NCBI GenBank assembly: GCA_018671895.1
Contig: JABHGV010000058.1
Coordinates: 12,759 to 76,758, forward strand
Length of the DNA: 64,000 nucleotides
Source of the DNA: Rhodospirillaceae bacterium
Lineage (GTDB): Bacteria > Pseudomonadota > Alphaproteobacteria > Rhodospirillales > JABHCV01
Reading direction: 5' to 3'
Part shown: piece after piece, positions 1 through 64,000 of the stretch
Position numbering within the stretch: position 1 is the first letter of the stretch
Layout: every line of letters starts with the position of its first letter
Notes under the pieces: model-generated
The model's database searches: none
What the model was told of the DNA's origin: nothing
What the model saw: the letters and a program-made list of their open reading frames with translations, nothing else
Program-made: the position numbers and the translations under genes

Positions 1-1
1 G

Positions 2-700
2 CTGGCCGCCGTCGATGATGTTTCGCTGGAATTCAGGCATGGCGAAACCCATGCGGTTATCGGCCCCAATGGTGCGGGGAAAACGTCCCTGATCAATTTG
101 CTGTCGGGCGACCTGACATCCGATAGCGGCAGCATCCATTTCAACGATCTGGACATCACCGGACATACGCCTGAACGCATCGCCGGGCTTGGCATTGCTC
201 GCAGCTATCAGAAAACCAGCATCCTTAGCGACTTCACCTGTTTGAACAATTGCTGGCTTGGGGCCAATGCGCCCCGTTCTGGCACCATGCGATTTCTACG
301 CCCGGCGCGCGCCGACCGGCAGGCTAACGAGGCGGCCGAACAGGCCCTTGAAATGTGCGGGCTGCTGAAAAAGCGCGACTGGTTGGCCAGCGACCTAACC
401 CACGGCGAGGCACACCGGCTCGAAATCGCGATGATCCTGGCCGCCAACCCACGGGTTCTTCTGCTCGACGAACCGCTGGCCGGAATGGGGGCGGACGAGA
501 CGCTACGCATGATCGCGCTGCTAGAACAGCTGGGCCGCGAACACACAATGATCCTGATCGAACACGACATGAACGCTGTTTTCAAACTGGCTGACACCAT
601 CACCGTCATGGTTGATGGCAAGGTTCTGGAAACGGCTGCGCCTGAAGATATCAAGGATAGCGATGCCGTCCGACAAGCCTATTTGGGAGGGGGCGAGTGA
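2..700 (+). CDS. ABC transporter ATP-binding protein, LivG-like (branched-chain amino acid type); 5' end lies outside the window
   Basis: The frame is open from base 2 (LAAVDDVSLEF...). Walker A GPNGAGKT, Walker B LLLDEP and H-loop IEHD are present. The stop overlaps the start of the next ABC ATPase. Confidence 0.85.
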   Translation: MAAVDDVSLEFRHGETHAVIGPNGAGKTSLINLLSGDLTSDSGSIHFNDLDITGHTPERIAGLGIARSYQKTSILSDFTCLNNCWLGANAPRSGTMRFLRPARADRQANEAAEQALEMCGLLKKRDWLASDLTHGEAHRLEIAMILAANPRVLLLDEPLAGMGADETLRMIALLEQLGREHTMILIEHDMNAVFKLADTITVMVDGKVLETAAPEDIKDSDAVRQAYLGGGE

Positions 701-1413
701 TGCTGAAAATCAGCAACTTGCACGCCCGTTATGGGTCCAGCCACATCCTGCACGGCATTGACCTGACCGTCGGCGCCGGGGAATGCGTCGCCCTGCTGGG
801 TCGCAACGGCATGGGCAAGACGACGCTGATCCGTTGCCTGTTCGGATTGCTAAAACCCGACGATGGAACGATCCAGATCCACGACCAGGACATGACGGCG
901 GCACCAGTCCACAAGATTGCCCAGGCCGGTCTGGCGCTGGTGCCTGAAAACCGCGAGATTTTTCCCAACCTGACGGTCGCAGAAAACCTGACCATGGCGG
1001 CACGCACCGGGGCCCTGCCTAAACCGGAAGGACAACAACCGTGGACGTTGGAAAAAACTCTCGCCGTCTTTCCCCGGCTGGCCGAACGCCTGTCGCATAT
1101 GGGCAATCAATTATCAGGCGGCGAGCAACAAATGCTGGCCATCGGTCGCGCGCTAATGACCAACCCGGACCTGCTGGTACTGGACGAGGCAACCGAAGGA
1201 CTGGCGCCCCTGATCCGCAAGGAAATCTGGGCAATGATTTCTGACATTCGCGCCACCGGCATTGCAGTGCTGATTATTGACAAGGAACTGGACCGTCTGC
1301 TCGAGCTATCGGACCGCGCCGTCATCATCGAAAAAGGCCGTGTCGTTTATTCCGGCGACGCCCATGAACTGTCAGGAAAGCCCGACATTCATCACCGCCA
1401 CCTGGGTGTCTAG
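697..1413 (+). CDS. ABC transporter ATP-binding protein, LivF-like
   Basis: Walker A GRNGMGKTT, signature LSGGEQQML and Walker B LLVLDE are present. It is coupled to the preceding ATPase gene. Confidence 0.85.
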   Translation: MMLKISNLHARYGSSHILHGIDLTVGAGECVALLGRNGMGKTTLIRCLFGLLKPDDGTIQIHDQDMTAAPVHKIAQAGLALVPENREIFPNLTVAENLTMAARTGALPKPEGQQPWTLEKTLAVFPRLAERLSHMGNQLSGGEQQMLAIGRALMTNPDLLVLDEATEGLAPLIRKEIWAMISDIRATGIAVLIIDKELDRLLELSDRAVIIEKGRVVYSGDAHELSGKPDIHHRHLGV

Positions 1414-1518
1414 AAGTTCAAATTTTAGGCAAATTATCCAGACATATAGCGGCAAATAAAACATTCCGGTTTTACCCGTGCCCGTGTGACAATAAGCCGA
1501 ATTTAAAGTGGAATCTCT

Positions 1519-2235
1519 ATGCCGATCACACGAACACCACAAGCGCCGACTGATGAAAAACGCCGCCATGACCGACGCGCCCGCACCGACCGGCGCATCC
1601 GGACTGACCGTCGTGCTGGCCGCAGCCAACAACGAGGCCCCGGCATCGGCACCCTGTTTGTCATGTGTGTTCTCGGGATGATGGCGCTGGGGCTGTTTGT
1701 CCTGTTCGAGACCAATGTTGGTCAATCCATCGACTGGAAGAAGATGTTCTTCAGCAAGGATCAAGACACCACCAGTTTTAAAATGGGTGGCGTCAACCTT
1801 GGTATGTCGGGGGATGCGGTCAGGCAACTGCATTCAAACATTAATCTGGAAACCCTTGCGACCGGCGAATCTATCGGCTCGTTTCGTTTTGAAGGGGCCA
1901 ATTACACCTTGTGGTTCGTCAAGGTCGATGGCCGCGACAAGGCCTATCGCATGCGTTCCGACCAGGCCTTTATCGGGCGCAGCGAAATTGAAATTCTCGA
2001 TGGCATCGGCGACAAACACGGCAAGCCCGGCACCAGCGAATGCACCAAGGCCGGAACCGATGCCAGAAAATGTCATTTCCAATGGTGGCCGTCGGGCGGA
2101 ATCGCGCTTAATGTAATCACCACCGAGAAAACAAAACCCGGCAAGAGGCAACGGACGGAAGTCACCATGATCGCCACCGACACGTATCTTGACGGCAAGC
2201 GCATACGCTTAAGAAAGGTACTGAAAACGCAATGA
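1519..2235 (+). CDS. hypothetical membrane-anchored protein with an Arg-rich (T)DRR-repeat N-terminus
   Basis: 238-aa ORF. It has an N-terminal [21 protein letters not shown] stretch followed by one hydrophobic helix ([18 protein letters not shown]). Its stop overlaps the gcdH start. I recognised no family. Confidence 0.55.
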
Positions 2236-3404
2236 GTACAGCGTCTTTTGATTGGCAGGACCCCTTCCGGCTTGAAGACCAACTGACCGAGGAAGAACGC
2301 CTCGTCCGTGACACCGCTTACGAATACGCCCAGCACAAATTAATGCCGCGCGTCATCGAGGCCAATCGCGATGGGCATTTCGATCGCGAGATCATGCTCG
2401 AAATGGGGGCGCTCGGTTTGCTTGGGCCCACCCTGCCTGAAGAATACGGCTGTGCCGGACTGAACCACGTTTGTTACGGGCTGGCCGGACGCGAGGTCGA
2501 GCGCGTCGACAGCGGCTATCGTTCCGCCATGAGCGTGCAATCGTCGCTGGTGATGTTTCCCATCTACAGCTTCGGCACCGAAGAAGCGCGACAGAAATTC
2601 TTACCCAAACTGGCGACCGGAGAATGGGTTGGCTGTTTCGGGCTGACGGAGCCCGACAGCGGTTCGGACCCGGCGTCCATGAAAACCCGGGCCGAGGTTA
2701 TCGACGGCGGCTACAAACTGACCGGCAGTAAAATGTGGATTACCAACGCCCCCATCGCCGACGTGTTTGTCGTGTGGGCCATGTGCGAAGGCGGAATCCG
2801 CGGCTTCATCCTTGAAAAAGACATGCCCGGTCTCAGCGCGCCCAAGATCAAGGGCAAGATGTCGCTGCGTGCATCGACCACTGGCGAGATCGTCATGGAT
2901 GGTGTCGAGGTGCCCGAAGAAAACGCCTTCCCCGAGGTGCGCGGACTGAAAGGCCCGTTCAGTTGTTTGAACAAGGCCCGCTTCGGCATCGGCTGGGGGG
3001 CGCTGGGTGCGGCAGAATTCTGCTGGCATGCGGCGCGCGACTACACGCTGGAACGCAAACAGTTCGGCAAGCCGCTGGCCGCCAATCAGTTGATCCAGAA
3101 AAAGCTCGCCGACATGCAGACGGAAATCTCCATCGGCCTGCAAGCATGCCTGCGGGTCGGGCGCATGCTTGATGACGGCACCTGCCCGCCGGAACTGATT
3201 TCACTGGTCAAGCGCAACTCGGCCGGCAAGGCGCTGGACATCGCGCGGCAAGCGCGTGACATGCACGGCGGCATGGGCATTACCGAAGATTTCCACGTCA
3301 TGCGACACATGATCAATCTGGAAACCGTCAACACGTATGAAGGCACCCACGACATCCACGCCCTGATCCTGGGCCGCGCCCAAACCGACATTGCGGCTTT
3401 CTAG
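2232..3404 (+). CDS. gcdH: glutaryl-CoA dehydrogenase (acyl-CoA dehydrogenase family)
   Basis: 390 aa with the N-terminal [17 protein letters not shown] typical of GcdH. Acyl-CoA dehydrogenase motifs [11 protein letters not shown] and YEGTHDIH are present. Confidence 0.85.
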
Positions 3405-3415
3405 GAGGCGACCCA

Positions 3416-3871
3416 TTGACCGACGCACAGCATGTGAAGGACGAAAACCTGCGGCTGGTTTTGTCTGCCGATCAGGAACAGTGGCTGCAAAAGCGCATCC
3501 GTGAATCGCAAACTTTCATTAAGGCGGCGGCGATCATTCTCGTTTTCAGTGCGGCATGGCTGACGACCAACATGCCCGATACGTTCTCGCTATATCAGGA
3601 AACGGAATGCTTCTCCTTCAGCGACAACTCGCCAGCCAATCAGGAATTGCGTGAACAGTTTCTCGCCGAAGGCCTGAAACCGTGCTCAGAGATTGACACC
3701 ACTGAGGCAAATTCCGGCAAACTGGATATCTGGCGCGTCTTATCGGCACTATCGGCAATCCTAATTCTGGTTTCCAGCCTGACACTGATCCGCCACCTTT
3801 ATTTATTGCAGAAGAACAAAACCTACTTGGTCGATCACCAGGCTTTCCTGGCAAAGTACAATCGGCTATGA
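3416..3871 (+). CDS. hypothetical membrane protein
   Basis: TTG start preceded by a strong AGGAGG Shine-Dalgarno (SD) sequence. There are two hydrophobic segments. No family recognised. Confidence 0.5.
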   Translation: MTDAQHVKDENLRLVLSADQEQWLQKRIRESQTFIKAAAIILVFSAAWLTTNMPDTFSLYQETECFSFSDNSPANQELREQFLAEGLKPCSEIDTTEANSGKLDIWRVLSALSAILILVSSLTLIRHLYLLQKNKTYLVDHQAFLAKYNRL

Positions 3872-3895
3872 AATAGCCTGATAAAAGTTGACGAG

Positions 3896-4660
3896 GTGGA
3901 AAAGACAATGCCCTGGGCGCTTATCATCGTGGTTATGCAGATCTTCCTGATCTCTCAGGAATCCCTTGCCGCGTCCGGGCTTTACGACATGAATCGTTTC
4001 CTCAACGAACCCCATCCTTTCGCCAATCCGGCCCCGGCCCAGGCTCCAGCAACTATTGTCGGCACTCCTGCGGCAACGACCACTCCTCGGGCATTTCACA
4101 CCCCACAACAACCTCAATCAGAGGTCGAGACCAACGATCAGTCCGGGCTGGTTTCTGAAATTCGCGCTGGGGTCTTCCTGCACGACACGGGGCCCTTTTC
4201 CGCTAACGAAGAAAGCGGAGAGGACTACAACATCGAAGTTCTGTTCACGTCGCCTGATATCCTGGAAGCCATATGGTCACCACGTCCGCAACTGGGTATC
4301 AGTTACAGCGGATCAAGCATGACCAGTCAGGCCTATCTCGCCTTGCAGTGGGAAGTTGATTTCTGGGATGACTGGTTCGCCGGTTTCAGTTTCGGTGGTA
4401 TGGTTCACGATGGTCACCTGTATGGTGACAAGGATGGCAAGACTCGCAAGTCCCTTGGCTGCCGTGTATTGTTCCGCGAGGCCATTGATGCTGGCTATCG
4501 TTTCAGCAAGCACCATTCCGTAATGCTGCATTTCGATCACAGCTCGAACGCCAGTTTGTGTGAAAGGGAAACGCCGGATGGCAGCAGAAATGGCCGCCAT
4601 GTCGTTGCCCTGAACGAAGGTCTTGAATCGATTGGCCTGCGTTACGGCTACAGGTTCTAG
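3896..4660 (+). CDS. acyloxyacyl hydrolase / lipid A deacylase (PagL-like) outer-membrane protein
   Basis: It has a signal peptide, a C-terminal HFDHSSNA His-Ser motif, and a terminal aromatic beta-barrel ending ...GLRYGYRF. Confidence 0.5.
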   Translation: MEKTMPWALIIVVMQIFLISQESLAASGLYDMNRFLNEPHPFANPAPAQAPATIVGTPAATTTPRAFHTPQQPQSEVETNDQSGLVSEIRAGVFLHDTGPFSANEESGEDYNIEVLFTSPDILEAIWSPRPQLGISYSGSSMTSQAYLALQWEVDFWDDWFAGFSFGGMVHDGHLYGDKDGKTRKSLGCRVLFREAIDAGYRFSKHHSVMLHFDHSSNASLCERETPDGSRNGRHVVALNEGLESIGLRYGYRF

Positions 4661-5544
4661 AGAACGGTTTCTTCTTCCTCTTCATCCGCCGACAGCGACG
4701 ATACCGGAACCGCCATGGCGCCTGCCGAGATCAATTTGACTCCGGAAAATTTCAGCGCCGCCAGCGCCGCCCCGTTCACCGCATAGCGAACCTGAAAATA
4801 TCGGCTGCTTGGAACCCAGAATCTGATCCCCAGAACGATGCCGCCATAGGTGAAATCATGGATACCGACCTGTATTTTCGGCCCGCCGTTGATGTCATCG
4901 ATGGTGCGTAAGGTATCGCGAAGAATCCCCATCACCTTCTCGGCATCTTCATCTTCACCGATACAGATTTTGGTTTGCACGACGCGGTTCTGTTCCGAAT
5001 TGACGATAATCTTGCCGACGATTTCCTTGTTGGGAATGGTGATCTTTTCACCGTCTTCGCCAATCAGGATCGTGTGGGCAAGGGTGATGTCATCGACGAC
5101 GCCGGATATAACTTTATTCACGGTGATCGTATTGCCGACCGAAAACGGCTGCGTCAGAATAATCGACAACCCCGCCCCGTAATTCGATAGCGGGCCCTGA
5201 ATGGCAATCGTCGCACCAAAGGCACCCGCACCGGCCAGCGCAATCAGCGGGGCCGTTGATATGCCAAAGTTGCCGAGCGTGATAATGACCAGAAAAATAA
5301 TCAGCACCACCTTGATGACGTTGCCGATAAACCGTCCCAGGGTCGGATCAATATTTTTTCCTTCAAGCAGGCCCGAGACCTTGCGCCCTGCCCAGCCGGC
5401 GGCCTTGAGGCCGACGAACAGGAAAAACAGCGCCCCCAATATCTGGAAGCCATAGGTGATGCCAAATTCAATCAGCGTGTCGACCCAGCGTGACACCGTT
5501 TCAACCTGTTGAACGACGACGTCTTCTACCTGTTTGTCCATCAA
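4657..5544 (-). CDS. mechanosensitive ion channel (MscS family)
   Basis: 295 aa with three N-terminal TM helices followed by an MscS beta-domain-like region (ITVNKVISGVVDDITLAHTILIGEDGEKITIPN). Confidence 0.8.
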   Translation of the reverse strand: MMDKQVEDVVVQQVETVSRWVDTLIEFGITYGFQILGALFFLFVGLKAAGWAGRKVSGLLEGKNIDPTLGRFIGNVIKVVLIIFLVIITLGNFGISTAPLIALAGAGAFGATIAIQGPLSNYGAGLSIILTQPFSVGNTITVNKVISGVVDDITLAHTILIGEDGEKITIPNKEIVGKIIVNSEQNRVVQTKICIGEDEDAEKVMGILRDTLRTIDDINGGPKIQVGIHDFTYGGIVLGIRFWVPSSRYFQVRYAVNGAALAALKFSGVKLISAGAMAVPVSSLSADEEEEETVL

Positions 5545-5625
5545 CCCATCCCTTTTAGAAGTCTCGTTTCTTTTGACGATCCATCATGCTATTCGCAACC
5601 TTGCCCAGCGTAAAGTGACTCTGCC

Positions 5626-6312
5626 CTAAACCACAGGCGCGCCAAGTATAACCGCCGCCAGCCCCAGTCCGGCAACGACAAGCGCCATAACGAACCGTCC
5701 AACTGACGACTGCGGCGCGTCATCTTGCTGGGCATCGGCCGGGATTTTCTTGCGACCGGTCCACATGGCCCGCACCAGATTTTCCTGCCCCAATAAACTG
5801 TCGAGCAAAACACCCAACACATGCCCGACAATCAGAAACAATAAAATCGACGTCAGGGCTTCGTGAACCTCCGACAAGGCTTCAGCCATGCCCGAACTGA
5901 CCAGCGCCGCATAGGGTCCATGGTCATCGTGATGGGACGAAAACAGCCCGGTGGCAACGACCAGCCCCAACCCGGCCAGCAGCGCCAAAATCATCCAGCC
6001 GCCCAAGGGGTTGTGCCCAATGTGACGCGGCGGCCTTAACGTCAGTATGCCGCGTATATGACTGCGGATGGCGTCGCGACCGGTGACAAAATCTGAAAAC
6101 CGGGCGTGCCGCCCACCCAGCACACCCCAAACCAGACGAAAAAACACCAACAGCAAAATGCCATAGCCCGACATCAGGTGTGTCCAGAACAGCGCCCCTT
6201 CGGCTTCCGACGTAATCCAGCCAATGGCAACCATTGTCACCAGCGACCAGTGAAAAAGCCTGGTCGGCTTGTCCCAGACCCTGATTTCTTTCTTGTCAGA
6301 CTGACCGTTCAT
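5626..6312 (-). CDS. cytochrome b561 family (b-type cytochrome, Ni/Fe-hydrogenase cytochrome b-like) membrane protein
   Basis: Four TM helices with conserved His residues (RLFHWS..., IGHNPLGG, VHEAL). There is a 4-nt overlap with the upstream gene. Confidence 0.7.
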   Translation of the reverse strand: MNGQSDKKEIRVWDKPTRLFHWSLVTMVAIGWITSEAEGALFWTHLMSGYGILLLVFFRLVWGVLGGRHARFSDFVTGRDAIRSHIRGILTLRPPRHIGHNPLGGWMILALLAGLGLVVATGLFSSHHDDHGPYAALVSSGMAEALSEVHEALTSILLFLIVGHVLGVLLDSLLGQENLVRAMWTGRKKIPADAQQDDAPQSSVGRFVMALVVAGLGLAAVILGAPVV

Positions 6313-7481
6313 TCACTTTCCGCCAATTCCAGCTCCACCAGCCGCGCCCAGTAACTGGCGCCGATGCCAAGGATATCATCGTTAAAATCATAGCCCGGAT
6401 TGTGCAGCATGCACCCTGCCTCTCCGCCGCCGCCATTCCCCAACCAGACATAACACCCCGGCTTCTCGTTCAGCATAAAGGCAAAGTCTTCCGAACCCAT
6501 GGACGGCGTTGGATTGCGGTCGACCTTCTCAGGCCCGACCACATCGATAGCGGCAAGTGCAGCCGCCTCGGTCGCCGCCGTCTCGTTGATGGTCGCCGGA
6601 TATCGCCGCTGATAATCCAGTTCGTGACTGCAATCGTGGCGCTCGCACACCGTCTTGGCGATATCATTGATCGCCGCCTCGACATCGTCCTGAACACCGG
6701 CATCAAAAGTCCGCACCGTTCCCCTGAGAACCATTTGATCGGGAATCACATTCCAGGCATCGCCGCCATGAATTTGGGTGACGGTGACCACTGCCGCCGC
6801 TGACGTCTCCACATCCGTCACGGTCAATTGTTTCAGGACGATGGCGATTTCAGCAGTTACCGGAACCGGGTCTATTCCCAGATGCGGCATTCCCGCGTGC
6901 GCGCCACGGCCCGTCACCGTCAGCTCGAACACATCGAACGCCGCCATCATCGACCCGGCGCTCATGGCCATGGCCCCGGCATCCATTTCCGGCCAGTTGT
7001 GCATACCGAACACCCGGTCAACGGGGAACAAGTCGAACAGGCCGTCTTCGACCATCACCCGGCCGCCGCCTTCGCTTTCTTCCGCTGGTTGGAAAATGAA
7101 ACGCACTGTGCCGGAAAAGTTTCGGGTCTCAGACAGATATCGCGCCGCGCCTAACAGCATCGTCGTGTGACCGTCATGGCCGCAGGCGTGCATCTTGCCG
7201 TGGGTCGTCGACTTATGCGCAAAATCGTTGGCTTCCAGAACCGGCAGCGCGTCCATATCCGCTCGTAGCCCGATGCTCGGGCCGTCGCCGACTGACAAGG
7301 TGCCAACGACGCCGGTTCCGGCCAGCCCCTGATGCACATCAATTCCGAATTCTCGCAATTTATCGGCGACAACCGCCGATGTTCGGGTTTCTTCGAACGC
7401 CGTTTCCGGGTGGCTGTGCAGGTCACGCCGCCATGCGGTCATGTCGTCAACGAAGTCGGCAATGCGATTGATAATGGCCAT
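6309..7481 (-). CDS. M20 family amidohydrolase (hippurate hydrolase / N-acyl-amino acid amidohydrolase-like)
   Basis: Motifs HSHPE, HACGHDGH and FQPAEE are typical of the M20D subfamily. Confidence 0.85.
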   Translation of the reverse strand: MAIINRIADFVDDMTAWRRDLHSHPETAFEETRTSAVVADKLREFGIDVHQGLAGTGVVGTLSVGDGPSIGLRADMDALPVLEANDFAHKSTTHGKMHACGHDGHTTMLLGAARYLSETRNFSGTVRFIFQPAEESEGGGRVMVEDGLFDLFPVDRVFGMHNWPEMDAGAMAMSAGSMMAAFDVFELTVTGRGAHAGMPHLGIDPVPVTAEIAIVLKQLTVTDVETSAAAVVTVTQIHGGDAWNVIPDQMVLRGTVRTFDAGVQDDVEAAINDIAKTVCERHDCSHELDYQRRYPATINETAATEAAALAAIDVVGPEKVDRNPTPSMGSEDFAFMLNEKPGCYVWLGNGGGGEAGCMLHNPGYDFNDDILGIGASYWARLVELELAESE

Positions 7482-7544
7482 GATTGATATCTTATGGGCG
7501 AGGTGGCTTTCGTCATAGGGGCAATCGGATTATAAAGGCCATCC

Positions 7545-9158
7545 ATGAACAACACGACAGATAACAATCCGGCATTCGACGTCCTCGTCATCGGCAGTGG
7601 CGCTGCGGGCCTTAGCCTCGCGCTCGAGATGGCTGACAAAGCAACCGTCGGCGTGATTTCCAAAGGCGAACTGACCGAAGGCAGCACCTATTACGCCCAG
7701 GGTGGAATCGCCGCCGTACTTGATGAAACCGACACGGTCGAATCACACATTCAGGATACGCTGGATTCCGGTGCCGGTCTGTGCGACCCGGATGCCGTGC
7801 GTTTTGTCGTTGAAAACGGTCGCATCGCTATTCAGAAACTGATCGACCTGGGCGTCGATTTCAGCCGCGACCCCGACCCTGAAAAGACCGGTCAGGAATA
7901 TCACCTGACCCGCGAAGGCGGACACAGCCATCGCCGGGTTATCCATGCTGCCGACGCCACCGGGCGTGCCGTCGAAACCACACTGGTCGAAAAAGTCCAG
8001 ACAACGAACAACATCACCCTGCTTGACCATCACATGGCCATCGACCTGATCCGCGACAAGCGTGGTGACAAGCGCTGCATCGGTGCCTATGCGCTGGATA
8101 TTAAAAACGACCGGGTTATCGCCTATGGGGCCAAGGCCGTGGTGCTGGCGACCGGCGGTGCATCGAAAGCCTATCTTTATACATCGAACCCGGACGGTTC
8201 GACCGGTGACGGCATCGCCATGGCATGGCGGGCCGGGGCCAACGTCGCCAATATGGAATTCACCCAGTTCCATCCGACCTGTCTGTTTCACCCGGAAGCA
8301 AAATCATTTCTTGTCACCGAAGCGGTACGCGGCGAAGGCGGCAAGCTGCGCCTTGGCAACACCAAACGGTTCATGGACAAGTTCGATGATCGCGGCGAAC
8401 TGGCACCACGCGACATCGTGGCGCGCGCCATCGACCATGAAATGAAACGCACCGGTGATGAATGCGTCTATCTGGATATCACCGACAAGCCCGTCGACTT
8501 CATCCGTGAACATTTCCCGACTGTTTACAAACGCTGTCTGGATTTCGGCTTTGATATGACCGAACAATCCATTCCGGTCGTCCCGGCCGCCCATTACACA
8601 TGCGGCGGCGTCAAGACCGACCTTGCCGGACGCACCAGCATCGACGGGCTGTATGCCATCGGCGAAGTCGCCTGTACCGGCCTGCACGGGGCCAATCGCA
8701 TCGCCAGCAATTCACTGCTTGAATGTCTGGTTCTGGGCGCGGCTTCGGCAAAAGATATTCTGGAAAATCTGGACACCATGCCTGATGCCCAAGCATTGAC
8801 CCCGTGGGATGAAAGCTGGGTCCGTGATTCTGATGAAGACGTGGTGGTGTCTCATAACTGGGATGAAGTCCGCCGCTTTATGTGGGATTACGTCGGCATC
8901 GTACGTACCGACAAGCGGCTCGAACGCGCGAAACACAGAATTGATCTGCTGCAAACCGAAATCAACGACTACTACGGCAATTTCCGCATTACCGGTGATT
9001 TGCTGGAACTGCGTAACCTTGTCGTAGTCGCCGACCTGATTGTGCGATCCGCCATGTGCCGCAAGGAAAGCCGCGGCCTGCATTACACACTGGATTATCC
9101 AGACACGGATGCTAAACAGGCATCACCGACCATGCTTGATCCGGAAAGAAATTCATGA
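7545..9158 (+). CDS. nadB: L-aspartate oxidase
   Basis: FAD-binding [12 protein letters not shown], then YAQGGIAA and HYTCGGV. 537 aa. Confidence 0.9.
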
Positions 9159-9766
9159 CGGCACAAAACAAACTGACTGACGAATGCGCGCTCGTCGCCG
9201 GCAGCTCCAGCGGCCTTGGTCTTGCCATCGCCAAAGCACTGGCCGATGAAGGCTGTGATCTGCATATGGCCGGGCGCAACCCCGATCATCTTGACGATGC
9301 CGCCGAAGACATTTCAGACAGCACCTCGGTCGATGTTGAAGCCCATGCAACCGACTTAAGCTCCGCCATCAATGCCGCGGCACTGGCCCTTGAATGTGAC
9401 GATTCAGGAATTCTGATTAATGCCTTTGGCGAGGCCCCGACCGGGAAAATCGTCGACCTGGAAGACGACGATTGGCGTCAGGGCTTCGAGCTGAAGGTCT
9501 TCGCCACCATCAGCCTTTGTCGTGAAATGTTCGAAACCCTTGGCGATACCGGGGCCGGGATCATCATCAATATCGGTTGTCCTGAAGCTACTGGCATATG
9601 CGCCGATACCATCAACGCCACGCTCAGGACATTCTCGGAACGCCTGGATGAAGAAGCCCGCCGTGATGGTGTCAGGGTGCTGTTCCATCAACCATCACCA
9701 GATATGGATGATAAGGAAAACGCAAACGACATCGTTAAAATAATACTTGGACATTTTGCATCGTGA
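9155..9766 (+). CDS. short-chain dehydrogenase-like protein, apparently lacking the YxxxK catalytic motif
   Basis: Rossmann motif [14 protein letters not shown] is present. I found no YxxxK where it is expected (...[11 protein letters not shown]...). ATGA overlap with nadB. Confidence 0.55.
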
Positions 9767-10431
9767 CTGAACAAATCTCTCTGCCCGAAACTGCAGCCTT
9801 TACTAAGGGCGTTTACACTCAGGTCCTGAACCGGCCCGCAGGCGACGACAAACGCCCTGCCCTGTTCCTGGATCGCGACGGTGCCGTCGTTGTCGAGGCC
9901 CACTACCTGCACGAAGTCGACAAGGTAAAGCTGATTGAAGGTGCCGCCGAGACCATTCGCGCCGCCAATGAACTGGGTATCCCTGTTATCTTCGTCACCA
10001 ATCAGGCCGGTGTCGGTTATGGATATTTTGGCTGGGACGCATTTCTTGCCGTACAAGAACGCATCCTCGGCGACCTTGCAGAACTCGGCGCCAGCGTCGA
10101 TGGTGTCTATGCCTGTCCGTTCCATGAAAAGGGCAAACCGCCCTATGACCATCCGGACCACCCAGCCCGCAAACCCAACCCCGGCATGCTGTTAAGCGCG
10201 GCCGACGCCATGAACATCGACTTGGGCCGTTCGTGGATTGTCGGTGATCGGGCCGGTGATATTGGTGCCGGTTTCAACGCCGGGTTGCGCGGCGGCATTC
10301 ACGTGCTGACCGGACACGGCGAACGCGAGGGCGAGCGTGAACAGGCCTTGGACTTCAACGACGAGCGTTTCCAGTCTATCGGCGCGGACTCCATCGCTGG
10401 CGTCCCCGACCTGATTGATTTATTTAATTAA
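9763..10431 (+). CDS. HAD-IIIA phosphatase (D,D-heptose 1,7-bisphosphate phosphatase GmhB / histidinol-phosphatase family)
   Basis: HAD motifs FLDRDG, VTNQAGV, KPNPGM and GDRAGD are present. It overlaps the preceding gene by 4 nt. Confidence 0.7.
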   Translation: MTEQISLPETAAFTKGVYTQVLNRPAGDDKRPALFLDRDGAVVVEAHYLHEVDKVKLIEGAAETIRAANELGIPVIFVTNQAGVGYGYFGWDAFLAVQERILGDLAELGASVDGVYACPFHEKGKPPYDHPDHPARKPNPGMLLSAADAMNIDLGRSWIVGDRAGDIGAGFNAGLRGGIHVLTGHGEREGEREQALDFNDERFQSIGADSIAGVPDLIDLFN

Positions 10432-12017
10432 TTTTTATCCAGAACGATCCTATTGCGACCGCCGTGCTTGGCCTCGTGTAGCGCCTTGTCCGATTCTTCC
10501 AGCAATTCAGATGATGTCTGGTGTTTCGGGTATTCGGCAATGCCGCAGCTTAAGGTCACAGAAAAATTTCCGGCATCGGATTTATGGGTGATGGCGGCAA
10601 AGTCCTGACGGATTTTATCGAGGATCCCGAACGCCTGTTCCGCTGTCGTGTCGGCCAACACCGCCGCGAATTCCTCGCCGCCCATGCGCCCGATGATATC
10701 CGTTCCACGCAGGCGTTGTTTCAACAACCGGGATAAACTTTTGATGACAACGTCGCCGATCGCATGACCGTGGGTATCGTTGACGGCCTTGAAATGGTCG
10801 ATGTCCAACGCCGCCACGGTAAGCGAGCTTTTACCACGATGGGCGCGGGCGACTTCCTTATCCAGAAACTCGTGGGTCGTCGTGTGATTGAGCAAGCCCG
10901 TCATGCTGTCACGAACCATTTGCGAACGCAGCATGCGGAAACGACGAACCCGCATGCTGATCGAACTAATCAAATGATTCGATTTGATCGGCTTGGTCAG
11001 AAAATCATCACCACCGGCACGCATGGCGACCAGCTGTTTGTCGACATCGGCCTCGCCGGACAGGAAAACAATGGGCACACCGGAAAAGCTTTCCTCTTGA
11101 CGGACCACGGCGGCCAATTCCTGGCCGTTGCAATCGGGCATGTATAGATCCATGAGAATAAGCTCGGGCGAATAATCTTCGAGCGTCTCCATAATCTTCA
11201 ACGGTTCGGTAATAAACTCGGCGATCATTCCGGCACTTTGCAGAATGGTTTGCGTATAGCGTGCGGTGCTGGAATCGTCATCGACGATCAGAATTCTGAA
11301 ATCCTCGCCAGTGCTGGAAATGACCATTTGATCAAGGATATCGACAATGTCAGTCGTCAACACCGGATGGCCGAGGAAATATTCCGAATAGGCCCGCGCC
11401 GCTTTAAGCCGGGTCTGGATGTCATCTTTTTCCGACAACACGATCAGGGGACACAGCAGACGACTGTCATCGTGCAACGCGCCCAGTATTTCAAGGATCG
11501 AATCTTCTGCCCCATCCATATCCAAATCGAAAATAATGCCTAAGGGGTCGGCGTCGATCAGCGCATCGGCAAGGCCGTCATCGGCCTTTAAGTAACTGGC
11601 CTTGAAATCAAAGCCTCCAAGCTCATCGCCGATCCGCTGCAAAGCATCGTGATCTTTGCCGATCAGGGTCACCGTCCTGTTTTCGACGTCAGCATCCATG
11701 CCGTCGACGGCGAACAGCGTCGTCTCGCCGGGCTTCTTGCCCAGAACATAAATCAGACTCGGCGATTTGACCTGAATATTGGCGACTTCCGGGTCGGCAA
11801 CAAACACGGTCGCTGCCGGACGTTCCAGACGCACCAGTCGGCCTTTGCTGACTTCCAGTTGCAAGCGGTTACCGGCGCTGGCGACGATTTCGACATTGCC
11901 GGTGCTGGGCGTCAGGTTTGCAACCTGCTGGGCCGGGGCCGGTGTCGCGCTTGAAAGCATGCCGATCGAGACAGTTGCGGCGATAATTTTCGAAATATGT
12001 TTTTTCATGATCATCAT
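10428..12017 (-). CDS. chimeric protein: signal peptide, secretin-type N-terminal pilus domain, receiver-like domain, receiver domain, then a GGDEF diguanylate cyclase
   Basis: The N-terminus MKKHISKIIAATVSIGMLSSATPAPAQQ is followed by a CpaC-N-like segment. The receiver has ILIVDDD / LILMDLYMPDCNG / FLTKP. The GGDEF domain has active site GGEEF and I-site RGTD. Confidence 0.85.
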   Translation of the reverse strand: MMIMKKHISKIIAATVSIGMLSSATPAPAQQVANLTPSTGNVEIVASAGNRLQLEVSKGRLVRLERPAATVFVADPEVANIQVKSPSLIYVLGKKPGETTLFAVDGMDADVENRTVTLIGKDHDALQRIGDELGGFDFKASYLKADDGLADALIDADPLGIIFDLDMDGAEDSILEILGALHDDSRLLCPLIVLSEKDDIQTRLKAARAYSEYFLGHPVLTTDIVDILDQMVISSTGEDFRILIVDDDSSTARYTQTILQSAGMIAEFITEPLKIMETLEDYSPELILMDLYMPDCNGQELAAVVRQEESFSGVPIVFLSGEADVDKQLVAMRAGGDDFLTKPIKSNHLISSISMRVRRFRMLRSQMVRDSMTGLLNHTTTHEFLDKEVARAHRGKSSLTVAALDIDHFKAVNDTHGHAIGDVVIKSLSRLLKQRLRGTDIIGRMGGEEFAAVLADTTAEQAFGILDKIRQDFAAITHKSDAGNFSVTLSCGIAEYPKHQTSSELLEESDKALHEAKHGGRNRIVLDKN

Positions 12018-12028
12018 TCCTTGCCCTT

Positions 12029-12856
12029 CTATTCGGCCTTGTCGCCGCGCAGCACATTGATCTGCCCACCGCCGGTGCTTCCGGCGACCAGGGAATTGAC
12101 TTCGGTGTCCAGGGTGAAGCCGCTGGGACGCGTTTCGGCGAATGCAACATCGTTGCGTGCCAGGCTTTGCAGGCTCAGCGACAGGTTACCCATGGCCATG
12201 CCGACGGCGACTTTTTCCGCCTGCTTCGGTGTCACTTCCATGGTTACCGTTTTCGCCGGGCTGACTTCGCCGTCCTTGCTTTCGGTTTTCTGGTCGATGG
12301 CCAACACGCGAAGGCCGGTCAACAGGGTCTTGCTGACATAGCGCGCCCGGCTTTCACCGTCGCCGCCCTTGGCATTGAATTTCGAGGTCAGGATCAAATC
12401 GACACGATCGCCCGGAAAGATGAAGCCGGAAATACCGGACGTCGCATTGACCGGAACCGATACGGCGCGATTGCCGACGTTCAGTACGGCGGCCAGGAAA
12501 CCGCGATCACCGGGATGCACGACCAGCGCGTCGGTAATGGGCTGGCCGGGTGTCAGGGCATTGCGAACGACAGAAGCTTCAAACTCCTTGATTTCGCGCT
12601 TGCCCTTGACGACATAGCCATCGGCTATACCGTCTTCGGGCCATGGCAGCCATTTCAGTTTGGCAGCCCGAACGAAGCTGCCTGCCCTTAATTCTTCGGT
12701 GGCGACCAGGACTTCGGTAGTTTCCTGACGCTCAGCCGGTGTTGCCAAGGCCTTAAAACTGGCTCGTTCCGCATTGATCCAGTTGTTGGCCATCAAGGCC
12801 GTGATGCCAGACACTGCGAAAGCGGCAATCAGGAACAGAATGTTTTTCAATGACAT
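12029..12856 (-). CDS. cpaB: Flp pilus assembly protein CpaB
   Basis: N-terminal TM anchor followed by SAF-like and RcpC/CpaB domains. It lies directly downstream of cpaA. Confidence 0.85.
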   Translation of the reverse strand: MSLKNILFLIAAFAVSGITALMANNWINAERASFKALATPAERQETTEVLVATEELRAGSFVRAAKLKWLPWPEDGIADGYVVKGKREIKEFEASVVRNALTPGQPITDALVVHPGDRGFLAAVLNVGNRAVSVPVNATSGISGFIFPGDRVDLILTSKFNAKGGDGESRARYVSKTLLTGLRVLAIDQKTESKDGEVSPAKTVTMEVTPKQAEKVAVGMAMGNLSLSLQSLARNDVAFAETRPSGFTLDTEVNSLVAGSTGGGQINVLRGDKAE

Positions 12857-12871
12857 GATCTGGGTCTCCCG

Positions 12872-13396
12872 TTACACGCCCCGGCCGAAGCCGAGCAGGT
12901 TAATGGCGACGACAACACCGCCAATAGCAATGGCAACGCCATAGGGAAGCGACGCGCCCATCAGCGCATTGCCGGAATGTCCACTGCCATATTTATCGAA
13001 AGTCAACATCAGCCCGTGGCGCAACGGCGACAGCCAGAACAAGGACATCAGGCCGCCGGCGAGGGCGCTGAAAATCAGAAAATCGGCGATATGAGGTTGA
13101 CCGGCCCACAGCGCAACAGCAGCCAGCATTTTGACATCGCCGCCACCCAGAACCTTGAAGGCAAACAGGGCGAAACCGGCCGCCAGCACGATACCACCGA
13201 CCATCAAACCGCCAATCCAATCGACGGAAACAGGGGCAGCAAGCACATAAACCGGATACAACGTGGCAATGGCCAATGTTATCCGGTTGGGAATACGGTA
13301 ACTGGAAAGGTCGCTGAAAGCCGCCGTGGCGAGCAACGCCAGAAAGGCGCCGATAACACCTGCGTAAATGAAAATTTCGAAAGTCACGTAAGTCAT
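12872..13396 (-). CDS. cpaA: A24 family prepilin peptidase CpaA
   Basis: Polytopic membrane protein with the two catalytic Asp contexts FSDLSSYRIPN and GGGDVKMLAA. Confidence 0.85.
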   Translation of the reverse strand: MTYVTFEIFIYAGVIGAFLALLATAAFSDLSSYRIPNRITLAIATLYPVYVLAAPVSVDWIGGLMVGGIVLAAGFALFAFKVLGGGDVKMLAAVALWAGQPHIADFLIFSALAGGLMSLFWLSPLRHGLMLTFDKYGSGHSGNALMGASLPYGVAIAIGGVVVAINLLGFGRGV

Positions 13397-13496
13397 GGCC
13401 TTGGGGTGCCTTTTGACTGGGGTTCGGGGTCTTCTTAAATGTTCAAATAATAATTCAATTTATACTTGGTGTTTTGCTGGCTTCCTGTCTCCTCCC

Positions 13497-13528
13497 CCCT
13501 TCGGGTCGGGTGGGGTAGACCCGAAGGG
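13497..13528 (-). other. 11-bp perfect-stem hairpin between flp and cpaA (possible attenuator or RNA-stabilising element)
   Basis: CCCTTCGGGTC (13497-13507) is the exact reverse complement of GACCCGAAGGG (13518-13528). No U-tract follows on the minus strand. Confidence 0.35.
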
Positions 13529-13573
13529 TAGACTTAAATGTCTGGGGAGGGACTTCTCAGGGAAGAAGTTCTG

Positions 13574-13753
13574 TTACTCGGCAACAGCGCCAGTAAGAGC
13601 GGTGGAAACCGCGGTGAACATTGTGTTCAAAGAACCACCCATGGCGGTCAGGGCGGCAATGGCGGCAACCGAGACGAGGGCGGCGATAAGGCCATATTCA
13701 ATGGCGGTGGCACCGGAATCGTCGTTCAGGAATTTGTTGGCAAGGTTTTTCAT
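13574..13753 (-). CDS. flp: Flp family type IVb pilin (59 aa; below the ORF-track length cutoff)
   Basis: My translation is MKNLANKFLNDDSGATAIEYGLIAALVSVAAIAALTAMGGSLNTMFTAVSTALTGAVAE. It carries the Flp motif G/ATAIEYGLI followed by a hydrophobic helix. Confidence 0.85.
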   Translation of the reverse strand: MKNLANKFLNDDSGATAIEYGLIAALVSVAAIAALTAMGGSLNTMFTAVSTALTGAVAE

Positions 13754-13904
13754 ATCAAATCTCCATTTGTTTAGGGATACAAATCATTCAATCGATGATT
13801 AATGATATGACAACTATTTAAGTATAGTCAAAATCTTTATTCACTTGTTATTTAGATGTGTATTTGGACTATATTTAAATAAAATATAGATAAAATTTTA
13901 TCTA

Positions 13905-14459
13905 TTACGAAGGACCTAATCCGCTGCCCATCTGGCTGGTCGAAAAAGCCGGATACGTTAGGGATGGACCGAAACCGGGAAAGCCGCTGAGCATCAGGAA
14001 CGGACGATCCAGATTAACCAGGCTGACCGACACCATCGGGATGATGCCGCCCGGCGTCGTTGCGTCGCCAAGCCCGACATCGGCATATTCGACAACCACG
14101 TTCGCGGCCTGAATATCTGGCTGTATCGCCTGCATTTCCGCAACCATGGTATCAAAGACCGCCGGTTGCACCGCCGCCGCCCCGGTGCATGACACACCGC
14201 CCCCGGACGACGTGCAACTGACGGTCCCGCCGGACGCAAGTCCGGAAACCTCCATAATCGGCAATGACAGCGCCACCGTGCGTACGCCCCGCCGGGTCGC
14301 CTCACTGGCGCGGTGATAATCAAATACGACCAGCGAGAACTCTAGAATAGACAAACAAATCAACACCAGGGCCGGCATCACGAATGCGAAACCGACCGCG
14401 GCCTCGCCACTCTCTTCGCGGCAAACCCGCGCGATCAGTGTTGTTTTACAATCCGACAT
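13905..14459 (-). CDS. TadE-like pilus assembly protein (pseudopilin-like)
   Basis: TadE-type N-terminus EESGEAAVGFAFVMPALVLICLSILEF. I chose the start at ATG 14459 (MSDCKTT...). The longer ORF start at 14507 would lie inside the upstream gene. Confidence 0.7.
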   Translation of the reverse strand: MSDCKTTLIARVCREESGEAAVGFAFVMPALVLICLSILEFSLVVFDYHRASEATRRGVRTVALSLPIMEVSGLASGGTVSCTSSGGGVSCTGAAAVQPAVFDTMVAEMQAIQPDIQAANVVVEYADVGLGDATTPGGIIPMVSVSLVNLDRPFLMLSGFPGFGPSLTYPAFSTSQMGSGLGPS

Positions 14460-14925
14460 AAGCCTGCTCGTGAGACAAGGTGATGGTAAACTCGGCAAGT
14501 CCGACAAAGGTCATCAATTCGGGAACCAGGGGATCCAAGGGAACATTTGCTTCCATGCGAACCACCGGGATAGCGGTTCCATCCAGATCATAGCTGCTGG
14601 TGGTAATGGAATAACTTGCCCCGGCCTTGCCCCAGCCACTGGTCAGAAAAGCACCGGAACCATCGATACTGCCTGTCTTTAAAATATTTTCGGCGATGGT
14701 GATGTCTGAAGCACTGAGCGGCATCTCTACCCGGGCCGCATACAGGGTTGCGGCGCGCAAGCCCTTCTCGACCGCATTGGCCTGAAAATAGGCGCGCCCA
14801 TATTCCTTCAGACCGCCAAACAACAGCAACAGAAACGGCGTCATCAACGCGAACTCGACGACGGCACTGCCGCGATCATCGGCTTTGAAACTTGGGATCT
14901 TATTCGACAAGTTTAACATTGGCAT
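14446..14925 (-). CDS. TadE-like pilus assembly protein
   Basis: N-terminus DDRGSAVVEFALMTPFLLLLFGG is the canonical TadE-like segment. Confidence 0.75.
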   Translation of the reverse strand: MPMLNLSNKIPSFKADDRGSAVVEFALMTPFLLLLFGGLKEYGRAYFQANAVEKGLRAATLYAARVEMPLSASDITIAENILKTGSIDGSGAFLTSGWGKAGASYSITTSSYDLDGTAIPVVRMEANVPLDPLVPELMTFVGLAEFTITLSHEQAYVGL

Positions 14926-16270
14926 GGAAGTCCGGGTCGTTGCTGGGGGTCAGAGTACGGACGATCTCGGCATAGATACCGCCCGCAGGCGCGCCATCGA
15001 CGGCCTCTGTAATGAACATCTCGAGGTAATTGCCGTTGGTCGGGTATTCGTGCGAGCCCTTGACGCCTTCGGACTGGCATTGCAACACGGCGACCTGAAC
15101 GAGACGGCGGGAATAGCCGTTGTCGGCAACCGTCGCTGTCGGTACGCCGTCGTAATCTGGATCATCGGGATGACTTGCATCAACCGGAATGTCGGTAGCC
15201 ATCGGCGTTACCGTGACGAATCCGGACGGCAGCGCTTCCTCAATGGGATAGATCGTCTGGCGGCCGTTGCGGGCGTATTCAAACCCCAATTCGTACAGGT
15301 AGACCTGATAGCGCGAGGCGTCCAGAAGGTCCGTCGGCAGCGGGGTCGAATGACGGTCCGCCCAATAAGTGGCGAGGTCCCAGTTGCCCGATCCCATATA
15401 AACGTTGGGGTCTGCGGCGACATCCGCGTCCTTGGGAAAATTAATCACGTTGGGAGCCGGATATGGCAACCCGCCCGGCAGGTCGAAGCGCGCATTGACG
15501 CCGTTTTTAACCTTGGTGGTCTTGACACCAGGCGCGGTGCCGACATCAAGGCCGTAGCAATCTGCCGGTTCGACTGCGGCAAGCGCGCCCTCGATGTCAC
15601 TGGCGCCTTGCGATCCGTCGGGCAAGGCAAGCAGTCCGTAATTACCCGGTGCCCAAGCCGTGCCACCGGACGGTGGCGGCTTCAACGCGATCTGTCGGCC
15701 AATGTTCGATTGCAGGGATAAATCCTGTGATGAATCCAGCTCGCCCGGATCGCAGATCATCAATGGCGGCGCATGACAGATAAACGGCTGCGACGACGCC
15801 GTGGCATGGGCATTCATGGTTTGCGTGTTCGGACCCGATGCCGTCACCAGCAACGGCTTGAACATGAAATCAATGCTCTTCGGGTCCAACTCAATTTCGA
15901 TGAACTTGCTATCTTCATCGCCGCTCGCGACGATCTTGTCGGGTTCAACCTCGCTATAAAAATCTACCGACTGCACCGTCAGCTCCGACGTGCCGCTGGT
16001 AATAAAGGACGCCTGACTCATGGCGTTCGTCGCCAGCGCTATCGCCCTCGACTGGGCACCGACACGACCGTCTAGCTGCGAGGCACCTGCCATCGCTCCG
16101 GCATCGGCCCGGTTCTGCATTTGCGAGCGCAGCACGCCCATGCGTCCGACATCCAGCACCAACGTCCCGGCGCCAAGTGCAAGAACACTGAAAAAACCTG
16201 TATAGACGGCGACTCCTCCGGCTTCGTCCCGAACGACCCGCTGAAACAATGAGTTGATTTTGTTTAACAT
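14900..16270 (-). CDS. TadG-like putative Flp pilus assembly protein
   Basis: N-terminus RDEAGGVAVYTGFFSVLALGAGTLVLDVGR is TadG/TadE-like, followed by a large extracytoplasmic domain. It is first in the tad gene string. Confidence 0.7.
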   Translation of the reverse strand: MLNKINSLFQRVVRDEAGGVAVYTGFFSVLALGAGTLVLDVGRMGVLRSQMQNRADAGAMAGASQLDGRVGAQSRAIALATNAMSQASFITSGTSELTVQSVDFYSEVEPDKIVASGDEDSKFIEIELDPKSIDFMFKPLLVTASGPNTQTMNAHATASSQPFICHAPPLMICDPGELDSSQDLSLQSNIGRQIALKPPPSGGTAWAPGNYGLLALPDGSQGASDIEGALAAVEPADCYGLDVGTAPGVKTTKVKNGVNARFDLPGGLPYPAPNVINFPKDADVAADPNVYMGSGNWDLATYWADRHSTPLPTDLLDASRYQVYLYELGFEYARNGRQTIYPIEEALPSGFVTVTPMATDIPVDASHPDDPDYDGVPTATVADNGYSRRLVQVAVLQCQSEGVKGSHEYPTNGNYLEMFITEAVDGAPAGGIYAEIVRTLTPSNDPDFHANVKLVE

Positions 16271-16462
16271 TATACTTACCGGTTAATAATAAACCACCGC
16301 AATTCAGGTAAGTATATATTTCCACTACTCCTTATCTCAATATATTAATACGCAACTATATTTACTCTATATTTGTTATTAATTTACGTAAAATTTTATG
16401 TAAATTTCTTTGTCCTCGCTCTCAAGGTCGCTAAAATGCCAGAACACCTGGGGGAAATTCAT

Positions 16463-17311
16463 ATGAAACTTCTACGCTACGGGCCTTCAGGCCAGGAAAA
16501 GCCCGGCCTTATTGACGAACAGGGACGCATCCGCGATCTGTCGGGAATTATTCCCGACGTCGATCCGGCGGCCCTTGCGCCCGATCGCCTGGCCCAACTG
16601 GCCAAGCACGATATCAACAGCCTGCCGTTGGTCGAGGGCACCCAGCGTCTCGGCGCACCGGTCACCGGCGTCGGCAAAATTCTCGGCATCGGTCTGAATT
16701 ATGCCGACCACGTCGCTGAAACCGGTGCCGACATGCCGACCGAACCACTGGTCTTTACTAAGGCCGTCAATTGCCTGAGCGGCCCGGGTGACCCGATCAC
16801 TATTCCCAAAGAGTCCACCTGCACCGATCACGAGGTCGAGCTTGCCTTCGTTATCGGCACCCGCGCCCAGTACGTAGAAGAAAAGAACGCCCTGGATTAC
16901 GTTGCCGGCTACGCCGTCATGAACGATGTGTCAGAGCGCGAATACCAGAAAAGCCGCGGCGGGCAGTGGATCAAGGGCAAAAGCTTCGATGGCTTCGGCC
17001 CGCTTGGACCGTGGCTGGTCACTGCCGACGAAGTACCGGACCCGCAGAACCTGAATATGTGGTGCGACATCGATGGCGAACGCCGCCAGAACAGCAACAC
17101 CAGCCAGATGATTTTCGGCGTCGCCACCCTGATCGCCGACTTAAGCCAGTACATGACCTTACTGCCGGGTGATGTCATCACCACCGGCACACCGCCCGGT
17201 GTCGGGCTGGGGCAAACCCCGCCGCTGTACCTGAAACCCGGCGAAGTCGTTGAACTGGGCATCGAGGGCCTGGGCCAGCAACGCCACGACATGGTGGCCT
17301 GGAGGAGCTAG
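16463..17311 (+). CDS. fumarylacetoacetate hydrolase (FAH) family protein
   Basis: MKLLRYG... start with the FAH-fold C-terminal domain (GIGLNYADH, ELAFVIG, GDVITTGTPPGVG). I chose ATG 16463 over the AT-rich upstream extension. Confidence 0.85.
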   Translation: MKLLRYGPSGQEKPGLIDEQGRIRDLSGIIPDVDPAALAPDRLAQLAKHDINSLPLVEGTQRLGAPVTGVGKILGIGLNYADHVAETGADMPTEPLVFTKAVNCLSGPGDPITIPKESTCTDHEVELAFVIGTRAQYVEEKNALDYVAGYAVMNDVSEREYQKSRGGQWIKGKSFDGFGPLGPWLVTADEVPDPQNLNMWCDIDGERRQNSNTSQMIFGVATLIADLSQYMTLLPGDVITTGTPPGVGLGQTPPLYLKPGEVVELGIEGLGQQRHDMVAWRS

Positions 17312-17374
17312 GGTGCATACGAGCCTTAACATCCATGTGTCATCGACCCCCTGTAATCCTGTATAATCAGAGCC

Positions 17375-18724
17375 ATGATTTCCGAACTTTCAAAAAAATA
17401 CGACCTGATGGTGCCGCGTTATACCAGCTACCCGACGGCGCCTCATTTCAGCGAAACCGTCGATGCCGAAACCTACCGGCGCTGGCTCGGCGAGTTGGAC
17501 CCGAACATACCGCTGTCGCTGTACTTCCACATCCCGTTCTGCGACGAAATGTGCTGGTTCTGCGGCTGCTATACCAAGATCGTCAAACGCTATCAGCCGG
17601 TATCGGATTATCTGGACGTCCTGCTTGGAGAAATAGACCTTGCCGCCGATGCCTTGGGCACCCGTTTCAAGGCCAAGCACCTGCATTGGGGTGGCGGCAG
17701 CCCGACAATGCTAAAGGGCCCCGACTGGTCGCGCATCATCGACCGGCTTCGCGACCGCTTCGACATTGACGACACCGCCGCCATCGCCGTCGAACTGGAC
17801 CCACGCACGGCAACTGAAGATTACGTCAAGGCGCTGGCCACAGCCGGCGTCAATCGCGCCAGTATTGGTGTGCAAAGCTTCGATGACGACATCCAAAAAG
17901 CCATCAACCGCATCCAGCCCTACGCGATCACCGCCCAGGTTATTGGCTGGCTGCGCGATAACGACATCAACGACATCAACATGGACATGATGTACGGCCT
18001 GCCGAACCAGACCGTCGACATGGTCGCCCAGGAAACCGACATGGCCATCGGCCTGAAACCTGTGCGCGTCGCCCTGTTCGGCTATGCCCATGTGCCGTGG
18101 ATGAAGTCGCACATGAAAATGATCGACGAAGACGCCCTGCCCGATGCCGATGAACGCTGGAAACAATTCGAGGTCGCCTCGAAGAAATTCATCGATGCCG
18201 GATACATTGCCGTCGGCCTCGACCATTTCGCCCTGCCTGATGATGAAATGGCGGTGGCGCTGGAATCAAACGCCCTGCACCGAAATTTTCAGGGCTACAC
18301 GGCGGACTCGGCCCCGGCCATGCTCGGTTTCGGGGCCTCGGCCATCGGTCATTTGCCACAAGGCTATATACAGAATGCATCGCCGCTAAAGGAATACCGC
18401 GATACCGTCTCGGGCGGAGAATTCGCCATCGCCCGTGGCTTCGCGCTGGCCCCCGAAGACCGCCTGCGCAGCGAGATTATCGAACGCCTGATGTGCGACC
18501 TGGCTGTCGATCTGGACGAAGTCGCCAAAAGGCACAACGCCGATGTCACCATGTTCATTCCGGAAATGGCGAAGCTGACCGATATGGCCAACGATGGCAT
18601 TGTTACCATCGGCAACAACAAAATTCAGGTAACCGAAACCGGTCGTCCGTTTGTGCGACTGGTCGCCGCCGCCTTCGATGCTTATTTATCGCAAGGCAAG
18701 GCGCGGCATTCACGCGCCGTTTAG
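17375..18724 (+). CDS. hemN: oxygen-independent coproporphyrinogen III oxidase (radical SAM)
   Basis: Radical-SAM motif HIPFCDEMCWFCGC plus GGGSPT. 449 aa. Confidence 0.9.
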   Translation: MISELSKKYDLMVPRYTSYPTAPHFSETVDAETYRRWLGELDPNIPLSLYFHIPFCDEMCWFCGCYTKIVKRYQPVSDYLDVLLGEIDLAADALGTRFKAKHLHWGGGSPTMLKGPDWSRIIDRLRDRFDIDDTAAIAVELDPRTATEDYVKALATAGVNRASIGVQSFDDDIQKAINRIQPYAITAQVIGWLRDNDINDINMDMMYGLPNQTVDMVAQETDMAIGLKPVRVALFGYAHVPWMKSHMKMIDEDALPDADERWKQFEVASKKFIDAGYIAVGLDHFALPDDEMAVALESNALHRNFQGYTADSAPAMLGFGASAIGHLPQGYIQNASPLKEYRDTVSGGEFAIARGFALAPEDRLRSEIIERLMCDLAVDLDEVAKRHNADVTMFIPEMAKLTDMANDGIVTIGNNKIQVTETGRPFVRLVAAAFDAYLSQGKARHSRAV

Positions 18725-18924
18725 CAACAATCGCCTTCCTGAATGGGGGGGCAAGGCACATCGCCATAAGAGCAATAGACGCAACAATCCCCCTTGATCG
18801 GTTTCAAGACCGCACCGCACCCCTTGCAGTCATAGAAATACTGACACGCATCCGTTGGCATGGTCTCGGTTTCCTGATGGCCGCATTCGGGGCAGGTAAT
18901 GGTGGATCGCAGTTCCGTCATCAA
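18721..18924 (-). CDS. GDCCVxC domain-containing small Cys-rich protein
   Basis: 67 aa with CPECG, CKGCG, the GDCCVYC motif and a C-terminal GDCC. Confidence 0.7.
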   Translation of the reverse strand: MMTELRSTITCPECGHQETETMPTDACQYFYDCKGCGAVLKPIKGDCCVYCSYGDVPCPPIQEGDCC

Positions 18925-19024
18925 TGGGCTTTCAAATTTTGCGATGGCTCAAGCATAGCCCACAACAATTCGTTTCACTGTAACAAGTGTGTGAGATGCG
19001 ATGAAACAGCCTAGTCGACGTTTA

Positions 19025-19049
19025 GGTCCGCTTTTGACCCAAAACAGAC
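19025..19049 (+). repeat. left copy of an imperfect direct repeat flanking the hydrolase gene
   Basis: GGTCCGCTTTTGAC-C-CAAA-A-CAGAC. The first 14 nt are identical to 20124-20137. Confidence 0.5.
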
Positions 19050-19222
19050 ATTTCATCCAATCAGATACATAGTGATGAAAATTCATCACACTCCATTGTC
19101 TGTTGACGCTATTTAGTTCTTATAGATACGCTCAAATATAAATGTAGTTTCGAACAAATTTTTATATTCCATTTACCTGTGAATCATCACTCAAGAGATA
19201 CCAAGCCTTTTGGGAGCTGCGC

Positions 19223-20101
19223 ATGACTTACTTCACCAGCAATATGAATTCAAAGACCGGGTATATGATAAGGGGAGTCCTTATCGTGTTAATTTGTATG
19301 GGACTGTCTGGAATATCATGGGGTGCTCTGGCGGGCGAAACTATTGATATTGAAACCAGATGGAAGGGCAAAAAATGGAAGCTTGAAGCCGATTTATATC
19401 TTCCTGAAGATAAAAAGGGTCCCTTTCCGACGGTTATAATGATCCACGGTTCGGCTGGTCCTGACAGCCGTTATGGCTTCCATCGCCCGGCCCTGTTGAA
19501 GGAAGGAATTGCGGTTCTGCAAGTAGACTTCAAATCCGGCATTTTCAAGGGACCCAGTGATCGACCTAACGTCAGTAATTTTATTCCCTTTGTATTCGCC
19601 ACACTGGACGAACTCAGAAAGCATCGTTCCGTTGATCCTGAAAAAGTGGGAATTATGGGCTTCTCATTTGGTGGATTTTTAAGTTTGCAATCCTCTTGGA
19701 AGGACACCCAGGAAATGGAGATGGACGCTGATACAGGGTTCGTCGCCCATGTCGCCTTTTACCCGGGGTGTTTCTATCTGAAGCAAGCGTGGTTTAGTGC
19801 CTTTAACAAGGAACTCGCGGCACCGCTTTTGATATTTGCCGGTGATAAGGATTCATATGGAGATGGCGAACACTGCGCCCCGTTCGTTCAGGAGATGCTC
19901 GAAACCAATCCGCCCGACCGGGTACGTGTGAAAATTTATCCCGGCACATACCATGGCTTTGATGGAAAACGGTCGTGGACGGGGAAAGACCCCGGCGCAG
20001 TATTCAACAACAAGAAGGCTGTACTTAAGCCTAACCCCGAGGCCGCAAAGGACGCGCAGGCCCTGACCATCAAATTTTTCAAACAGGCCTTTGGAATTTA
20101 A
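19223..20101 (+). CDS. dienelactone hydrolase family alpha/beta hydrolase, secreted
   Basis: N-terminal hydrophobic signal-like segment, nucleophile elbow GFSFGG, and a C-terminal YPGTYHGF. It lies in a low-GC patch. Confidence 0.75.
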   Translation: MTYFTSNMNSKTGYMIRGVLIVLICMGLSGISWGALAGETIDIETRWKGKKWKLEADLYLPEDKKGPFPTVIMIHGSAGPDSRYGFHRPALLKEGIAVLQVDFKSGIFKGPSDRPNVSNFIPFVFATLDELRKHRSVDPEKVGIMGFSFGGFLSLQSSWKDTQEMEMDADTGFVAHVAFYPGCFYLKQAWFSAFNKELAAPLLIFAGDKDSYGDGEHCAPFVQEMLETNPPDRVRVKIYPGTYHGFDGKRSWTGKDPGAVFNNKKAVLKPNPEAAKDAQALTIKFFKQAFGI

Positions 20102-20123
20102 TGGCTGGAGCATAACTCTGCCT

Positions 20124-20149
20124 GGTCCGCTTTTGACATCAAAGCAGAC
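20124..20149 (+). repeat. right copy of an imperfect direct repeat flanking the hydrolase gene
   Basis: GGTCCGCTTTTGAC-AT-CAAA-G-CAGAC, beginning 23 nt after the hydrolase stop. Confidence 0.5.
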
Positions 20150-20249
20150 GTAGGGCGAGTTATAGGAAACCCCACTCCACCCCATCAATAGCTTTCAAAC
20201 AATCCGTGAAATATCCCGGTTGACAGTGTCTATCTTAAATTTTGGGAAC

Positions 20250-20519
20250 CTACATGCACTTCGCTTTATAAAACGCGGTGCCCGCTTTTCCACCGATGGC
20301 CTTGAAATCGCCTTTGATTTTACCTGACTTCGCCAGAGACGTGGTGGCTTTGGTAGATGCTGCGGTGATAGCCCCTTTTCCACCCTTGCAAATCTTGGAA
20401 ACATTGCCTTTGGCCATTTCGGCAACAACCTTGTCGGTATTAGCGTCTGCGTTGGCGTTTCCAACTGTCAGCAACAGAACAGCACCCGTTGCCAATGACT
20501 TGGTAAGAATATTTTTCAT
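20250..20519 (-). CDS. small secreted Lys/Ala-rich hypothetical protein
   Basis: Good SD (GGGGGA) upstream. Signal peptide MKNILTKSLATGAVLLLTVGNANA. No family recognised. Confidence 0.55.
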   Translation of the reverse strand: MKNILTKSLATGAVLLLTVGNANADANTDKVVAEMAKGNVSKICKGGKGAITAASTKATTSLAKSGKIKGDFKAIGGKAGTAFYKAKCM

Positions 20520-20779
20520 TATTTTTCCCCCTTTTCTGAAACCTGGATGAAACCAAAAAAAACTATAGAAAAAAAATCATTGTTGGGAAAGGTCAACGAC
20601 CTGGACTTCCTTTATGCGCGGCCTAAAGAAAAGGTGCGAGATGCTGACTGGCTTGGGTTTTTAAAGGCCAAGCTGACCGATTATCATTCAGATAGCGAAG
20701 TGCTTGAGCAGAAATTCGTTCGAACGATCACATAATCGCCTATATGGAACCGTCGCGAGCCTCTGGCAATTGGCATTTA

Positions 20780-20959
20780 TCAAACCACTTGAATTTCAGC
20801 GGTTTCACCAAAGCATTCTTTGATCAGATTTTTCGCGTGGCGGATCATATTCCGACCCTCCATTTTTTTGATGAGGAAGATGTGCTTCCCGCTCGTCAGG
20901 CCGCAAGTCACGAAATTATGCAGGCCATATTTGATTAAAAAGTGTTGTTCTATATTCAT
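20780..20959 (-). CDS. hypothetical small protein (59 aa)
   Basis: ATG preceded by AAGGA. No recognisable motif. It competes with an overlapping plus-strand ORF. Confidence 0.25.
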   Translation of the reverse strand: MNIEQHFLIKYGLHNFVTCGLTSGKHIFLIKKMEGRNMIRHAKNLIKECFGETAEIQVV

Positions 20960-21169
20960 AGTTATTCCTTTGTATTTGATACGCCAATAGAAAGCGTGCT
21001 CAGGCAAGGCCGAGCGCATTCTTGGCAGTTGTTTTTTAAATTTCCGAGAAACCAGGCCCACAGGACCAAAGGTTTAGTCTTCAGACGATAGCGCCGACGC
21101 GCCATCACTCGGTCATGTTTATCGGTGTTTGGTTCGTTCGAGGCCTTTACGACCATTAATTATTCAGCA

Positions 21170-21358
21170 TTAACCTTTATCGGCGGCTTTTTTATCGGCG
21201 GCCACTTTGGCGAGGCGGAGAGCCTTTAGCTTCGATATGTGCTCAGCCTCCTCCTTATGCGCTTGATTTTGTTCTTCACGGGCCTGGTCGTCCTTCTTCT
21301 GGGTTGCAGCGAACTGCTCCGCAGCATTCAATTTTACTGAATTGAACATGTTGGACAT
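21170..21358 (-). CDS. small charged coiled-coil hypothetical protein (62 aa)
   Basis: MSNMFNSVKLNAAEQF...KLKALRLAKVAADKKAADKG. A purine-rich stretch lies upstream of the ATG. The longer ORF start at 21439 is unlikely. Confidence 0.4.
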   Translation of the reverse strand: MSNMFNSVKLNAAEQFAATQKKDDQAREEQNQAHKEEAEHISKLKALRLAKVAADKKAADKG

Positions 21359-21448
21359 CCTTTTTTCTCTTCGATCCATCACCGGCAAAGTTATCAGCCC
21401 GAATCCGGCCCAAAAGGGAGTACGAAACAAGAGTGGCAAGTAAACAAG

Positions 21449-21470
21449 GGCCAGCCAGCGATGGCTGGCC
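21449..21470 (-). terminator. hairpin downstream of cspA
   Basis: GGCCAGCC / GGCTGGCC form a perfect 8-bp stem, followed on the minus strand by CTTGTTT. Confidence 0.45.
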
Positions 21471-21495
21471 TATGTTACATATTGCCGTTAGCGCG

Positions 21496-21705
21496 TTAGT
21501 CGACGAGCTTCAAATCTTCGGCTGAAGATTTTCCGTTCTGTCCAGCCTGAAGTTCATAAGAGACCTTCTGACCTTCGTTCAACGAGCCAATCCCAGCGCG
21601 TTCAACAGCGGAGATATGGACAAAAGCATCACTTGATCCATCTTCAGGTTCGATAAAGCCAAAACCTTTGGTCGGGTTGAACCATTTAACAGTACCAGTA
21701 GCCAT
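21496..21705 (-). CDS. cspA: cold-shock protein (CspA family)
   Basis: [34 protein letters not shown] carries the RNP1/RNP2 motifs. It has a long AT-rich 5' region. Confidence 0.9.
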
Positions 21706-22132
21706 AGTTATTATTCCTTCTAACAGGCGTGTTGATTTTGCACCCCACACTATGCGGTGGTGCGGTTGGTTTAACGATCACAATGTCAGAGGATAACTAA
21801 GCTAAGCAGCGTACCGATTATCTAGGCAAGCCAAAACATATGTAAAACGTATGGCTGACATATAGGGAAAATGGATTAAAAGTCAAGAAGTTCGTAAATA
21901 CAAAGAAAAACATATTTAATAACAAGCGCCAGAATAAGGTGCTTCTTCAGTCCTATAAAGCGTCATGTAAATATTAATTAATATTTATGGATAGAAGTTC
22001 CGGCTAAAATATTCTGATAATTCTTATATTTAAGCGATCTTTGTTTTTTTGTTATAAACATTCTATATCCACACGCTCAAAATGAGCGTACGGCCGAATA
22101 ATGTCTGCTTGGCTACCGAAAACGGATGCGGT

Positions 22133-23122
22133 CTAAAGCCCCAGCCGCTTCCTGATTTCAGCCGCGATATCATCAGCCGCGTTTAGCGGCGCATGGGACC
22201 ATGTCTCGAACGATGGCGGGGTGGTGGCGTCGAACAATCTGGCGGCGCCGCTTGCAAAAATCCCTTTGTGCAACTGGCCGTGCTTGTGGCTGGTCAATTT
22301 ACGCGGCGCATAAATCCATACCGGGCCCGGTGTCGCCGCGGCCTCGCAGCACATGGAAACGGAATCACCCGTGACGATAACGCCGTCGGCCATCCCTAAA
22401 AACCCGAGATAAGGATTTTCCCCCTCGTCGCCCCATTTGAAAATTTCAGCCGGAACGTCGATTTCCGCGATCAGCGCATCGGCGGTATCGTTAGACCGAC
22501 GTGATGTCGTGATCATCAACGAGCCCCCGGCCTGCTTCGCCATGTCATTGGCGGCACGCCCCAGCTCGACGGCCATGGCTTCGGTAAACTTGCGCCGCTT
22601 GGTCGACCCGCCGACGATCAATGCGATGCGGGGGCCTGGCAAATGCGACAGCCTGTCGCTCCAATCCTCTTTCGCCGTTTGCAGTCGGGCCGCCGTCACC
22701 CGGTGCGGTGCGCCATCGATTTGCAGAATATTGTCGGCTGCGGGAACGGAGTCGTGTTTGGGCACGCAAACCAGATCGAACTCGTCCATTCCGGTGTCAC
22801 CCGGATACATGATCTGCACCAGAAACGTCTTGCCGTTGTTCTTGTCCTTGATGTGACGCGCCACCGGCGATGCCCGCCTGCCCGCTGCAATAATCACATC
22901 GGGCCAGGGTTCCACTAGATTAAGCCGCGAGCTGGCCGTCAAACCGCCGAAGGTTTTGCCCATGACGAAATTCGGCAATGCGGCTGCTGCCGTATAATCC
23001 AGATCGCGGATTTCCCGGCGCAGCCCCGTGCTTGTACAGAAGACATCGGCGACACCAAGGCACTGGCTTTCGTTGCCGGCACGGTCATCTATCAACAGCC
23101 AGATCGAAATCGTTCGGCTCAT
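22133..23122 (-). CDS. ELM1 (mitochondrial fission ELM1 / DUF1022) family protein
   Basis: N-terminus IWLLIDDRAGNESQCLGVA and the overall length match my memory of bacterial ELM1-family proteins. This needs an HMM check. Confidence 0.6.
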   Translation of the reverse strand: MSRTISIWLLIDDRAGNESQCLGVADVFCTSTGLRREIRDLDYTAAAALPNFVMGKTFGGLTASSRLNLVEPWPDVIIAAGRRASPVARHIKDKNNGKTFLVQIMYPGDTGMDEFDLVCVPKHDSVPAADNILQIDGAPHRVTAARLQTAKEDWSDRLSHLPGPRIALIVGGSTKRRKFTEAMAVELGRAANDMAKQAGGSLMITTSRRSNDTADALIAEIDVPAEIFKWGDEGENPYLGFLGMADGVIVTGDSVSMCCEAAATPGPVWIYAPRKLTSHKHGQLHKGIFASGAARLFDATTPPSFETWSHAPLNAADDIAAEIRKRLGL

Positions 23123-23490
23123 GTAAGGCGGTCGCCCTTGTCCGACACAGGGCGCAGCATCATCATTTTTTCGAGAGTATCGAAAGTCTTGGAACTCATA
23201 TCGACGAAATTGGCGACCATTTCCTTGGTCGTCGCATCCACACGCAGAATGATGGCCTGGGCATTGATTCGAATCCGTGAATCATTGGCCATCAGAAGTT
23301 CCTCGACAATAATCTCGTCGCCTTCTTTCGATGCACCCTTGTAACCGACGCACAAGAATCCCTTGAGGCTGATATTGGAGACCTGACACAGGGTGCCATC
23401 GATCACCACGAATGTGTTTTCAACGGCGCGGCGCTGATCCTTGCGCTGCTGCTCGTTGGCATAGCCGACGATGTTGCCGCTACCACTCAA
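23119..23490 (-). CDS. PilZ domain protein
   Basis: RKDQR (RxxxR) is followed about 18 residues later by NISLKG (D/NxSxxG). There are 4-nt overlaps with both neighbours. Confidence 0.7.
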   Translation of the reverse strand: MSGSGNIVGYANEQQRKDQRRAVENTFVVIDGTLCQVSNISLKGFLCVGYKGASKEGDEIIVEELLMANDSRIRINAQAIILRVDATTKEMVANFVDMSSKTFDTLEKMMMLRPVSDKGDRLT

Positions 23491-25160
23491 TGAGACTCTC
23501 CAACTTCACTTAGCGTCGTCCGCGTCGAAATGACATTCGGGTCCATGCGCAAGTCTAGCACCGCAGGCAGGCCAGAACGAAGCGCCCTCTCAAACGCCGG
23601 GCGGAAATCCTCTGTCTTCTCGATGGTTTCACCAAATGCGCCGCTGGCGCGCGCCACGGCGGCATAGTCCGGGTTCAGCAAGTCCGTTGCGATAACCCGG
23701 CCGGGGTGGCGGCGTTCCTGATGCAGGCGAATGGTTCCATACATACCGTTGTTGAAAATCAGAATGATCGGCGTCGCCCCTTCGGCGACGGCAGTTGTCA
23801 GTTCCTGTCCGGTCATGCCGAAACAACCGTCACCGACGCACCCGACAACGATATGATCGGGGTTATGCAGCTTTGCTGCGATCGCGGCGGGAACCCCATA
23901 CCCCATGGCGCCACTGGTCGGGCCCAACAGGCGGCGTCCACCGCCATAGGTCAAAAACCGTTGCGGCCAGCCGCTGCAATTTCCGGCATCGACCGTGACG
24001 ATGGCATTGTTGCCAAGCAGATCATCCAGTTCTGCCATCACGTGGCCCAGATCAAGCGCTCCTTCGTATGGCGAAGGCACCCGGCCCTGAATGTAATCTT
24101 GGCGCGCCGATGTCAGCCATTCCTTGCGATGTGCGCTGACAGTCGGGACCAGTTTTGATGCGTCCTCCGCGAACACTTCCATCGCCGATGCTATCCCCAG
24201 ATCCGGAGTGTAGACCCGCCCCAGTTCACCCGCGTCGGTGTGAATATGGATGAACTCCTGCGTCGGTTTCGGCTCGTCCAGCAGGGTGTATCCTTGCGTC
24301 GTCATTTCACCAAGACGCGCGCCAACGACGATGATCAGGTCGGCTGCGGCCATGCGCTTGATGAGCAATGGATTGGGGGCAATGCCCATTTCACCGGCGA
24401 AATTGTCGTGGGTATTATCGAAAATATCCTGCCTGCGGAATGAACAACAAACCGGAATGGCATTGGCCTCGGCGTAAGTAACGATGTCGGCGCGTGCCTT
24501 GTCGGTCCAGCCACCGCCACCGACCAGCATCAACGGGCGTTCGCAATCCCCGACCATGTGGTGAAAGCGTTCCATGTCGCCTGCCGACGGGCTTTCAAAA
24601 TCAGCAGCCAGCGGTGTGAACTCTGCTTCAGGTGCCGTCTCGCGCAACATGTCTTCGGGCAATGACAGAACCACTGGCCCGGGCCGCCCCGACACCGCGT
24701 CGTGCATGGCGCGCCCAATGGCGTCGCTGGCCCCGGCTGCCGTCTCGATTTGCTCGACCCGTTTCACCAGGGGGCCGAACATTTGTCCAAAATCGACCTC
24801 TTGAAAGGCTTCGCGGCCAAGGTGCGGGCGGGCGACCTGTCCGATCAACAAGACCATCGGCGTTGAATCCTGAAATGCCGTGTGCACACCGATGGACGCG
24901 TTGCACGCGCCGGGGCCGCGCGTAACCATGCAGATGCCGGGCTTGCCGGTCAGCTTGCCATAAGCCTCGGCCATATTGGCGGCGCCATGTTCATGGCGGC
25001 AGCTGACGACGCGAATGTCGTTTGTGTGATCGTAAAGACCGTCCAGGACCTCAAGATAGCTTTCGCCGGGGACGCAAAAGACAGTGTCGACCCCGTGCGC
25101 GGCAAGCGCATCGGCAATCAATTGTCCGCCGTTTTTCATGTTCTCTGCTTCGTCATTCAT
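23487..25160 (-). CDS. thiamine diphosphate-dependent enzyme (acetolactate synthase large subunit-like)
   Basis: N-terminal Pyr domain GGQLIADALAAHGVDTVFCVPGESYL and a ThDP motif GDGCFGM...NNGMYG. The start could be 25160, 25139 or 25202. Confidence 0.85.
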   Translation of the reverse strand: MNDEAENMKNGGQLIADALAAHGVDTVFCVPGESYLEVLDGLYDHTNDIRVVSCRHEHGAANMAEAYGKLTGKPGICMVTRGPGACNASIGVHTAFQDSTPMVLLIGQVARPHLGREAFQEVDFGQMFGPLVKRVEQIETAAGASDAIGRAMHDAVSGRPGPVVLSLPEDMLRETAPEAEFTPLAADFESPSAGDMERFHHMVGDCERPLMLVGGGGWTDKARADIVTYAEANAIPVCCSFRRQDIFDNTHDNFAGEMGIAPNPLLIKRMAAADLIIVVGARLGEMTTQGYTLLDEPKPTQEFIHIHTDAGELGRVYTPDLGIASAMEVFAEDASKLVPTVSAHRKEWLTSARQDYIQGRVPSPYEGALDLGHVMAELDDLLGNNAIVTVDAGNCSGWPQRFLTYGGGRRLLGPTSGAMGYGVPAAIAAKLHNPDHIVVGCVGDGCFGMTGQELTTAVAEGATPIILIFNNGMYGTIRLHQERRHPGRVIATDLLNPDYAAVARASGAFGETIEKTEDFRPAFERALRSGLPAVLDLRMDPNVISTRTTLSEVGESH

Positions 25161-25236
25161 ATCAGCGCGACGGTCGCACAATTTAGGCTGATAAGGAAGC
25201 ACCTACCGGTTGACCGCCTTGGTCAATGCGGCGATC

Positions 25237-25584
25237 ATGGGCGGTGCAATGAAAGGTCCCCCATACGTGAGCACTGCAAACGCAAAATTCGCCGTCGGGC
25301 AACTGATCCACCACAGGCTGTTTGAATATCGTGGCGTGGTCATCGATGTTGATCCGCACTTCCACGGTTCCGAAAACTGGTACGACAAGATCGCCGCCAG
25401 CAAACCGCCAAAGGATCGCCCGTGGTATCATGTTCTGGTCGATGGCGATCCGCTGCGTACCTACGTCGCCGAACGGAATCTGGAACCGGACTTTGAAGGC
25501 GGGCCGATCCGCAACGACGACATTACCGATTTCTTTGAAGGCCAGGGCGAAGACGGCTATATCCCCCGCCGAAAAGGCCATTGA
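25237..25584 (+). CDS. hspQ: heat shock protein HspQ (hemimethylated-DNA-binding YccV family)
   Basis: AKFAVGQLIHHRLFEYRGVVIDVDP...PWYHVLV matches the HspQ core. The start is uncertain (25210, 25237 or 25249). Confidence 0.75.
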   Translation: MGGAMKGPPYVSTANAKFAVGQLIHHRLFEYRGVVIDVDPHFHGSENWYDKIAASKPPKDRPWYHVLVDGDPLRTYVAERNLEPDFEGGPIRNDDITDFFEGQGEDGYIPRRKGH

Positions 25585-25641
25585 GGAATCGTCCTAAAGC
25601 CTCTAAACACAAAACTCCACAATCGTTTTCCGGAAAGCTTA

Positions 25642-26322
25642 ATGAACACTCCTCGGACAAATAACGCCATCGGCCTCGAGACGGCTAAAATGCTGCTCGA
25701 TATCAAGGCCGTGAACTTCCGCCCCGAAGAGCCCTATATCCTGACATCCGGTTGGGCCAGTCCGGTCTATATCGACTGTCGCAAGGTGATTTCCTTTACC
25801 GAAGAACGCCGCCGCATCATGCAGCTGGCCGTCGAAATGCTCGATGACAAAATCGGTTTCGACAAGATCGATTATGTGGCCGGTGGCGAGACGGCGGGAA
25901 TTCCCTACGCCGCATGGATTGCCGAGGCCGCCTCGACGCCGATGCTCTATGTTCGCAAGAAACCGAAAGGCTTCGGGCGCAACGCCCAGATCGAAGGCGA
26001 CATGGCCGAAGGTGCGCGCGTCTTGTTGGTCGAAGATCTGGCTACCGACGGTGCCTCGAAAGTGACTTTCGTAAATGCGCTCAGAAATGCCGGGGCCGAG
26101 GTCAGTGATGCTTTCGTTGTGTTCTTTTACGGTGTTTTTTCCGGCGCCCTGGAAAATTTGCAAAAAGACGGCATCAACCTGCATTATTTAGCGACCTGGC
26201 ACGATGTTCTCGCCGCGGCCGAGGCCGGGAACTATTTTCCCTCTCAAGCCATTGAAGGCGTTAGAGAATTTCTAGCCGACCCGATCGCATGGTCGGTTAA
26301 CAACGGCGGCAAAGCTTCCTGA
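25642..26322 (+). CDS. pyrE: orotate phosphoribosyltransferase
   Basis: PRPP-binding motif VLLVEDLATDGAS, with SGWASPVYIDCR near the N-terminus. Confidence 0.9.
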   Translation: MNTPRTNNAIGLETAKMLLDIKAVNFRPEEPYILTSGWASPVYIDCRKVISFTEERRRIMQLAVEMLDDKIGFDKIDYVAGGETAGIPYAAWIAEAASTPMLYVRKKPKGFGRNAQIEGDMAEGARVLLVEDLATDGASKVTFVNALRNAGAEVSDAFVVFFYGVFSGALENLQKDGINLHYLATWHDVLAAAEAGNYFPSQAIEGVREFLADPIAWSVNNGGKAS

Positions 26323-27850
26323 AGAAAGACCGTAAACCTGTCGGTTTTTCTGACATTTCCGGGTCACTGGATTCTGCAATAAATGGCAGTTTTGCGGTAA
26401 TCCTGAAGCCTCCGTGCTCGGGAAAATCCATGAAAATCTCGCCGCCATGGGCTCGAATGGCCGTCCGTGCAACCGCCAGCCCCAACCCCACCCCTCCGGT
26501 CTCCCGACTGCGAGAATTTTCTATCCGGTAGAACGGCGCAAACACCTGTTCTTGCTCACTTTTTTGGATACCCGGGCCATCGTCCGTGACCATAATCCGC
26601 ACCACTGAATCATCTTGAACAAACGACACTTCGGCACGCCCCCCATATTGGCAGGCATTGTCGATCAGATTCTGAAAGGCCCTTTTCAGCGCTGTTGATC
26701 GCCCTCGGAAAATGAGCTTCTCCGGCCCAGAACAGATAGCATCCTTGCCGCCGTCAACGGCATCATCAACAAGGCTTTGCAACATCGCAGCAAGATCAAA
26801 ACGGGCCGTTGGTTCGTCAGCAGCCTCATCGCGCGCAAATGACAGGGTGGCCGCGATCATTTCTTCCATCTGGACAAGGTCGGCCATCATCTTGTGTTTC
26901 TGTTCTTCGTCTGCAATCAGTTCGGCCCGCAGTCGCATACGGGTAATCGGCGTTCGAAGATCATGCGAGATCGCAGCCAACATCTGCGTGCGGTCATGAA
27001 TGAAGCTGCGCAGCTTTCGCTGCATATCATTAAAGGCTATGGAGGCGCGGCGAACCTCGCGCGGTCCGTCTTCGGCAAGGGGTGGCGCATTGACGTCCCG
27101 TCCCAGCCTTTCGGCGGCCTTGGCGAACAACCCCAGCGGCCCGGCAGAACGATGAACGGCCCAGATCGAAAATATAATGACGGCAAACATCATCAAGGTG
27201 ATGCTTAACATTCCTTGCGACCACCAGAACGGCCTGAACCTTTCCGCTGGGGCCGCGACATTGAGCCAACTGTCATCTGACAGGCGCAAGGATGCTACCA
27301 ACACACGCCCTCCGTGCCATAGCCTGGACATACGACCGAACCGACTAATTTCATTTTCGCGTCCCATATGGTGGCGCATGGCGAACATGGGATCGTCATC
27401 ACTTTCCCAATGTTCATCACCGTCATGCCCCCGCCGGGAACGCCAATGTTCGGGGATGGTTTCGGGCATTGTCTGCTGGACCTGTCGAAAGGAGACGCGG
27501 ACACCATCTTCATCGACGTTATCGAGATAATGAACCAGCGACTTCCTGAGTGCCCGCAACCGCCAGCTTTTATCGTTTACTGGCGGCAGAATGCTGCGCT
27601 GTGTCCAGGTGAAGCTGAACCCCGGCCCCCACAACGTGCGAGCAACTTCTATTCGCCGATCCGGTGGCGTGTGCTCCAGGGTCTCGTAGGCAGCGACAAT
27701 TCTCTCGGACATCTGTCTGCCGCTGATCGTCGATAATTCCTCATCACGGGTGCCGGAATAAATGGCGAGGCTGATGAGGTGCGAGACAATCAGTCCGGCA
27801 AGCAGCACCAGAACGGTCCGACCAAAGATGGAATTCGGCAGAATTCTCAT
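26297..27850 (-). CDS. sensor histidine kinase (EnvZ-like) with a His/Asp-rich periplasmic loop
   Basis: Two TM segments, a HAMP domain, H-box AAISHDLRTPIT, N-box NLIDNACQY and G-box GGVGLGLAV. The periplasmic stretch reads EHWRSRRGHDGDEHWESDDDPMFAMRHHMG. Confidence 0.85.
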   Translation of the reverse strand: MRILPNSIFGRTVLVLLAGLIVSHLISLAIYSGTRDEELSTISGRQMSERIVAAYETLEHTPPDRRIEVARTLWGPGFSFTWTQRSILPPVNDKSWRLRALRKSLVHYLDNVDEDGVRVSFRQVQQTMPETIPEHWRSRRGHDGDEHWESDDDPMFAMRHHMGRENEISRFGRMSRLWHGGRVLVASLRLSDDSWLNVAAPAERFRPFWWSQGMLSITLMMFAVIIFSIWAVHRSAGPLGLFAKAAERLGRDVNAPPLAEDGPREVRRASIAFNDMQRKLRSFIHDRTQMLAAISHDLRTPITRMRLRAELIADEEQKHKMMADLVQMEEMIAATLSFARDEAADEPTARFDLAAMLQSLVDDAVDGGKDAICSGPEKLIFRGRSTALKRAFQNLIDNACQYGGRAEVSFVQDDSVVRIMVTDDGPGIQKSEQEQVFAPFYRIENSRSRETGGVGLGLAVARTAIRAHGGEIFMDFPEHGGFRITAKLPFIAESSDPEMSEKPTGLRSFFRKLCRRC

Positions 27851-28578
27851 GTCTCGACATCCGGCGTAAACATATAACCGCCGCTTCTGATAGTCTTGAT
27901 ATGAGACGGGTTCTTGGCATCGTCCTCGATCTTGCGGCGCAGGCGGCTGACCTGCACATCGATACTGCGATCAAAGGGCTGAGCTTCACGTCCTCGCGCC
28001 AGATCGAGCAACTGTTCTCGGCTCATAACCCTTCCGGGGTGCGTGACAAAGGCATACAGAAGCTCGAACTCGCCACCGCTGAGACTAACCAGAACACCAT
28101 CGGGTGAGGTCAGTTCGCGCTTGTTCGCATCCAGAGACCAACCAGCAAAGCGATATCCCGTACCGTCACTTCGATCACCGCCGCCGGGCTTGCCCTTGCC
28201 GCCAATTCCTTCAAAGCGGCGCAAGACGGCCTTGATCCGGGCCAACAGTTCGCGCGGATTAAACGGTTTCGCCAGATAATCATCGGCACCCATTTCAAGG
28301 CCAATGATGCGGTCGGTTTCCTCGCCCATGGCCGTCAACATGATGATCGGCATCTTGGATTCAGCCCGCAGGTTACGGCACAAGGTCAATCCGTCTTCGC
28401 CGGGCAGCATCAGATCGAGAACGATCAGATCGATATTCCAGTCAGCCAGTGCCTTTTTCATCTCGCGGCCATCGGCAACCGTCGTGGTGCGCAAACCATG
28501 TTTGTCGAGGAACCGCCCCAGCAAATCTCGGATCTCGCGGTCGTCATCAACGATTAAAATGTGAGGCGTCGTTTCCAT
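27847..28578 (-). CDS. OmpR-family response regulator
   Basis: METTPHILIVDDDREIRDLL, DLIVLDLMLPGEDG, and a winged-helix C-terminus (RLRRKIEDD...IKTIRSGGY). I chose the start at ATG 28578 rather than the ORF-track start at 28800. Confidence 0.9.
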   Translation of the reverse strand: METTPHILIVDDDREIRDLLGRFLDKHGLRTTTVADGREMKKALADWNIDLIVLDLMLPGEDGLTLCRNLRAESKMPIIMLTAMGEETDRIIGLEMGADDYLAKPFNPRELLARIKAVLRRFEGIGGKGKPGGGDRSDGTGYRFAGWSLDANKRELTSPDGVLVSLSGGEFELLYAFVTHPGRVMSREQLLDLARGREAQPFDRSIDVQVSRLRRKIEDDAKNPSHIKTIRSGGYMFTPDVET

Positions 28579-28624
28579 ATCGCCGACTATAGCGCCTTCG
28601 AAACAAACACACCCCCAAATCATG

Positions 28625-28667
28625 GTAACGGCGCGTAACAAACGGGGCCGCTGAAACATTTGGTTAC
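28625..28667. promoter_or_regulatory. GTAAC direct repeat at 10-bp phasing plus an inverted copy, in a divergent intergenic region
   Basis: GTAAC at 28625 and 28635, with GTTAC (its reverse complement) at 28663. The repeats lie between the OmpR-like gene and the Met/His-rich gene. Confidence 0.3.
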
Positions 28668-28757
28668 AAAAACACCCCGAGTCCGAAATACCACGGCAAC
28701 AAGTAGGTGTTTGAATGAACCCATCAAAACATTCAACCGAACCGATGGAGACGAACA

Positions 28758-29084
28758 ATGAAAAACAGAACTTTGACTTTAACGGCGGCGGCAACGGCAA
28801 TTGCGCTTGTCACTGCCTTCACCGCCTTTCCCGCAATGGCGCATAACCCCCAGGGCATGGGGAATCATGACATGAAAAGCCAAGGCATGGGTATGGGCAA
28901 AGGAATGATGGGAAAGCACAAGGGCAATATGGCTGAACATCGCGGCAAGGGCATGAAAGGCCAATGCGAAGACCAGGACAAAATGAGCGAATACCGCCAA
29001 GAACACAGAGATGAGCACAAAGGCGAGCACATGGGCAAGAACATGGACAAGCATAAGGGCAACGGCCGTCACAACGCCCGTTGA
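28758..29084 (+). CDS. periplasmic Met/His-rich small protein (possible metal-binding protein)
   Basis: Signal peptide ...FTAFPAMA, then HNPQGMGNHDMKSQGMGMGKGMMGKHKGNMAEH...HKGEHMGKNMDKHKG. Confidence 0.6.
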   Translation: MKNRTLTLTAAATAIALVTAFTAFPAMAHNPQGMGNHDMKSQGMGMGKGMMGKHKGNMAEHRGKGMKGQCEDQDKMSEYRQEHRDEHKGEHMGKNMDKHKGNGRHNAR

Positions 29085-29093
29085 CCCACAGCA

Positions 29094-29135
29094 GGCGGTC
29101 GGCCTGCCTCCCCCGAGGCCGGCCGCCATTTTTTT
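29094..29135 (+). terminator. intrinsic terminator after the Met/His-rich gene
   Basis: GGCGGTCGGCC ... GGCCGGCCGCC stem with one mismatch, followed by ATTTTTTT. Confidence 0.6.
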
Positions 29136-29155
29136 AACCAGCAGGAGAGAGTCTT

Positions 29156-29449
29156 ATGTGGAATGCAACAACCAACAGCCTGATGAGCAACGGCTTTATG
29201 TTGGCTGATTATAGTCGTGAAGGTCATCAATGGGCCGGACACGGCCACGGTCCTGTTTCAATAATCATCGGCATTGCCATCGTCATTCTGATTATCGCAG
29301 TGGTGCGAAAGTTCTGGCACGGCGGCAAGATGTGCGGCCATGGCAGCAGCGGCAATGCCCTCGACACCCTGGCGCAACGCTACGCCAAGGGAGAAATCGA
29401 AAGAGATGAATACATTGAGAAAAGGGACGTCTTGAAGTCCCGTAAATAG
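29156..29449 (+). CDS. SHOCT domain membrane protein with His-rich segments
   Basis: One TM helix (VSIIIGIAIVILIIAVV) and a C-terminal SHOCT-like LAQRYAKGEIERDEYIEKRDVL. His-rich stretches HQWAGHGHG and HGGKMCGHG. Confidence 0.65.
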   Translation: MWNATTNSLMSNGFMLADYSREGHQWAGHGHGPVSIIIGIAIVILIIAVVRKFWHGGKMCGHGSSGNALDTLAQRYAKGEIERDEYIEKRDVLKSRK

Positions 29450-29500
29450 AAACTCAGCCGCCGTCGGTCCATATGGGCAGACGGCGGCAAGAGTTCTGCA

Positions 29501-29821
29501 TCAGGCCTGACGAGAAATCAGGTGATAACCGAAATCGGTCTCGACAATATCGCTGGTTTCATCGACATCCAGGGCAAAAGCTGCCTCTTCAAACGGTTTG
29601 ACCATCTGTCCACGACCGAATGAACCGAGGCTGCCGCCGTTGCTTGAAGACGGGCAATCGGAGTTGGCTTCGGCGACTTCTGCGAAGTCAGCGCCCCCTG
29701 CAATCTTTTCCTTCAATTCATTTATTAGTTCGAGCGCTTCATCCTTGGTGCGGGTTGCGGACGATCGCTGTGATTCCTTATGCATGACAAGGATGTGAGA
29801 GGCGCTGATTTCATCGGACAT
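29501..29821 (-). CDS. parvulin-type peptidyl-prolyl cis-trans isomerase (PpiC-like)
   Basis: ASHILV...GGSLGSFGRGQMVKPFEEAAF...FGYHLI. Confidence 0.85.
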   Translation of the reverse strand: MSDEISASHILVMHKESQRSSATRTKDEALELINELKEKIAGGADFAEVAEANSDCPSSSNGGSLGSFGRGQMVKPFEEAAFALDVDETSDIVETDFGYHLISRQA

Positions 29822-29979
29822 TAAAGGTCCCTCCTTGGGGATATAGTTTTCATAGATGGCGCCCTTTTAGAGCATTGCCCCGCCCCCAGGCAACAACTCG
29901 TTAACAGTTTAGAAAGGATTAAAAAATAGAATCTACAAGTGACTAGAAAGTCACATCGTAATCAAAAGGACAGAATGTT

Positions 29980-30222
29980 ATGACACCGATGAATAATCCT
30001 CAGGCTGCATCTGCTGATGAGATGCTGGCATATAACCTCTGGCAACTGGAAGAAGAACGGGTCGGGCGCGAACGGCGCATGGCGCTGCGTGGGCGCAGGT
30101 TCTTCAGGCCCCTGCCCAAGGGGTGGTGGAAACGCCCGTTTGTGTGGGCCCTTGTCTTCACTGGTGTGTTCATGGCGCGCGACGCCTTTGCCTCGCTACT
30201 GGTAAACCTGCTGGTCAACTAG
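29980..30222 (+). CDS. hypothetical small membrane protein
   Basis: 80-aa ORF with a basic stretch and one C-terminal hydrophobic helix. There is a weak AAAGGA upstream. No family recognised. Confidence 0.3.
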   Translation: MTPMNNPQAASADEMLAYNLWQLEEERVGRERRMALRGRRFFRPLPKGWWKRPFVWALVFTGVFMARDAFASLLVNLLVN

Positions 30223-30253
30223 AGACCGGTTATCATTTCCGTATGACCGCTCC

Positions 30254-30359
30254 TGTGTATAACCCTGTGAATAAGTTTGTTGATAACCTTATTCAAAATG
30301 TTGATAAAATTATTATTTGTAAATTTTCAATAAGTTATGTTGTGGACAAGTTATCCACA
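30254..30359. promoter_or_regulatory. cluster of six DnaA-box-like 9-mers flanking an AT-rich stretch, upstream of hemA
   Basis: There is one perfect TTATCCACA (30351-30359). Five 1-mismatch boxes lie on the other strand at 30254, 30266, 30278, 30299 and 30341. Confidence 0.55.
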
Positions 30360-30504
30360 GATAAGAACAGCTCCCCATTTTCAAGCGTCGTTTCCATAAG
30401 CAAATCCCCGACTTGCGGTCCCCTGACCAGTTCAAGTAATATAACGGACCGTCCACAAACTTGCGGCGGTTTAACAAACGCCGATCCCTGGGAGTCGACT
30501 TTAA

Positions 30505-31719
30505 ATGGATTACGAGAAATTCTTTTCCGACAGCATCGCCGACCTGAAATCAGAAGGTCGCTACCGGATCTTCTGTGACCTTGAACGCAAGGCCGGTGAA
30601 TTTCCAAGGGCGCTCAACCATCGCCCCAACGGTGAAGTTCATGAAATCACTGTCTGGTGCTCCAATGACTACATGGGCATGGGGCAAAATGAACACACCC
30701 TGTCCGCCATGCATGAAGCCATCGACAAGTGCGGTGCCGGAGCAGGTGGTACCCGCAATATTTCCGGCACCAACCATTACCATGTGCTTCTGGAACAGGA
30801 ACTGGCCGATTTGCACGGCAAAGAATCGGCGCTGATTTTCAATTCCGGCTGGATGGCCAACATGACGGCGTTGAGCACACTGGGGGCGATGATTCCCGGC
30901 TGCGTAATCGTGTCAGATTCCCACAATCACAATTCAATGATTGAAGGCATTCGCCATTCGCGTGCCGAAAAGAAAATCTTCAAACACAACGATGTCGAAG
31001 ACCTGGACCGTTTCCTCAGTCAGTACGATGTCGACACGCCCAAACTGGTTGCTTTTGAGTCCGTTTATTCAATGGATGGGGATATAGCCCCAATCAAAGA
31101 AATCTGCGATGTCGCCGACAAACACAACGCCATGACCTTCCTTGATGAAGTGCACGCTGTCGGCATGTACGGACCGCGAGGTGGCGGTGTCGCCGAACGC
31201 GACGGTCTGATGGATCGCATCACCATTGTCCAGGGCACCCTGGCCAAGGCCTTCGGTGTTGTTGGCGGTTACATCGCCGGGTCAGACGCCATGTGCGACT
31301 TTATCCGCTCCAACGGATCCGGCTTTATCTTCTCATCTTCGATCCCGCCGGGAGTAGCGGCCGCAGCCAAGGCTTCGATCAAGCACCTGAAGGAACACAA
31401 CGAGTTGCGCGAACGCCATCAGGAACGCGCCGCCACCCTGAAACGTCGACTGACGGAAGTCGGCATCCCGGTGATGCCGTCGGTCAGCCACATTGTGCCA
31501 GTGCTGGTTGGCGACGCAGTCCTGTGTAAACAGGCCAGTGATGACCTGTTGTTGAAACACGACATTTACGTCCAGCCGATCAACTATCCGACCGTAGCAC
31601 GTGGCACCGAACGCCTGCGCTTTACACCGACCCCCCTGCACACGGACGAACACATGGACCATCTGGTCACATCGATCCGCGAGGTGTGGAACCGTTTGGG
31701 ATTGAAGGAAGCGGCCTGA
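30505..31719 (+). CDS. hemA: 5-aminolevulinate synthase
   Basis: The N-terminus reads [26 protein letters not shown]-enzyme motifs ESVYSMDGD and GTLAKAFG are present. 404 aa. Confidence 0.92.
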
Positions 31720-31796
31720 TCCCTGAATGGACTAAGGGCGCCCGTAGGCGTAAAATCGGATTCTCTTAAAGATGTAACGGCAGGAAATCGACCCGA

Positions 31797-32342
31797 ATGT
31801 TTGCCGATAACACCTTGACCCCTAAAGAAGCGGTGCGTCTGTGCGCCCTTGGCACAATGGCGCTTCGGCCCATGACCTATGCCGGGCTGGCCAATTCCAT
31901 CCGCCATTTCATCAGCCGCATCACCGGGCCGTCACTGGACGTTATGGGCGTTTCCATCGAATTGCTGATTTATGAAGGCCTGATTGAAGCCGTTAACGGT
32001 GAAGGTATGTCGGACGACGCCGAACTGGTGATTACCGACAAGGGCCGCGCCGAACTGACGTCATTGCTGAAAGCCAACGTGCGACCGGCTGCAACGGAAA
32101 TAAGTAAACTGGTGGTCGCCTTGAAGTTCCGTTTCCTGCATTTGCTAGAGTCCGCCGACAGAATCGATCAGGCCGAACTGTTGATTGAGATGACAGAAAA
32201 CGAGCTGGCACGGCTGGATGATTTGTGCGCACACCACACAAACAATGAGGGATACCTCGTCGTCTGGCTTCAACATGACATCGAATTGCTGGAATCGCGT
32301 CTGGACTGGCTGAAAGAATTCCAGGCGTCATTAGCGACTTAA
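31797..32342 (+). CDS. hypothetical protein, possibly a PadR-like winged-helix regulator
   Basis: The N-terminal ~90 aa loosely resemble PadR (LCALGTMALRPMTYAGL...LIYEGLIEAV...ITDKGRAEL). This is a weak call. Confidence 0.4.
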   Translation: MFADNTLTPKEAVRLCALGTMALRPMTYAGLANSIRHFISRITGPSLDVMGVSIELLIYEGLIEAVNGEGMSDDAELVITDKGRAELTSLLKANVRPAATEISKLVVALKFRFLHLLESADRIDQAELLIEMTENELARLDDLCAHHTNNEGYLVVWLQHDIELLESRLDWLKEFQASLAT

Positions 32343-32830
32343 CGGGTCAGCTTTTCAACCACTGCGGCCAAACCATTCAGAACTTCTGTTCCGGCGGCTC
32401 CGCCGTCGCCTTCCATACGCTGAGCGATAACGACTTTCATAGCGCTGACGTACAGGCCGATAACCTCGACGTCCACATCAGAAGCGGTTTCCTTATCCTC
32501 GATAAACCGACATAGATCGTTGCCCAGAATAGTCATCAGGTCGTAATTGAAACTGCCGCCCTGACCTTTCATGTCATGGGCGATGCCAAAGATGGTTTCC
32601 ATGCGTTCCTTGGCATTGTCCCTATCGCCGATCAGACCGTCATATGACTTCTGCAACTTGACCAGGTCTTCCTCGACCCATTCAAGGTAGTTGTCGGCCA
32701 TGCCGGCGATGACGGCTTCGGCTCGTTCAATCGCTTCAAGATCGACGGCACCGGGGCCACCCTTGCTAACTTTCGCGCTTAATGTGTTTGGCGGCTTGAT
32801 TACCTGTACGTCTTCGTCGCTCATCAGCAT
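32339..32830 (-). CDS. Hpt (histidine phosphotransfer) domain protein
   Basis: HDMKGQGGSFNY is a typical HxxKG Hpt motif. The start at ATG 32830 is preceded by TTAGGA. Confidence 0.7.
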   Translation of the reverse strand: MLMSDEDVQVIKPPNTLSAKVSKGGPGAVDLEAIERAEAVIAGMADNYLEWVEEDLVKLQKSYDGLIGDRDNAKERMETIFGIAHDMKGQGGSFNYDLMTILGNDLCRFIEDKETASDVDVEVIGLYVSAMKVVIAQRMEGDGGAAGTEVLNGLAAVVEKLTR

Positions 32831-32896
32831 TCCTAAATCTACGTTTAAAACCAAGCCTACCGGTGTGAAAAACACAGGGCAAGCTGCATCAATAAC

Positions 32897-33457
32897 TTAG
32901 CCGTTCAACAGGGCCTCGACCTCATCTTGAGACAGTTCAGCTTCTTCATCACCGCCCTCGGTCACGGCGGCTTCCTTTCGGCGCTCTCCGCCCATATAGG
33001 CTGGGTTATCACGGCGTCGCCTGTCGGGACCAAAATACAATCCTGCACGCACAAAAGGGCGCGGACGTTCAATGATAGAACGGACCCGGGAGTATAACCC
33101 CTTTGCCGAAATCGGCTTAGCCAGAAACTCACTGACACCGGCATCGCGGGCTTCTACGACGCGGTTCATTTCCGTGTGTCCCGTCAACATGATGATCGGC
33201 ACGAACGGATTGGGACTGTCCTTACCGGTGCGCACAAGCCGCGTAAAATCGAGACCGTCAAGGGGGTCCATATTCCAGTCACAAATGATGATATCAGCGG
33301 GAAAATGACGCAATTCCTTGAAAGCATCGGCACCGTCACCCGCGTCGATACAGTTCTTTACGCCCAAGGCATGCAAAATGCTCGTGACGAGTGCACGCAT
33401 GTGCTTGTTGTCATCGACAATCAAAAAGTTCAGTCGCTCAAGGTTGTACTCTGCCAT
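32897..33457 (-). CDS. single-domain CheY-like response regulator with an Arg-rich C-terminal tail (paralog 1)
   Basis: LIVDDN, IIICDWNMDPLDG, IIMLTG and LAKP, then RPFVRAGLYFGPDRRRRDNPAYMGGERRK. Confidence 0.85.
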   Translation of the reverse strand: MAEYNLERLNFLIVDDNKHMRALVTSILHALGVKNCIDAGDGADAFKELRHFPADIIICDWNMDPLDGLDFTRLVRTGKDSPNPFVPIIMLTGHTEMNRVVEARDAGVSEFLAKPISAKGLYSRVRSIIERPRPFVRAGLYFGPDRRRRDNPAYMGGERRKEAAVTEGGDEEAELSQDEVEALLNG

Positions 33458-33587
33458 ACGATAAAGAGACTCTCCCAGGCCTCACACTCAAGACCAACTA
33501 ACATGCTACAAATAGTGACATATCCTTAACAAATAGTCACACCTGCAAGGGACTTTATATGAAATAAAACACCCTGATGATGACAAG

Positions 33588-34109
33588 CTAACTTGCATCG
33601 CCATTGGGTGAAACCTCTTTGCCTCGCTTCACGCGGCGGTCTTCGCCATCGAATTCACCGTCCTTACGACGACGGTCAGGGCCGAAGAAATCTTCGCTCT
33701 TAATGAAGGGCCGATCATCCTCAAGGACTGAAACAATCCTTGACATCAATGACTTAGCGGAAATAGGCTTGCCCAGGAAGTCATTGACCCCGGCGTCACG
33801 GGCCTGCTTGGCAAGACTTTCTTCGGTGTAACCGGTGATCATTATGATCGGCAGGAATTTTGTGACTTCGACAGGCTCCGAGCGAATTCGACGCACACAT
33901 TCCAGTCCATCAACACCGTCCATTTTCCAGTCAACGATCGCTAGGTCGGCTTCAAAACTTGATAAAACCTCAAGCGCCTCTGCACCGTCGCGGGCTTCTT
34001 CAATATCTTCGAATCCCAGGGCCTGAAGAATGGTTCTGATGAGTGTACGGAAATGCAGATTGTCTTCGACAATCAGCACAGCAACCTGCTCCAGATCCAA
34101 ATCCGCCAT
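33588..34109 (-). CDS. single-domain CheY-like response regulator with an Arg-rich C-terminal tail (paralog 2)
   Basis: LIVEDN, LAIVDWKMDGVDG, IIMITG and LGKP, then RPFIKSEDFFGPDRRRKDGEFDGEDRR. Start chosen at MADLDLEQ. Confidence 0.85.
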   Translation of the reverse strand: MADLDLEQVAVLIVEDNLHFRTLIRTILQALGFEDIEEARDGAEALEVLSSFEADLAIVDWKMDGVDGLECVRRIRSEPVEVTKFLPIIMITGYTEESLAKQARDAGVNDFLGKPISAKSLMSRIVSVLEDDRPFIKSEDFFGPDRRRKDGEFDGEDRRVKRGKEVSPNGDAS

Positions 34110-34216
34110 AAGCCCTCCCCGGCCCAACACTCATTTCAATTGCCTGTTCGTGTTTTTAATTGTCAGCTGCAATTGAGTACCTGACTAATATACAGGTATA
34201 TTCACACCGTCCTCAA

Positions 34217-34642
34217 CTACAACAATCCCAGACCTTTCAGTTCAGCCGCCATTTCCGGTGGTAAACAGGCATCAACTTGGTCCGGCGAGCCATCCTCCAG
34301 GTCCCGTGGCGCGTCTTTGACATCCAGGTATCGCCATCTCTGAAAGGCCCTGAATTCCTTTAATTCAGTCCTGACCAGTTGCGGGTCCAGAACCAGCGCA
34401 CAAGACGGTTTGCCCTCGGAATTGACGCCGCGTTCAATGCCCAGCAATCGTTGGCGGACACGGATAAAACGCTTGATCACCCAATAGATGGAACCGCCCT
34501 TGAGAAGCTGGTCCGCTCGTTTCGGTGTGTTGCGGGTAATGTGTGCCAGAACGCCCTCGTTCTTCAGACGACTTTCCTGAATCCGGGCCAGATGCTCTAC
34601 ATCCTCGACACCAACCGAAAGCTTGATTATATGCCAGATCAT
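34217..34642 (-). CDS. DUF1489 family protein
   Basis: MIWHIIKLSVGVEDVEHL...GGSIYWVIK matches my memory of the DUF1489 N-terminus. An alternative GTG start at 34654 overlaps the stop of the upstream receiver gene. Confidence 0.6.
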   Translation of the reverse strand: MIWHIIKLSVGVEDVEHLARIQESRLKNEGVLAHITRNTPKRADQLLKGGSIYWVIKRFIRVRQRLLGIERGVNSEGKPSCALVLDPQLVRTELKEFRAFQRWRYLDVKDAPRDLEDGSPDQVDACLPPEMAAELKGLGLL

Positions 34643-34650
34643 ATGGGGTC

Positions 34651-35160
34651 TCACATGCCCTTTGAATAATCGTAGGCAATTTGGCGTTTATCCTCGCCCA
34701 TGAATTCGAGTTGTCGGCGACGCCTGTCGGGTCCGAAATAACTTTCGGTCCGAATGAACGGGCGTGGATTTTCAATGATCGAGCAAATTCTTTTGTACAG
34801 CAGCTTTGCCGATATGGGTTTCGCCAGAAACTCGTTAATACCCGCATCTCGGGCCTCGACAATTTTGTCCATCCCCAATTCACCGGAAACCATGATGATG
34901 GAAGCGAATGGATCGGTGCCATGCTCTCCTGACCGGATATTGCGCACCAGATCAATCCCGCCCATGGGCTCCATTAGGTTGTCGGTGAAGATGATATCTA
35001 TCTCATTGGTTTCCAGGGTTTTCAAGGCATGTTCTCCACTATGAGACTCCTTGATGTCACGTATACCAAGCGCCCTGAGGACTCGCTTGAGGATCAAAAG
35101 CATCGGTTCATAATCGTCAACGACCAGAACCTTCAGTTCGCTAATGTTGAAATCAGACAT
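34651..35160 (-). CDS. single-domain CheY-like response regulator with an Arg-rich C-terminal tail (paralog 3)
   Basis: LVVDDY, IIFTDNLMEPMGG, IIMVSG and LAKP, then RPFIRTESYFGPDRRRRQLEFMGEDKR. Start chosen at MSDFNISE. Confidence 0.85.
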   Translation of the reverse strand: MSDFNISELKVLVVDDYEPMLLILKRVLRALGIRDIKESHSGEHALKTLETNEIDIIFTDNLMEPMGGIDLVRNIRSGEHGTDPFASIIMVSGELGMDKIVEARDAGINEFLAKPISAKLLYKRICSIIENPRPFIRTESYFGPDRRRRQLEFMGEDKRQIAYDYSKGM

Positions 35161-35244
35161 ATTCCCCAAAGTATCCAGAACACAGTTATTGTTGCCTTGG
35201 GTATCAGCATAGAACAAAAGACGTTGAAACAATCTACCGAATCT

Positions 35245-35874
35245 CTACCACCCACCACTCTGTAGCCATTTTTTCACCATCCACAATCGGTCCGATCCCC
35301 AGAACCCTTCGCCATCGACAATAATATATGGCGATCCGAAAACGCCTCGCGCGATGGCCGCGTCAGTTTCATCACGCAGTCGTTGCTTGACGGCATCATC
35401 GCCAAGAGCGTCCAGGATATTATTTCTGTCCATATGAAGCGCCTCGGCGATGTCAGCGACAGATTCGGGATTGCTGATATCTTTCCCTTCGCCAAAACAG
35501 GCGTGAAACAGGGACTTCGCCAACAGTCTCGCCTGCAACGGGTCGCGGTCTTCAGCCCAGTAAAAGGCCCTGGCCGCAGCGACCGTCGACAGTGGGAATT
35601 TCTCCGGCAACACCATCGGCACATCCATATAGCGCGCCATGCGTTGCCAGTCGTGTTTGGCATAGTCGCCCCTGAGCGGTTGATCGGCCAAGGGTTTGGC
35701 ACCGCTAACCTTGAATGCGGCACCGAGCAGAATAGGCCGCCAACGAACATCTCGGTCGTGTGCTGCGGCCAGTTCGTCAATCTTTACAGATGCGAAGTAC
35801 CCGTAGGGGGAGGAAAAATCGAAATAGAAATCTATCGGTCCAGACAAAACGTCACCATGGGATCTCTGCGCCAT
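35245..35874 (-). CDS. 2-hydroxychromene-2-carboxylate isomerase family (DsbA-like) protein
   Basis: IDFYFDFSSPYGYF is followed later by GVFGSPYIIVDGEGFWGSDRL. Confidence 0.8.
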   Translation of the reverse strand: MAQRSHGDVLSGPIDFYFDFSSPYGYFASVKIDELAAAHDRDVRWRPILLGAAFKVSGAKPLADQPLRGDYAKHDWQRMARYMDVPMVLPEKFPLSTVAAARAFYWAEDRDPLQARLLAKSLFHACFGEGKDISNPESVADIAEALHMDRNNILDALGDDAVKQRLRDETDAAIARGVFGSPYIIVDGEGFWGSDRLWMVKKWLQSGGW

Positions 35875-36535
35875 CGTAATTCAACATCCTGCCGGAGGTC
35901 TCGAGCGTCAATCCATCAATCACCCGGCGCATTCCGCTGACACTTTCTTCGGCATCGATCAGGCCACTGGGGCCGCCCATGTCGGTACGGACCCATCCGG
36001 GATGCAACATGGCAACTGATATGCCACGTGGGCTTAAATCCACTGACAGGCTTTTCATTACCGCATTCAGGGCCGCCTTTGATGAGCGATAGATATAACT
36101 GCCGCCTGCCTCATTGTCGGCTATAGAGCCCATTTTGCTGGTGATCGAAATAATTTTTTTCAAATCGCTGGCGGCGACGTTTTCAAGAAAGCATTCCGTT
36201 ACCTTCAACGGTGACATGGTGTTGACATGCATGACATCGTCCCAGGCCGCATAATCAACCCCGCCAAGCTTCACCGGTCTGGGACCATAGACACCGGCGT
36301 TATTCAAAAGCAGGTCGATGGGCTCCTTGCGCAGAGACTTCGCCAAAGCCTGTATCGATGCGTGGTCGGTTATATCGAGCTGGTGGACGCCGATGTCACC
36401 GTCAATATCGGCGAGCCCCGGGGCCGCCTTTTCTTCGCGACAGGTCGCAATAACGCGCCAGCCGTCAGCCACGTATTGGCGAGCGAATTCCAGCCCAAGC
36501 CCCCTGTTGGCTCCTGTAATCAAGACTGTCGGCAT
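35852..36535 (-). CDS. SDR family oxidoreductase
   Basis: VLITGANRGLGLEFARQY, NNAG and YRSSKAA (YxxxK) are present. Confidence 0.85.
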   Translation of the reverse strand: MPTVLITGANRGLGLEFARQYVADGWRVIATCREEKAAPGLADIDGDIGVHQLDITDHASIQALAKSLRKEPIDLLLNNAGVYGPRPVKLGGVDYAAWDDVMHVNTMSPLKVTECFLENVAASDLKKIISITSKMGSIADNEAGGSYIYRSSKAALNAVMKSLSVDLSPRGISVAMLHPGWVRTDMGGPSGLIDAEESVSGMRRVIDGLTLETSGRMLNYDGAEIPW

Positions 36536-36538
36536 CAG

Positions 36539-37465
36539 TTATTTTCTCCCCGTTTCACTATCCAGAATACGTACTGTTTCAACCATCAGACGGGCAGTCA
36601 TTGCCAGCGCCGCGGGTTTGATCGTGTCTGGATGATCGCCCGGCGTATGATACGTCTGAAATATCATCGGGCGCAGAAATTTTATCAGCCACAGGGGATT
36701 ATCTGGATTATCAACATAGCGCCGCAACGTCTGTTCATCATCTTTCGGCAGCACGGTAACCCCAACACCGACAACCCCCTTGTCATAAAAGGCCCGATGA
36801 TCACTGCTGAAGCGCGGAACACCACCGTGCAAACCGTTGTAGATACCAAACTTGTCCCCGGCCTTTTGCATGGCCCGGACCATGTCTGATTTCCGGGTAC
36901 CCGACCCGACATCCCAGACACCGAAGGCATCGCCGATGCCGCACATTTCGAAACTGGCGATCCCAATGGCGCCGAGCACATCCGGCCTTTCGGCGTGATT
37001 CTTTGCCCCCAACAGGCCATATTCCTCGCCATCGCTGAACAGGAACCGGACACGCAGATTCTGAGGCGGTTGGGCTTTCAGGGATTGTAGCGCCGACAGG
37101 GCGGCGGCGACGCATGATGCATTATCGTTAGCAGCGGGCGTATCGGGAACCGGGTCCGTATGGGCGGCGATGATCAGCAATCTTTCGCCCCGACCGACAT
37201 CGGCGACGATATTGCGCCCTTCGAAACTGCGGTATACGAACGGCTCTTCCATATAGGTAATAGAAGCGGCATCAAGAGCATCTTTAACGGCATCCGTACG
37301 ACCGGCCCTGTCACGGCCCGACAATACCCGGACAAAAGCCATCGGCGATGGCGCTTTCAGATATTCAGACATTTCAAGGGGCCGCGGTGGTGCCGGGTCG
37401 CCACACGACGCCAACAACCCGACCATCAGGGCTGCAAGCCCCGCAATACCAAGTGATTTGACCAT
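36539..37465 (-). CDS. M28 family metallopeptidase, lipoprotein
   Basis: Lipobox LLASCG, with HTDPV, NDNASCVAA and FSDGEEYGLLG metal-ligand contexts. Confidence 0.8.
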   Translation of the reverse strand: MVKSLGIAGLAALMVGLLASCGDPAPPRPLEMSEYLKAPSPMAFVRVLSGRDRAGRTDAVKDALDAASITYMEEPFVYRSFEGRNIVADVGRGERLLIIAAHTDPVPDTPAANDNASCVAAALSALQSLKAQPPQNLRVRFLFSDGEEYGLLGAKNHAERPDVLGAIGIASFEMCGIGDAFGVWDVGSGTRKSDMVRAMQKAGDKFGIYNGLHGGVPRFSSDHRAFYDKGVVGVGVTVLPKDDEQTLRRYVDNPDNPLWLIKFLRPMIFQTYHTPGDHPDTIKPAALAMTARLMVETVRILDSETGRK

Positions 37466-37544
37466 CTGCGAAGGCTACTGAACGGCGAGGCAAAGGTAAA
37501 GCGCCCCATTCCGGGGCTTGCAAGTTGCCATACAAAGGATTAAT

Positions 37545-37559
37545 GTTCTTGTTATGTTC
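37545..37559 (+). promoter_or_regulatory. alphaproteobacterial LexA (SOS) box GTTC-N7-GTTC
   Basis: The sequence GTTCTTGTTATGTTC overlaps a putative -10 (TAATGT, 37541-37546; -35 TTGCAA at 37518-37523) and the umuD ATG at 37554. Confidence 0.75.
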
Positions 37560-37979
37560 TTACCTGATGAAACCGCCGGGATTCCCCGGTCTGTCCTGTT
37601 TGCGTCCGCTGTTGCCGCCGGCTTCCCCTCGCCCGCCGACGACTTTATCGAGGGTGCGCTCGACCTGAACGCGCACCTGATTGACCGTCCGGCAGCGACG
37701 TTCATCGTCCGCGTCGAAGGGGCATCGATGACCGGGGCCGGAATTCTGGATGGCGACTTGCTGATTGTCGACCGTTCGCTGGAGGCAAGGCCGGGGCATA
37801 TCGTCGTTGCCGTCCTGAATGGCGACCTGACGGTGAAGCGGCTGATCCGCACGGTGACGGGGCTGGCGCTAAAGGCCGAGCACCCTGACTATCCCCCGAT
37901 CGCGATTACGGCGGATGCCGATTGCGCCATATGGGGAGTCGTCACCGGCTCGGCACGACGTTTTCGCAGCGACAAGTAA
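37554..37979 (+). CDS. umuD: translesion polymerase V accessory subunit UmuD (S24 LexA-like peptidase)
   Basis: AAGFPSPADD (Ala-Gly cleavage-site context), catalytic Ser in GASM and Lys in TVKRL. The ORF-track TTG start at 37518 coincides with the -35 hexamer. Confidence 0.85.
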   Translation: MFLPDETAGIPRSVLFASAVAAGFPSPADDFIEGALDLNAHLIDRPAATFIVRVEGASMTGAGILDGDLLIVDRSLEARPGHIVVAVLNGDLTVKRLIRTVTGLALKAEHPDYPPIAITADADCAIWGVVTGSARRFRSDK

Positions 37980-37984
37980 GACCG

Positions 37985-39268
37985 ATGTTCGCGCTGGTCG
38001 ACTGCAACAATTTCTATGTTTCCTGCGAGAGGCTGTTCGACCCTAGATTGGAAGGCTGCCCCGTCGTCGTCTTGTCGAACAACGACGGCTGTATCATCGC
38101 GCGTTCGAACGAGGCCAAGGCACTGGGCATCGCCATGGGAACGCCGCTGTTCAAGGCGATGCCTGAAATTCGTCGCCATGGGATCAAGGTCTATTCATCC
38201 AATTATTCCCTGTATGGCGACATATCGGCGCGCGTGATGAGGACGCTTGAGGCTTTCAGCCCCGATATTGAAATCTATTCCATCGATGAAGCGTTTCTCA
38301 ATCTCGGCGGACTGGAACGTCACGGCATCGCCGACCATGGCCGGGAACTGCACAGAACCGTCAAACGCTGGACCGGCATTCCGGTTTCCGTCGGCATCGC
38401 ACCTACCAAAACCCTGGCCAAGATCGCCGCCGGAATCGCCAAGAAAAACCCTGACCTGGGCGGTGCCCTTCTGATTGATGATGAACAGGCCCGGCGCCAG
38501 GCGCTGGCGGCGACCGATATCGGCGACGTGTGGGGCATCGGAAGACGCTGGGCAAAGATGCTGGGCACCAACGCCATATCGACGGCGCTCGATTTCCACG
38601 ACATGCCCGCGCCCTGGGTTCGGGGGCGCATGGGCGTCGTCGGGGCACGCACCCACATGGAACTGACCGGAACCCCTTGTATCGACCTGCAAACCCGCCC
38701 GCCGGACAAACAAACACTGTGCGTGTCGCGTTCTTTCTCGCAGACGGTGAGCGAACGCCGGGTGCTGCGCGAAAGCATCGCCGCTTTCGCCGCCCGTGCC
38801 GCCGAAAAGTTACGCCGGGGCGGCCTGTTCACAACTGCCGTCAATGTCTTCGTCAGAACCAACGGCTATCGCACCGACCAGACTCAATACCGCAATGCCG
38901 CGACCCGTGCGCTGGCGACGCCGGGCAGCCACACCGTCGATATCGTCGGCGCGGCGATGGCGGCGTTCGATGACATTTACCGGGACGGCCTGCAATACAA
39001 ACAGGCCGGTGTGATGTTGCTCGACCTGAACCGGCCAGACGCTATCCAGCCCGACATGTTTGCCCCCACCCATAAACGAAACGACAAACTGATGACGGTC
39101 CTTGATGATATCAACGCCCGCCTTGGAAGCGATGTTCTGCGTCTGGCGGCTTCCGGCACCGGGGCAGGAACTGGCAATGGTGGCAAACGGCGAACCTTTA
39201 CAGTGCAAAGCCACCGCTCGCCGCGCTACACCACCAACTGGCGGGAACTGCCCATCGCCAGGGCTTGA
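37985..39268 (+). CDS. umuC: Y-family DNA polymerase V catalytic subunit UmuC
   Basis: MFALVDCNNFYVSCERLFDP, VVVLSNNDGC and SIDEAFL are present. Confidence 0.9.
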   Translation: MFALVDCNNFYVSCERLFDPRLEGCPVVVLSNNDGCIIARSNEAKALGIAMGTPLFKAMPEIRRHGIKVYSSNYSLYGDISARVMRTLEAFSPDIEIYSIDEAFLNLGGLERHGIADHGRELHRTVKRWTGIPVSVGIAPTKTLAKIAAGIAKKNPDLGGALLIDDEQARRQALAATDIGDVWGIGRRWAKMLGTNAISTALDFHDMPAPWVRGRMGVVGARTHMELTGTPCIDLQTRPPDKQTLCVSRSFSQTVSERRVLRESIAAFAARAAEKLRRGGLFTTAVNVFVRTNGYRTDQTQYRNAATRALATPGSHTVDIVGAAMAAFDDIYRDGLQYKQAGVMLLDLNRPDAIQPDMFAPTHKRNDKLMTVLDDINARLGSDVLRLAASGTGAGTGNGGKRRTFTVQSHRSPRYTTNWRELPIARA

Positions 39269-39339
39269 AAAAGTCCTGAAACTGGCAATAACGAGCATTT
39301 GGCGCTAAAATGTCTGGGGTATTGCAAACGGGATAAACC

Positions 39340-39945
39340 ATGGCTATCGAAGGCGTCAGCGCCTATCTGAATTCCATCTACACGACGCACCGCGTCGTTT
39401 CGGCCAAGCACACCACCACCTTCGGCGGTGAAATCAGTGGTGGCCGCACCATTGAGGACGTCGTCACGCTGAGCCCGGCCGCACAGGAAGTGCTGAAGAA
39501 CCAGTCTGAAAAGGTGCCGCTCGATACAGAAGGCAACCCCATCCTGAATGAAGCCAAACCGGCCACCAGCAACAACAGCAACATCGTCGCCGCCAATCTG
39601 GAAGGCCGCGACCTGACCGGAACCGACCTGACCGGCGCTGCCCTGAATTATGCCAACCTGAAAGACGCCAACCTGGACAACACGGTTCTGAATGGCGCAT
39701 CGCTTGCCAAGGCCGACGTCACCGGCGCGACCTTCATCAATGCTGATTTACGCGGCGCAAACCTTAGCGGCGTGACCGGCCTGACGGCGGAGCAACTGGC
39801 CTCTGCCCGTGTCGATATTTCAACGGTGCTACCGATTGCGGTGGTGCGGGTGGAAGAAACTTATGACGAGCCCGGAAAACGCGGATTGCTGTATGCAAAG
39901 CTCAACGGGTTTGATGGAAATTCACCCTACGCGGATGATTATTAG
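39340..39945 (+). CDS. pentapeptide repeat protein
   Basis: Run of A(D/N)LxG-type pentapeptides: NLEGRDLTGTDLTGAALNYANLKDANLDNTVLNGASLAKADVTGATFINADLRGANLSG. Confidence 0.8.
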   Translation: MAIEGVSAYLNSIYTTHRVVSAKHTTTFGGEISGGRTIEDVVTLSPAAQEVLKNQSEKVPLDTEGNPILNEAKPATSNNSNIVAANLEGRDLTGTDLTGAALNYANLKDANLDNTVLNGASLAKADVTGATFINADLRGANLSGVTGLTAEQLASARVDISTVLPIAVVRVEETYDEPGKRGLLYAKLNGFDGNSPYADDY

Positions 39946-39948
39946 GCC

Positions 39949-41334
39949 TTAAAGCAGGAACCAGGCGGCCAACCCCAGAAACGAGGCAAAGCCAACAACA
40001 TCGGTAACGGTCGTCAGCAGGACACTGGATGCGACCGCCGGGTCGATGCCATTGCGTTCCAGAAACAGCGGGATTGTCGTCCCGGCCAGTCCGGCGACAA
40101 CCATATTAACGATCATCGCCATGGCAATGACGACACCAATCGCCTGACTGTCGAACCAGAACCAGGCGACACCCCCAGTCAGCGCGGCAAACAAAACGCC
40201 ATTGAAGCCACTGACAATCAGCTCCTTGCCGACGACGCGAAGCGCGTTGGTGGTCGTCAGTTCCTTCATCGCCAGTGCACGCACGGTAACGGTCAGGGTC
40301 TGCGTGCCGGCGTTGCCGCCCATGGACGCAACAATCGGCATCAACACCGCCAGCGCGACGATCTGATCGATGGTGCCTTCGAAAAACCCGATAATGACGG
40401 ATGCCAGAATGGCCGTACCCAGATTGACCAGCAGCCACGAAAAACGCGACCGCACGGTATCGACAGCGGCATCGTACAGATCATCTTCGCGTACACCACC
40501 CATGCGCATGATGTCTTCTTCGTGTTCTTCATGGATAACGTCGACAACGTCATCGACGGTAATCGCCCCGACCAGTCGCCCGTCGTCATCGATAACCGGG
40601 GCCGACACAAGGTCGCGTTGGCGAAACAGGAAAGCGACTTCTTCCTGATCCATGGCGACCGGGATCAGCTTCATTTCCTCGGTCATGGTGTCGATGACCT
40701 TATCGGAGCGCTTGCCCCTGAGCAGTCTGCTCAGCGGAATACTGCCCAGCGGTTTGAACTGCGGATCGATAACGAAGATGTCGTAGAATTGTTCGGGCAA
40801 AGAGCCCCCGTCATCGGTTTGTTCACGCATGAAGTCGATGGTTTCGCCAATCGTCCAGAATTCCGGAACGGTAACGACTTCGCGCTGCATCAAACGACCG
40901 GCACTGTCTTCGGGATAGGCGAGGCCTTCTTCAATCAGTGCCCTGTCGCCAACAGGAATGGCATCAAGGACCTGCTTCTGATCCTCTTCATCCAAATCCT
41001 CAACGACTTGCACCGCGTCATCGGTTTCCAGTTCGACAACGGCGGAGGCAACGTAATCGACACCCAGATGTTCGATGATGTCTTCACGAACGGCATCATC
41101 CAGTTCGGACAGAACATCGGCGTCCAGATCGACACCGATGACATTGACCAACGCCTGGCGTTCGTCCGCGCTCAAATGTTCCAGAACGTCGGCAAGGTCG
41201 GAATAGTGCAACGGCGCGATGAGTTCCTGAACCCGCTCGCGTTCGCCCGATGCAATGGCATCGACGAGAAGTTGCTCGTCTATGACATGGACCGGATTGG
41301 CCACTCCATCAGTGTGCTCGGTGTCGGTGCTCAC
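39949..41334 (-). CDS. mgtE: magnesium transporter MgtE
   Basis: N-domain followed by a CBS pair and five TM helices, with MGGNAGTQT. GTG start with a GAGGG SD. Confidence 0.9.
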   Translation of the reverse strand: MSTDTEHTDGVANPVHVIDEQLLVDAIASGERERVQELIAPLHYSDLADVLEHLSADERQALVNVIGVDLDADVLSELDDAVREDIIEHLGVDYVASAVVELETDDAVQVVEDLDEEDQKQVLDAIPVGDRALIEEGLAYPEDSAGRLMQREVVTVPEFWTIGETIDFMREQTDDGGSLPEQFYDIFVIDPQFKPLGSIPLSRLLRGKRSDKVIDTMTEEMKLIPVAMDQEEVAFLFRQRDLVSAPVIDDDGRLVGAITVDDVVDVIHEEHEEDIMRMGGVREDDLYDAAVDTVRSRFSWLLVNLGTAILASVIIGFFEGTIDQIVALAVLMPIVASMGGNAGTQTLTVTVRALAMKELTTTNALRVVGKELIVSGFNGVLFAALTGGVAWFWFDSQAIGVVIAMAMIVNMVVAGLAGTTIPLFLERNGIDPAVASSVLLTTVTDVVGFASFLGLAAWFLL

Positions 41335-41349
41335 TGTCCGCCCTCACAT

Positions 41350-41390
41350 AAACAAAAAACAGGCCCGTCGCTCTTTCAAGCGGCGAGCCT
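41350..41390 (-). terminator. intrinsic-terminator-like hairpin about 16 nt upstream of the mgtE start (candidate attenuator)
   Basis: Minus strand: AGGCTCGCCGC-TTGAAAGA-GCGACGGGCCT (11-bp stem with one mismatch and one wobble), followed by GTTTTTTGTTT. Confidence 0.5.
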
Positions 41391-41599
41391 GGGTGATGGT
41401 GCGGTCACAACGACCCAAACTTCCACCCCGTTATCAGAATAGCGGCCTCAACGTTTAGCCACTATCGGAGACTCGCCAAATTCTGCGAGTTTTATAATAG
41501 ATGAAATGGGTCAAGTCACGCTTCGTGGGCCAAGAATGTTGAGAGCGTCGCAACACCCCATTTGAACCATTTGTTTCAATGTTTATTTATTTTGCAACA

Positions 41600-41615
41600 T
41601 GTGATGCACGTCACA
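41600..41615. promoter_or_regulatory. perfect TGTGA-N6-TCACA palindrome (CRP/FNR-family type site)
   Basis: TGTGATGCACGTCACA lies in the AT-rich region about 270 nt upstream of mgtE. Confidence 0.35.
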
Positions 41616-41884
41616 CCCGATAAATTCAAATGAGACTAGGTTCCCTCCACGATGCGACGACGACATTGTGAAGTATTTGAAATTAGGTGCGACATGTTAA
41701 GAATTTTATATGCTGTGGTTCTGATGTTTTCCTACGCGCTGGGTTTTTCCAGCCGGGATTTTTCTAACCGCGTGTACTACACGCCCAGAGACTAGACGAG
41801 ACAATCACAACAAGCGAAATCAATTCGCATCGAAACCGGACCCTGCCGAAAGACTTCGGTTCAAGAAAAAGGGTGAACTTCAAA

Positions 41885-41926
41885 AAATCATAAAAATACC
41901 CCGCCCCAGTTTTCCTGGAGCGGGGT
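41885..41926 (-). terminator. intrinsic terminator downstream of tRNA-Leu
   Basis: ACCCCGC..CCAG-TTTTC-CTGG..GCGGGGT hairpin, with a T-run on the minus strand (TATTTTTATGATTTTTT). Confidence 0.6.
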
Positions 41927-41931
41927 GTTTT

Positions 41932-42018
41932 TGGTGCGGTCGAGAAGACTCGAACTTCCACCCTATTGCTAGGACAGCGACCTCAACGCTGCGCGTCTAC
42001 CAATTCCGCCACGACCGC
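41932..42018 (-). tRNA. tRNA-Leu (anticodon GAG), 87 nt with a long variable arm and encoded CCA
   Basis: I folded it by hand. Acceptor stem is GCGGTCG/CGACCGC and the anticodon loop is TTGAGGT. The variable arm is TCCTAGCAATAGGGT, the T-arm is GGAAG-TTCGAGT-CTTCT, and the 3' end is ACCA. Confidence 0.92.
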
Positions 42019-42121
42019 TTATTCCTTTAAGTATATTCGAAAAATGTTACGTTCTCGAATGGTGGGGAATAGCAAATCCCGAGGGGTCAGGCAAGCATCA
42101 CCGCAAAGGTTTTTCAACGAT

Positions 42122-42769
42122 ATGGAATGGTTTGTTTCCAAACAACGCGTCGCTTATGAGGCGGCGTCTGATTTTATGCAGCAAAGGGCCGCCGATATCC
42201 GCGCCGGATCTGCGCCTGACGCCGTCTGGCTGCTTGAACACCCGCCCTTGTATACCGCAGGAACCAGCGCATCGGAGGCCGATTTGCTGGATGCCGGCCC
42301 CTTCCCCGTTTATCAGACCGGCCGTGGCGGCCAGTATACCTATCACGGGCCCGGACAGCGCATCGCCTATGTCATGGTCGATCTGAAAAATCGGAATTCC
42401 GACGTCCGCGCCTATGTCCGCGATCTGGAAGCCTGGATCATCGCCGCACTGGCGCGCTTTGGCGTGACCGGAGAGCGACGCGAAGGACGAGTCGGCATCT
42501 GGGTTGCCCACGATGATGGCCGGGAAGACAAAATCGCCGCCATTGGCGTGCGCGTCCGCCGCTGGGTGACCTTTCACGGCATATCCATCAACGTCGCGCC
42601 TGATCTATCCCACTATCAGGGCATCGTGCCATGTGGCATCAGTGGCCATGGGGTGACATCGCTGGCGGAACTGGGGATCGAAGCGAGCATGGCCGATATG
42701 GATGTGGCGCTGAAAGAAACCTTTGCCGAGGTCTTTGCCATGACACCGGGGGCGGACATAGAACTCTAG
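42122..42769 (+). CDS. lipB: lipoyl(octanoyl) transferase
   Basis: [25 protein letters not shown] and KIAAIGVR are present. I chose the start downstream of the tRNA (42122; 42059 is also possible). Confidence 0.85.
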
Positions 42770-43038
42770 GCAGTCGGCAGGGATTTAAACCCGTCTTCAG
42801 TGGGATCACAGGGTTCCAGGGCGAGCGCATCGACAACGGCCAGATGCGGCCCTTCCCGGCACAGCGCCAACATTGCATCGACATCCGCATCATCACCGCT
42901 AAACACCGCTTCGACACTGCCGTCACGGCGATTGCGAACCCATCCGGACAAACCCTTGATATCAGCCTGCTGACACGTCCAGGCGCGATACCAGACGCCC
43001 TGCACGCGCCCTGTAATGCGCACATGAATGGACTTCAT
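42766..43038 (-). CDS. acyP: acylphosphatase
   Basis: [13 protein letters not shown] is the phosphate loop, with [12 protein letters not shown] following. ATGA overlap with the upstream gene. Confidence 0.85.
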
Positions 43039-43340
43039 CAGATACCCGGTAAATTGTGGAAGCCGAGCCAGACCGGCTCGTCGCCGGTGACCTCGCATTC
43101 AATGACAGATTTGATGCCGTCTGGTGGATCGCCATCGGAGAATTGTCGCAGCATATCAAGAACCAGGGCAACTTCTCCGGCGAACAGGGCCTCGGTGGTT
43201 TCATTGGATGACCGATCCCTGGACCATCCATGAACGCCCAGGTTTTCGGCCCGTGACAACATCCAGCCGTGCATGCCCACCCGGTTAAAATCGCCTTCTA
43301 TGGCGACCCGAACGACCATTTCATGACTTCCGAATGACAT
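43038..43340 (-). CDS. acylphosphatase-like protein with substituted catalytic residues
   Basis: VAIEGDFNRVGMH replaces the VxGxVQGVxFR loop, and GWSRDRSSNETTE replaces GWVxNxxDGxVE. The start directly abuts the pccA stop (TAAATG). Confidence 0.55.
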   Translation of the reverse strand: MSFGSHEMVVRVAIEGDFNRVGMHGWMLSRAENLGVHGWSRDRSSNETTEALFAGEVALVLDMLRQFSDGDPPDGIKSVIECEVTGDEPVWLGFHNLPGI

Positions 43341-45338
43341 TTACTCGAACTCGATAATAACCTGATCAACGGCGAGATTATCACCGGGGACGGCCTTGAC
43401 GGCGGCAACGACTCCGTCCTGTTCAGCGTGCAAAACATTTTCCATTTTCATTGCCTCGATCACCGCCAGGGTATCGCCGCCCTTGACCTTTTGGCCTTCC
43501 TTGACGGCAAGCGACATCAACAGGCCGGGCATTGGCGAGGCAACAATCTTCGACATGTCAGGTGCGACTTTTATCGGCATCAGGGCATACAATTGCGCAG
43601 CCTTTGATTTCAGCACCCTGACATCAATACTGAGACCCGAATGGGTCAGCCGATAGGCAACGCCGCTGCGTTCGACCTGCAGGCAGACGATGCGGCCATT
43701 AATTTGGGCATGATACAGGGGCTCACCCAATTGCCAGTCGCTACGAACATGCCAGTTTTCTTCGCCATCGTCGGAATTGATCGTGACATCATGACCACCG
43801 GTGACGACCTGTGTCGAAACCGAATGGCTTTCGCCATCCATCAATACTATCCAGTCCGCCAAGACTGTCCGTTCGTGTCCATCACATTGGCCACTGATGG
43901 ATGCGGCACGTTCCTGATAGGCCCGGTGGATAGACGCAGCAACAGCCATCAACAGGCCCGGTTCATCGTGGGGAACGTCGGCACTGTTGAAACTGTCGCC
44001 ATATTCATCGGCAATAAAATCGGTGCTGAGCTTGCCCGACTGAAAACGGGAATGCGACATGATCGCCGCCAGAAAAGCGATGTTATGATCGACGCCACGA
44101 ATGTAAAAAGCGTCCAATGCCTGGCCCATTCGCGCGATGGCCTCATCCCTGTCAGAACCATACGTGACCAGTTTGGCGATCATCGGATCATAATGAATTG
44201 AGATTTCATCGCCTTCGGTCACGCCGGTATCAAGCCTAACGTTGGCATTTTCTTCCGGACCAACGAAGTGCGAAAGACGACCAATGGACGGCAGGAACCC
44301 GCGGAACGGATTTTCAGCATAGACGCGGGATTCCATCGCCCAGCCTTTTGGCGAAATATCCGTTTGCTTCAACGTCATTTTTTTACCAGCCGCGATCCTG
44401 ATCATCTGTTCAACCAAATCGATACCGGTCACCATTTCGGTCACCGGGTGTTCGACCTGCAGCCGAGTATTCATTTCCAGAAAATAGAAATTGCGTTTGT
44501 TGTCGACGATAAATTCGACGGTCCCGGCCGACACGTACTTAACTGCCTTCGACAGCTTGACGGCCTGTTCCCCCATGGCGGCACGGGTTTTCTCGTCAAG
44601 AAACGGACTGGGTGCTTCTTCGATGACCTTTTGGTGTCGGCGCTGGATGGAGCATTCGCGCTCACCCAGATAAATGGTATTGCCGTGGCTGTCGGCGAGA
44701 ACCTGAATTTCAATGTGACGCGGTTGTTCGATGAACTTTTCAACAAACACCCGGTCATCGCCAAAACTGGACTTGGCCTCGCGTCGGGCGGCGCTGAAAC
44801 CATCGCGGGCTTCGGCATCGTTGCGCGCAATTCGCATGCCCTTGCCGCCACCACCGGCAGACGCCTTCAACATTACCGGATAACCAACCTTCTTTGCTGC
44901 CTTGACCGCCTGGGCCGGCGTGTCCAATTCGGCAGCGTGACCGGGAACCGTGCTGACGCCAGCTTTGTCGGCCAGCTTCTTCGATTCAATCTTGTCACCC
45001 ATCTTGGTAATCGCGTGAACGCCGGGGCCGATAAAGGCAATGCCGTTACGCTTTAGCTTGCGGGCAAAGGAAGCGTTTTCAGACAAGAAGCCATAGCCGG
45101 GATGAACGGCATCGGCCTTGGTTTTCTTGATAGCCCCAAGAATCTTGTCAATATCGAGATAGCTCTGAGAAGATGGCGCCGGACCAATTGCAATGGATTC
45201 ATCTGCCATTTCCACATGTAGCGCATCGGAGTCAGCATCGGAATAGACGGCAACCGTCTTGATACCCATACGTCTGGCGGTTTTTATGACCCGGCAAGCA
45301 ATTTCACCCCGGTTGGCGATAAGTATTTTTTTGAACAT
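43341..45338 (-). CDS. pccA: propionyl-CoA (acyl-CoA) carboxylase alpha subunit (biotin carboxylase + BCCP)
   Basis: MFKKILIANRGEIACR, an ATP-grasp domain, and a C-terminal biotinylation motif EAMKMEN. Confidence 0.9.
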   Translation of the reverse strand: MFKKILIANRGEIACRVIKTARRMGIKTVAVYSDADSDALHVEMADESIAIGPAPSSQSYLDIDKILGAIKKTKADAVHPGYGFLSENASFARKLKRNGIAFIGPGVHAITKMGDKIESKKLADKAGVSTVPGHAAELDTPAQAVKAAKKVGYPVMLKASAGGGGKGMRIARNDAEARDGFSAARREAKSSFGDDRVFVEKFIEQPRHIEIQVLADSHGNTIYLGERECSIQRRHQKVIEEAPSPFLDEKTRAAMGEQAVKLSKAVKYVSAGTVEFIVDNKRNFYFLEMNTRLQVEHPVTEMVTGIDLVEQMIRIAAGKKMTLKQTDISPKGWAMESRVYAENPFRGFLPSIGRLSHFVGPEENANVRLDTGVTEGDEISIHYDPMIAKLVTYGSDRDEAIARMGQALDAFYIRGVDHNIAFLAAIMSHSRFQSGKLSTDFIADEYGDSFNSADVPHDEPGLLMAVAASIHRAYQERAASISGQCDGHERTVLADWIVLMDGESHSVSTQVVTGGHDVTINSDDGEENWHVRSDWQLGEPLYHAQINGRIVCLQVERSGVAYRLTHSGLSIDVRVLKSKAAQLYALMPIKVAPDMSKIVASPMPGLLMSLAVKEGQKVKGGDTLAVIEAMKMENVLHAEQDGVVAAVKAVPGDNLAVDQVIIEFE

Positions 45339-45446
45339 TCGGTGCCTCAGGCAATGTGACCTGTAAATTTCATTATCAACATAATCCGCTATCCGTCGTG
45401 GTCTAGCAAGACCCGCCATTTACTTTGATTAGCACAAACGCATATT

Positions 45447-47849
45447 ATGGATTTCAATATTAACACGATGTCCTGGGGGGGGAGGTCGCAAAAGCTGTTT
45501 AGCCAACTGAATTTGGGAACCAAGGTCGCCTTGCTGGTCAGCACCATTCTGGTGGTGGTTTCGCTTGTCGGCACGGCTTTGTTTGTCAAAATCCAATTCC
45601 AAACCTTCGAGTCCGATGCGCTGCGTGGCGCGACAGTTGCGCTGACTTTGCTTGAATCCCTGCATACGGAAACAATGCTCCACCGAACGAACCAAGAAGA
45701 CAAATATACGACCATTCGTAATCTTAACAGCATCATGAACCGGGTCGAGATGAATTCAAACAAGTTGAATTTATGGCTTGTGCAGGGACCAAAAATTATT
45801 GAATTTCAGAAAAGGAATAATCGTTATGTTGAGCCCCCCCAGGACGATATAGATCGGCAGGTCATGTCAACCGGAAAACCAGTCCAGAAAATGCGGTCAG
45901 ACAACGTTTTTCGTCTGACCTGGCCGGTCATCATGGGACAAGGCATGGCCAGCGATACAAAGTGCCTGACATGCCATAACGAAACAATGGGCATACATAA
46001 TGATGATATCATTGGCGCCTATTCCGTCGCCTTTAACGTCACAAACGCCAGACACCGCTTAAACAAAGAGTCAACGAATGCCATTGCTCTCGCCATCCTG
46101 GCTTCCACCCTGATCGCCATTTCGACGGCCTTGTTTCTTAACAAAATTGCCGGTCGGCCGTTGACCGAGATGACCGGGCTGATGCGTCGTCTTGCCAACG
46201 ATGATCTTGATGTCAAAATTCCAGAACACAATCGATCCGATGAAATCGGCGAGATGGCTCGTGCACTTCAGGTGTTTCGGAAAAACACAATACGGCGCCA
46301 TACCGCTGAAGCTGAAAGTCATACCAGTGAAGTCTACCTGAATTCAGTTGTGAAAAGCATGCTTAACGGGCTGATCGTTATCGATGCCCAGGGCATCGTG
46401 CAATCATACAACCCGGCCGCGGCCAGGATATTCCTGTACGAAGAAGGCGAAGTGCTTGGACAAAATGTTTCCATGTTGATGCCTGAACCGGATCACTCTC
46501 AACACGACCAATATCTGAGCCGTTATCTGAGCGATGCAAAACCACACATCATCGGTTCTGGCCGAGAAGTAAAAGGCAAGCGCAAGAACGGCGACGTATT
46601 TCCGATGGAGTTATCTGTCAACGAAATCAAAATCGGCAGCAAGCATATGTTCGTCGGCACGATTAATGATATCACCGAGCACAACAAAATGACCGAAGCG
46701 CTGGTCGACAGCGAAGGACGATTCAGGGATTTCGCCCAGGCCGCATCTGACTGGTTCTGGGAAACAGATGAAAATCTTAATTTCACCTATATTTCAGAAC
46801 AGTTTTTCAGACTGTCAAAAATTCGTAAGGAAGACATTATCGGTCAGCATCTGTTCAAGGTTATATCCGAGAATAGTGGCTCCGATGCATCCAAAGATAT
46901 TCTTCAAGAATCGATCGACATCACAGAAGTATTTCATGACTTCAGTTACGACATCAAAGGGCGTGACGGCTCTCTTTCATATGTCAGCCTGAACGGCATG
47001 CCGTACTTTTCCGAGGAAGGAATTTTTTGCGGTTACCGTGGCACCGGCACCGACATCACCAAGCGTAAGACCGCCGAGATGCAACTTCTTGCAGCCAAGG
47101 AAGACGCCGAATCAGCCAGCAAGGCCAAGTCGGATTTCCTGGCAAATATGAGTCATGAATTGCGAACGCCACTTAATGCCATCATTGGCTTTTCAGAAAC
47201 CATGTCATCGGGAATCGTTGGCGAGGTAGAGAACGAAACCCACCGCGAGTACACGAAGCATATTTTTGAATCCGGCATCCATCTGTTGGGGCTGATCAAC
47301 ACGATCCTCGACCTGTCACGCATCGAATCCGGCAAAATGTCTCTACGTCCTGAAAAAATTGATTTGCCCGAGTTCCTGCGTGAATTGGTCAATTCCGTCG
47401 AACCGCTGATGAAAAAGAACAACAACAAATTATCTCTGGATATGGCCAATAATATTGGTTCTATCCATTCAGACCCTGTCGCGCTTACTCAAATTCTGCT
47501 CAATCTTCTGGATAATGCGGGCAAGTTTACGACCCATGGAAAAATTTCCCTGTCAGTCGAACACACCACGGAACCCCTCGTCGACTCTGTTACTTTCACC
47601 ATTACGGACAGCGGAATTGGAATGTCAGAAGTCCAGATGGAGAAGCTTTTCCATCCGTTCTCGCAGGGTGACTCAATGATCAGCAAAGTGTACGGAGGCA
47701 CCGGGCTGGGCCTGTCAATTTGTCGAAGGATCTGTGACATGATGGGCGGTGAGATTTCCGTAGAAAGCACACTGGATGTCGGCTCTGTATTCACCGTCAC
47801 CATTCCGGTGTCTTTCGAAAATCAGCAGAATTCTGACGACAGCATTTAA
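45447..47849 (+). CDS. sensor histidine kinase: TM, periplasmic CxxCH (Tll0287/DUF3365-like) domain, TM, HAMP, FixL-type heme PAS, PAS, HisKA, HATPase
   Basis: CLTCH is encoded at 45963-45977. The FixL-like PAS reads [48 protein letters not shown]. The H-box is [12 protein letters not shown] and the G-box is GGTGLGLSI. Confidence 0.85.
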
Positions 47850-47854
47850 GTCGC

Positions 47855-49387
47855 CTACAGCGGGATATTACCGTGCTTTTTCCACGGATTATCGAGCTTC
47901 TTGTTCCTTAGCATTCTAAGGGACCGGCAAATGCGCATGCGAGTGTTGTGCGGCATGATCACATCGTCAATAAAACCGCGATGTCCAACGATAAACGGAT
48001 TGGCAAAACGTTGCCTGTATTCTTCAGTACGTTCCTCGATTTTGTCGTCATCGCCAATGTCGTTCCTGAAAATAATTTCGACCGCTCCTTTTGGTCCCAT
48101 CACTGCAATTTCAGCACTCGGCCAGGCGAAATTAACATCGCCGCGCAGATGTTTGGAGCTCATCACGTCGTAAGCCCCGCCGTAAGCCTTTCGCGTGATC
48201 ACCGTAACTTTCGGCACGGTCGCTTCGGCAAAGGCATACAAAAGTTTCGCCCCGTGTTTGATAATGCCGCCATATTCCTGCGCCGTTCCAGGCAAGAACC
48301 CCGGCACATCGACGAAAGTAACAACGGGGATGTTGAAACAATCACAGAAACGAACAAAGCGCGCTGCTTTTTTCGAAGATTCAATATCAAGGCAACCTGC
48401 CAGCACCATGGGCTGATTGGCAACGATACCGACTGTACTGCCTTCCATACGACCGAAGCCGATCAGAATGTTGCCAGCGTAGTCCGGTTGCAGTTCGAAG
48501 AAATCACCTTCATCGACGACTTTGACGATCAACTCGCGCATGTCATAGGGCTTGTTGGGATTGTCTGGCACCAGCGTGTCGAGTGATTCCTCGATACGGT
48601 TTGGGCTATCGGGTGTCGGGCGAACCGGCGGTTTTTCGCGATTGTTCGCCGGCAGAAAATCAATAAACCGACGCAACATCAACAAAGCATCGGCATCATT
48701 CTCGAAGGCCTTGTCAGCGACGCCTGATTTGGATGTATGGGTCAACGCCCCGCCCAGTTCTTCGTGGGTGACGTCTTCCTGGGTCACTGTCTTAACCACG
48801 TCGGGTCCGGTGACAAACATATAAGATGTATTTTCGACCATGAATATGAAGTCTGTCATAGCCGGTGAGTATACCGCGCCGCCTGCACACGGCCCCATAA
48901 TCATCGACACCTGCGGCACGACACCACTGGCCAGCACGTTACGCTGGAAGACTTCTGCGTATCCAGCCAACGAATCGACGCCTTCCTGAATGCGGGCACC
49001 GCCTGAATCGTTCAACCCGATCACCGGTGCCCCGACCTTCATCGCCTGATCCATGATCTTGCAGATTTTTTCAGAATGAGATTCCGACAACGAACCGCCC
49101 AATACGGTGAAGTCCTGACTGAAGACAAAAACCAGTCGACCATTGATCTGGCCGTATCCGGTAACGACACCATCCCCAGGAATGGTTTGCTTACTCATAT
49201 TGAAATCAGAACATCGATGTTCGACGAACATGTCCCATTCTTCGAAGCTGTCCGGATCTAGCAGCATCTCAATACGCTCGCGCGCCGTCAGCTTGCCCTT
49301 TTTGTGCTGGTTCTCGATGCGCTTTTTGCCGCCGCCGAGGCGGGCCTGCTGACGCTTTTCTTCAAGTTGACGAATAATATCGTGCAT
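47855..49387 (-). CDS. pccB: propionyl-CoA carboxylase beta subunit (carboxyltransferase)
   Basis: 510 aa. The N-terminus reads [13 protein letters not shown]. Carboxyltransferase motifs SGGARIQEG and AYGGAYDVM are present. Confidence 0.92.
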
Positions 49388-49412
49388 TGGAACCTCGTGT
49401 TTTGCAGTTACC

Positions 49413-50135
49413 TTATACCAAGGACGATGCGAGTGTCATGAATTTGGCAGCCGTGGCGATATCAGCCCGTAAATTTTGATGCCGTTTCGCTGCCTCCATA
49501 TCCTGCCCCCAGCGTTCATTCTGGTAAATTTCATCCAATTCAGCGGCATTAAAGGCCGCATCGGCAGTGATGTGGGCATCGGCAGCGGCGAGCGCAATAA
49601 TCAACGATCCTGTCACAGTAGTCAGTGCAGAAACCCCGGTAAGTCCGAAACTGTCGAATTCCTGAAGTCGCCTCTCGAACAGTTCGGCATTTTCTGCTGG
49701 TTGCGTTACGGGCAACAATCCTGTCGTCGTCTGCATCTGAACGCCGATAGTATCGCCGGCCCAATCAATCAATCCTTGCCAGCAATCGTGTTGACGGCGC
49801 GCCAGATCCTCAGGCGCATCGACCCTGTAGCACACCATGTCCATGGCGCCATAACCGAGGGTTTCCTTAATAACGTCGGTGCGTCTTTTGTTGGTTCTGT
49901 CGCAAGCGGTATTTGCAAGACCAGACAGAGGCATTGAGCGAGGGTCGACCGTTTCACCCTGAGCCCGCCACTCATCGGCAATGGCATCTGCCAGTTTCCG
50001 ACTCATCAAGACGAGAGGTTGACCAAGCGGCGTTGGAACCGCACGTCCATCAAGGGTTACGCCAAAACCGTCATCGACGGCATTCACGTCAACCGTATCG
50101 TAAAAACGCTTTGCAGAAGATGATGTCTCTGGCAT
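49413..50135 (-). CDS. ATP12 family F1-ATPase assembly chaperone
   Basis: KRFYDTVDV...[21 protein letters not shown]... matches the typical ATP12 N-terminus as I remember it. Confidence 0.7.
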
Positions 50136-50140
50136 CGCGA

Positions 50141-50839
50141 TCAGGCACCCATAAGACGCGTCATGGCATCGGAGATATCGCCGAAACGATCAATGACAAT
50201 GTCGGCCCCGGATTCTTTCAATTCATTACTTTCGTGGTATCCCCAGGCGACGCCAATGGCCATAGTTCCGGCATTCATAGCCATTTCCATATCAAAAGTG
50301 GTATCGCCAATCATGACCACCCTCGCGGCATCAACACCTGTTTCGGACATGGCATTGTGAAGCATTTCAGGATGTGGCTTGCCAGCCGCTCTGTCTGCTG
50401 TTTGCAGGGTAACAAAGCGCCCTTCAAGATCATGCGTGCCAAGCGTCGAGACCAGCCCCCGGTGCGCTTTCCCCGTGGCGACGCCAAGCAGCCAGCCGTC
50501 TTGTTCCAATATGTCGAGGGCTTCGATAGCACCTGTATATAATGGTTCGTGGACCTCACCCTTGTCGCGAAGACCGGAAAAGACCCGGCGATACCCTTCG
50601 CGAATATCCCATACTGCCGCATCATCAAAATCTGGGAACAACCCGGCTATTGCCGTTTCAAGCGGCAGACCAATGATCCTGCGCACGGCATCGGACGCTG
50701 GCGGTGGTGCTCCATGATCAATGCAGGCCTGCTGCATGGAATGAACGATCGAATGAAGTGAGTCTACAAGCGTTCCGTCACAATCGAAGACGGCCAGCTT
50801 TAATTGATTTGATTGGTCAGACGGTGAAGCAGTATCCAA
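50141..50839 (-). CDS. HAD family hydrolase (phosphoglycolate phosphatase-like)
   Basis: AVFDCDGTLVDS (DxDGT), GVATGK and IGDTTFDMEMA are present. Confidence 0.8.
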   Translation of the reverse strand: MDTASPSDQSNQLKLAVFDCDGTLVDSLHSIVHSMQQACIDHGAPPPASDAVRRIIGLPLETAIAGLFPDFDDAAVWDIREGYRRVFSGLRDKGEVHEPLYTGAIEALDILEQDGWLLGVATGKAHRGLVSTLGTHDLEGRFVTLQTADRAAGKPHPEMLHNAMSETGVDAARVVMIGDTTFDMEMAMNAGTMAIGVAWGYHESNELKESGADIVIDRFGDISDAMTRLMGA

Positions 50840-50908
50840 CGGTGGCGTTCCTTACTCAGATAAACGCCGATCATCATACAGAAACATGAGGGAGAATGCC
50901 GATAAATT

Positions 50909-51262
50909 TTACTGCCCGGCAAGGCATTTTGTGACGTTGACGCGCGCTTCAAGCGCCTTGACGTATTCCACCAGTTTTTCACCTGAAATAGTCATGCCCT
51001 TGCTCTTGAACACGGCACTTCCACCACGTTCATGAATGGCTTTCATACTGTCCAACTGTCTCTGCCACTTGGCAACGTAAGCAGCCCAATCACCATCATG
51101 CTTGCGTTTGACATAGGATTTGATGCTGTCGTGTGTTGCCGTCGACCAGAATTCACTTTTTGGCAACGGATCGCATTCAGTCGCCTGGGCGAGCGAAGTC
51201 GTCGTCGCAAAGACAACAAGAATGCTTGCAAGAACAAGCCTGTTCAGATGCTTAAAGGTCAT
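50909..51262 (-). CDS. secreted two-cysteine hypothetical protein (tandem paralog 1)
   Basis: Signal peptide MTFKHLNRLVLASILVVFATTTSLAQA. The mature part ECDPLP...RKHDGDW...VTKC is about half identical to the next gene. Confidence 0.55.
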   Translation of the reverse strand: MTFKHLNRLVLASILVVFATTTSLAQATECDPLPKSEFWSTATHDSIKSYVKRKHDGDWAAYVAKWQRQLDSMKAIHERGGSAVFKSKGMTISGEKLVEYVKALEARVNVTKCLAGQ

Positions 51263-51329
51263 CGATTCAGTCATACCAAACAACTTCGTGTTCGCCACAG
51301 AACCGCAATACGATATCAGGTTCCAGGAC

Positions 51330-51797
51330 TTAGTTGTTACCTGTATCTGTAACTTCTCTGGCCACCTGTTCTGTCATGCCGCTATCAGACAAACACGCGT
51401 TCACGGTGACCCTGACTTCAAGCGCTTCGACATACTCAGACAGTTTAGCGCCACTCAGGACCAGGCCTTTTTTCTTGAAAACAGCTGTCCCGTCCCGGGC
51501 TTCGATCTTGCGCATGGATTTCAGCTGACGCTCCCACTTTTTCATATAGGGATGCCAGTCGCCGTTGTGTTTGCGTTCAACGTAGGAAGAAATTTTTTCA
51601 TGGCTGGTCTTACCCCACCAGGCACCTTCAGGGATCTGGTCGCACTCGCCAATAGCGTAGGTTGGATTGGAAACCCGAATTGAGACATTTTCGCACGAGG
51701 ATGCATCCAGTAGAGTCGACCTATGTGAAGTCTGCCGCAATATTGCAACGCTGATGGCTCCCATTGCCATCAAGGAACAACGATCCATCGAGGTCAC
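51330..51797 (-). CDS. tandem paralog 2 of the two-cysteine protein; N-terminus uncertain or possibly defective
   Basis: The homologous core ECDQIP...RKHNGDW...VNAC spans 51330-51647. The upstream part of the ORF has no convincing signal peptide. It is antisense to a kinase remnant. Confidence 0.4.
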   Translation of the reverse strand: MTSMDRCSLMAMGAISVAILRQTSHRSTLLDASSCENVSIRVSNPTYAIGECDQIPEGAWWGKTSHEKISSYVERKHNGDWHPYMKKWERQLKSMRKIEARDGTAVFKKKGLVLSGAKLSEYVEALEVRVTVNACLSDSGMTEQVAREVTDTGNN

Positions 51798-52158
51798 AGG
51801 TGCTGAAATGCCTGTTCTTGTCGTTGGCAGTCGTGAATCCCTGGAACAGGCCGTTCGAAACCTTGTCGAGAATGCTATTCGCTATTCTGCCAGGGGAACG
51901 GTCATAACCCTTGATGTCGAGGACGCAGACGCCCCGGCCATTCGTGTCATTGACAGGGGGCAGGGGATTGATCCTGAAATGCGCCAGAAGATTTTTCGGC
52001 GTTTCCAGCGTGCCGACAGGCGTGCTGGCGGAGCTGGATTGGGGTTGTCCATCGTCCGGCGTACGGTGGAAAACCACAATGCAAAAATCTCTATTGAAGA
52101 TACACCGGGCGGCGGTGCGACTTTCATTATCCGTTTCAAGGATGTTATTCGGCCCTAG
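51667..52158 (+). pseudogene. C-terminal remnant of a histidine kinase (HATPase_c only)
   Basis: N-box RNLVENAIRYS, G1 IDRGQGI and G2 GGAGLGLSIV are present. There is no H-box, sensor domain or credible start. Confidence 0.6.
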
Positions 52159-52516
52159 TAAAACGGCTTGTTATTCAAAAAAATGAACGCATATGAAAGG
52201 TGTCAATTGTGCTGACGCCTTATCATTAGCACAGGGATAGGGCCGATGTGCGGAGTCTTTAAGCAATCCAATAACAGTCTGAAATTATTGGAACTTTTTC
52301 GATAATACAGAGCCGTTAACAATAGCTTAATTAGATAACACTTATATTTTTCACGTTGTCAGGAAACTGTAATGTCAGCCCTTTATCAAGGGCTGCAAAT
52401 AACCCGGACAATAGAAATTTAGAAGAATTTCTAATTAAGGAGAAAGAACCATGACTGGATATCGTTTGATCAGTGTTTTCGGCGCGACTGTTGCAGCATC
52501 GCTTGTGTTTCGTTGT

Positions 52517-52558
52517 CTCGGCCAGACGCTCATTGTCCTCGACCAGCAATAGACGCAT
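52517..52558 (-). pseudogene. remnant of an OmpR-type response regulator N-terminus (about 14 codons)
   Basis: MRLLLVEDNERLAE is followed by unrelated sequence in an AT-rich region. Confidence 0.35.
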
Positions 52559-52631
52559 TACCCCAACCCCAGATTCACTATCAAGAATGGTATATTAGAA
52601 CAGTTTCACCGGTCCTGGTACTCACGGAATG

Positions 52632-53633
52632 TCACGATAAGTTTATTTGATCGCTGCCAGCAAACGGGTCTAGTTCGGCGTCTTCATCAAAACCAAGGAA
52701 TTCCCACGTTGCCATCATGTGTTCCGGCAGTGGGGCAATAATTTCGAGCACACCTCCCGAAGGATCGGGAATGCGTATGGCACGGGCATGCAGGTGGAGC
52801 TTGCGGCTTAACCCCGGCCCCTTGAGGAAGGCTTCAGCACCTCCGTACTTACCATCTCCCATAATCGGCGTTTCCAGCGCCAGGGCGTGAACACGCAGTT
52901 GATGGGTGCGGCCGGTCTCCGGCTCCATCACCAACCAGGCCGCCTTGCGTGACGCTTTCTCGACGGTGCGATAATAGGTAACGGCTCGCTTGCCGCCATC
53001 CGGTTCCGGGACAACGCGCTCGCCCTTAGCGCCCGGCATTTTCGCCAGCGCCAAATCTATTTTCCCATCTTTTGGTTCCGGCACACCGACGACAATTGTC
53101 CAGTACACCTTGCGAGCCGTTTTCGAGCGAAATACCGACGTCAGTTTCGCCGCCTGAGAAGCTCCTCGTGCCAGCACCAGAACGCCCGAAGTATCCTTAT
53201 CCAGTCTATGCACCAGTCGCGGACGTTCCGGCGCTTCGAAACGCAGGGCATCAAGCATGCCATCGACACTGCGGGTAATTCCGGTCCCCCCCTGTACGGC
53301 AAGCCCCGGAGGCTTGTTGATAACGATCAAATTATCATCCATATGCAGGACGGATTCACGGATCATCCGGGCATCTGCGTCGCTGATATCTGCTTTGCTT
53401 TTCACTGGTCTTTTGCCTTCAGGGGCCTTGCCAAGGGGCGGCACCCGAATGGCTTGGCCAGCCTCGATACGCGTCGATGCCTTGGCCCGTTTACCATCAA
53501 GACGAACCTGTCCCTTTCGCAACAGCTTTTGCAGGTGGACATGACTTAGGTCCGGGTAATGACGCTTGAACCAGCGATCAAGACGCAAGTCATCCTCGTC
53601 GTCGGTGACATCAACAGTACTGACCCCGGTCAT
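52632..53633 (-). CDS. RluA-family 23S rRNA pseudouridine synthase (RluC/RluD-like)
   Basis: An S4-like N-terminus (LRLDRWF...LLRKGQVRLDG) and the catalytic motif HRLDKDTSG. Confidence 0.85.
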   Translation of the reverse strand: MTGVSTVDVTDDEDDLRLDRWFKRHYPDLSHVHLQKLLRKGQVRLDGKRAKASTRIEAGQAIRVPPLGKAPEGKRPVKSKADISDADARMIRESVLHMDDNLIVINKPPGLAVQGGTGITRSVDGMLDALRFEAPERPRLVHRLDKDTSGVLVLARGASQAAKLTSVFRSKTARKVYWTIVVGVPEPKDGKIDLALAKMPGAKGERVVPEPDGGKRAVTYYRTVEKASRKAAWLVMEPETGRTHQLRVHALALETPIMGDGKYGGAEAFLKGPGLSRKLHLHARAIRIPDPSGGVLEIIAPLPEHMMATWEFLGFDEDAELDPFAGSDQINLS

Positions 53634-54016
53634 GTCAGTATTTGCCGGAATATGTGCATGCCAGCGTATAAACCGCCAACAGCAAGAAGAACAGATGCTG
53701 TGATATAAAGACCCGCCGATGCCATATGCCCACGCTCAATCAGAACAAAGACATCCAACGAAAATGTAGAAAACGTCGTGAAGCCCCCACATAGGCCAAC
53801 AACAAGGAAGGCTCTCATTTCCTGACTGGGCGACCAAACCAATCCTGATATCTCGATGATTGAGCCAAGGGCGAATGAACCGATAATGTTGACAAGCAAT
53901 GTTCCATAGGGGAACCCGGCATGCAGCCAATGACCGACACCGCTCATCATCAAATAGCGCATGACGGCCCCGAAGGCACCACCGAAGGCGACGGACAAAA
54001 GGATTTTAGCGCTCAT
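53630..54016 (-). CDS. crcB: fluoride efflux channel CrcB
   Basis: 128 aa with four TM helices, GAVMRY and GGFTTFSTF. There are 4-nt overlaps with both neighbours. Confidence 0.85.
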   Translation of the reverse strand: MSAKILLSVAFGGAFGAVMRYLMMSGVGHWLHAGFPYGTLLVNIIGSFALGSIIEISGLVWSPSQEMRAFLVVGLCGGFTTFSTFSLDVFVLIERGHMASAGLYITASVLLAVGGLYAGMHIFRQILT

Positions 54017-55311
54017 TTATCAGAATCCTGTTTCTGTTCGCGCAGTTTATCCCAATAGGCCAAGCGTTTGGTAATTTCACGCTCGAACCCCCTGTCTTTC
54101 GGCTGATACAACCGCTGACGCTGCATGCCGTCGGGGAAATAGTTATCACCGGAAAAACCGTCTTCCTGATCATGGTCATAGGTATATCCCTCACCATAGC
54201 CCAGGTCCTTCATCATGGATGTCGGCGCATTGAGAATATTCTTTGGCGGCGTTAGTGAGCCTGTTTCTCGTGCTGCCTTAATCGCAGCCTTTTCAGCCTT
54301 GTAGGCGGCATTGGATTTCGGTGCTGTCGCCAAATAGATAACGCACTGTACCAGCGCCAACTCACCTTCCGGCGAGCCAAGGCGTTCGTAAGCTTGCCAG
54401 GCCGACATTGCGTGGCCCAGCGCATCCGGGTCGGCGAGACCAATGTCTTCGACCGCAAACCGAACCAAACGCCGGGCGATGTAATGAGGGTCTTCGCCAC
54501 CGGCAATCATACGGGCGAACCAATACAGGGCGGCATCAGAATCTGAACCCCGCAAGGATTTGTGCAGAGCGCTGATCAGATTGAAATGACCTTCCTGCGA
54601 TTTATCGTACAGGGGCATCCGTCGTTGTACGGCCTCGGTCAGGCGCACTGTATCCAGGGTGTCCTTGATATCCATGGCGAACAGTGTTTCAGCCATATTC
54701 AGCAAATACCGGCCATCGCCATCAGCCATGGCGCGGGTCGCCGACCGGGCGTCGACGTCAAGCGGCAGCGGCTTTCCTTCTTCCGTTTCCGCACGGATCA
54801 GCAACTCTTCCAAAGCCGCGTCATCAAGACAATTGAGGACCAGCACCTGACAGCGTGACAACAGAGCTGCATTCAGCTCGAACGACGGATTTTCAGTCGT
54901 CGCGCCAACAAGGATAACCGTGCCGTCTTCGACATAGGGCAGGAAACCGTCTTGCTGGGCCCTGTTGAAGCGATGCACTTCGTCGATAAACAACAATGTC
55001 CCCTGCCCGGCCTGACGCCGACCACGGGCCGCTTCAAACACCTTGCGCAAATCGGCGACGCCAGAAAAAACCGCCGACAATGGCTCGAAATGCAGGTCCG
55101 TGTGTTCAGCAAGCAAACGTGCGATGGTGGTTTTGCCGGTGCCGGGTGGCCCCCACAGGATAATCGAGGTAATGCTGCCCGCCTTTAACATGCGGCCAAT
55201 GGGGGCATCGTCGCCCAGCAGATGACCCTGCCCGACGACTGAATTCAGATTGTTCGGGCGCAGCCGATCAGCCAGCGGACGTGGTGCTTGTGCCTCGAAT
55301 AGCGTGCTCAT
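54013..55311 (-). CDS. rarA: replication-associated recombination protein A
   Basis: Walker A GPPGTGKTT, Walker B LFIDEVHRFN, and a MgsA C-terminal domain (HFNLISALHKSLRGSD). Confidence 0.9.
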   Translation of the reverse strand: MSTLFEAQAPRPLADRLRPNNLNSVVGQGHLLGDDAPIGRMLKAGSITSIILWGPPGTGKTTIARLLAEHTDLHFEPLSAVFSGVADLRKVFEAARGRRQAGQGTLLFIDEVHRFNRAQQDGFLPYVEDGTVILVGATTENPSFELNAALLSRCQVLVLNCLDDAALEELLIRAETEEGKPLPLDVDARSATRAMADGDGRYLLNMAETLFAMDIKDTLDTVRLTEAVQRRMPLYDKSQEGHFNLISALHKSLRGSDSDAALYWFARMIAGGEDPHYIARRLVRFAVEDIGLADPDALGHAMSAWQAYERLGSPEGELALVQCVIYLATAPKSNAAYKAEKAAIKAARETGSLTPPKNILNAPTSMMKDLGYGEGYTYDHDQEDGFSGDNYFPDGMQRQRLYQPKDRGFEREITKRLAYWDKLREQKQDSDK

Positions 55312-56723
55312 CGATCAACCGCATGTTTAAGCACTTTATCACCCCGCTTAATGCTGATCTCCCAACGCTCGACCTGCCTAGACATTACCCTTTTCAGGGT
55401 CTCGACCCCTTCCAGAGAAATCCCGTTGACCGAGATTATTCTGTCATTTGGACGAAATCCGGCCCGCGCGGCATAGGTTCGGCGGTCAAGGCGCAGAATA
55501 TAGACACCCGATTCAAAATCACTTAATCCCAATTCATCAGCCAGTGCCGGGGACATATCAACGAACACAACGTCGGAAAACGGGTGATCGCCCCCAAGGC
55601 TTGTAACATTACGGGGGGGATCTTCCGGTGGTGGGGCCAGCGATAGCATCAATGTCATTTCACGGCCACGCCGAAGCACTTTCAATTCCGCCTTGGCACC
55701 AATGCTTAAGGTGGCAATGCGATAATTCAGCCCTTTCGGATCATTCACCTGGAAGCCATCGATCAGCATCACCACGTCACCCAGCTTCAATCCGGCGGCA
55801 TCGGCTGGTCCATTTTCATAGACCTTGTTGATGACAACACCGGTCGGGCGTTCCATGCCCAGACCATCGGCGATGTCAGCAGTCACCGTCTGCCCCCATG
55901 CACCAAACCACGCTCGCACCAGCCGCCCGCCCTTGGCCGTTCCCGCCAACACCGAACGCACCATGTTCGAAGGGATGGCAAAGCCGATTCCTTGCGAGCC
56001 GCCACTCTTCGAGAAAATTGCCGTGTTGATACCGATTAGGCGGCCATCCATGCCAATCAGGGCCCCGCCGGAATTGCCGGGATTAATCGCCGCGTCAGTT
56101 TGAATGAATGAAGCGAAATCCGTATCGCCGATCTGGGTTCGGGCCAAGGCAGAAACGATACCGCTGGTTACGGTCTGACCGACACCGAAAGGATTACCGA
56201 TAGCCAATACCAGATCGCCGACGACCAGTTCGTCAGAATCGCTCAATGCAAGAAAGGATAGTTTTTCTTCGCCGGGATCAATTTTCAGAACGGCAAGGTC
56301 TGTCGGCTTGTCGGTGCGCACAAGTTTCGCTTCGAATTCACGACGGTCTGACAGCACGACGGTAATCTGGTCGGCCCCTTCAATGACGTGATAATTGGTT
56401 ACGATCAGGCCGTCGGAACCGACAATAACGCCTGAGCCCAGTGAGTTCTGAACCTTTTTTCTGGGTGTAGACAGGCCAAGACTGTTGCCAAAGAACCGCT
56501 TGAAAAACGGATCACTGAAAAGCGGCGACACCCGACGGGTGCTGACGACCTTCTTGGTGTAAATATTGACCACCCCGGGCGCCGCACGGGAAACCAGCGG
56601 CGCGTAGGACAATTTTATTTCACCAGCAGATGCTGGAACTTTTCTCGCGGCTTCGCCCTGAATGGGAAGCAACAACGAAAGAATCATCGTGAAGGCGAAT
56701 AGAAGCCTTGGTATGCGGAACAT
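55308..56723 (-). CDS. Do/DegP/HtrA family periplasmic serine endoprotease
   Basis: Signal peptide from MFRIPRLL, catalytic motifs TNYHV, DLAVLK and GNSGGAL, and two PDZ-like regions. Confidence 0.88.
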   Translation of the reverse strand: MFRIPRLLFAFTMILSLLLPIQGEAARKVPASAGEIKLSYAPLVSRAAPGVVNIYTKKVVSTRRVSPLFSDPFFKRFFGNSLGLSTPRKKVQNSLGSGVIVGSDGLIVTNYHVIEGADQITVVLSDRREFEAKLVRTDKPTDLAVLKIDPGEEKLSFLALSDSDELVVGDLVLAIGNPFGVGQTVTSGIVSALARTQIGDTDFASFIQTDAAINPGNSGGALIGMDGRLIGINTAIFSKSGGSQGIGFAIPSNMVRSVLAGTAKGGRLVRAWFGAWGQTVTADIADGLGMERPTGVVINKVYENGPADAAGLKLGDVVMLIDGFQVNDPKGLNYRIATLSIGAKAELKVLRRGREMTLMLSLAPPPEDPPRNVTSLGGDHPFSDVVFVDMSPALADELGLSDFESGVYILRLDRRTYAARAGFRPNDRIISVNGISLEGVETLKRVMSRQVERWEISIKRGDKVLKHAVDR

Positions 56724-56854
56724 GGGAACGGCTAGTCCTTGTCTGTGTATTATCAGCAAAAGTGGCGCGCAGTGTACCATTTCAGCCAGAAAATCGTTGC
56801 TATAATTACCATTAATACTGTCGATAGCCGCCCCCATCAATCTATGCTAATCAG

Positions 56855-58285
56855 ATGACTATGAGCATTCATCCAGTCATTCTTTCGGGCGGTTCCGGCA
56901 CTCGGTTATGGCCGCTGTCGCGCAAGTATTTCCCCAAGCAGCTGCTGGCGCTGAATTCCGAAAACACCTTGTTGCAGGAAACCCTGAAACGTGTTTCAGG
57001 CAATGGATATGAGCCGCCGGTAGTTATCTGCAACAATCAACACCGGTTCATTATTGCCGAGCAAATCCGTGAAATCGATACCCAGGTCGATTCAATAATT
57101 CTGGAGCATACGGGCCGCAATACGGCCCCCGCCGCTGCCGTTGCCGCGCTTGTGCTGGCCGAGCAAGACCCGGATGCCGTTATCCTGATGCTGCCATCGG
57201 ATCATGTAATTGAAAACCGGGACGCATTTCTGAATGCCATCGAAGTTGCCATGTCTGCTGCCAACGAAGGCCACCTTGTAACCTTTGGCATCGAACCCAG
57301 TGGGCCGGAAACAGGCTATGGTTATATTCTTGGTGGCGATGAAATACACAATGCGTCTGGCTGCTTTCAAGTCAGGAAATTCATAGAAAAACCGGACCTG
57401 CCAACGGCACAGGCCATGCTGGCTGATGGTGGGCACGCTTGGAATAGCGGCATGTTCCTGTTTCGCGCCGACAGCTATCTTGAGGAATTGAAACGCCTGC
57501 AGCCCGACATGTTCGACCTGTGCAGCAAGGCGATTGCATCAAGTACCATAGACATGGATTTCCGGCGCCTCGAAGAAAGTACATTCGAGAAGTGTCCGTC
57601 CTTGTCCATCGACTATGCCGTCATGGAACACACGGACAAGGCCGCTGTCGTCCCTGTCGACATCGGCTGGAGCGACCTAGGCGCATGGTCCGCCATGTGG
57701 GAAATATCAAACAAGGATTCTGACGGCAACGTCCTTAAAGGCGATGTCATCGTTTCGGAATCATCTGGCAACTATCTGCAATCCAGCGGACCGCTCATCG
57801 CCGCACTCGGCCTGACAGATATGGTCGTCGTCATGACCGACGATGCGGTTCTGGTAACCACCAAGGACCATGCCCAGAACGTTGGTAACATTGTCGATAT
57901 AATGCAACAGGACAATCGCGTTGAGCACATGTATCACACACGTGTTCACAGGCCATGGGGCTGGTATCAAACTCTGGGTACGGGCGAGGATTTTCAGGTC
58001 AAACGTATTTTTGTTAACCCGGGTGCCCGATTGTCCCTGCAACGCCACAAACGCCGCGCCGAACATTGGGTTGTTATTTCAGGCGAGGCCAAGGTGCACT
58101 GTAGCGGCGAAGATTTAATACTGAATGCCAACCAATCCACGTACATCCCCATTGGTGCCGAGCACCGATTGGAAAATGCCACCGACGAGGCATTGTTTCT
58201 GATAGAAGTACAGTCCGGTGATTATCTCGGCGAAGACGATATCGAACGTCTTGATGACGATTACAAACGCGACCAACAGGAATAA
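56855..58285 (+). CDS. manC: mannose-1-phosphate guanylyltransferase / mannose-6-phosphate isomerase
   Basis: ILSGGSGTRLWPLSR plus a C-terminal cupin (SLQRHKRRAEHWVVISG...H). Confidence 0.9.
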   Translation: MTMSIHPVILSGGSGTRLWPLSRKYFPKQLLALNSENTLLQETLKRVSGNGYEPPVVICNNQHRFIIAEQIREIDTQVDSIILEHTGRNTAPAAAVAALVLAEQDPDAVILMLPSDHVIENRDAFLNAIEVAMSAANEGHLVTFGIEPSGPETGYGYILGGDEIHNASGCFQVRKFIEKPDLPTAQAMLADGGHAWNSGMFLFRADSYLEELKRLQPDMFDLCSKAIASSTIDMDFRRLEESTFEKCPSLSIDYAVMEHTDKAAVVPVDIGWSDLGAWSAMWEISNKDSDGNVLKGDVIVSESSGNYLQSSGPLIAALGLTDMVVVMTDDAVLVTTKDHAQNVGNIVDIMQQDNRVEHMYHTRVHRPWGWYQTLGTGEDFQVKRIFVNPGARLSLQRHKRRAEHWVVISGEAKVHCSGEDLILNANQSTYIPIGAEHRLENATDEALFLIEVQSGDYLGEDDIERLDDDYKRDQQE

Positions 58286-58291
58286 AGATAC

Positions 58292-58684
58292 ATGTCCGCT
58301 ACCATCAATGTTGAAATATCGCCCGGCGAACTGATCGACAAGCTGACGATCCTGGCAATCAAGCTGGAACGCATCAGCGACGAAGCTAAACTGATGAACA
58401 TTCGCATTGAACACGACACCCTGACCAAAGCGCTCGCCGCTTCGGTCCCATCATCAGATCGACTTGACGACCTGACCGGCCAGTTAAAGGCCGTCAACGA
58501 AGAGCTGTGGGAAATCGAGGACGATATTCGCGACTGCGAACGCGACAAGAACTTTGGCGATAAGTTTATCGGACTGGCCCGGGCCGTCTATGTCACCAAC
58601 GACAAACGATCCATCGTCAAACGCGATATCAATGAACACCTTGGCTCGAGTCTGGTCGAGGAAAAATCTTACGCGGAATACTAG
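58292..58684 (+). CDS. conserved hypothetical protein (possibly DUF6165-like)
   Basis: 130-aa helical protein between manC and a GT9 gene. The family assignment is from memory only. Confidence 0.45.
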   Translation: MSATINVEISPGELIDKLTILAIKLERISDEAKLMNIRIEHDTLTKALAASVPSSDRLDDLTGQLKAVNEELWEIEDDIRDCERDKNFGDKFIGLARAVYVTNDKRSIVKRDINEHLGSSLVEEKSYAEY

Positions 58685-58691
58685 GGTGCGG

Positions 58692-59786
58692 ATGTTCCAG
58701 CTTCAGGATCGTCTGCAAAAGGCCCTTCGGACAAAACGTTCGGGAAATGCATCCGGGGTGCTGCTGATATCGGCCGGGGGACTTGGCGATACGGTCCTGT
58801 TCTCGTTGCTGGTGCCTCGTTTTGCGGAACTGGCCGAAGACGGAGAAACCATCACCATTCTGCTAAGAAGCGACGCCGCCAAGATGGCTTTTGTGATGCC
58901 GCCGAACGTGCGGGTTGAGGCCGTCGATTTCAAGCGACTACGTCGGTCTTTGTCATACAGGCGCAAGGTTATGACGCGTTTGTATCAGGCCCATTACCGG
59001 CTCGCTATCACCACCGACTATTTGCGCCATCCGGAACTGGACGAGGCACTGATCGCCGCAACCGGGGCCGAGCAATCCATCGCTATGGAACCCCGGTCAT
59101 GGCCGAAGCATGACAAGGCGCTGAACGACAATCGACAGCTATATCAAAGGCTGTTCGACAGTGGGCCAGACCATACGGATAAGGTCGTGCGCTGGACCCG
59201 CTTCGCCGATTGGCTGTGCGACAACGAGCGCCCTGCCCCCCGCGTCAGCTTGCCAGATAGTGCTCTTCCGGACCCGGCGACTAATTCCGTCGATGTTGTG
59301 ATCCAGCCCTTTTCAGCGGTTAAGGCAAAACAGCCGCCCGTCGAGTTGTATCAAGGCATTATTGCATCCTTGCCAGAAGCAACATCCGTCGCCATCACCG
59401 GCGCACCGGGGGACATGAACGCCAACCCGGAATTCCGGGAATTGATGGATATTCCCAACGTTGTGTTTGATTCGTCAATATTCGCCGACCTGGTGCCAAA
59501 ACTGCGGGCCGCACAACTGGTCATCAGCGTCGATACCGCCGCCATGCATCTGGCCGTCGCCGTCGGCGCACCGACATTGTGTCTGGCCAGTGCAGCTTAC
59601 GTTGGCGAGATTGTTCCCTACGCGGCAGAAATCACGCCAGACAATGCACATTTCATTTATCACGACATGGAATGCCGCGGCTGTCTGGGTTCCTGTATCC
59701 ATCCACTGGATAATGGCAAATTCCCATGCCTTGCAGCTATCGACCATGACCGAGTCATCGCCGAGGTCAAACGCCTGATGGCATAA
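58692..59786 (+). CDS. glycosyltransferase family 9 (heptosyltransferase-like)
   Basis: LLISAGGLGDTVL N-terminal motif and a C-terminal VSVDTAAMHLAVAVGAPT motif. I chose the start at ATG 58692, after the preceding gene. Confidence 0.75.
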   Translation: MFQLQDRLQKALRTKRSGNASGVLLISAGGLGDTVLFSLLVPRFAELAEDGETITILLRSDAAKMAFVMPPNVRVEAVDFKRLRRSLSYRRKVMTRLYQAHYRLAITTDYLRHPELDEALIAATGAEQSIAMEPRSWPKHDKALNDNRQLYQRLFDSGPDHTDKVVRWTRFADWLCDNERPAPRVSLPDSALPDPATNSVDVVIQPFSAVKAKQPPVELYQGIIASLPEATSVAITGAPGDMNANPEFRELMDIPNVVFDSSIFADLVPKLRAAQLVISVDTAAMHLAVAVGAPTLCLASAAYVGEIVPYAAEITPDNAHFIYHDMECRGCLGSCIHPLDNGKFPCLAAIDHDRVIAEVKRLMA

Positions 59787-59824
59787 AAAAAGGGCCGTCC
59801 TTTATTCAAGGACAGCCCCTTTTT
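59785..59824. terminator. bidirectional intrinsic terminator between the GT9 gene and rplQ
   Basis: A-run, then GGGCCGTCCTT / AAGGACAGCCC stem with one mismatch, then T-run. Confidence 0.65.
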
Positions 59825-59843
59825 AATCTATATGCGAAAGCGT

Positions 59844-60275
59844 TTAGGCTTCGGCAACTTCCATTTCGGCTTCTTCAGCTTCAACGCGTTCTTTGTCAGC
59901 AGCGCCCTTGGCATCCGGGTCACGGTCGACCAGTTCGATGACAGCCATCGGCGCATTATCGCCATAGCGGTTACCGGCCTTGAGCACGCGTGTGTAACCA
60001 CCCTCGCGTTCTTTGTAACGCTCGGCCAGAGAATCGAACAGTTTTGATACGGCGTCCTTGTCCTGCAATGTCGATGCAGCCTGACGGCGTGCATGCAGGG
60101 TTCCGCGCTTGCCCAGCGTAACCATCTTGTCGGCGAGTTTACGCAGTTCCTTGGCCTTCGGAAGGGTCGTCGTGATCTGCTCGTGCGTCAGCAGGGCGAC
60201 GAGCATGTTCGAAAACATCGCCTTGCGGTGCGAGCTGGTACGATTCAATTTACGGCCACTCATGCGATGACGCAT
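59844..60275 (-). CDS. rplQ: 50S ribosomal protein L17
   Basis: [21 protein letters not shown]... Confidence 0.95.
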
Positions 60276-60360
60276 GTCGCTTCTCCTTAACTACTCTTGA
60301 TCCCGACTAGATCAAACTGCCAACTTGTTGGCAGAAATTTTGATCGATTCCAATAACATC

Positions 60361-60397
60361 ATGCAACTGATCTGCCCTCACCTGAGGGCAGGTTGCA
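60361..60397 (-). other. extended hairpin immediately after the rpoA stop (possible attenuator)
   Basis: The outer stem is ATGCAAC/GTTGCAT and the inner stem is CTGCCCTCA/TGAGGGCAG. There is no strong U-tract. Confidence 0.35.
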
Positions 60398-61414
60398 TTA
60401 AAACGGGTCTTCCAACCGCTTGGCCAGGTCTTCAATATTTTCCGGCGGCCAATTGGCAATTTCCATACCCAGATGCAATCCCATCTGAGACAACACTTCC
60501 TTGATCTCGTTCAGAGACTTGCGACCGAAGTTCGGCGTACGAAGCATGTCGCCTTCGCTCTTTTGAACCAAGTCGCCAATATAGATGATGTTGTCGTTCT
60601 TCAGGCAGTTTGCCGAACGAACGGACAGCTCCAGCTCTTCAACCTTGCGCAACAGGTTCTTGTTGAACGGCAGTTCGTCCTGCGCTTCTTCTTCCATCAC
60701 CTTCTGCGGTTCTTCGAAGTTGATGAACAACTGCAATTGATCCTGAAGAATACGAGCGGCCAGCGCCACGGCATCGTCAGGATTGACAGAACCGTTTGTG
60801 GTGACGTCGATAGACAGTTTGTCATGGTCAGTGATTTGGCCGACGCGGGTGTTGTCGACCTTGTAGCTGACCTTACGCACCGGCGAGAACACGGCATCGA
60901 TGGGGATAAGCCCGATCGGTGAGTCCTCGGCGCGGTTCTGGGCGGCTGCAACATAGCCCTTACCGTGCTCGACGGTCAGTTCCATAGACAACTTTGCGCC
61001 CTTGTCCAGGTGGCAAAGCACCAGTTTCGGGTCCATGACTTCGATGTCTGGGCCAGTATCAATATCGCCAGCCGTGACTTCGCCAGGACCAGTCGCTTTC
61101 AGGGTCATCCGTTTCGGACCCTCTGAATGCATGGCCAATCCCATGGACTTGATGTTGAGAACGATATCGGTGACATCCTCGCGGACACCAGCGATCGACG
61201 AAAATTCATGCAACACGTTGTCGATCTGAACAGAGGTCACAGCAGCGCCCTGCAAGGACGACAGCAATACCCTCCTGAGCGCATTGCCCAGTGTCAGGCC
61301 AAAACCGCGCTCCAGCGGTTCTGCAACAATGGTTGCCCGACGGGCCGCATCTGCGCCCGGGACTACATCCAGTTTCGTCGGTTTAATGAGTTCCTGCCAA
61401 TTCTTTTGAATCAC
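60398..61414 (-). CDS. rpoA: DNA-directed RNA polymerase alpha subunit
   Basis: [15 protein letters not shown]...[12 protein letters not shown]..., with the C-terminal domain [11 protein letters not shown]. Confidence 0.97.
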
Positions 61415-61530
61415 GGAAATAACCTCATGGTCGGTACATTGACAAATGGCTCGTATCAGATGAGCCGTCTACTCGTTTTCCGGTCTAAAACAGCCCGGAA
61501 ATATTGGGATACCCCAGTATTAGATCCGTC

Positions 61531-61923
61531 TTAGACGCGACGGCGTTTCCGCGGGCGACAACCATTGTGCGGAATCGGTGTCACATCGCGGATTGCGGTA
61601 ATCGTAAAGCCGACTGCCTGTAGTGCACGCAGAGCCGACTCACGCCCGGAACCCGGTCCCTTGACTTCGACCTCAAGGGTCTTCATGCCATGGTCCATTG
61701 CCTTCCTGCCAGCGTCTTCACCAGCCATCTGGGCAGCATAAGGAGTCGATTTACGCGATCCCTTGAACCCCTGAGAACCAGCAGAAGACCAGGCAATTGC
61801 ATTGCCCTGGGCATCGGTGATGGTAATCATCGTGTTGTTAAACGTTGCATTAACATGCGCCACACCGGATGCAATGTTTTTGCGTTCGCGCTTACGTGTG
61901 CGCTGAGTTGTCGGCTTTGACAT
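61531..61923 (-). CDS. rpsK: 30S ribosomal protein S11
   Basis: [18 protein letters not shown]...[13 protein letters not shown]. Confidence 0.97.
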
Positions 61924-61941
61924 TATCTATTTCCTAGCCCT

Positions 61942-62319
61942 TTAAATAGCGGCTTTTTTCTTGCCAGCGATGGCCTTGGCAGGTCCCTTGCGGGTCCGTG
62001 CGTTGGTATGGGTACGCTGACCGTGAACCGGCAAGCCGCGGCGATGCCTAATTCCACGATAGCAACCCAAATCCATCAAGCGTTTGATGTTCATAGCCAC
62101 TTCACGGCGCAAATCACCTTCGACGTTATAATCGTTGTCGATGGCTTCGCGGATACCGGCAAGTTCGTTTTCCGTCAGGTCGCTAACGCGCCTTTCCATC
62201 GGAATTTCGACCTTTGCACAGATTTCCTTAGCCTTGGTGCGGCCAATTCCGTGAATATAGGTTAATGCGATTTCGACCCGTTTCCCGGTCGGTATATTTA
62301 CGCCAGCAATTCGTGCCAA
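61942..62319 (-). CDS. rpsM: 30S ribosomal protein S13
   Basis: [26 protein letters not shown]... Confidence 0.97.
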
Positions 62320-62423
62320 AGCCGGTACTCCTTACCCATTGGTTTTAAACGATAAAGGCTGACGCCGGGAATCCAAAGAGGCGCGATTATAGGCGCTCAA
62401 TTCCTTAAGTCAACACGCAGTCT

Positions 62424-63068
62424 TTACCCTATTACTTCTTTCAATTGAGCCGTCACCTCATCGATGCCGGCCATACCGTCGATGCTCTTCAGAACACCTT
62501 TGTCGCCATAGTACAAAATGATCGGAGCCGTCTGTTCATGGTAGGCTTCGAGCCTGGAACGAACGGTTTCGGCATTGTCGTCAGCCCGGCGGGTAAACTC
62601 GGTTCCGCCGCATTTATCGCAGGTTCCGTCGACTTTCGGCTTCTGAAAGCTGTCGTGGTAACCAGCGCCACATTCCGAGCAGGTATAACGTCCGGTAATG
62701 CGCTCAACCATGGCATCGTCATCGACTTTCATTTCGATAACCGAGTCCAGGGTCATTCCCTTGTCCGCGAACATGACGTCAAGCGCTTCGGCCTGCGGCG
62801 TGGTGCGCGGAAATCCATCCAGAATAAAGCCCTTTTGGCAGTCATCCTGATCAATACGAGACGAAATGATGCCAATTACCAGTTCGTCGGACACCAAAGC
62901 ACCGGATTCCATGACTTCCTTGGCTTCCTTGCCAAGATCGCTGCCCGAAGCAACTTCGGCACGCAGCATGTCGCCGGTTGAAAGCTGAATGATGTTATAG
63001 GCATCCTCGAGCCTTTTAGCCTGAGTTCCCTTACCGGCGCCCGGAGGCCCTAACAGCATCAGTTTCAT
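62424..63068 (-). CDS. adk: adenylate kinase (zinc-lid type)
   Basis: GPPGAGKGT P-loop and a Cys4 lid (CSECG...CDKCG). Confidence 0.95.
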   Translation of the reverse strand: MKLMLLGPPGAGKGTQAKRLEDAYNIIQLSTGDMLRAEVASGSDLGKEAKEVMESGALVSDELVIGIISSRIDQDDCQKGFILDGFPRTTPQAEALDVMFADKGMTLDSVIEMKVDDDAMVERITGRYTCSECGAGYHDSFQKPKVDGTCDKCGGTEFTRRADDNAETVRSRLEAYHEQTAPIILYYGDKGVLKSIDGMAGIDEVTAQLKEVIG

Positions 63069-64000
63069 TACTTGCGTCCTTTCAGCTTGGATTTCTTGAT
63101 GAGGCCCTCGTATTGATGGGCCAAAAGATGTGATTGAATCTGGGCCACCGTATCGAGAGTAACGGAAACCACGATTAGCAGACTGGTACCGCCGAAATAA
63201 AACGGTACAGAGTACTGAGAAATAAGGATTTCTGGCAGCAGACAGACAGCCGCCAGATAGGCCGAACCGGTGACCGTCAGACGGGTCAGCACACGGTCCA
63301 GATATTCCGATGTGTTCTTGCCGGGACGAATACCCGGAATGAAACCGCCGTATTTTTTCAGATTATCAGCGGTGTCGGCGGGGTTGAAGACAACGGCCGT
63401 ATAGAAAAAGGCGAAGAACACGATCAATGAGATGTAGATGGCCAGATACAACGGCTGTCCGCGCCCCAGCAGGGCAGCGACCGTGTTCAGCCATTCCGGG
63501 CCAGTGCCAGCGGAGAAGCCAATAACCGTAATCGGCATCAACAGAATCGAGGATGCAAAAATCGGCGGGATAACACCGGCAGTATTGACCTTCAGGGGCA
63601 GGTGCGAGCTTTCGCCACCAGTCATCTTGTTGCCTTGCTGACGCTTCGGATACTGAACGATCAAGCGGCGCTGGGCGCGTTCAACGAAAATAATGAAGAA
63701 GATAACGCCGACCGACATCGCCAACAGCAACACAATCAACAGCGTCGACAGTGCGCCAGTACGACCCAATTCCAGAGTTCCGGCCAGCGCGCTGGGCAGG
63801 TTGGCAACAATGCCCGCGAAAATGATCAGCGAGATACCGTTGCCGATGCCGCGTGCCGTGATCTGTTCACCCACCCACATCAGGAAAATCGTTCCACCGA
63901 CAAGTGTAACCACCGTGGTGAATCGAAAAAACGCACCAGGGTCGATAACGGCAGAGCCGGCGCTCGAGGTCATGCCTTCAAGTCCTGCGGCAATGCCAAA
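63068..64000 (-). CDS. secY: preprotein translocase subunit SecY; N-terminal part lies outside the window
   Basis: The frame is open to base 64000. The C-terminal SecY TM helices and the tail ...HQYEGLIKKSKLKGRK are present. Its stop overlaps the adk start by 1 nt. Confidence 0.95.
   Translation of the reverse strand, partial: FGIAAGLEGMTSSAGSAVIDPGAFFRFTTVVTLVGGTIFLMWVGEQITARGIGNGISLIIFAGIVANLPSALAGTLELGRTGALSTLLIVLLLAMSVGVIFFIIFVERAQRRLIVQYPKRQQGNKMTGGESSHLPLKVNTAGVIPPIFASSILLMPITVIGFSAGTGPEWLNTVAALLGRGQPLYLAIYISLIVFFAFFYTAVVFNPADTADNLKKYGGFIPGIRPGKNTSEYLDRVLTRLTVTGSAYLAAVCLLPEILISQYSVPFYFGGTSLLIVVSVTLDTVAQIQSHLLAHQYEGLIKKSKLKGRK

Follow-up and report, generated by a model that had tools for sequence, protein, structure and literature searches.

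A deletion-born chimeric Tad secretin-diguanylate cyclase gene in a natural Rhodospirillaceae population

Introduction

How does a single open reading frame (ORF) come to carry the N-terminal pilus domain of a Tad secretin, a periplasmic-type module, together with receiver and GGDEF domains of the cytoplasmic type, with no membrane crossing between them? Such an ORF occupies the position where cpaC is expected in the 64-kb stretch of Rhodospirillaceae DNA analysed here (the window). A preliminary description of the locus raised this question and left three answers standing, namely an N-terminus that is not exported, a cyclase that is exported away from GTP, or a chimera of cpaC and a pleD-like gene created by deletion, and it knew of no earlier description of the architecture. 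On the basis of the comparisons presented below, we are highly confident that the chimera is real and that it was born by deletion; what the deletion has meant for its carriers is a matter on which we can be less firm.

Results

The ORF joins a truncated secretin N-terminus to a receiver-GGDEF cyclase

In its longest form the ORF runs from 10428 to 12017 on the minus strand and encodes 529 amino acids counted from the first ATG. It lies directly downstream of flp-cpaA-cpaB and comprises a signal peptide, a pil_N segment and receiver-like, receiver and GGDEF modules, as had been described (Table 1). The third ATG (MKKHISK...) is the likely start, favoured because of the spacing of an AAGGA Shine-Dalgarno sequence and because NCBI calls the gene from this codon (P0001); the NCBI MAG protein MBT7356154.1 is identical to the chimera. 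An internal restart at Met107 was considered and rejected, as the sequence upstream of it is devoid of a Shine-Dalgarno sequence.

Table 1. Features of the chimeric locus and its neighbours, in window coordinates.
Feature	Position	Strand	Remarks
Deletion junction J1	11699..11702	minus	GGCA, cpaC nt 307-310 = DGC nt 385-388
Chimeric ORF cpaC'-'dgc, allele J1	10428..12008	minus	526 aa, probable start 12008
Native CpaC Sec signal peptide MKKHISKIIAATVSIGMLSSATPAPA	11931..12008	minus	A-P-A cleavage motif, hydropathy
Truncated pil_N (PF13629)	11703..11870	minus	CpaC residues 47-103 of 47-116 domain
Degenerate receiver-like domain	11313..11675	minus	FLGHP replaces K-P motif; from cyclase gene
Canonical receiver (ILIVDDD, LILMDLYMP, FLTKP)	10959..11294	minus	Pfam Response_reg; PDB matches DgcR/PleD
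GGDEF domain, GGEEF and RGTD I-site	10449..10913	minus	Pfam GGDEF
tadG-like	14900-16270	minus	Pfam; intact ORF
TadE-like genes (n = 2)	14446-14925 and 13905-14507	minus	Pfam; intact ORFs
flp	13574-13753	minus	Pfam; intact ORF
cpaA	12872-13396	minus	Pfam; intact ORF
cpaB	12029-12856	minus	Pfam; intact ORF
Surviving upstream Tad part, tadG-like to cpaB	12029..16270	minus	99.98-100% identical to intact-locus contigs
HAD-family hydrolase, convergent	9763..10431	plus	Right-hand syntenic anchor

By hydropathy and sequence inspection, the N-terminus of the chimera combines a basic n-region with an h-region of moderate hydrophobicity and an A-P-A motif, and its signal peptide (residues 1-26) is 100% identical to that of the intact CpaC from the same population (P0130); by analogy with the secretin family, the chimera would be expected to enter the export pathway. 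The proposal that residues ~40-105 belong to a secretin N-terminal domain agrees with a significant Pfam match to T2SS-T3SS_pil_N (PF13629) at residues 50-116 (E 3.1e-17). The domain is incomplete, however, as CpaC contributes residues 1-103 only, the final 13 residues of the Pfam alignment are derived from the cyclase, and the score falls to 62.5 bits from the 72.1 bits of intact CpaC. Pfam returned no match to the Secretin domain (PF00263) in the chimeric ORF, confirming that the core is missing; intact CpaC has this domain at residues 251-412. Thus, while the chimera resembles the CpaC/RcpA secretins in its position after flp-cpaA-cpaB and in residues 1-103, which are 100% identical to the population's intact CpaC, the deletion has taken away the final strand of pil_N together with the remaining periplasmic N-terminal region and the whole secretin core, leaving a protein that cannot form an outer-membrane channel.

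The remainder of the protein is cyclase. Residues 115-235 adopt a (beta-alpha)5 fold in the AlphaFold2 model (pLDDT 84-93), and this first receiver-like domain gave no Pfam match when residues 107-240 were scanned alone, even at E <= 10. Response_reg and GGDEF (PF00990) follow at residues 242-353 (E 2.8e-25) and 369-523 (E 5.2e-40), and the signature motifs are all present (FLGHP at 214, ILIVDDD at 242, LILMDLYMP at 286, FLTKP at 339, and RGTD at 437, five residues ahead of GGEEF at 446). No membrane span was predicted beyond the signal peptide, in line with what had been noted, since all 19-residue Kyte-Doolittle windows were below 1.6 and the maximum outside the N-terminus was 1.16. For residues 1-110 the model carries no information (pLDDT about 30-50); the underlying alignment was confined to homologues of the cyclase, and their Hpt region shares no homology with CpaC.

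The top Foldseek matches of the model were full-length PleD (about 450 aligned columns, E 5e-33), and residues about 113-529 are modelled as a REC-like domain, a REC domain and a GGDEF domain, as in the Caulobacter protein. The earlier label of a PleD-like REC-REC-GGDEF cyclase therefore stands as regards structure, but it does not extend to the receivers, whose order is reversed, with the degenerate domain first and the phospho-acceptor second; moreover, the parent cyclase has an N-terminal Hpt domain and the chimera a Sec signal peptide, neither of which is a feature of PleD. The combination of GGEEF with an RxxD I-site is shared with REC-GGDEF cyclases of the DgcR/WspR type, and among PDB entries DgcR (6zxm/6zxb) matches best by sequence.

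The chimera derives from two genes of an intact tad locus

An intact version of the locus from the same population, which we rebuilt from contigs L008 and L005, has the order flp-cpaA-cpaB-cpaC-cpaD-cpaE-cpaF-tadB-tadC-TPR-MarR-DGC(Hpt-REC-REC-GGDEF)-HAD. The window is collinear with it on both sides, with flanks that are 99.97-100% identical, and the chimera is 99.8-100% identical to its two parent genes, indicating that the fusion is very recent. At J1, cpaC nt 310 is joined to nt 385 of the cyclase gene (DGC) across a 4-nt microhomology, such that cpaC codon 103 is fused to codon 130 of the Hpt-REC-REC-GGDEF gene and 8,427 bp are missing from the window. Lost with this segment are the secretin core, cpaD, cpaE, cpaF, tadB and tadC, as well as a gene for a TadD-like TPR lipoprotein, a MarR regulator gene and the Hpt domain of the cyclase. 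This nucleotide-level comparison shows the chimera to be the product of one microhomology-mediated deletion in a natural, near-clonal Rhodospirillaceae population, and so bears out the last of the earlier answers, a deletion-born cpaC::pleD-like gene. None of the deleted genes, including the secretin core, has a copy elsewhere in the window, and we accordingly rejected their relocation within it.

The parent gene belongs to an uncharacterised orthologous group of Tad-linked Hpt-REC-REC-GGDEF cyclases in the Rhodospirillales (P0002, P0006 and P0124, among others), in which the first receiver is degenerate. The chimera is 99.8% identical to the parent over residues 129-552, shares its right-hand neighbours (HAD, SDR, NadB and an M20 peptidase) and, like the members of the group, sits between the tad operon and the convergent HAD-SDR-NadB genes; unlike the parent, it has lost the Hpt domain, the gene's own start and promoter region, and the upstream MarR gene. 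Hpt (PF01627) is present in the homologues of 551-553 amino acids and is weak in the intact allele P0124 (E 1.1e-4, residues 18-98); homologues of about 420 amino acids that have no Hpt domain occur naturally (P0081, P0091, P0101 and P0117).

In all relatives examined, cpaC is full-length and the cyclase is encoded by a gene of its own, with no conserved fusion. In two of them, whose cyclases are 71-76% identical, the order is flp-cpaA-cpaB-cpaC(471-473 aa)-cpaD-cpaE-cpaF-tadB-tadC-TPR-MarR-DGC(553 aa, Hpt)-HAD-SDR-NadB, and the same tad-cyclase linkage is found in a relative at 52%. A new, designed architecture joining periplasmic and cytoplasmic modules should also turn up beyond this population. 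Across the best 120 matches of each half of the chimera and their 90% clusters, however, pil_N and GGDEF occur together only in deletion alleles of this one near-clonal population, and in the window the breakpoint lies inside pil_N; the reading as a new architecture is therefore not supported. That the ORF is an evolved, conserved design, with a periplasmic pil_N acting as a sensor of the pilus machine and controlling the cyclase to which it is linked, is extremely improbable: pil_N, REC and GGDEF do score above Pfam thresholds on a single ORF, and a functional link is plausible for a cyclase gene whose place beside the tad operon is conserved, but PF13629 and GGDEF were not found together outside the population among the best 120 matches of either half, the closest homologues (72-76% identical) have Hpt at the position of pil_N, pil_N is 13 residues short, the chimera has no transmembrane segment, and its near-identity to the parents leaves the fusion little age.

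At least three in-frame deletion alleles coexist with the intact locus

The window allele is one of at least three independent deletion alleles, all between cpaC and the cyclase gene, that coexist with the intact locus, often within one sample. The second, J2 (contig L004), joins cpaC nt 79 to DGC nt 353 at the microhomology CGGCCC with the loss of 8,628 bp, and the third, J3 (contigs L003 and L022), joins cpaC nt 1034 to DGC nt 726 at GTTGACGAC with the loss of 8,049 bp; from J1 to J3 the microhomologies measure 4, 6 and 9 nt. None of the three can be derived from another, because each retains sequence that is absent from the others. On the cpaC side the breakpoints lie after the signal peptide, within pil_N in J1, just past the signal peptide in J2 and within the Secretin domain in J3 (profile positions 1-104 of 169 retained), and on the other side none lies beyond the first 44% of the cyclase gene. 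Whether the census was anchored on cpaB or on HAD, both endpoints were located in cpaC and the cyclase gene every time. All three deletions are in frame, with lengths that are multiples of 3, and each retains REC-GGDEF and removes Hpt.

A site-specific or programmed rearrangement was rejected, as the three junction sequences are unrelated. Leftover contig ends that might represent further alleles (at cpaC nt 184 and nt 658, at DGC nt 793, in tadC and in MarR) pair at no more than 2 nt of microhomology and thus give no evidence of additional ones. Exact 30-mer scans from the cyclase side and the cpaB side gave no match in metagenome_contigs or genome_contigs, collections that do not include this population, and a literature search on the run, assembly and sample identifiers found no paper.

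The junctions are recovered from different assemblies

The window derives from a MAG, and a false join between cpaC and the cyclase gene, introduced during assembly or binning of a genome in which the two are separate, would account for the ORF without any deletion. Contig breaks are numerous in the tad-cyclase region, and one MAG (GCA_018656385.1) holds both an intact (L010) and a deleted (L007) version. We nevertheless consider this explanation very improbable. J1 was recovered in the window MAG and in GCA_018656385.1, and J3 in GCA_018651165.1 and in ENA ERZ27250158, thus each in different assemblies and across pipelines (NCBI MAGs, ENA MEGAHIT and JGI), although the samples may stem from one project and these nominally independent assemblies may share reads. 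A junction homology of 4, 6 or 9 nt is well below the k-mer length of any de Bruijn assembly (k141 for those of ENA), and the graph could therefore not have made the joins without spanning reads. The contig breaks themselves sit exactly on the breakpoints, as expected of alleles that truly coexist: L014, L015 and L017 end at cpaC nt 310, L023 ends at DGC nt 726, and contigs of JGI 3300072015 end at cpaC nt 78 and at about DGC nt 386. As a control, microhomology of this extent was seen in the true end pairs only, with unrelated contig ends sharing no more than 2 nt. Together with the collinear flanks, these observations largely refute misassembly; the join is reproduced across assemblies, which disposes of the concern that an assembly join had obscured two separate genes, although the two-gene allele does exist beside it.

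Discussion

What the deletions have done for their carriers is the question on which the remaining explanations part. We favour, as the probable reading, that the chimera is a by-product of loss of function. Carriers of the J1 allele would be unable to build Tad pili from this locus, though a second tad locus may lie elsewhere in the genome, beyond the 64 kb of the window; the deletions would most likely have been selected, or tolerated, as variants that had lost pili and attachment. The chimera would then be translated from the cpaC start and, with a Sec signal peptide and a broken pil_N ahead of its cyclase domains, would either leave the compartment of GTP and phosphodonors by export or become jammed or degraded. 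The net effect would be a null or crippled cyclase.

The signal peptide, as read from sequence, argues against a cytoplasmic site for the chimeric cyclase. Cytoplasmic domains that fold quickly do sometimes stay in the cytoplasm even with a Sec signal peptide in front of them, as signal-sequence fusions have shown. The LamB-LacZ and MalE-LacZ hybrids, which were engineered, resemble the chimera in placing an export signal before domains that normally fold in the cytoplasm, and whether hybrids of this type jam, are degraded or stay in the cytoplasm is governed by how strongly they are expressed and how fast they fold.

Some features speak against simple pilus loss as the whole explanation. The in-frame state, the endpoint positions and the intact REC-GGDEF shared by J1-J3 hint at an additional constraint, and frameshifts or small deletions anywhere in the approximately 10 kb of tad genes would equally abolish pili. 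Part of the endpoint clustering may be due to ascertainment, as the census is blind to frameshifts and small deletions in the tad genes.

Alternatively, the in-frame deletions may have been selected for creating a new, deregulated cyclase, that is, for adaptive gene birth by fusion, which we regard as a tentative possibility. The REC-GGDEF output would be freed from the Hpt module and from the adjacent MarR gene, with transcription from the promoter of the tad operon and translation from the start of cpaC. The CpaC signal peptide would bring the cyclase to the inner membrane, and prior folding of the cytoplasmic domains would leave this peptide uncleaved or stalled. Consistent with this, each of the three independent alleles is in frame, retains REC and GGDEF whole while losing Hpt, and begins and ends in the same pair of genes; in some samples the alleles reach consensus level, with the 78-kb contig of the window passing through J1, and the natural homologues without Hpt indicate that this form of the cyclase exists elsewhere. 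Three in-frame events are, however, expected by chance with p = 1/27, or 1/9 without the allele that triggered the finding, so that the in-frame state (p about 0.04-0.11) is suggestive of selection but falls short of proof. In addition, a Sec signal peptide of the cleavable type (N-in, C-out, A-P-A) predicts export or jamming rather than a cytoplasm-facing tether of the kind provided by the transmembrane domains of FadA, and the cpaC-side breakpoints are scattered from just after the signal peptide through pil_N to the Secretin domain. In its full form, in which the parallel deletions both abolish pili and give rise to an Hpt-less, tad-promoter-driven REC-GGDEF cyclase at the inner membrane, we consider the proposal unlikely.

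A precedent for adaptive fusion comes from Pseudomonas fluorescens SBW25, where Farr and Rainey described nine independent in-frame deletions by which the cyclase gene fwsR became joined to the membrane part of fadA, and where membrane relocalisation was both necessary and sufficient for activation (bioRxiv 10.1101/091744). There, too, several spontaneous deletions placed an envelope-targeted N-terminus in frame on a downstream GGEEF cyclase. The FadA-FwsR deletions arose in the laboratory, span a few hundred bp and supply true transmembrane domains that tether the cyclase (bioRxiv 10.1101/091744), whereas those described here remove 8-8.6 kb in a wild population, destroy the pilus machine as well and contribute a cleavable-type signal peptide as the sole hydrophobic element of the predicted protein. 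If adaptive births were the true explanation, the locus would represent a natural replay of a fusion-and-relocalisation route for which experimental evolution has so far provided the only examples; likewise, should the in-frame bias hold at read level, cyclase-activating fusions of the laboratory type would also arise and spread in nature.

The MAG that contains the window has no Tad secretion machine at this locus, and the combination of pil_N, REC and GGDEF is the scar of a recent deletion, which annotation should not spread either as a novel set of domains or as a cyclase of the periplasm. The locus also provides a clean natural case of multi-allelic structural polymorphism, with flanks that differ by less than 1 base per 3 kb. 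Collectively, the data point to recurrent selection on Tad pili together with a conserved Tad-linked c-di-GMP module, for which escape from a pilus-specific phage or a shift from an attached to a free-living state are possible drivers. On the opposite strand, the 3' end of the HAD gene overlaps the stop of the chimera.

Architecture of the chimeric ORF

The preliminary description had placed directly downstream of flp, cpaA and cpaB an ORF that joins a CpaC-type N-terminal segment, without a secretin core, to receiver and GGDEF modules. Both its position and this arrangement were confirmed: Pfam identified pil_N, Response_reg and GGDEF domains but no Secretin domain in the chimeric ORF (see table), the chain has no hydrophobic span beyond its N-terminal signal peptide, and the motifs quoted at the time are found where they were reported. 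Upstream of flp, cpaA and cpaB lie two genes that Pfam marks as TadE-like and one as TadG-like, and the 3' neighbour is a convergent HAD hydrolase gene. The longest ORF begins at 12017 (MMIM...). We prefer the third ATG, at 12008 (MKKHISK...), on the basis of Shine-Dalgarno spacing, with an AAGGA box 9 nt 5' of this codon, and of the NCBI call (526 aa, P0001 = MBT7356154.1); intact CpaC starts at the equivalent ATG in all other contigs.

Features of the chimeric ORF, deletion alleles and neighbouring genes (window coordinates unless stated)
Feature	Position	Strand	Details
Chimeric ORF cpaC'-'dgc	10428-12017	minus	529 aa counted from first ATG
pil_N (PF13629)	residues 50-116 of chimeric ORF		Pfam, E 3.1e-17
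Response_reg	residues 242-353 of chimeric ORF		Pfam, E 2.8e-25
GGDEF	residues 369-523 of chimeric ORF		Pfam, E 5.2e-40
J1 (window; L007)	cpaC nt 310 / DGC nt 385		microhomology GGCA; 8,427 bp deleted
J2 (L004, JGI 3300028188)	cpaC nt 79 / DGC nt 353		microhomology CGGCCC; 8,628 bp deleted
J3 (L003, GCA_018651165.1; L022, ENA ERZ27250158)	cpaC nt 1034 / DGC nt 726		microhomology GTTGACGAC; 8,049 bp deleted
Cysteine-rich ORF	18721-18924	minus	67 aa
HAMP-HisKA-HATPase kinase gene	26297-27850	minus
OmpR-type response regulator gene	27847-28800	minus

When scanned alone, residues 115-235 are invisible to Pfam; in an AlphaFold2 model they form a (beta-alpha)5 receiver-like fold (pLDDT 84-93), in agreement with the receiver-like first module proposed earlier. 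The top Foldseek matches of this model were full-length PleD (~450 columns, E 5e-33), and the nearest solved relatives by sequence are DgcR (6zxm/6zxb) and PleD. Because the core is missing and pil_N is truncated, the chimeric ORF does not belong to the secretin family; it is a truncated member, with a PleD-like fold, of a Tad-linked Hpt-REC-REC-GGDEF group.

Relatives encode CpaC and the cyclase separately

The closest homologues from other species (551-553 aa, 72-76% identity over ~80% of the query) have the Pfam architecture Hpt-REC-GGDEF, and among these proteins and the chimeric ORF only the latter carries pil_N. The comparison of orthologous loci suggested in the preliminary description showed that relatives keep a full-length cpaC (471-473 aa, pil_N and Secretin) plus a separate cyclase gene, in the order flp-cpaA-cpaB-cpaC-cpaD-cpaE-cpaF-tadB-tadC-(~270 aa, opposite strand)-MarR-cyclase-HAD(convergent)-SDR-NadB in two relatives, which the window matches gene for gene save for one absent block. 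At the protein level, the window product corresponds to CpaC through ...TLFAVDG and to the cyclase from ...NRTVTLIG on. A relative at 52% identity also keeps the tad-cyclase linkage, with a dCache/PAS hybrid histidine kinase inserted between MarR and the cyclase; as the linkage recurs even at this distance, the place of the cyclase gene beside the tad operon is conserved. The inserted kinase (1,109 aa, adjoining the tad operon at L028:6616-9945, JGI 3300028829) is absent from the window species and from contigs L001 and L002, and is a probable phosphodonor of the Tad-linked c-di-GMP module.

Three deletion alleles coexist with an intact locus

For allele types we examined the clusters formed at 90% identity around P0001 and P0005. 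They include the full 552-aa Hpt cyclase (P0124, P0126), another instance of the window junction (P0122) and two other chimeras: in P0127 (459 aa) the CpaC signal peptide (...ATPAPA) runs straight into cyclase LPEADAEDLGMDADV..., while P0128 (652 aa) comprises CpaC residues 1-344 (...VPSLTT) followed by cyclase DIVDILDQ.... Contigs encoding intact CpaC (P0130, 469 aa) were retrieved with the chimera contigs, and all match the window at 99.94-100% identity in shared flanks. The intact allele comes from the same population as the window; we reconstructed it by joining L008 to L005 through a 17-nt overlap, which restores a 323-aa TadC. The two contigs come from one k141 assembly (ENA ERZ27250255), and their break inside tadC, with just these 17 nt (GTTACATTTTTATTTTT) in common, may be due to low coverage over a T-rich stretch or to another variant.

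Mapping the junctions to the base against this reconstruction bore out one option of the preliminary description, a deletion-born cpaC::pleD-like chimera: the chimeric ORF was generated by microhomology-mediated deletion. As each of J1, J2 and J3 keeps sequence missing in the other two, the intact allele must have given rise to each of them independently. The missing block comprises the 3' part of cpaC, cpaD, cpaE, cpaF, tadB, tadC, the gene for a TadD-like TPR protein (259 aa, lipoprotein-like N-terminus), MarR and the Hpt region, none of which has a copy elsewhere within the 64-kb window. The CpaC-side breakpoints disregard domain borders, with J1 cutting off the final 13 residues of pil_N (intact domain 47-116, 72.1 bits vs 62.5 bits in the chimera), J2 falling directly behind the signal peptide, and J3 within Secretin (profile positions 1-104 of 169). 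In the cyclase gene, J1 and J2 lie in the Hpt-receiver linker, and J3 lies at the final helix of the degenerate receiver; REC and GGDEF are kept in all three alleles. The second J1 contig (L007, from GCA_018656385.1) differs from the window at three positions in the terminal 61 nt of its cpaC side (L007:1-61 vs window 11703-11763), reading PRLVYVLG/TLLAVDG where the window reads PSLIYVLG/TLFAVDG; the differences reflect either errors at the contig tip or a separate J1 haplotype.

Pilus loss or a selected fusion?

The J1 allele lacks the secretin core, ATPase, platform proteins and pilotin-like gene, and coexists with the intact allele and two other deletions. We consider it probable that the deletions are pilus-loss and attachment-loss variants and that the chimeric ORF is their scar. 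Pilus assembly from the window locus would be abolished. The chimera would be translated from the cpaC start and directed to the Sec pathway by CpaC's own signal peptide; its cyclase part might then be exported to a site without GTP or phosphodonor, jam, or be degraded, and cyclase function would presumably be lost or crippled.

The main rival, that the cpaC-DGC fusions are themselves under selection, seems unlikely to us, despite several features that speak for it. None of the three alleles shifts the reading frame (p = 1/27, or 1/9 without the discovery allele, from assembled contigs), both ends lie in the same two genes each time, and REC-GGDEF is always kept while Hpt and MarR are lost. 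There is also a close laboratory precedent in Pseudomonas fluorescens, where in-frame deletions joined the membrane part of FadA to the cyclase FwsR on nine independent occasions and activated FwsR through membrane relocalisation (bioRxiv 10.1101/091744). However, in place of the membrane part of FadA the window chimera has a cleavable CpaC signal peptide, which predicts export and not a cytoplasm-facing tether.

Deletion-generated chimeric genes with a cyclase are already known as a type of event; the novelty lies in the natural, multi-allelic and parallel occurrence of such chimeric deletions. Among the best 120 matches per half and their clusters, pil_N and GGDEF occur on one protein only in the deletion alleles.

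Contig evidence for the junctions

An assembly join of two separate genes, an outcome that the preliminary description had allowed for, was rejected on the basis of the 4-9 nt microhomologies, recovery in different assemblies (J1 in the window and L007) and contig ends on breakpoints. Microhomologies of this length cannot make joins in de Bruijn graphs (k = tens to 141 nt), so the junctions need spanning reads. J1 and J3 were each recovered by different assemblies, several of which may share sequencing runs, and one MAG, GCA_018656385.1, carries intact cpaC and J1 on separate contigs. In censuses anchored on CpaB and the HAD protein (10 of 19 and 10 of 23 contigs listed), three of the contigs listed end exactly at cpaC nt 310 (L014, L015, L017), one at DGC nt 726 (L023), and JGI 3300072015 has contig ends at cpaC nt 78 and ~DGC nt 386. 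Such ends on breakpoints are the signature of graph branches between several coexisting alleles. As a control, microhomology was found only in true left/right pairs, with all other contig-end combinations sharing <=2 nt. Three further ends lie off J1-J3 (L016, cpaC nt 184; L013, cpaC nt 658; L027, DGC nt 793) and cannot be matched with one another through microhomology; additional alleles whose partners were not seen, or simple drops in coverage, could account for them.

Other genes in the window

Downstream of a HemN-like gene lies the cysteine-rich ORF (CPECG...CKGCG...GDCCVYCSYGDVPCPP...GDCC), whose position is conserved in the intact-locus contigs. The OmpR-type regulator, a weak tblastn match to the cyclase receiver, has an ~80-residue N-terminal extension ahead of its receiver domain, and its gene overlaps that of the HAMP-HisKA-HATPase kinase, the two forming an ordinary two-component pair.

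Follow-up and report, generated by a model that had tools for sequence, protein, structure and literature searches.

A cluster in a Rhodospirillaceae bacterium carries genes for a stand-alone Hpt protein and three CheY-like receivers with arginine-rich tails, and raises the question of whether phosphate signals and c-di-GMP act on the same receivers. A sequence-only reading had described the cluster as a phosphorelay plus second-messenger node. The comparative data, in the form of class-wide pairing and gene fusions, supported and strengthened this reading. All positions are numbered in the window, the 64,000-nt stretch of contig JABHGV010000058.1 (GCA_018671895.1) that was analysed.

Gene cluster and encoded proteins

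The five genes first recognized from the sequence (Hpt, the receivers RR1, RR2 and RR3, and DUF1489) were verified, and all lie on the minus strand (Table 1). The cluster itself is free of histidine kinase genes, as had been claimed; the closest kinase (26297-27850) is non-hybrid, is ~4.5 kb away and adjoins a receiver-containing ORF (27847-28800). The coupling of RR3 to DUF1489 was likewise borne out: the RR3 stop and DUF1489 start are 8 nt apart, or overlap (GTGA) if the alternative GTG start at 34654 is used. The cluster is directly flanked by hemA, an AphA-like regulator and a DsbA-like protein. When the cluster was scanned for promoters and terminators, no signal exceeded the shuffled expectation.

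Table 1. Positions of genes and sequence features of the cluster within the window
Feature	Position	Strand	Basis
Hpt, 161 aa, stand-alone, CheA-P1-like	32339..32824	-	ORF, ATG start, AGGA Shine-Dalgarno
Hpt phospho-accepting histidine motif H83-D-M-K-G-Q-G-G	32555..32578	-	aligns to HSIKGGAG of CheA P1
RR1, group-A Cle-type receiver, immediately upstream of Hpt	32897..33457	-	Response_reg E=9.5e-24
RR1 arginine-rich region core YFGPDRRRRDNPAYMGGERR	32978..33037	-	match to CleD peptide 6SFT
RR1 C-terminal FliM-like peptide ELSQDEVEALLNG	32900..32938	-	LSQxEIDxLL-type pattern
RR2, group-B Cle-type receiver, Rec + short arginine-rich tail	33588..34109	-	Response_reg E=2.3e-27
RR2 arginine-rich region core FFGPDRRRKDGEFDGEDRR	33633..33689	-	spacer one residue shorter than in CleD
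DUF1489 protein, 141 aa from MIWH	34217..34642	-	PF07370, 153.5 bits
RR3, group-C Cle-type receiver, Rec + arginine-rich region + Tyr/acid tail, upstream of DUF1489	34651..35160	-	Response_reg E=1.8e-20
RR3 arginine-rich region core YFGPDRRRRQLEFMGEDKR	34684..34740	-	sequence motif

The Hpt protein scored 21.6 bits against Pfam Hpt (PF01627), slightly under the cut-off of 24.6; a precomputed PF01627 match exists for many of its homologues. The family comprises 467 homologues of ~161 aa each, and its profile retrieved CheA P1 domains as the top solved relatives (8C5V, 1I5N and 2LD6; E=6e-5). Its H-x-x-K-G motif, H83-D-M-K-G, is invariant; in the 19 family members compared, H83, K86 and G87-G90 did not vary (motif HDxKGQGG). 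CheA P1 itself is an Hpt domain folded as a four-helix bundle, whose H-x-x-K-G motif passes phosphate on to receivers of the CheY type; from the sequence match, the Hpt protein is predicted to be alike. The protein differs from CheA in having no P2-P5 and in a conserved 40-residue N-terminal extension (PPNTLxxKVxxGGPGAVD). P1 liberated from a split CheA is phosphorylated in trans, and the separately encoded P1 of the Rhodobacter sphaeroides CheA3/CheA4 system is a precedent for a stand-alone donor.

A comparable protein is HmrX of Caulobacter crescentus (CC_1220/CCNA_01278), which acts in the HmrABCX pathway from motile to sessile life and is likewise a putative Hpt that stands alone; it is P1-like with H81, affects motility, holdfast and c-di-GMP, and has no known downstream receiver (PMC11481889). 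HmrX (>152 aa) resembles the protein studied here in standing alone, in its closest solved relatives (8C5V, 2LD6 and 1I5N for both) and in the position of the putative phospho-His (H81 versus H83). It differs in that it is not reported beside a cle gene, and the kinase proposed as its input, HmrA, occurs in Caulobacteraceae only. The H81/A152 numbering of HmrX fits one member of our Hpt family (L022) and not the members from two guessed genomes, which is no proof of HmrX identity. On this circumstantial evidence, the Hpt protein possibly belongs to the HmrX family.

RR1-3 each matched Response_reg (PF00072; E 1e-20 to 1e-27) and contained no further domain. Their best PDB relatives were E. coli and Salmonella CheY (E ~1e-21). 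The phospho-acceptor pockets, described earlier as complete (DD/ED, D, T/S, K), are indeed so: D15, D16, D60, T92 and K114 in RR1; E-D, D, T and K in RR2; DD, D, S and K in RR3. The alpha4 sequence A-R-D-A-G is invariant across the three. Its arginine (R104 of RR1) is the same in all 23 group-A sequences compared, and nearly all Hpt-adjacent receivers class-wide have it; from the CheY alignment, we infer that it is equivalent to CleD R113.

In phylogenetic analysis, RR1, RR2 and RR3 fell into separate clades common to related genomes. RR1 grouped with the conserved Hpt-adjacent receivers of these genomes, RR2 lay inside a 100/100 clade of second-position receivers, and RR3 joined, in a 99/88 clade, those receivers of the nearest relatives whose genes precede DUF1489. 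The three are evidently old paralogues rather than products of recent local expansion. Because such old paralogues have different tails, one Hpt probably serves three differently tuned outputs.

The DUF1489 protein matched its profile (PF07370) over the full length (positions 1-138 of 138). Its gene lies just upstream of Hpt in most of 80 related loci, and DUF1489-Hpt synteny spans the order. The AF2 model (pLDDT 89) gave weak matches to PUA-like (ASCH/YTH) folds (TM 0.45-0.49). We found no PDB relative of DUF1489 by sequence and no literature on it. Whether it is part of the signalling module is uncertain.

Arginine-rich tails and the RR1 C-terminus

The Cle family is defined by a tandem arginine-rich region (ARR), [YF]xGP[DE][RK]R, together with the alpha4 arginine (Nesper 2017, PMC5677366). 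The tail shared by RR1-3 proved real, with F142-G-P-D-R-R-R, R133-P-F and a second [YF]xGx[DE][RK]R invariant among them. None of the three departs from the consensus in the first repeat (YFGPDRR or FFGPDRR); in the second, all have G or E in place of P (YMGGERR, FDGEDRR or FMGEDKR). Orthologues with a perfect tandem motif exist (second repeat Y.GPERR). The resemblance to Cle proteins noticed from the sequence held on direct alignment: the sole PDB match of the RR1 tail was the c-di-GMP-binding peptide of CleD (6SFT; PMC7382256), aligned without gaps over 32 residues (E=1.4e-4). By CheY-type Rec domain, alpha4 arginine and tandem ARR, RR1-3 are Cle homologues, with which they also share a single receiver domain, the C-terminal position of the ARR and an alphaproteobacterial origin. 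They differ from CleA and CleD in keeping the complete acceptor pocket, and from the Caulobacter Cle proteins in that their genes adjoin a dedicated Hpt and that one orthologue group carries a C-terminal FliM-like peptide.

We considered whether these tails might bind no c-di-GMP and be basic tails, for instance for nucleic-acid or membrane binding, that only superficially resemble an ARR. The G or E for P in the second repeat, a spacer that in RR2 and RR3 lacks one residue relative to CleD, and the absence of a CleD Asp172 equivalent from the receiver tails speak for this, and together make a lower c-di-GMP affinity possible. However, CleD peptides with single-residue spacer deletions still bound c-di-GMP at 0.3-1.9 uM. 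The RR1 tail conserves CleD D154, R155, R156, R157, Y163, G165, R168 and R169; among them are all the residues at which alanine substitution most weakened c-di-GMP binding by the CleD peptide (Y163, G165, R168, R169 and D154-R156). With the perfect tandem motif of orthologues and the ungapped CleD match, this makes non-binding tails very unlikely, and we infer that the tails of RR1-3 bind c-di-GMP. The genome has 12 GGDEF matches, indicating that c-di-GMP is made.

Behind its ARR and an acidic/Gly linker, RR1 ends in LSQDEVEALLNG, which resembles the motif by which the N-terminus of FliM and the C-terminus of CheZ dock to CheY. In relatives, the FliM N-terminus is LNQDEIDSLLGF; the CheZ homologue of the same genome ends in SQAEINDLLASFD. 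Among 20,325 ORFs from all six frames of the genome, RR1 alone matched an LSQxEIDxLL-type pattern. The peptide is found at the extreme C-terminus, after a variable linker, in 26 of the 80 related loci. AF2 modelled it as a helix (residues 177-185) with pLDDT ~60, against ~32 for the linker; the model gives no contact information. Unlike the FliM and CheZ docking peptides, this one sits on the CheY-like protein itself, behind a predicted c-di-GMP-binding region. No description of a CheY-docking peptide on a CheY-like protein itself was found in the literature.

Receiver-Hpt pairing across genomes

Two samples of loci were compared: the 80 loci from related genomes and 60 Hpt loci taken class-wide from diverse families. 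In the related loci, 0 to 3 ARR receivers lie directly upstream of Hpt. Class-wide, 41 of the 60 loci have a receiver directly upstream and a further 7 encode a fused REC-ARR-Hpt protein; the ARR motif is present in 43 of these 48 adjacent or fused receivers. Two loci (L126 and L135) contain tandem receiver-Hpt arrays. Acceptor D and Hpt H are both intact in 74 of 93 pairs. Across the class, then, receiver and Hpt genes form a conserved pair that is in some cases duplicated or fused, and another pair in the genome studied here (C66, described below) likewise speaks for a partnership. The pairing suggests that Cle-type messenger sensors also receive phosphate signals. Cle-like receiver-Hpt pairing was described in no paper found, and the word Hpt is absent from the eLife paper on Cle proteins (PMC5677366).

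If losses of the receiver's acceptor Asp tracked losses of the His in Hpt, this would argue for phosphotransfer. In general they do not: besides the intact pairs, 11 were H-only, 7 were D-only and 1 had lost both. As the two losses do not generally go together, some pairs must act by binding and not by transfer.

These losses bear on another explanation, in which the receivers are phosphorylation-independent c-di-GMP effectors like CleA and CleD, with the Hpt acting in another pathway or as a binding-only partner, so that adjacency reflects inherited synteny or non-catalytic interaction. CleA and CleD of Caulobacter do act independently of phosphorylation, their acceptor residue being dispensable (PMC5677366). 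Some pairs combine a D-to-N receiver with an intact Hpt, or a His-less Hpt with an intact receiver. In the genome studied here, another receiver is paired with a pseudo-Hpt (C66), and this pair has been retained despite being phosphorylation-dead (D to T in the receiver, H to Y in the pseudo-Hpt). Of the Hpt genes in Rhodospirillales, about half stand without an adjoining receiver, and the genomes concerned have 6-12 Cle-like receivers elsewhere; in seven of these genomes, none of the best RR1-like receivers adjoins another Hpt or DUF1489. Synteny extends over the whole neighbourhood (SDR, DsbA, DUF1489, Hpt, AphA-like and hemA), which makes adjacency within the order weak evidence by itself. 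However, the 60 class-wide loci come from diverse families, and in 48 of them receiver and Hpt are adjacent or, in 7 cases, fused; synteny alone is insufficient to account for this. RR1-3 and the group-A orthologues keep the acceptor pocket, Hpt keeps H83, and most pairs class-wide keep both residues. We therefore consider it unlikely that the receivers are effectors of c-di-GMP only.

The receivers could also be phosphate sinks or buffers for Hpt that have no output of their own, with c-di-GMP setting the sink strength and the real output regulator encoded elsewhere. They are single-domain proteins without an output domain, present in several copies per Hpt, and single-domain CheY-type sinks have precedents. 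Sinorhizobium CheY1 is an established one, and PixH is another cited case. However, no part of the surface of group-A receivers escapes very strong conservation, which takes in both the alpha4-beta5-alpha5 region typical of CheY and a docking-type peptide and suggests a protein target. The Caulobacter Cle proteins moreover have a demonstrated target, FliM (Nesper 2017, PMC5677366). A role as mere sinks appears quite improbable.

Candidate inputs, the flagellar switch and a model

The strain has lost some of its chemotaxis and flagellar genes. No cheA was found anywhere in this genome. Four hybrid kinases without an Hpt of their own are encoded outside the cluster and are candidate inputs to Hpt; in two loci (L012 and L029), a kinase related to one of them (C80) is a single gene away from Hpt.

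The strain has lost fliM'-fliL-flgF-flgG through a 3.7-kb deletion, whose junction in fliM was checked against independent assemblies. It removes the 5' two-thirds of fliM including the docking motif, whereas relatives keep the fliM N-terminus, and a Pfam FliM search of the genome was empty. FlhA, FliF, FliG, FliN and MotA are present. The idea of Cle proteins in a non-flagellate organism was rejected, since flagellar genes remain and fliM was lost recently, in a deletion for which assemblies are polymorphic. For the same reason, the loss of fliM permits no conclusion on a non-flagellar target. That the strain has neither CheA nor the N-terminus of FliM counts against the node proposed below.

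We think it probable, judging from sequence comparison, that the cluster represents a conserved alphaproteobacterial module in which a stand-alone Hpt of the CheA-P1 type and its cognate Cle-family receivers form a node integrating a phosphorelay with c-di-GMP. One or more of the four hybrid kinases would pass phosphoryl groups to H83, and exchange would follow between H83 and the acceptor aspartate of each of the three receivers. Each arginine-rich tail would bind c-di-GMP as an intercalated dimer, as in CleD, and the alpha4-beta5-alpha5 face of each receiver would be where phosphorylation and second messenger are integrated. As with the Caulobacter Cle proteins, the flagellar switch (FliM N-terminus) would be the ancestral output. 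The tethered FliM-type peptide of RR1 most likely sits on the docking face of a receiver, in cis or in trans, where it may serve as an autoinhibitory pseudo-target or a decoy that is released or engaged according to the phosphorylation and c-di-GMP state.

A wider form of this model is put forward tentatively. Cle-type receivers may be the missing partners of HmrX-type Hpts throughout Alphaproteobacteria, with dual input from phosphate and c-di-GMP, and the FliM-N mimic of group A may be an intramolecular pseudo-target or a CheY~P decoy gated by the intervening c-di-GMP-binding region.

Cle proteins are the model for direct action of c-di-GMP on the flagellar motor and are thought to be free of phosphorylation control. 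A CheA-P1-like Hpt partner that is present class-wide and is sometimes fused argues that phosphorylation control persists in most members of the family. Cle-type receivers are thereby a candidate output for HmrX. The FliM-like peptide of RR1 offers a concrete mechanism, pseudo-target autoinhibition or a decoy; if this is true, a tethered FliM-N mimic would be a previously undescribed way of gating a CheY-like protein.

The receiver cluster and its Cle-type tails

The window region 32339-35160 contains five co-directional genes on the minus strand, separated by 8 to 130 nt. One flank of the cluster has the gene for an AphA-like regulator and hemA, the other a gene for a DsbA-like protein. ORF, Pfam and receiver alignment analyses bore out the cluster as first observed in every detail, including the lack of a histidine kinase among its genes. 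RR1, RR2 and RR3, the three Cle-type receivers (Response_reg E values of 1e-20 to 1e-27), showed 46-47% pairwise identity. The complete acceptor pocket (DD/ED, D, T/S, K) and the common arginine-rich tail (RPF..(Y/F)FGPDRRR....(Y/F)xGx(D/E)(K/R)R) recognized in the sequence-only reading were found in all three, and A-R-D-A-G in alpha4 was invariant across their alignment.

Locations of the features discussed (window coordinates unless prefixed; C, contig of the same genome; L, locus in another genome)
Feature	Location	Strand	Evidence or remark
RR3	34651-35160	minus	Pfam Response_reg
DUF1489 gene	34217-34642, or 34654 if GTG start used	minus	Pfam, 153 bits
RR2	33588-34109	minus	Pfam Response_reg
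RR1	32897-33457	minus	Pfam Response_reg
Hpt, 161 aa	32339-32824	minus	Pfam Hpt 21.6 bits, slightly below cut-off
Hpt residues 1-40	32705-32824		N-terminal extension
(E/D)Y(D/E)Y stretch	34651-34683; pre-DUF1489 receivers in L004, L005, L006, L017, L028, L066, L067		group C tail
Fused single polypeptides	L119, L120, L128, L129, L151, L153, L162		Cle-like receiver, arginine-rich region and P1-like Hpt; other alphaproteobacteria
Fourth Cle-like paralogue	C34:55020-55580
317-aa receiver	C29:2454-3404
Second receiver-Hpt pair	C66:5477-7276
GGDEF match near second pair	C66:7242-7697
Hybrid kinases near Hpt	L012:9158-12202; L029:2206-5988		between AphA-like gene and hemA
HK-REC-REC kinase	C80:18070-21375		without Hpt
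Deletion site	C31:12864-13330		compared with L100:4550-9392
CheW	C6:58277-58792		adjoining hemB

The best solved relatives of RR1 were E. coli and Salmonella CheY. When the RR1 tail alone was searched against the whole PDB, the sole match was 6SFT, the c-di-GMP-binding peptide of Caulobacter CleD, aligned over 32 ungapped residues (E=1.4e-4); the proposed likeness to Cle arginine-rich regions (ARRs) thus held. Judged against the published alanine scan of CleD, RR1 retains the equivalents of D154, R155, R156, R157, Y163, G165, R168 and R169 and departs at P166 (G), R167 (E) and D172 (A); the E at the R167 position is the family-consensus residue. CleD R156 and R169 correspond to R147 and R160 of RR1. 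The spacer in the RR2 and RR3 tails is one residue shorter than that of CleD, and CleD peptides with such one-residue spacer deletions still bound at 0.3-1.9 uM in the published alanine-scan work. The perfect tandem motif is present in orthologues from other genomes. The Cle interpretation is thus supported: by sequence, RR1-3 are Cle-family members, themselves new members of a known family, and are predicted to bind c-di-GMP. The ligand is expected to be available because the genome has 12 GGDEF matches.

The genome also encodes a fourth Cle-like paralogue with a full ARR, an internal LSQDQINEAM stretch and no adjoining Hpt, and a 317-aa receiver in which a single ARR half-motif (YIGPDRR) is followed by a C-terminal extension of ~170 aa.

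In a tree built from receiver domains alone, with tails stripped, RR2 fell within a clade of second-position receivers (support 100/100), RR3 formed a clade with receivers encoded ahead of DUF1489 in the nearest relatives (support 99/88), and RR1 clustered with very slowly evolving Hpt-adjacent receivers. RR1, RR2 and RR3 are therefore assigned to separate clades (orthologue groups A, B and C, respectively), and the tails differ accordingly. The group B tail is short. The group C tail carries, just past the ARR, a Tyr/acid (E/D)Y(D/E)Y stretch that the other groups lack. The group A tail has a variable acidic/Gly linker and the terminus [E]LSQDE[VI]xALLNG.

A FliM-like peptide on RR1 and the flagellar genes

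The last 13 residues of RR1 are LSQDEVEALLNG. At the sequence level, the group A tail ends in the motif by which the N-terminus of FliM docks CheY; in FliM of relatives this motif reads LNQDEIDSLLGF. The CheZ C-terminus is also similar to the group A ending; the CheZ homologue of the genome terminates in SQAEINDLLASFD. RR1 was the sole match to a strict docking pattern among 20,325 six-frame ORFs of the whole genome. Of 80 related loci, 26 have a docking-type peptide conserved at the very C-terminus, as do four loci of the class-wide sample described below. The AF2 model of RR1 showed the peptide as a moderate-confidence helix preceded by a disordered linker. No description of a CheY-like protein bearing a FliM-like C-terminal peptide was found in the literature searched, relative to which this combination is new.

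FliM is the precedent for a Cle output target (PMC5677366). Comparison with a family member revealed a clean 3.7-kb deletion in the genome: fliL, flgF and flgG are gone entirely, fliM has lost its 5' two-thirds and flgA its 5' end, leaving a 76-aa FliMN_C piece adjoining a shortened flgA. Five independent assemblies had the identical junction; a sixth, with identical FlgH, had flgG, full-length flgA and no deletion. The deletion appears to represent a loss of motility that is recent and still polymorphic and, being recent, is uninformative on the normal target of the module. No CheA (H-kinase_dim) was found in the genome, estimated to be 98.5% complete; CheA was present in 12 of 16 compared genomes. 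The sole CheW is an orphan. The contig with the deletion retains CheY, the CheZ homologue and a CheR-like gene.

Candidate input kinase and the DUF1489 gene

Among ~45 kinase cores in the genome, four hybrid kinases (on C39, C49, C5 and C80) lack an Hpt of their own. In two related loci, a hybrid kinase gene lies one gene from Hpt, and its best match in the genome was the C80 kinase (E 1e-150), which is tentatively suggested as an input to the module.

In the majority of the 80 related loci, DUF1489 adjoins Hpt. It also lies beside receiver-Hpt pairs in L122, L134 and L148, which represent at least two other families and have a different gene order, REC-Hpt-DUF1489. The literature search found no paper on DUF1489, and sequence searching found no PDB relative. 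AF2 confidently predicted a beta-barrel (pLDDT 89) that is weakly similar in fold to the PUA-like domains ASCH and YTH (TM 0.45-0.49). Such folds usually recognise modified nucleic-acid bases, odd company for a phosphorelay. We consider a functional link between DUF1489 and the module rather unlikely.

Pairing of Cle-like receivers with Hpt

The stand-alone Hpt belongs to a tight family of ~161-aa proteins (467 matches), mostly named 'phosphorelay protein' or 'Hpt domain-containing protein' in the source records, in which H83 of HDxKGQGGSF is invariant. The best solved relatives of the family profile were the CheA P1 domains 8C5V, 1I5N, 2LP4 and 2LD6. A strongly conserved N-terminal extension (I.PPNTL..KV..GGPGAVD) precedes the CheA P1-like portion. 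Caulobacter HmrX (CC_1220) is likewise a stand-alone Hpt, with 8C5V, 2LD6 and 1I5N as nearest structures and H81 as the proposed phospho-His; it influences motility, holdfast and c-di-GMP and has no known downstream partner (mBio 2024, PMC11481889). Both proteins stand alone and share these three nearest structures, which makes HmrX the closest characterised relative and a putative orthologue.

The 80 related loci came from species-representative genomes; most of these carry the annotation Rhodospirillales, Thalassospiraceae, Magnetovibrionaceae or Rhodospirillaceae. Cultivable relatives sharing the gene order of the cluster are Magnetovibrio blakemorei MV-1 (L036), Varunaivibrio sulfuroxidans (L001) and Telmatospirillum (L053). 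Their gene order was SDR, DsbA, (RR), DUF1489, (RR)(RR), Hpt, and then convergent AphA-like gene and hemA, with 0 to 3 ARR receivers per locus. About half had no adjacent ARR receiver; seven genomes without an Hpt-adjacent receiver had 6-12 Cle-like receivers elsewhere.

Because synteny alone is weak evidence, sampling was extended to the whole class. Of 301 alphaproteobacterial genomes representing 248 genera, 119 from 97 genera contained a match to the Hpt profile, and many of these had several matches. Among 60 Hpt loci from diverse families, a co-directional gene for a Cle-like receiver lay immediately upstream in 41, and fused REC-ARR-Hpt proteins were encoded in seven. The ARR motif was present in 43 of 48 adjacent or fused receivers, and almost all kept the alpha4 arginine. 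L126 and L135 carry tandem arrays of receiver-Hpt pairs. Both D and H were retained in 74 of 93 pairs; losses in the remainder were uncorrelated, and some lineages therefore probably signal via binding only.

The genome itself contains a second pair, on C66, again with a DsbA-like gene upstream. In its Cle-like pseudo-receiver, T replaces the acceptor D and I replaces the K, the ARR is degenerate (FFGPDRHRH..YRGELRR), and the adjoining Hpt paralogue has lost the His (H to Y; SYAMKGQGG). This pair is predicted to be a phosphorylation-dead copy of the module. Beyond the DsbA-like gene lies a degenerate GGDEF-containing ORF.

The receiver and Hpt are neighbours in many families, are sometimes fused, and have been both duplicated and retained as a pair, all of which argues that they work together. 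In the fusions, the c-di-GMP-binding peptide would lie between the donor and acceptor domains. This conserved receiver-Hpt partnership is new relative to the literature searched.

Follow-up and report, generated by a model that had tools for sequence, protein, structure and literature searches.

Gene Neighborhood of the Kinase

The DNA analyzed, a stretch of 64 kb (referred to here as the window), contains a sensor histidine kinase gene located between the genes for two subunits of propionyl-CoA carboxylase. The three genes are arranged as follows.

43341–45419, minus strand: pccA, the biotin carboxylase/BCCP subunit of propionyl-CoA carboxylase, divergent from the kinase gene; conserved neighbor
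45447–47849, plus strand: the whole kinase gene, encoding an 800-aa transmembrane sensor histidine kinase (ORF and translation)
47855–49387, minus strand: pccB, the carboxyltransferase subunit, convergent with the kinase gene; conserved neighbor

The true start of pccA is probably Met28, at about nt 45338, and the stop codons of the kinase gene and pccB are only 5 nt apart. An alternative start of the kinase at Met8 would give a protein of 793 aa, and the orthologs start at the equivalent of residue 17. In six or seven related loci from alphaproteobacterial MAGs and metagenomes, pccA and pccB flank the kinase. Its neighbors, both in the window and at the orthologous loci, are genes for an acylphosphatase, the two carboxylase subunits, a HAD hydrolase, and an ATP12-type protein. 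The GC content of the kinase gene is 0.479, compared with 0.52–0.535 for pccA and pccB. Recent horizontal transfer was considered as the cause of this lower value and was rejected, because relatives with 40–49% identical kinases share both the GC offset and the position.

The earlier note on this DNA had reported that no FixJ-type regulator is adjacent to the kinase, and this holds more widely: no response regulator gene adjoins it in the window or in five or six syntenic loci, nor was one found next to the kinase in other contexts with flanking genes (L010 and L014, as well as L016, which has little flank). The nearest receiver genes in the window are 10–12 kb from the kinase, and three stand-alone receivers, candidate partners of the kinase, are encoded at 32897–35232. 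The L001 and L006 loci carry a PAS kinase with an OmpR-type regulator downstream. This pair was considered as a conserved partner but is absent between the HAD hydrolase gene and rluC in the window, and it was rejected because there is no room for it between the end of the HAD hydrolase gene (50839) and rluC (52632–53633). The window has four FNR/FixK boxes (TTGAT-N4-ATCAA) where 3.07 are expected, and neither the kinase gene nor hemN has one upstream. Scanning the gene region for promoters and terminators gave signals at or near background.

Domain Architecture of the Kinase

The kinase consists of TM1, a 163-aa periplasmic domain, TM2, HAMP, PAS1, PAS2, HisKA, and HATPase_c, in that order. 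The features along the gene, all on the plus strand, are as follows.

45525–45587, plus strand: TM1, about residues 27–47 (Kyte-Doolittle hydropathy)
45588–46076, plus strand: periplasmic sensor domain, residues 48–210, with a predicted single-Cache fold (AF2, Foldseek, sub-threshold PF11845 match)
45675–45677, plus strand: codon of Met77, candidate distal (sixth) heme-c ligand at the end of the N-terminal helix (conservation, analogy to Met60 of GSU0935)
45963–45977, plus strand: CLTCH (C173, C176, H177), predicted covalent heme-c attachment motif with the proximal His (sequence, conservation)
46077–46139, plus strand: TM2, about residues 211–231 (Kyte-Doolittle hydropathy)
46152–46286, plus strand: HAMP, residues 236–280 (PF00672, 39.3 bits against a cut-off of 25)
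46332–46682, plus strand: PAS1, residues 296–412, FixL-type heme-b PAS (E = 2e-36 to 1dp6/8js5, map of pocket residues)
46503–46505, plus strand: codon of His353, equivalent of the proximal His200 of BjFixL (alignment; invariant)
46563–46565, plus strand: codon of Arg373, equivalent of the O2-contacting Arg220 of BjFixL (alignment; invariant)
46704–47066, plus strand: PAS2, about residues 420–540, no cofactor predicted (weak Pfam PAS match, about 441–538)
47124–47333, plus strand: HisKA/DHp, residues 560–629 (PF00512, 72.2 bits)
47154–47156, plus strand: codon of His570, predicted phospho-accepting residue within HisKA/DHp (H-box)
47472–47810, plus strand: HATPase_c catalytic domain, residues 676–788 (PF02518, 99.1 bits; N, G1, F, and G2 boxes intact)

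Hydropathy analysis gave exactly two hydrophobic segments, in agreement with the positions proposed for TM1 and TM2 in the earlier note; the domain that they enclose measures 163 aa rather than the ~155 claimed there. The peptide strings quoted in that note were likewise correct, with the exception of one letter in one 13-residue string, and its placement of the first PAS domain at nt 46344–46682 agrees with the Pfam PAS match for PAS1 (residues 300–409). The transmitter is a class-I (HisKA) module: HisKA and HATPase_c both exceed their Pfam cut-offs, and the H-box SHELRTPLN (residues 569–577) is accompanied by N, G1, F, and G2 boxes at residues 687–694, 721–725, 735–738, and 751–756, respectively. 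PAS2 is missing from the shorter relatives P0008, L007, P0129, P0146, and P0149; in P0133 and L010, a GAF domain takes its place.

PAS1 Is a FixL-type Heme PAS Domain

The earlier note had matched the first PAS domain to the heme domain of FixL, and searches against the sequences of solved structures substantiated this. PAS1 matches the heme-domain structures of BjFixL (1dp6/8js5) with an E-value of 2e-36 and that of RmFixL (1d06) with 9e-27, and the EcDOS/DosP structures follow at about 1e-10. The alignment with BjFixL has no gaps; 59 of its 126 residues are identical (47%), and the FG loops are equally long. PAS1 retains the BjFixL residues His200, Tyr203, Arg206, Tyr207, His214, Ile215, Gly217, Arg220, Phe232, and Leu236, and Ile238 is conservatively replaced by valine (V391). 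H353, Y356, I368, G370, and R373 are invariant across 13 predicted dual-heme proteins with identities down to 34%, H353 is also invariant in 9 orthologs, and L389 is leucine in all compared relatives except one, which has isoleucine. By homology, PAS1 is thus confirmed as a FixL-type heme-b PAS domain.

The equivalents of BjFixL Arg206 and His214 are kept in the protein encoded in the window but vary among the orthologs, and this variability would fit a PAS1 that binds heme without serving as an O2 sensor. Such a domain could answer NO, CO, or redox changes, or act mainly in transmission or dimerization, leaving the kinase with one effective signal. The location of PAS1 after HAMP, in the signal path from the periplasm, is compatible with this alternative, and EcDOS and similar heme-PAS proteins respond to several ligands. 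However, the FixL features most specific to O2 signaling, namely Arg220, Ile215, Leu236, and the FG loop length, are invariant in the 13 proteins, and the identity to BjFixL is far above the match to DosP. We therefore regard a PAS1 that does not sense O2 as improbable.

Despite the similarity of PAS1 to the BjFixL heme domain, and the class-I HisKA/HATPase_c transmitter downstream of it in both proteins, the kinase is no ortholog of FixL. With a cut-off of 850 bits, the NCBIfam equivalog NF041777 scores 180.2, with the best-scoring stretch at residues 287–416, which is the PAS1 region. The H-box differs, as had been pointed out for the transmitter in the earlier note, and no fixJ or fixK gene is located nearby. 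The kinase also differs from FixL in having a periplasmic domain, a HAMP domain, and the extra PAS2 domain. RmFixL is membrane-anchored but is not known to have a periplasmic sensor domain.

The Periplasmic Domain Carries a Conserved CxxCH Motif

The sequence TGCCTGACATGCCAT at nt 45963–45977 encodes CLTCH (residues 173–177), bearing out the position given for it in the ORF by the earlier note. The kinase contains 5 Cys in all and one CxxCH, for which a count of ~0.0009 is expected from composition, ruling out a chance occurrence. It is also the sole CxxCH in any credible ORF of at least 100 aa within the 64-kb window. The motif is invariant in alignments of 9 orthologs, 35 diverse members (chosen with <45% pairwise identity), and 13 predicted dual-heme proteins. 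Both this motif and the proximal His of PAS1, whose conservation the earlier note had proposed to check, are invariant in all orthologs and in the more distant relatives. Among cluster representatives drawn from 1.84 billion proteins, CxxCH is present in 137 of 148, and those lacking it are mostly short or partial sequences. The family of the periplasmic domain comprises 223 cluster representatives. Its fusion partners are HAMP together with HK, MCP, or GGDEF/EAL outputs, which is what a sensor module would be expected to have. Met77 is invariant in the 13 predicted dual-heme proteins and is at least 90% conserved among 35 and among 70 diverse family members, and from this conservation and the analogy to GSU0935 it is a candidate for the distal (sixth) ligand of a heme c.

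The AF2 models of the periplasmic domain (pLDDT 82 and 94.8) consist of an N-terminal helix and a β core, with the CxxCH helix positioned between the third and fourth (last) strands. In domain numbering, the strands are at 107–115 and 141–150, and the helices at 119–134 bear C126, C129, and H130. The top Foldseek matches of the models are the sCache sensors WalK (probability 1.0), KinD, and DcuS, together with the heme-c sensor GSU0582, with TM-scores to WalK of just 0.5–0.6. GSU0582 (3b47) ranks third or fourth with a probability of 0.85–0.93, yet the TM-scores of 0.31–0.40 are low, perhaps as a result of domain swapping in the crystallized dimer. Tll0287 (5b82) is absent from the top 50 Foldseek matches.

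The earlier note had called the domain typical of Tll0287/DUF3365. The predicted fold, the topology, and the placement of CxxCH are in line with that description, but the sequence is not: PF11845 scores 12.7 bits with the whole protein and 16.8 bits with the isolated periplasmic domain, below the gathering cut-off of 24.1. The match nevertheless covers nearly the whole model, and PF11845 is the commonest Pfam match in the scanned family members (6 of 9 and 17 of 35, best E-value 8e-4), with no full-length member reaching an E-value of 1e-3. A profile search of an annotated protein collection returned 51 relatives, none of them with a PF11845 annotation; precomputed annotations with this model are lacking throughout the family, and the domain has no NCBIfam match. 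Profiles of 9 and of 35 sequences gave chance-level matches to PDB sequences, with Tll0287, GSU0582, and GSU0935 not detected, and a single-sequence search with the periplasmic domain against the solved heme-c sensors returned nothing. Judged by sequence and models, the domain is best called a divergent sister family of the sCache_heme/Tll0287-like domains, one without a curated model.

These search results bear on whether the periplasmic domain holds a heme at all. If it did not, PAS1 would be a genuine O2 sensor and the only heme site, and the CxxCH would belong to a thiol/disulfide or metal-binding redox switch or simply to a structural Cache domain that binds a small ligand. The domain passes no curated heme-domain model, the profile searches miss the solved heme-c sensors, and WalK, the closest fold match, has no cofactor. 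However, the His following CxxC is as conserved as both Cys in the family of 223 cluster representatives, which counts against a disulfide switch because such a switch has no need of the His. The motif also sits in the inserted helix, as it does in sCache_heme; the domain is on the extracytoplasmic side of the membrane, the site of cytochrome c maturation (Ccm); and a Met is conserved in the N-terminal helix as in GSU0935. A heme-free periplasmic domain is consequently, in our judgment, very improbable. No cytochrome c maturation genes are present in the 64-kb window; the capacity for Ccm is assumed for the host because of its alphaproteobacterial affiliation.

Comparison with Known Heme Sensors

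The sCache_heme (DUF3365/Tll0287) domains, described in 2026, have a strictly conserved CxxCH (99%) in a helix between β3 and β4, and two members produced in the presence of a Ccm plasmid were demonstrated to contain covalent heme (bioRxiv 10.64898/2026.02.01.703092). Those fused to signaling modules bind NO tightly and do not bind O2 (bioRxiv 10.64898/2026.02.01.703092); a Cache_heme-HAMP receptor of P. azotoformans is one example (bioRxiv 10.64898/2026.02.01.703092 and 10.64898/2026.05.25.727664). The periplasmic domain of the kinase is likewise extracytoplasmic, enclosed by two TM helices and followed by HAMP, and it shares the predicted single-Cache fold with CxxCH in a short helix between β3 and β4 and the HK, MCP, and GGDEF/EAL outputs. 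In contrast to sCache_heme, its family is below the Pfam threshold and has a conserved Met, instead of Cys or water, as candidate sixth ligand. The published sCache_heme work makes no mention of a cytoplasmic heme-b PAS domain in the same protein.

The Geobacter sulfurreducens sensors GSU0582 and GSU0935 (PDB 3B47 and 3B42) also have the CxxCH near the C-terminal end of the domain. GSU0935 has His144/Met60 ligation, with Met displaced by NO or CO (PMC8396549), and Met77 of the kinase would correspond to this labile distal ligand of the N-terminal helix. The Geobacter proteins differ from the kinase in being chemoreceptors (MCPs) without a cytoplasmic heme PAS domain, and the identity is 11–13%. 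Multi-PAS heme kinases such as P0007 from Magnetococcus and P0021 combine the FixL-type heme PAS signature, sometimes in 2–3 copies, with non-FixL transmitters, but they lack a periplasmic CxxCH domain, and all of their hemes would be cytoplasmic heme b. No description of the pairing of a periplasmic heme-c domain with a FixL-type heme PAS domain in one kinase was found in the literature.

The comparison also raises the possibility that, with both hemes present, the heme c in the periplasm senses redox state rather than a gas. It would then track the redox state of the pool of periplasmic c-type cytochromes, or else the potential of the surroundings, a role that has been suggested for GSU0582/GSU0935 and DcrA, and the kinase would combine cytoplasmic O2 availability with the status of electron transport outside. 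The invariant Met77 implies His/Met-type ligation, the Geobacter sensors with such ligation change spin state upon oxidation or reduction and have been discussed as redox sensors (PMC8396549), and some sCache_heme members behave in a redox-like manner (bioRxiv 10.64898/2026.02.01.703092). However, the redox-like member is a stand-alone protein with Cys/His ligation, whereas the signaling-fused member binds NO tightly (k_off of about 6e-4 per s), and its properties are described as fitting an NO sensor (bioRxiv 10.64898/2026.02.01.703092). The Geobacter domains, too, bind NO and CO reversibly (PMC8396549). A role confined to redox sensing thus appears somewhat unlikely, and the redox and gas readings are compatible with each other.

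Discussion

Given the motifs and how well they are conserved, the PAS1 homology, and the modeled periplasmic fold, it is very probable that the kinase has a heme on either side of the membrane, the inner one being of the FixL type and sensing O2. The protein is likely to act as a dimeric transmembrane histidine kinase with two heme-based inputs in different compartments that converge on one core. In the periplasm, the Ccm machinery would link heme c covalently to Cys173 and Cys176, with His177 as the proximal ligand and the conserved Met77 as the probable labile distal ligand. By analogy with GSU0582/GSU0935 and the 2026 sCache_heme receptors, the periplasmic heme may report NO, CO, or redox potential; upon displacement of the distal ligand, the resulting change would travel via TM2 and HAMP. 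In the cytoplasm, heme b would be held by His353 in PAS1, with Arg373 touching the bound O2, and O2 binding would lower autophosphorylation, as in FixL. We infer that the two inputs meet at the HisKA/HATPase_c core phosphorylating His570, through PAS2 in the subclade of the window kinase, and that the phosphoryl group passes from His570 to a response regulator whose gene lies elsewhere in the genome.

A more far-reaching proposal is that the kinase is a two-compartment coincidence detector, that its position between pccA and pccB is a regulatory link, and that the periplasmic domain represents a separate His/Met heme-Cache family beyond current models. Output would then need a specific state of the periplasmic heme c (NO or redox) together with a specific state of the cytoplasmic heme b (O2), for example low O2 with NO present, as at oxic-anoxic interfaces, and the position would tie gas or redox status to propionyl-CoA carboxylation or central carbon metabolism. 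Taken jointly, these three elements are improbable, and we put them forward as speculation.

The domain combination is real and new, as judged from sequence and structure prediction, and is built from known sensor modules. Domain shuffling is common in sensor kinases and both modules are of known kinds, which limits the interest of the combination as such. Work on heme gas sensors has so far dealt with single cofactors in single compartments, in the cytoplasm for FixL, DosP, and H-NOX and in the periplasm for Cache_heme and the Geobacter sensors. The periplasmic family, with 223 representatives and no curated model in Pfam (at threshold) or NCBIfam, would extend the new Cache_heme class and add a conserved Met as a candidate distal ligand. 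If heme c outside the membrane and heme b inside are indeed joined in one kinase, the protein would provide a natural system for the integration of two signals across the membrane via HAMP.

Domain architecture of the kinase

A genuine ORF spans 45447-47849 (+); its product is an 800-aa sensor histidine kinase. Its layout, by residue, is as follows, with transmembrane segments assigned from hydropathy and all other domains from Pfam.

~27-47 and ~211-231, two transmembrane segments with 163 aa between them
236-280, HAMP
300-409, PAS (PAS1)
~441-538, second PAS (PAS2), a weak match
560-629, HisKA
676-788, HATPase_c

All five kinase boxes (H, N, G1, F, G2) are intact. An earlier note had placed a CLTCH motif at nt 45963-45977, and reading the coding sequence bears this out, within the periplasmic domain (residues 48-210); the protein has five cysteines in total, and the chance expectation of a CxxCH for its composition is ~0.0009. 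The peptide strings quoted in that note are all found in the protein, with one letter wrong (DDIIG, not GDIIG).

Comparison of PAS1 with FixL

In a search of all PDB sequences, the heme domain of Bradyrhizobium FixL (BjFixL) matched residues ~292-417 with an E value of 2e-36 and that of Sinorhizobium FixL matched PAS1 with 9e-27, whereas EcDOS/DosP gave a weaker match of only ~1e-10. The BjFixL alignment is gap-free, with 59 of 126 positions identical (47%). The corresponding residues are listed below; their roles in the pocket we take to be those of the published FixL structures.

Residues of BjFixL and their equivalents in the kinase
His200, H353
Tyr203, Y356
Arg206, R359
Tyr207, Y360
His214, H367
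Ile215, I368
Gly217, G370
Arg220, R373
Phe232, F385
Leu236, L389
Ile238, V391 (substituted)

H353, Y356, I368, G370, and R373 show no variation across nine orthologs and are unchanged in thirteen proteins of the same architecture, at identities down to 34%; the Arg206 equivalent varies (R/N/H/K), as does that of His214 (H/Q/R/K). Judged by its sequence, PAS1 is a FixL-type heme PAS, as the earlier note had proposed from its motifs, and the proximal histidine on which that proposal hung, H353, is invariant in both sets. A PAS1 heme lacking O2 specificity is an alternative to be weighed against the constant R373 and I368, and we regard it as unlikely.

The best match of the NCBIfam FixL equivalog within the kinase is PAS1. 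Its 180 bits, far under the cut-off of 850, lead us to reject the kinase as a FixL ortholog and agree with the earlier view that the transmitter is not FixL-like. Many of the other matches likewise join FixL-type heme PAS domains, sometimes two or three in tandem, to a transmitter that is not of FixL type, so the mismatched H-box is unremarkable in itself. Four retrieved proteins, P0007 (Magnetococcus sp.), P0021, P0012, and P0056, are cytoplasmic kinases whose two or three tandem PAS domains all show the FixL His...Arg heme signature, making them possible multi-heme-b sensors.

Sequence family and fold of the periplasmic domain

PF11845, the Pfam model of the Tll0287-like / DUF3365 family, scores 12.7 bits against the whole kinase and 16.8 bits against the isolated domain (E 0.0095, model positions 8-141 of 144), relative to a cut-off of 24.1 bits. 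Nine orthologous periplasmic domains were combined into a profile, which in a collection of 1.84 billion cluster representatives picked up 223 proteins at E ≤ 0.001, of which 162 lie at E ≤ 1e-10. Among the matches listed, 137 of 148 further representatives carry CxxCH at the equivalent place, and the remaining 11 are for the most part short or partial sequences. In 35 members picked at <45% mutual identity, W110, D133, R156, P160, C173, C176, and H177 are invariant, and conservation is 90% or higher at M77, R80, K116, D136, and M181. The CxxCH is thus conserved in the orthologs, as the earlier note required, and well beyond them; beside this conservation a heme-free periplasmic domain appears unlikely. 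PF11845 is the commonest Pfam match of the 35 members (17/35, best E 8e-4), and at E 1e-3 it matches no family member in full length. In the annotated protein collection the relatives all lack a PF11845 annotation, no NCBIfam model matches the domain, and searches with the periplasmic-domain profiles did not retrieve 5B82, 3B47, or 3B42. The family of this CxxCH Cache-like domain (retrieved proteins P0121-P0315) has no curated model in Pfam (at threshold) or NCBIfam; the domain also occurs as proteins of ~160-290 aa, a mixture of partial sequences and sequences from long contigs.

The fold of the periplasmic domain is settled by structure prediction, in two models that draw on 9 and 35 sequences (pLDDT 82 and 94.8, pTM 0.78 and 0.88, respectively). 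In both models a long N-terminal helix and a further helix precede a strand, a pair of short helices, and two strands; then come a short helical insert with C126xxC129H130 (domain numbering), the last strand, and a C-terminal helix leading into TM2. The top Foldseek matches are the extracellular single-Cache sensors WalK (probability 1.0, TM 0.5-0.6), KinD, DcuS, TlpQ, and TlpB, and the Geobacter heme-c sensor GSU0582 ranks 3 or 4 (probability 0.85-0.93). The DUF3365/Tll0287 family was renamed sCache_heme in February 2026; that report describes a Cache fold with a short beta3-beta4 helix bearing a 99%-conserved CxxCH, covalent heme c upon co-expression with Ccm, and a signalling-fused member that bound NO tightly and formed no stable O2 complex (bioRxiv 10.64898/2026.02.01.703092). 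The order of elements and the placement of the CxxCH helix match our predicted domain. Because this arrangement is sCache_heme-like, yet the sequence models fail, we read the domain as a putative divergent sister family of sCache_heme, missed by current models. The earlier description as a typical Tll0287/DUF3365 domain therefore holds for the predicted fold and fails for the sequence (16.8 against 24.1 bits).

The near-invariant Met77 sits where the N-terminal helix ends and by analogy may resemble Met60 of GSU0935, a labile sixth ligand displaced by NO or CO (PMC8396549). A periplasmic heme acting as a redox sensor and not a gas sensor is compatible with the main reading of two hemes; set beside the NO binding of the sCache_heme member and the displaceable Met60, it is possible but somewhat doubtful.

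Distribution of the domain combination

Among 70 periplasmic-family proteins scanned, fusions involve HAMP (56/70), histidine kinase (32), MCP (29), GGDEF/EAL (8), and hemerythrin (2) domains; a PilZ module is a further partner. Combination with a FixL-type PAS occurs in only ~7 of 150 representatives. Adding the orthologs and the proteins of two genome loci gave an alignment of thirteen dual-heme proteins, in every one of which both heme sites are unchanged. Shorter forms of 647-661 aa lack PAS2, and PAS1 there directly abuts DHp, as it does in FixL; the relatives P0133 and L010 have a GAF domain in place of PAS2. The conserved core thus excludes PAS2 and comprises a predicted heme-c Cache, TM, HAMP, a predicted heme-b PAS, and kinase. 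The named genomes with the combination are all alphaproteobacterial MAGs (Rhodospirillaceae, Thalassospiraceae, Sneathiellales, Rhodospirillales).

Genomic context and candidate partners

The kinase gene lies between the propionyl-CoA carboxylase subunit genes pccA (divergent) and pccB (convergent), both on the opposite strand (43341-49387). The stop codons of the kinase gene and pccB are 5 nt apart in the window, and in orthologs the ends abut or overlap. ATP12-type and HAD genes follow past pccB, and two acylphosphatase-like ORFs, lipB, and mgtE past pccA. The arrangement recurs in the related loci L001/L009, L005/L007, L006, L008, and L015, with identities to the window of only 40-49% for the kinase, 87-89% for pccB, and 67-78% for pccA, and a functional link with propionyl-CoA carboxylase is possible. 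Dual-heme relatives occur in other settings in L010, L014, and L016. The GC content of the kinase gene (in the window 0.479, against 0.535 for pccA and 0.519 for pccB) is 3-7 points lower than that of its neighbours in every locus examined (window, L001, L005, L006, L015); the offset is therefore a lineage-wide property, and recent transfer was rejected as its explanation.

The intergenic region 45339-45446 and its homologs in L001, L005, L006, and L008 share, as judged by eye, a short similar stretch near the pccA start (window ...ACATAATCCGCTATCC...GGTCTAGCAAG, L005 TATAATCGGTTATAGCCATGGACTAGGCAAG), which may represent a promoter or leader element of pccA. Directly downstream of pccA, the small ORFs 42766-43098 (-) and 43038-43340 (-) overlap by ~60 nt as called; one is a clear acylphosphatase, and the other (100 aa) has no NCBIfam match, its L015 counterpart being a weak acylphosphatase match.

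No response regulator adjoins the kinase in any genomic context examined, in line with the earlier remark that no FixJ-type regulator is adjacent. Three stand-alone REC proteins encoded in tandem at 32897-35232 are the window's nearest receivers; they lie 10-12 kb away from the orphan kinase and are candidate phosphotransfer partners. An OmpR-type regulator with its own paired kinase lies at 26297-28800, and two heme-biosynthesis genes share the window.

32897-33457 (-), 33588-34130 (-), and 34651-35232 (-), stand-alone receivers of 180-193 aa without output domain
17375-18724 (+), hemN, oxygen-independent coproporphyrinogen oxidase (TIGR00538, 458 bits)
30505-31719 (+), 5-aminolevulinate synthase (TIGR01821, 659 bits)

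FNR/FixK boxes are not enriched in the window. In rhizobia, hemN is classically controlled by FixLJ-FixK; a search upstream of hemN in the window turned up no FixK box.

Proposed signalling by two hemes

Full-text literature searches found no description of a periplasmic heme-c domain and a FixL-type heme-b PAS in one sensor; in the sections covered of the first sCache_heme paper and a term search of the second, PAS is named generically among the architectures, with no mention of a heme-b PAS found. Each of the two sensor modules belongs to a known kind, and kinases with several sensors are common. We consider it probable that both hemes are present in the kinase; the ligand assigned to each heme, the direction of regulation, and the way in which the two signals are integrated are inferred. 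In a dimeric kinase, the periplasmic heme c, held by His177 and probably also Met77, would respond to NO or redox state and signal by way of TM2 and HAMP, and the cytoplasmic heme b on His353, with Arg373 touching the ligand, would report O2 as in FixL, so that both inputs would converge on autophosphorylation of His570.
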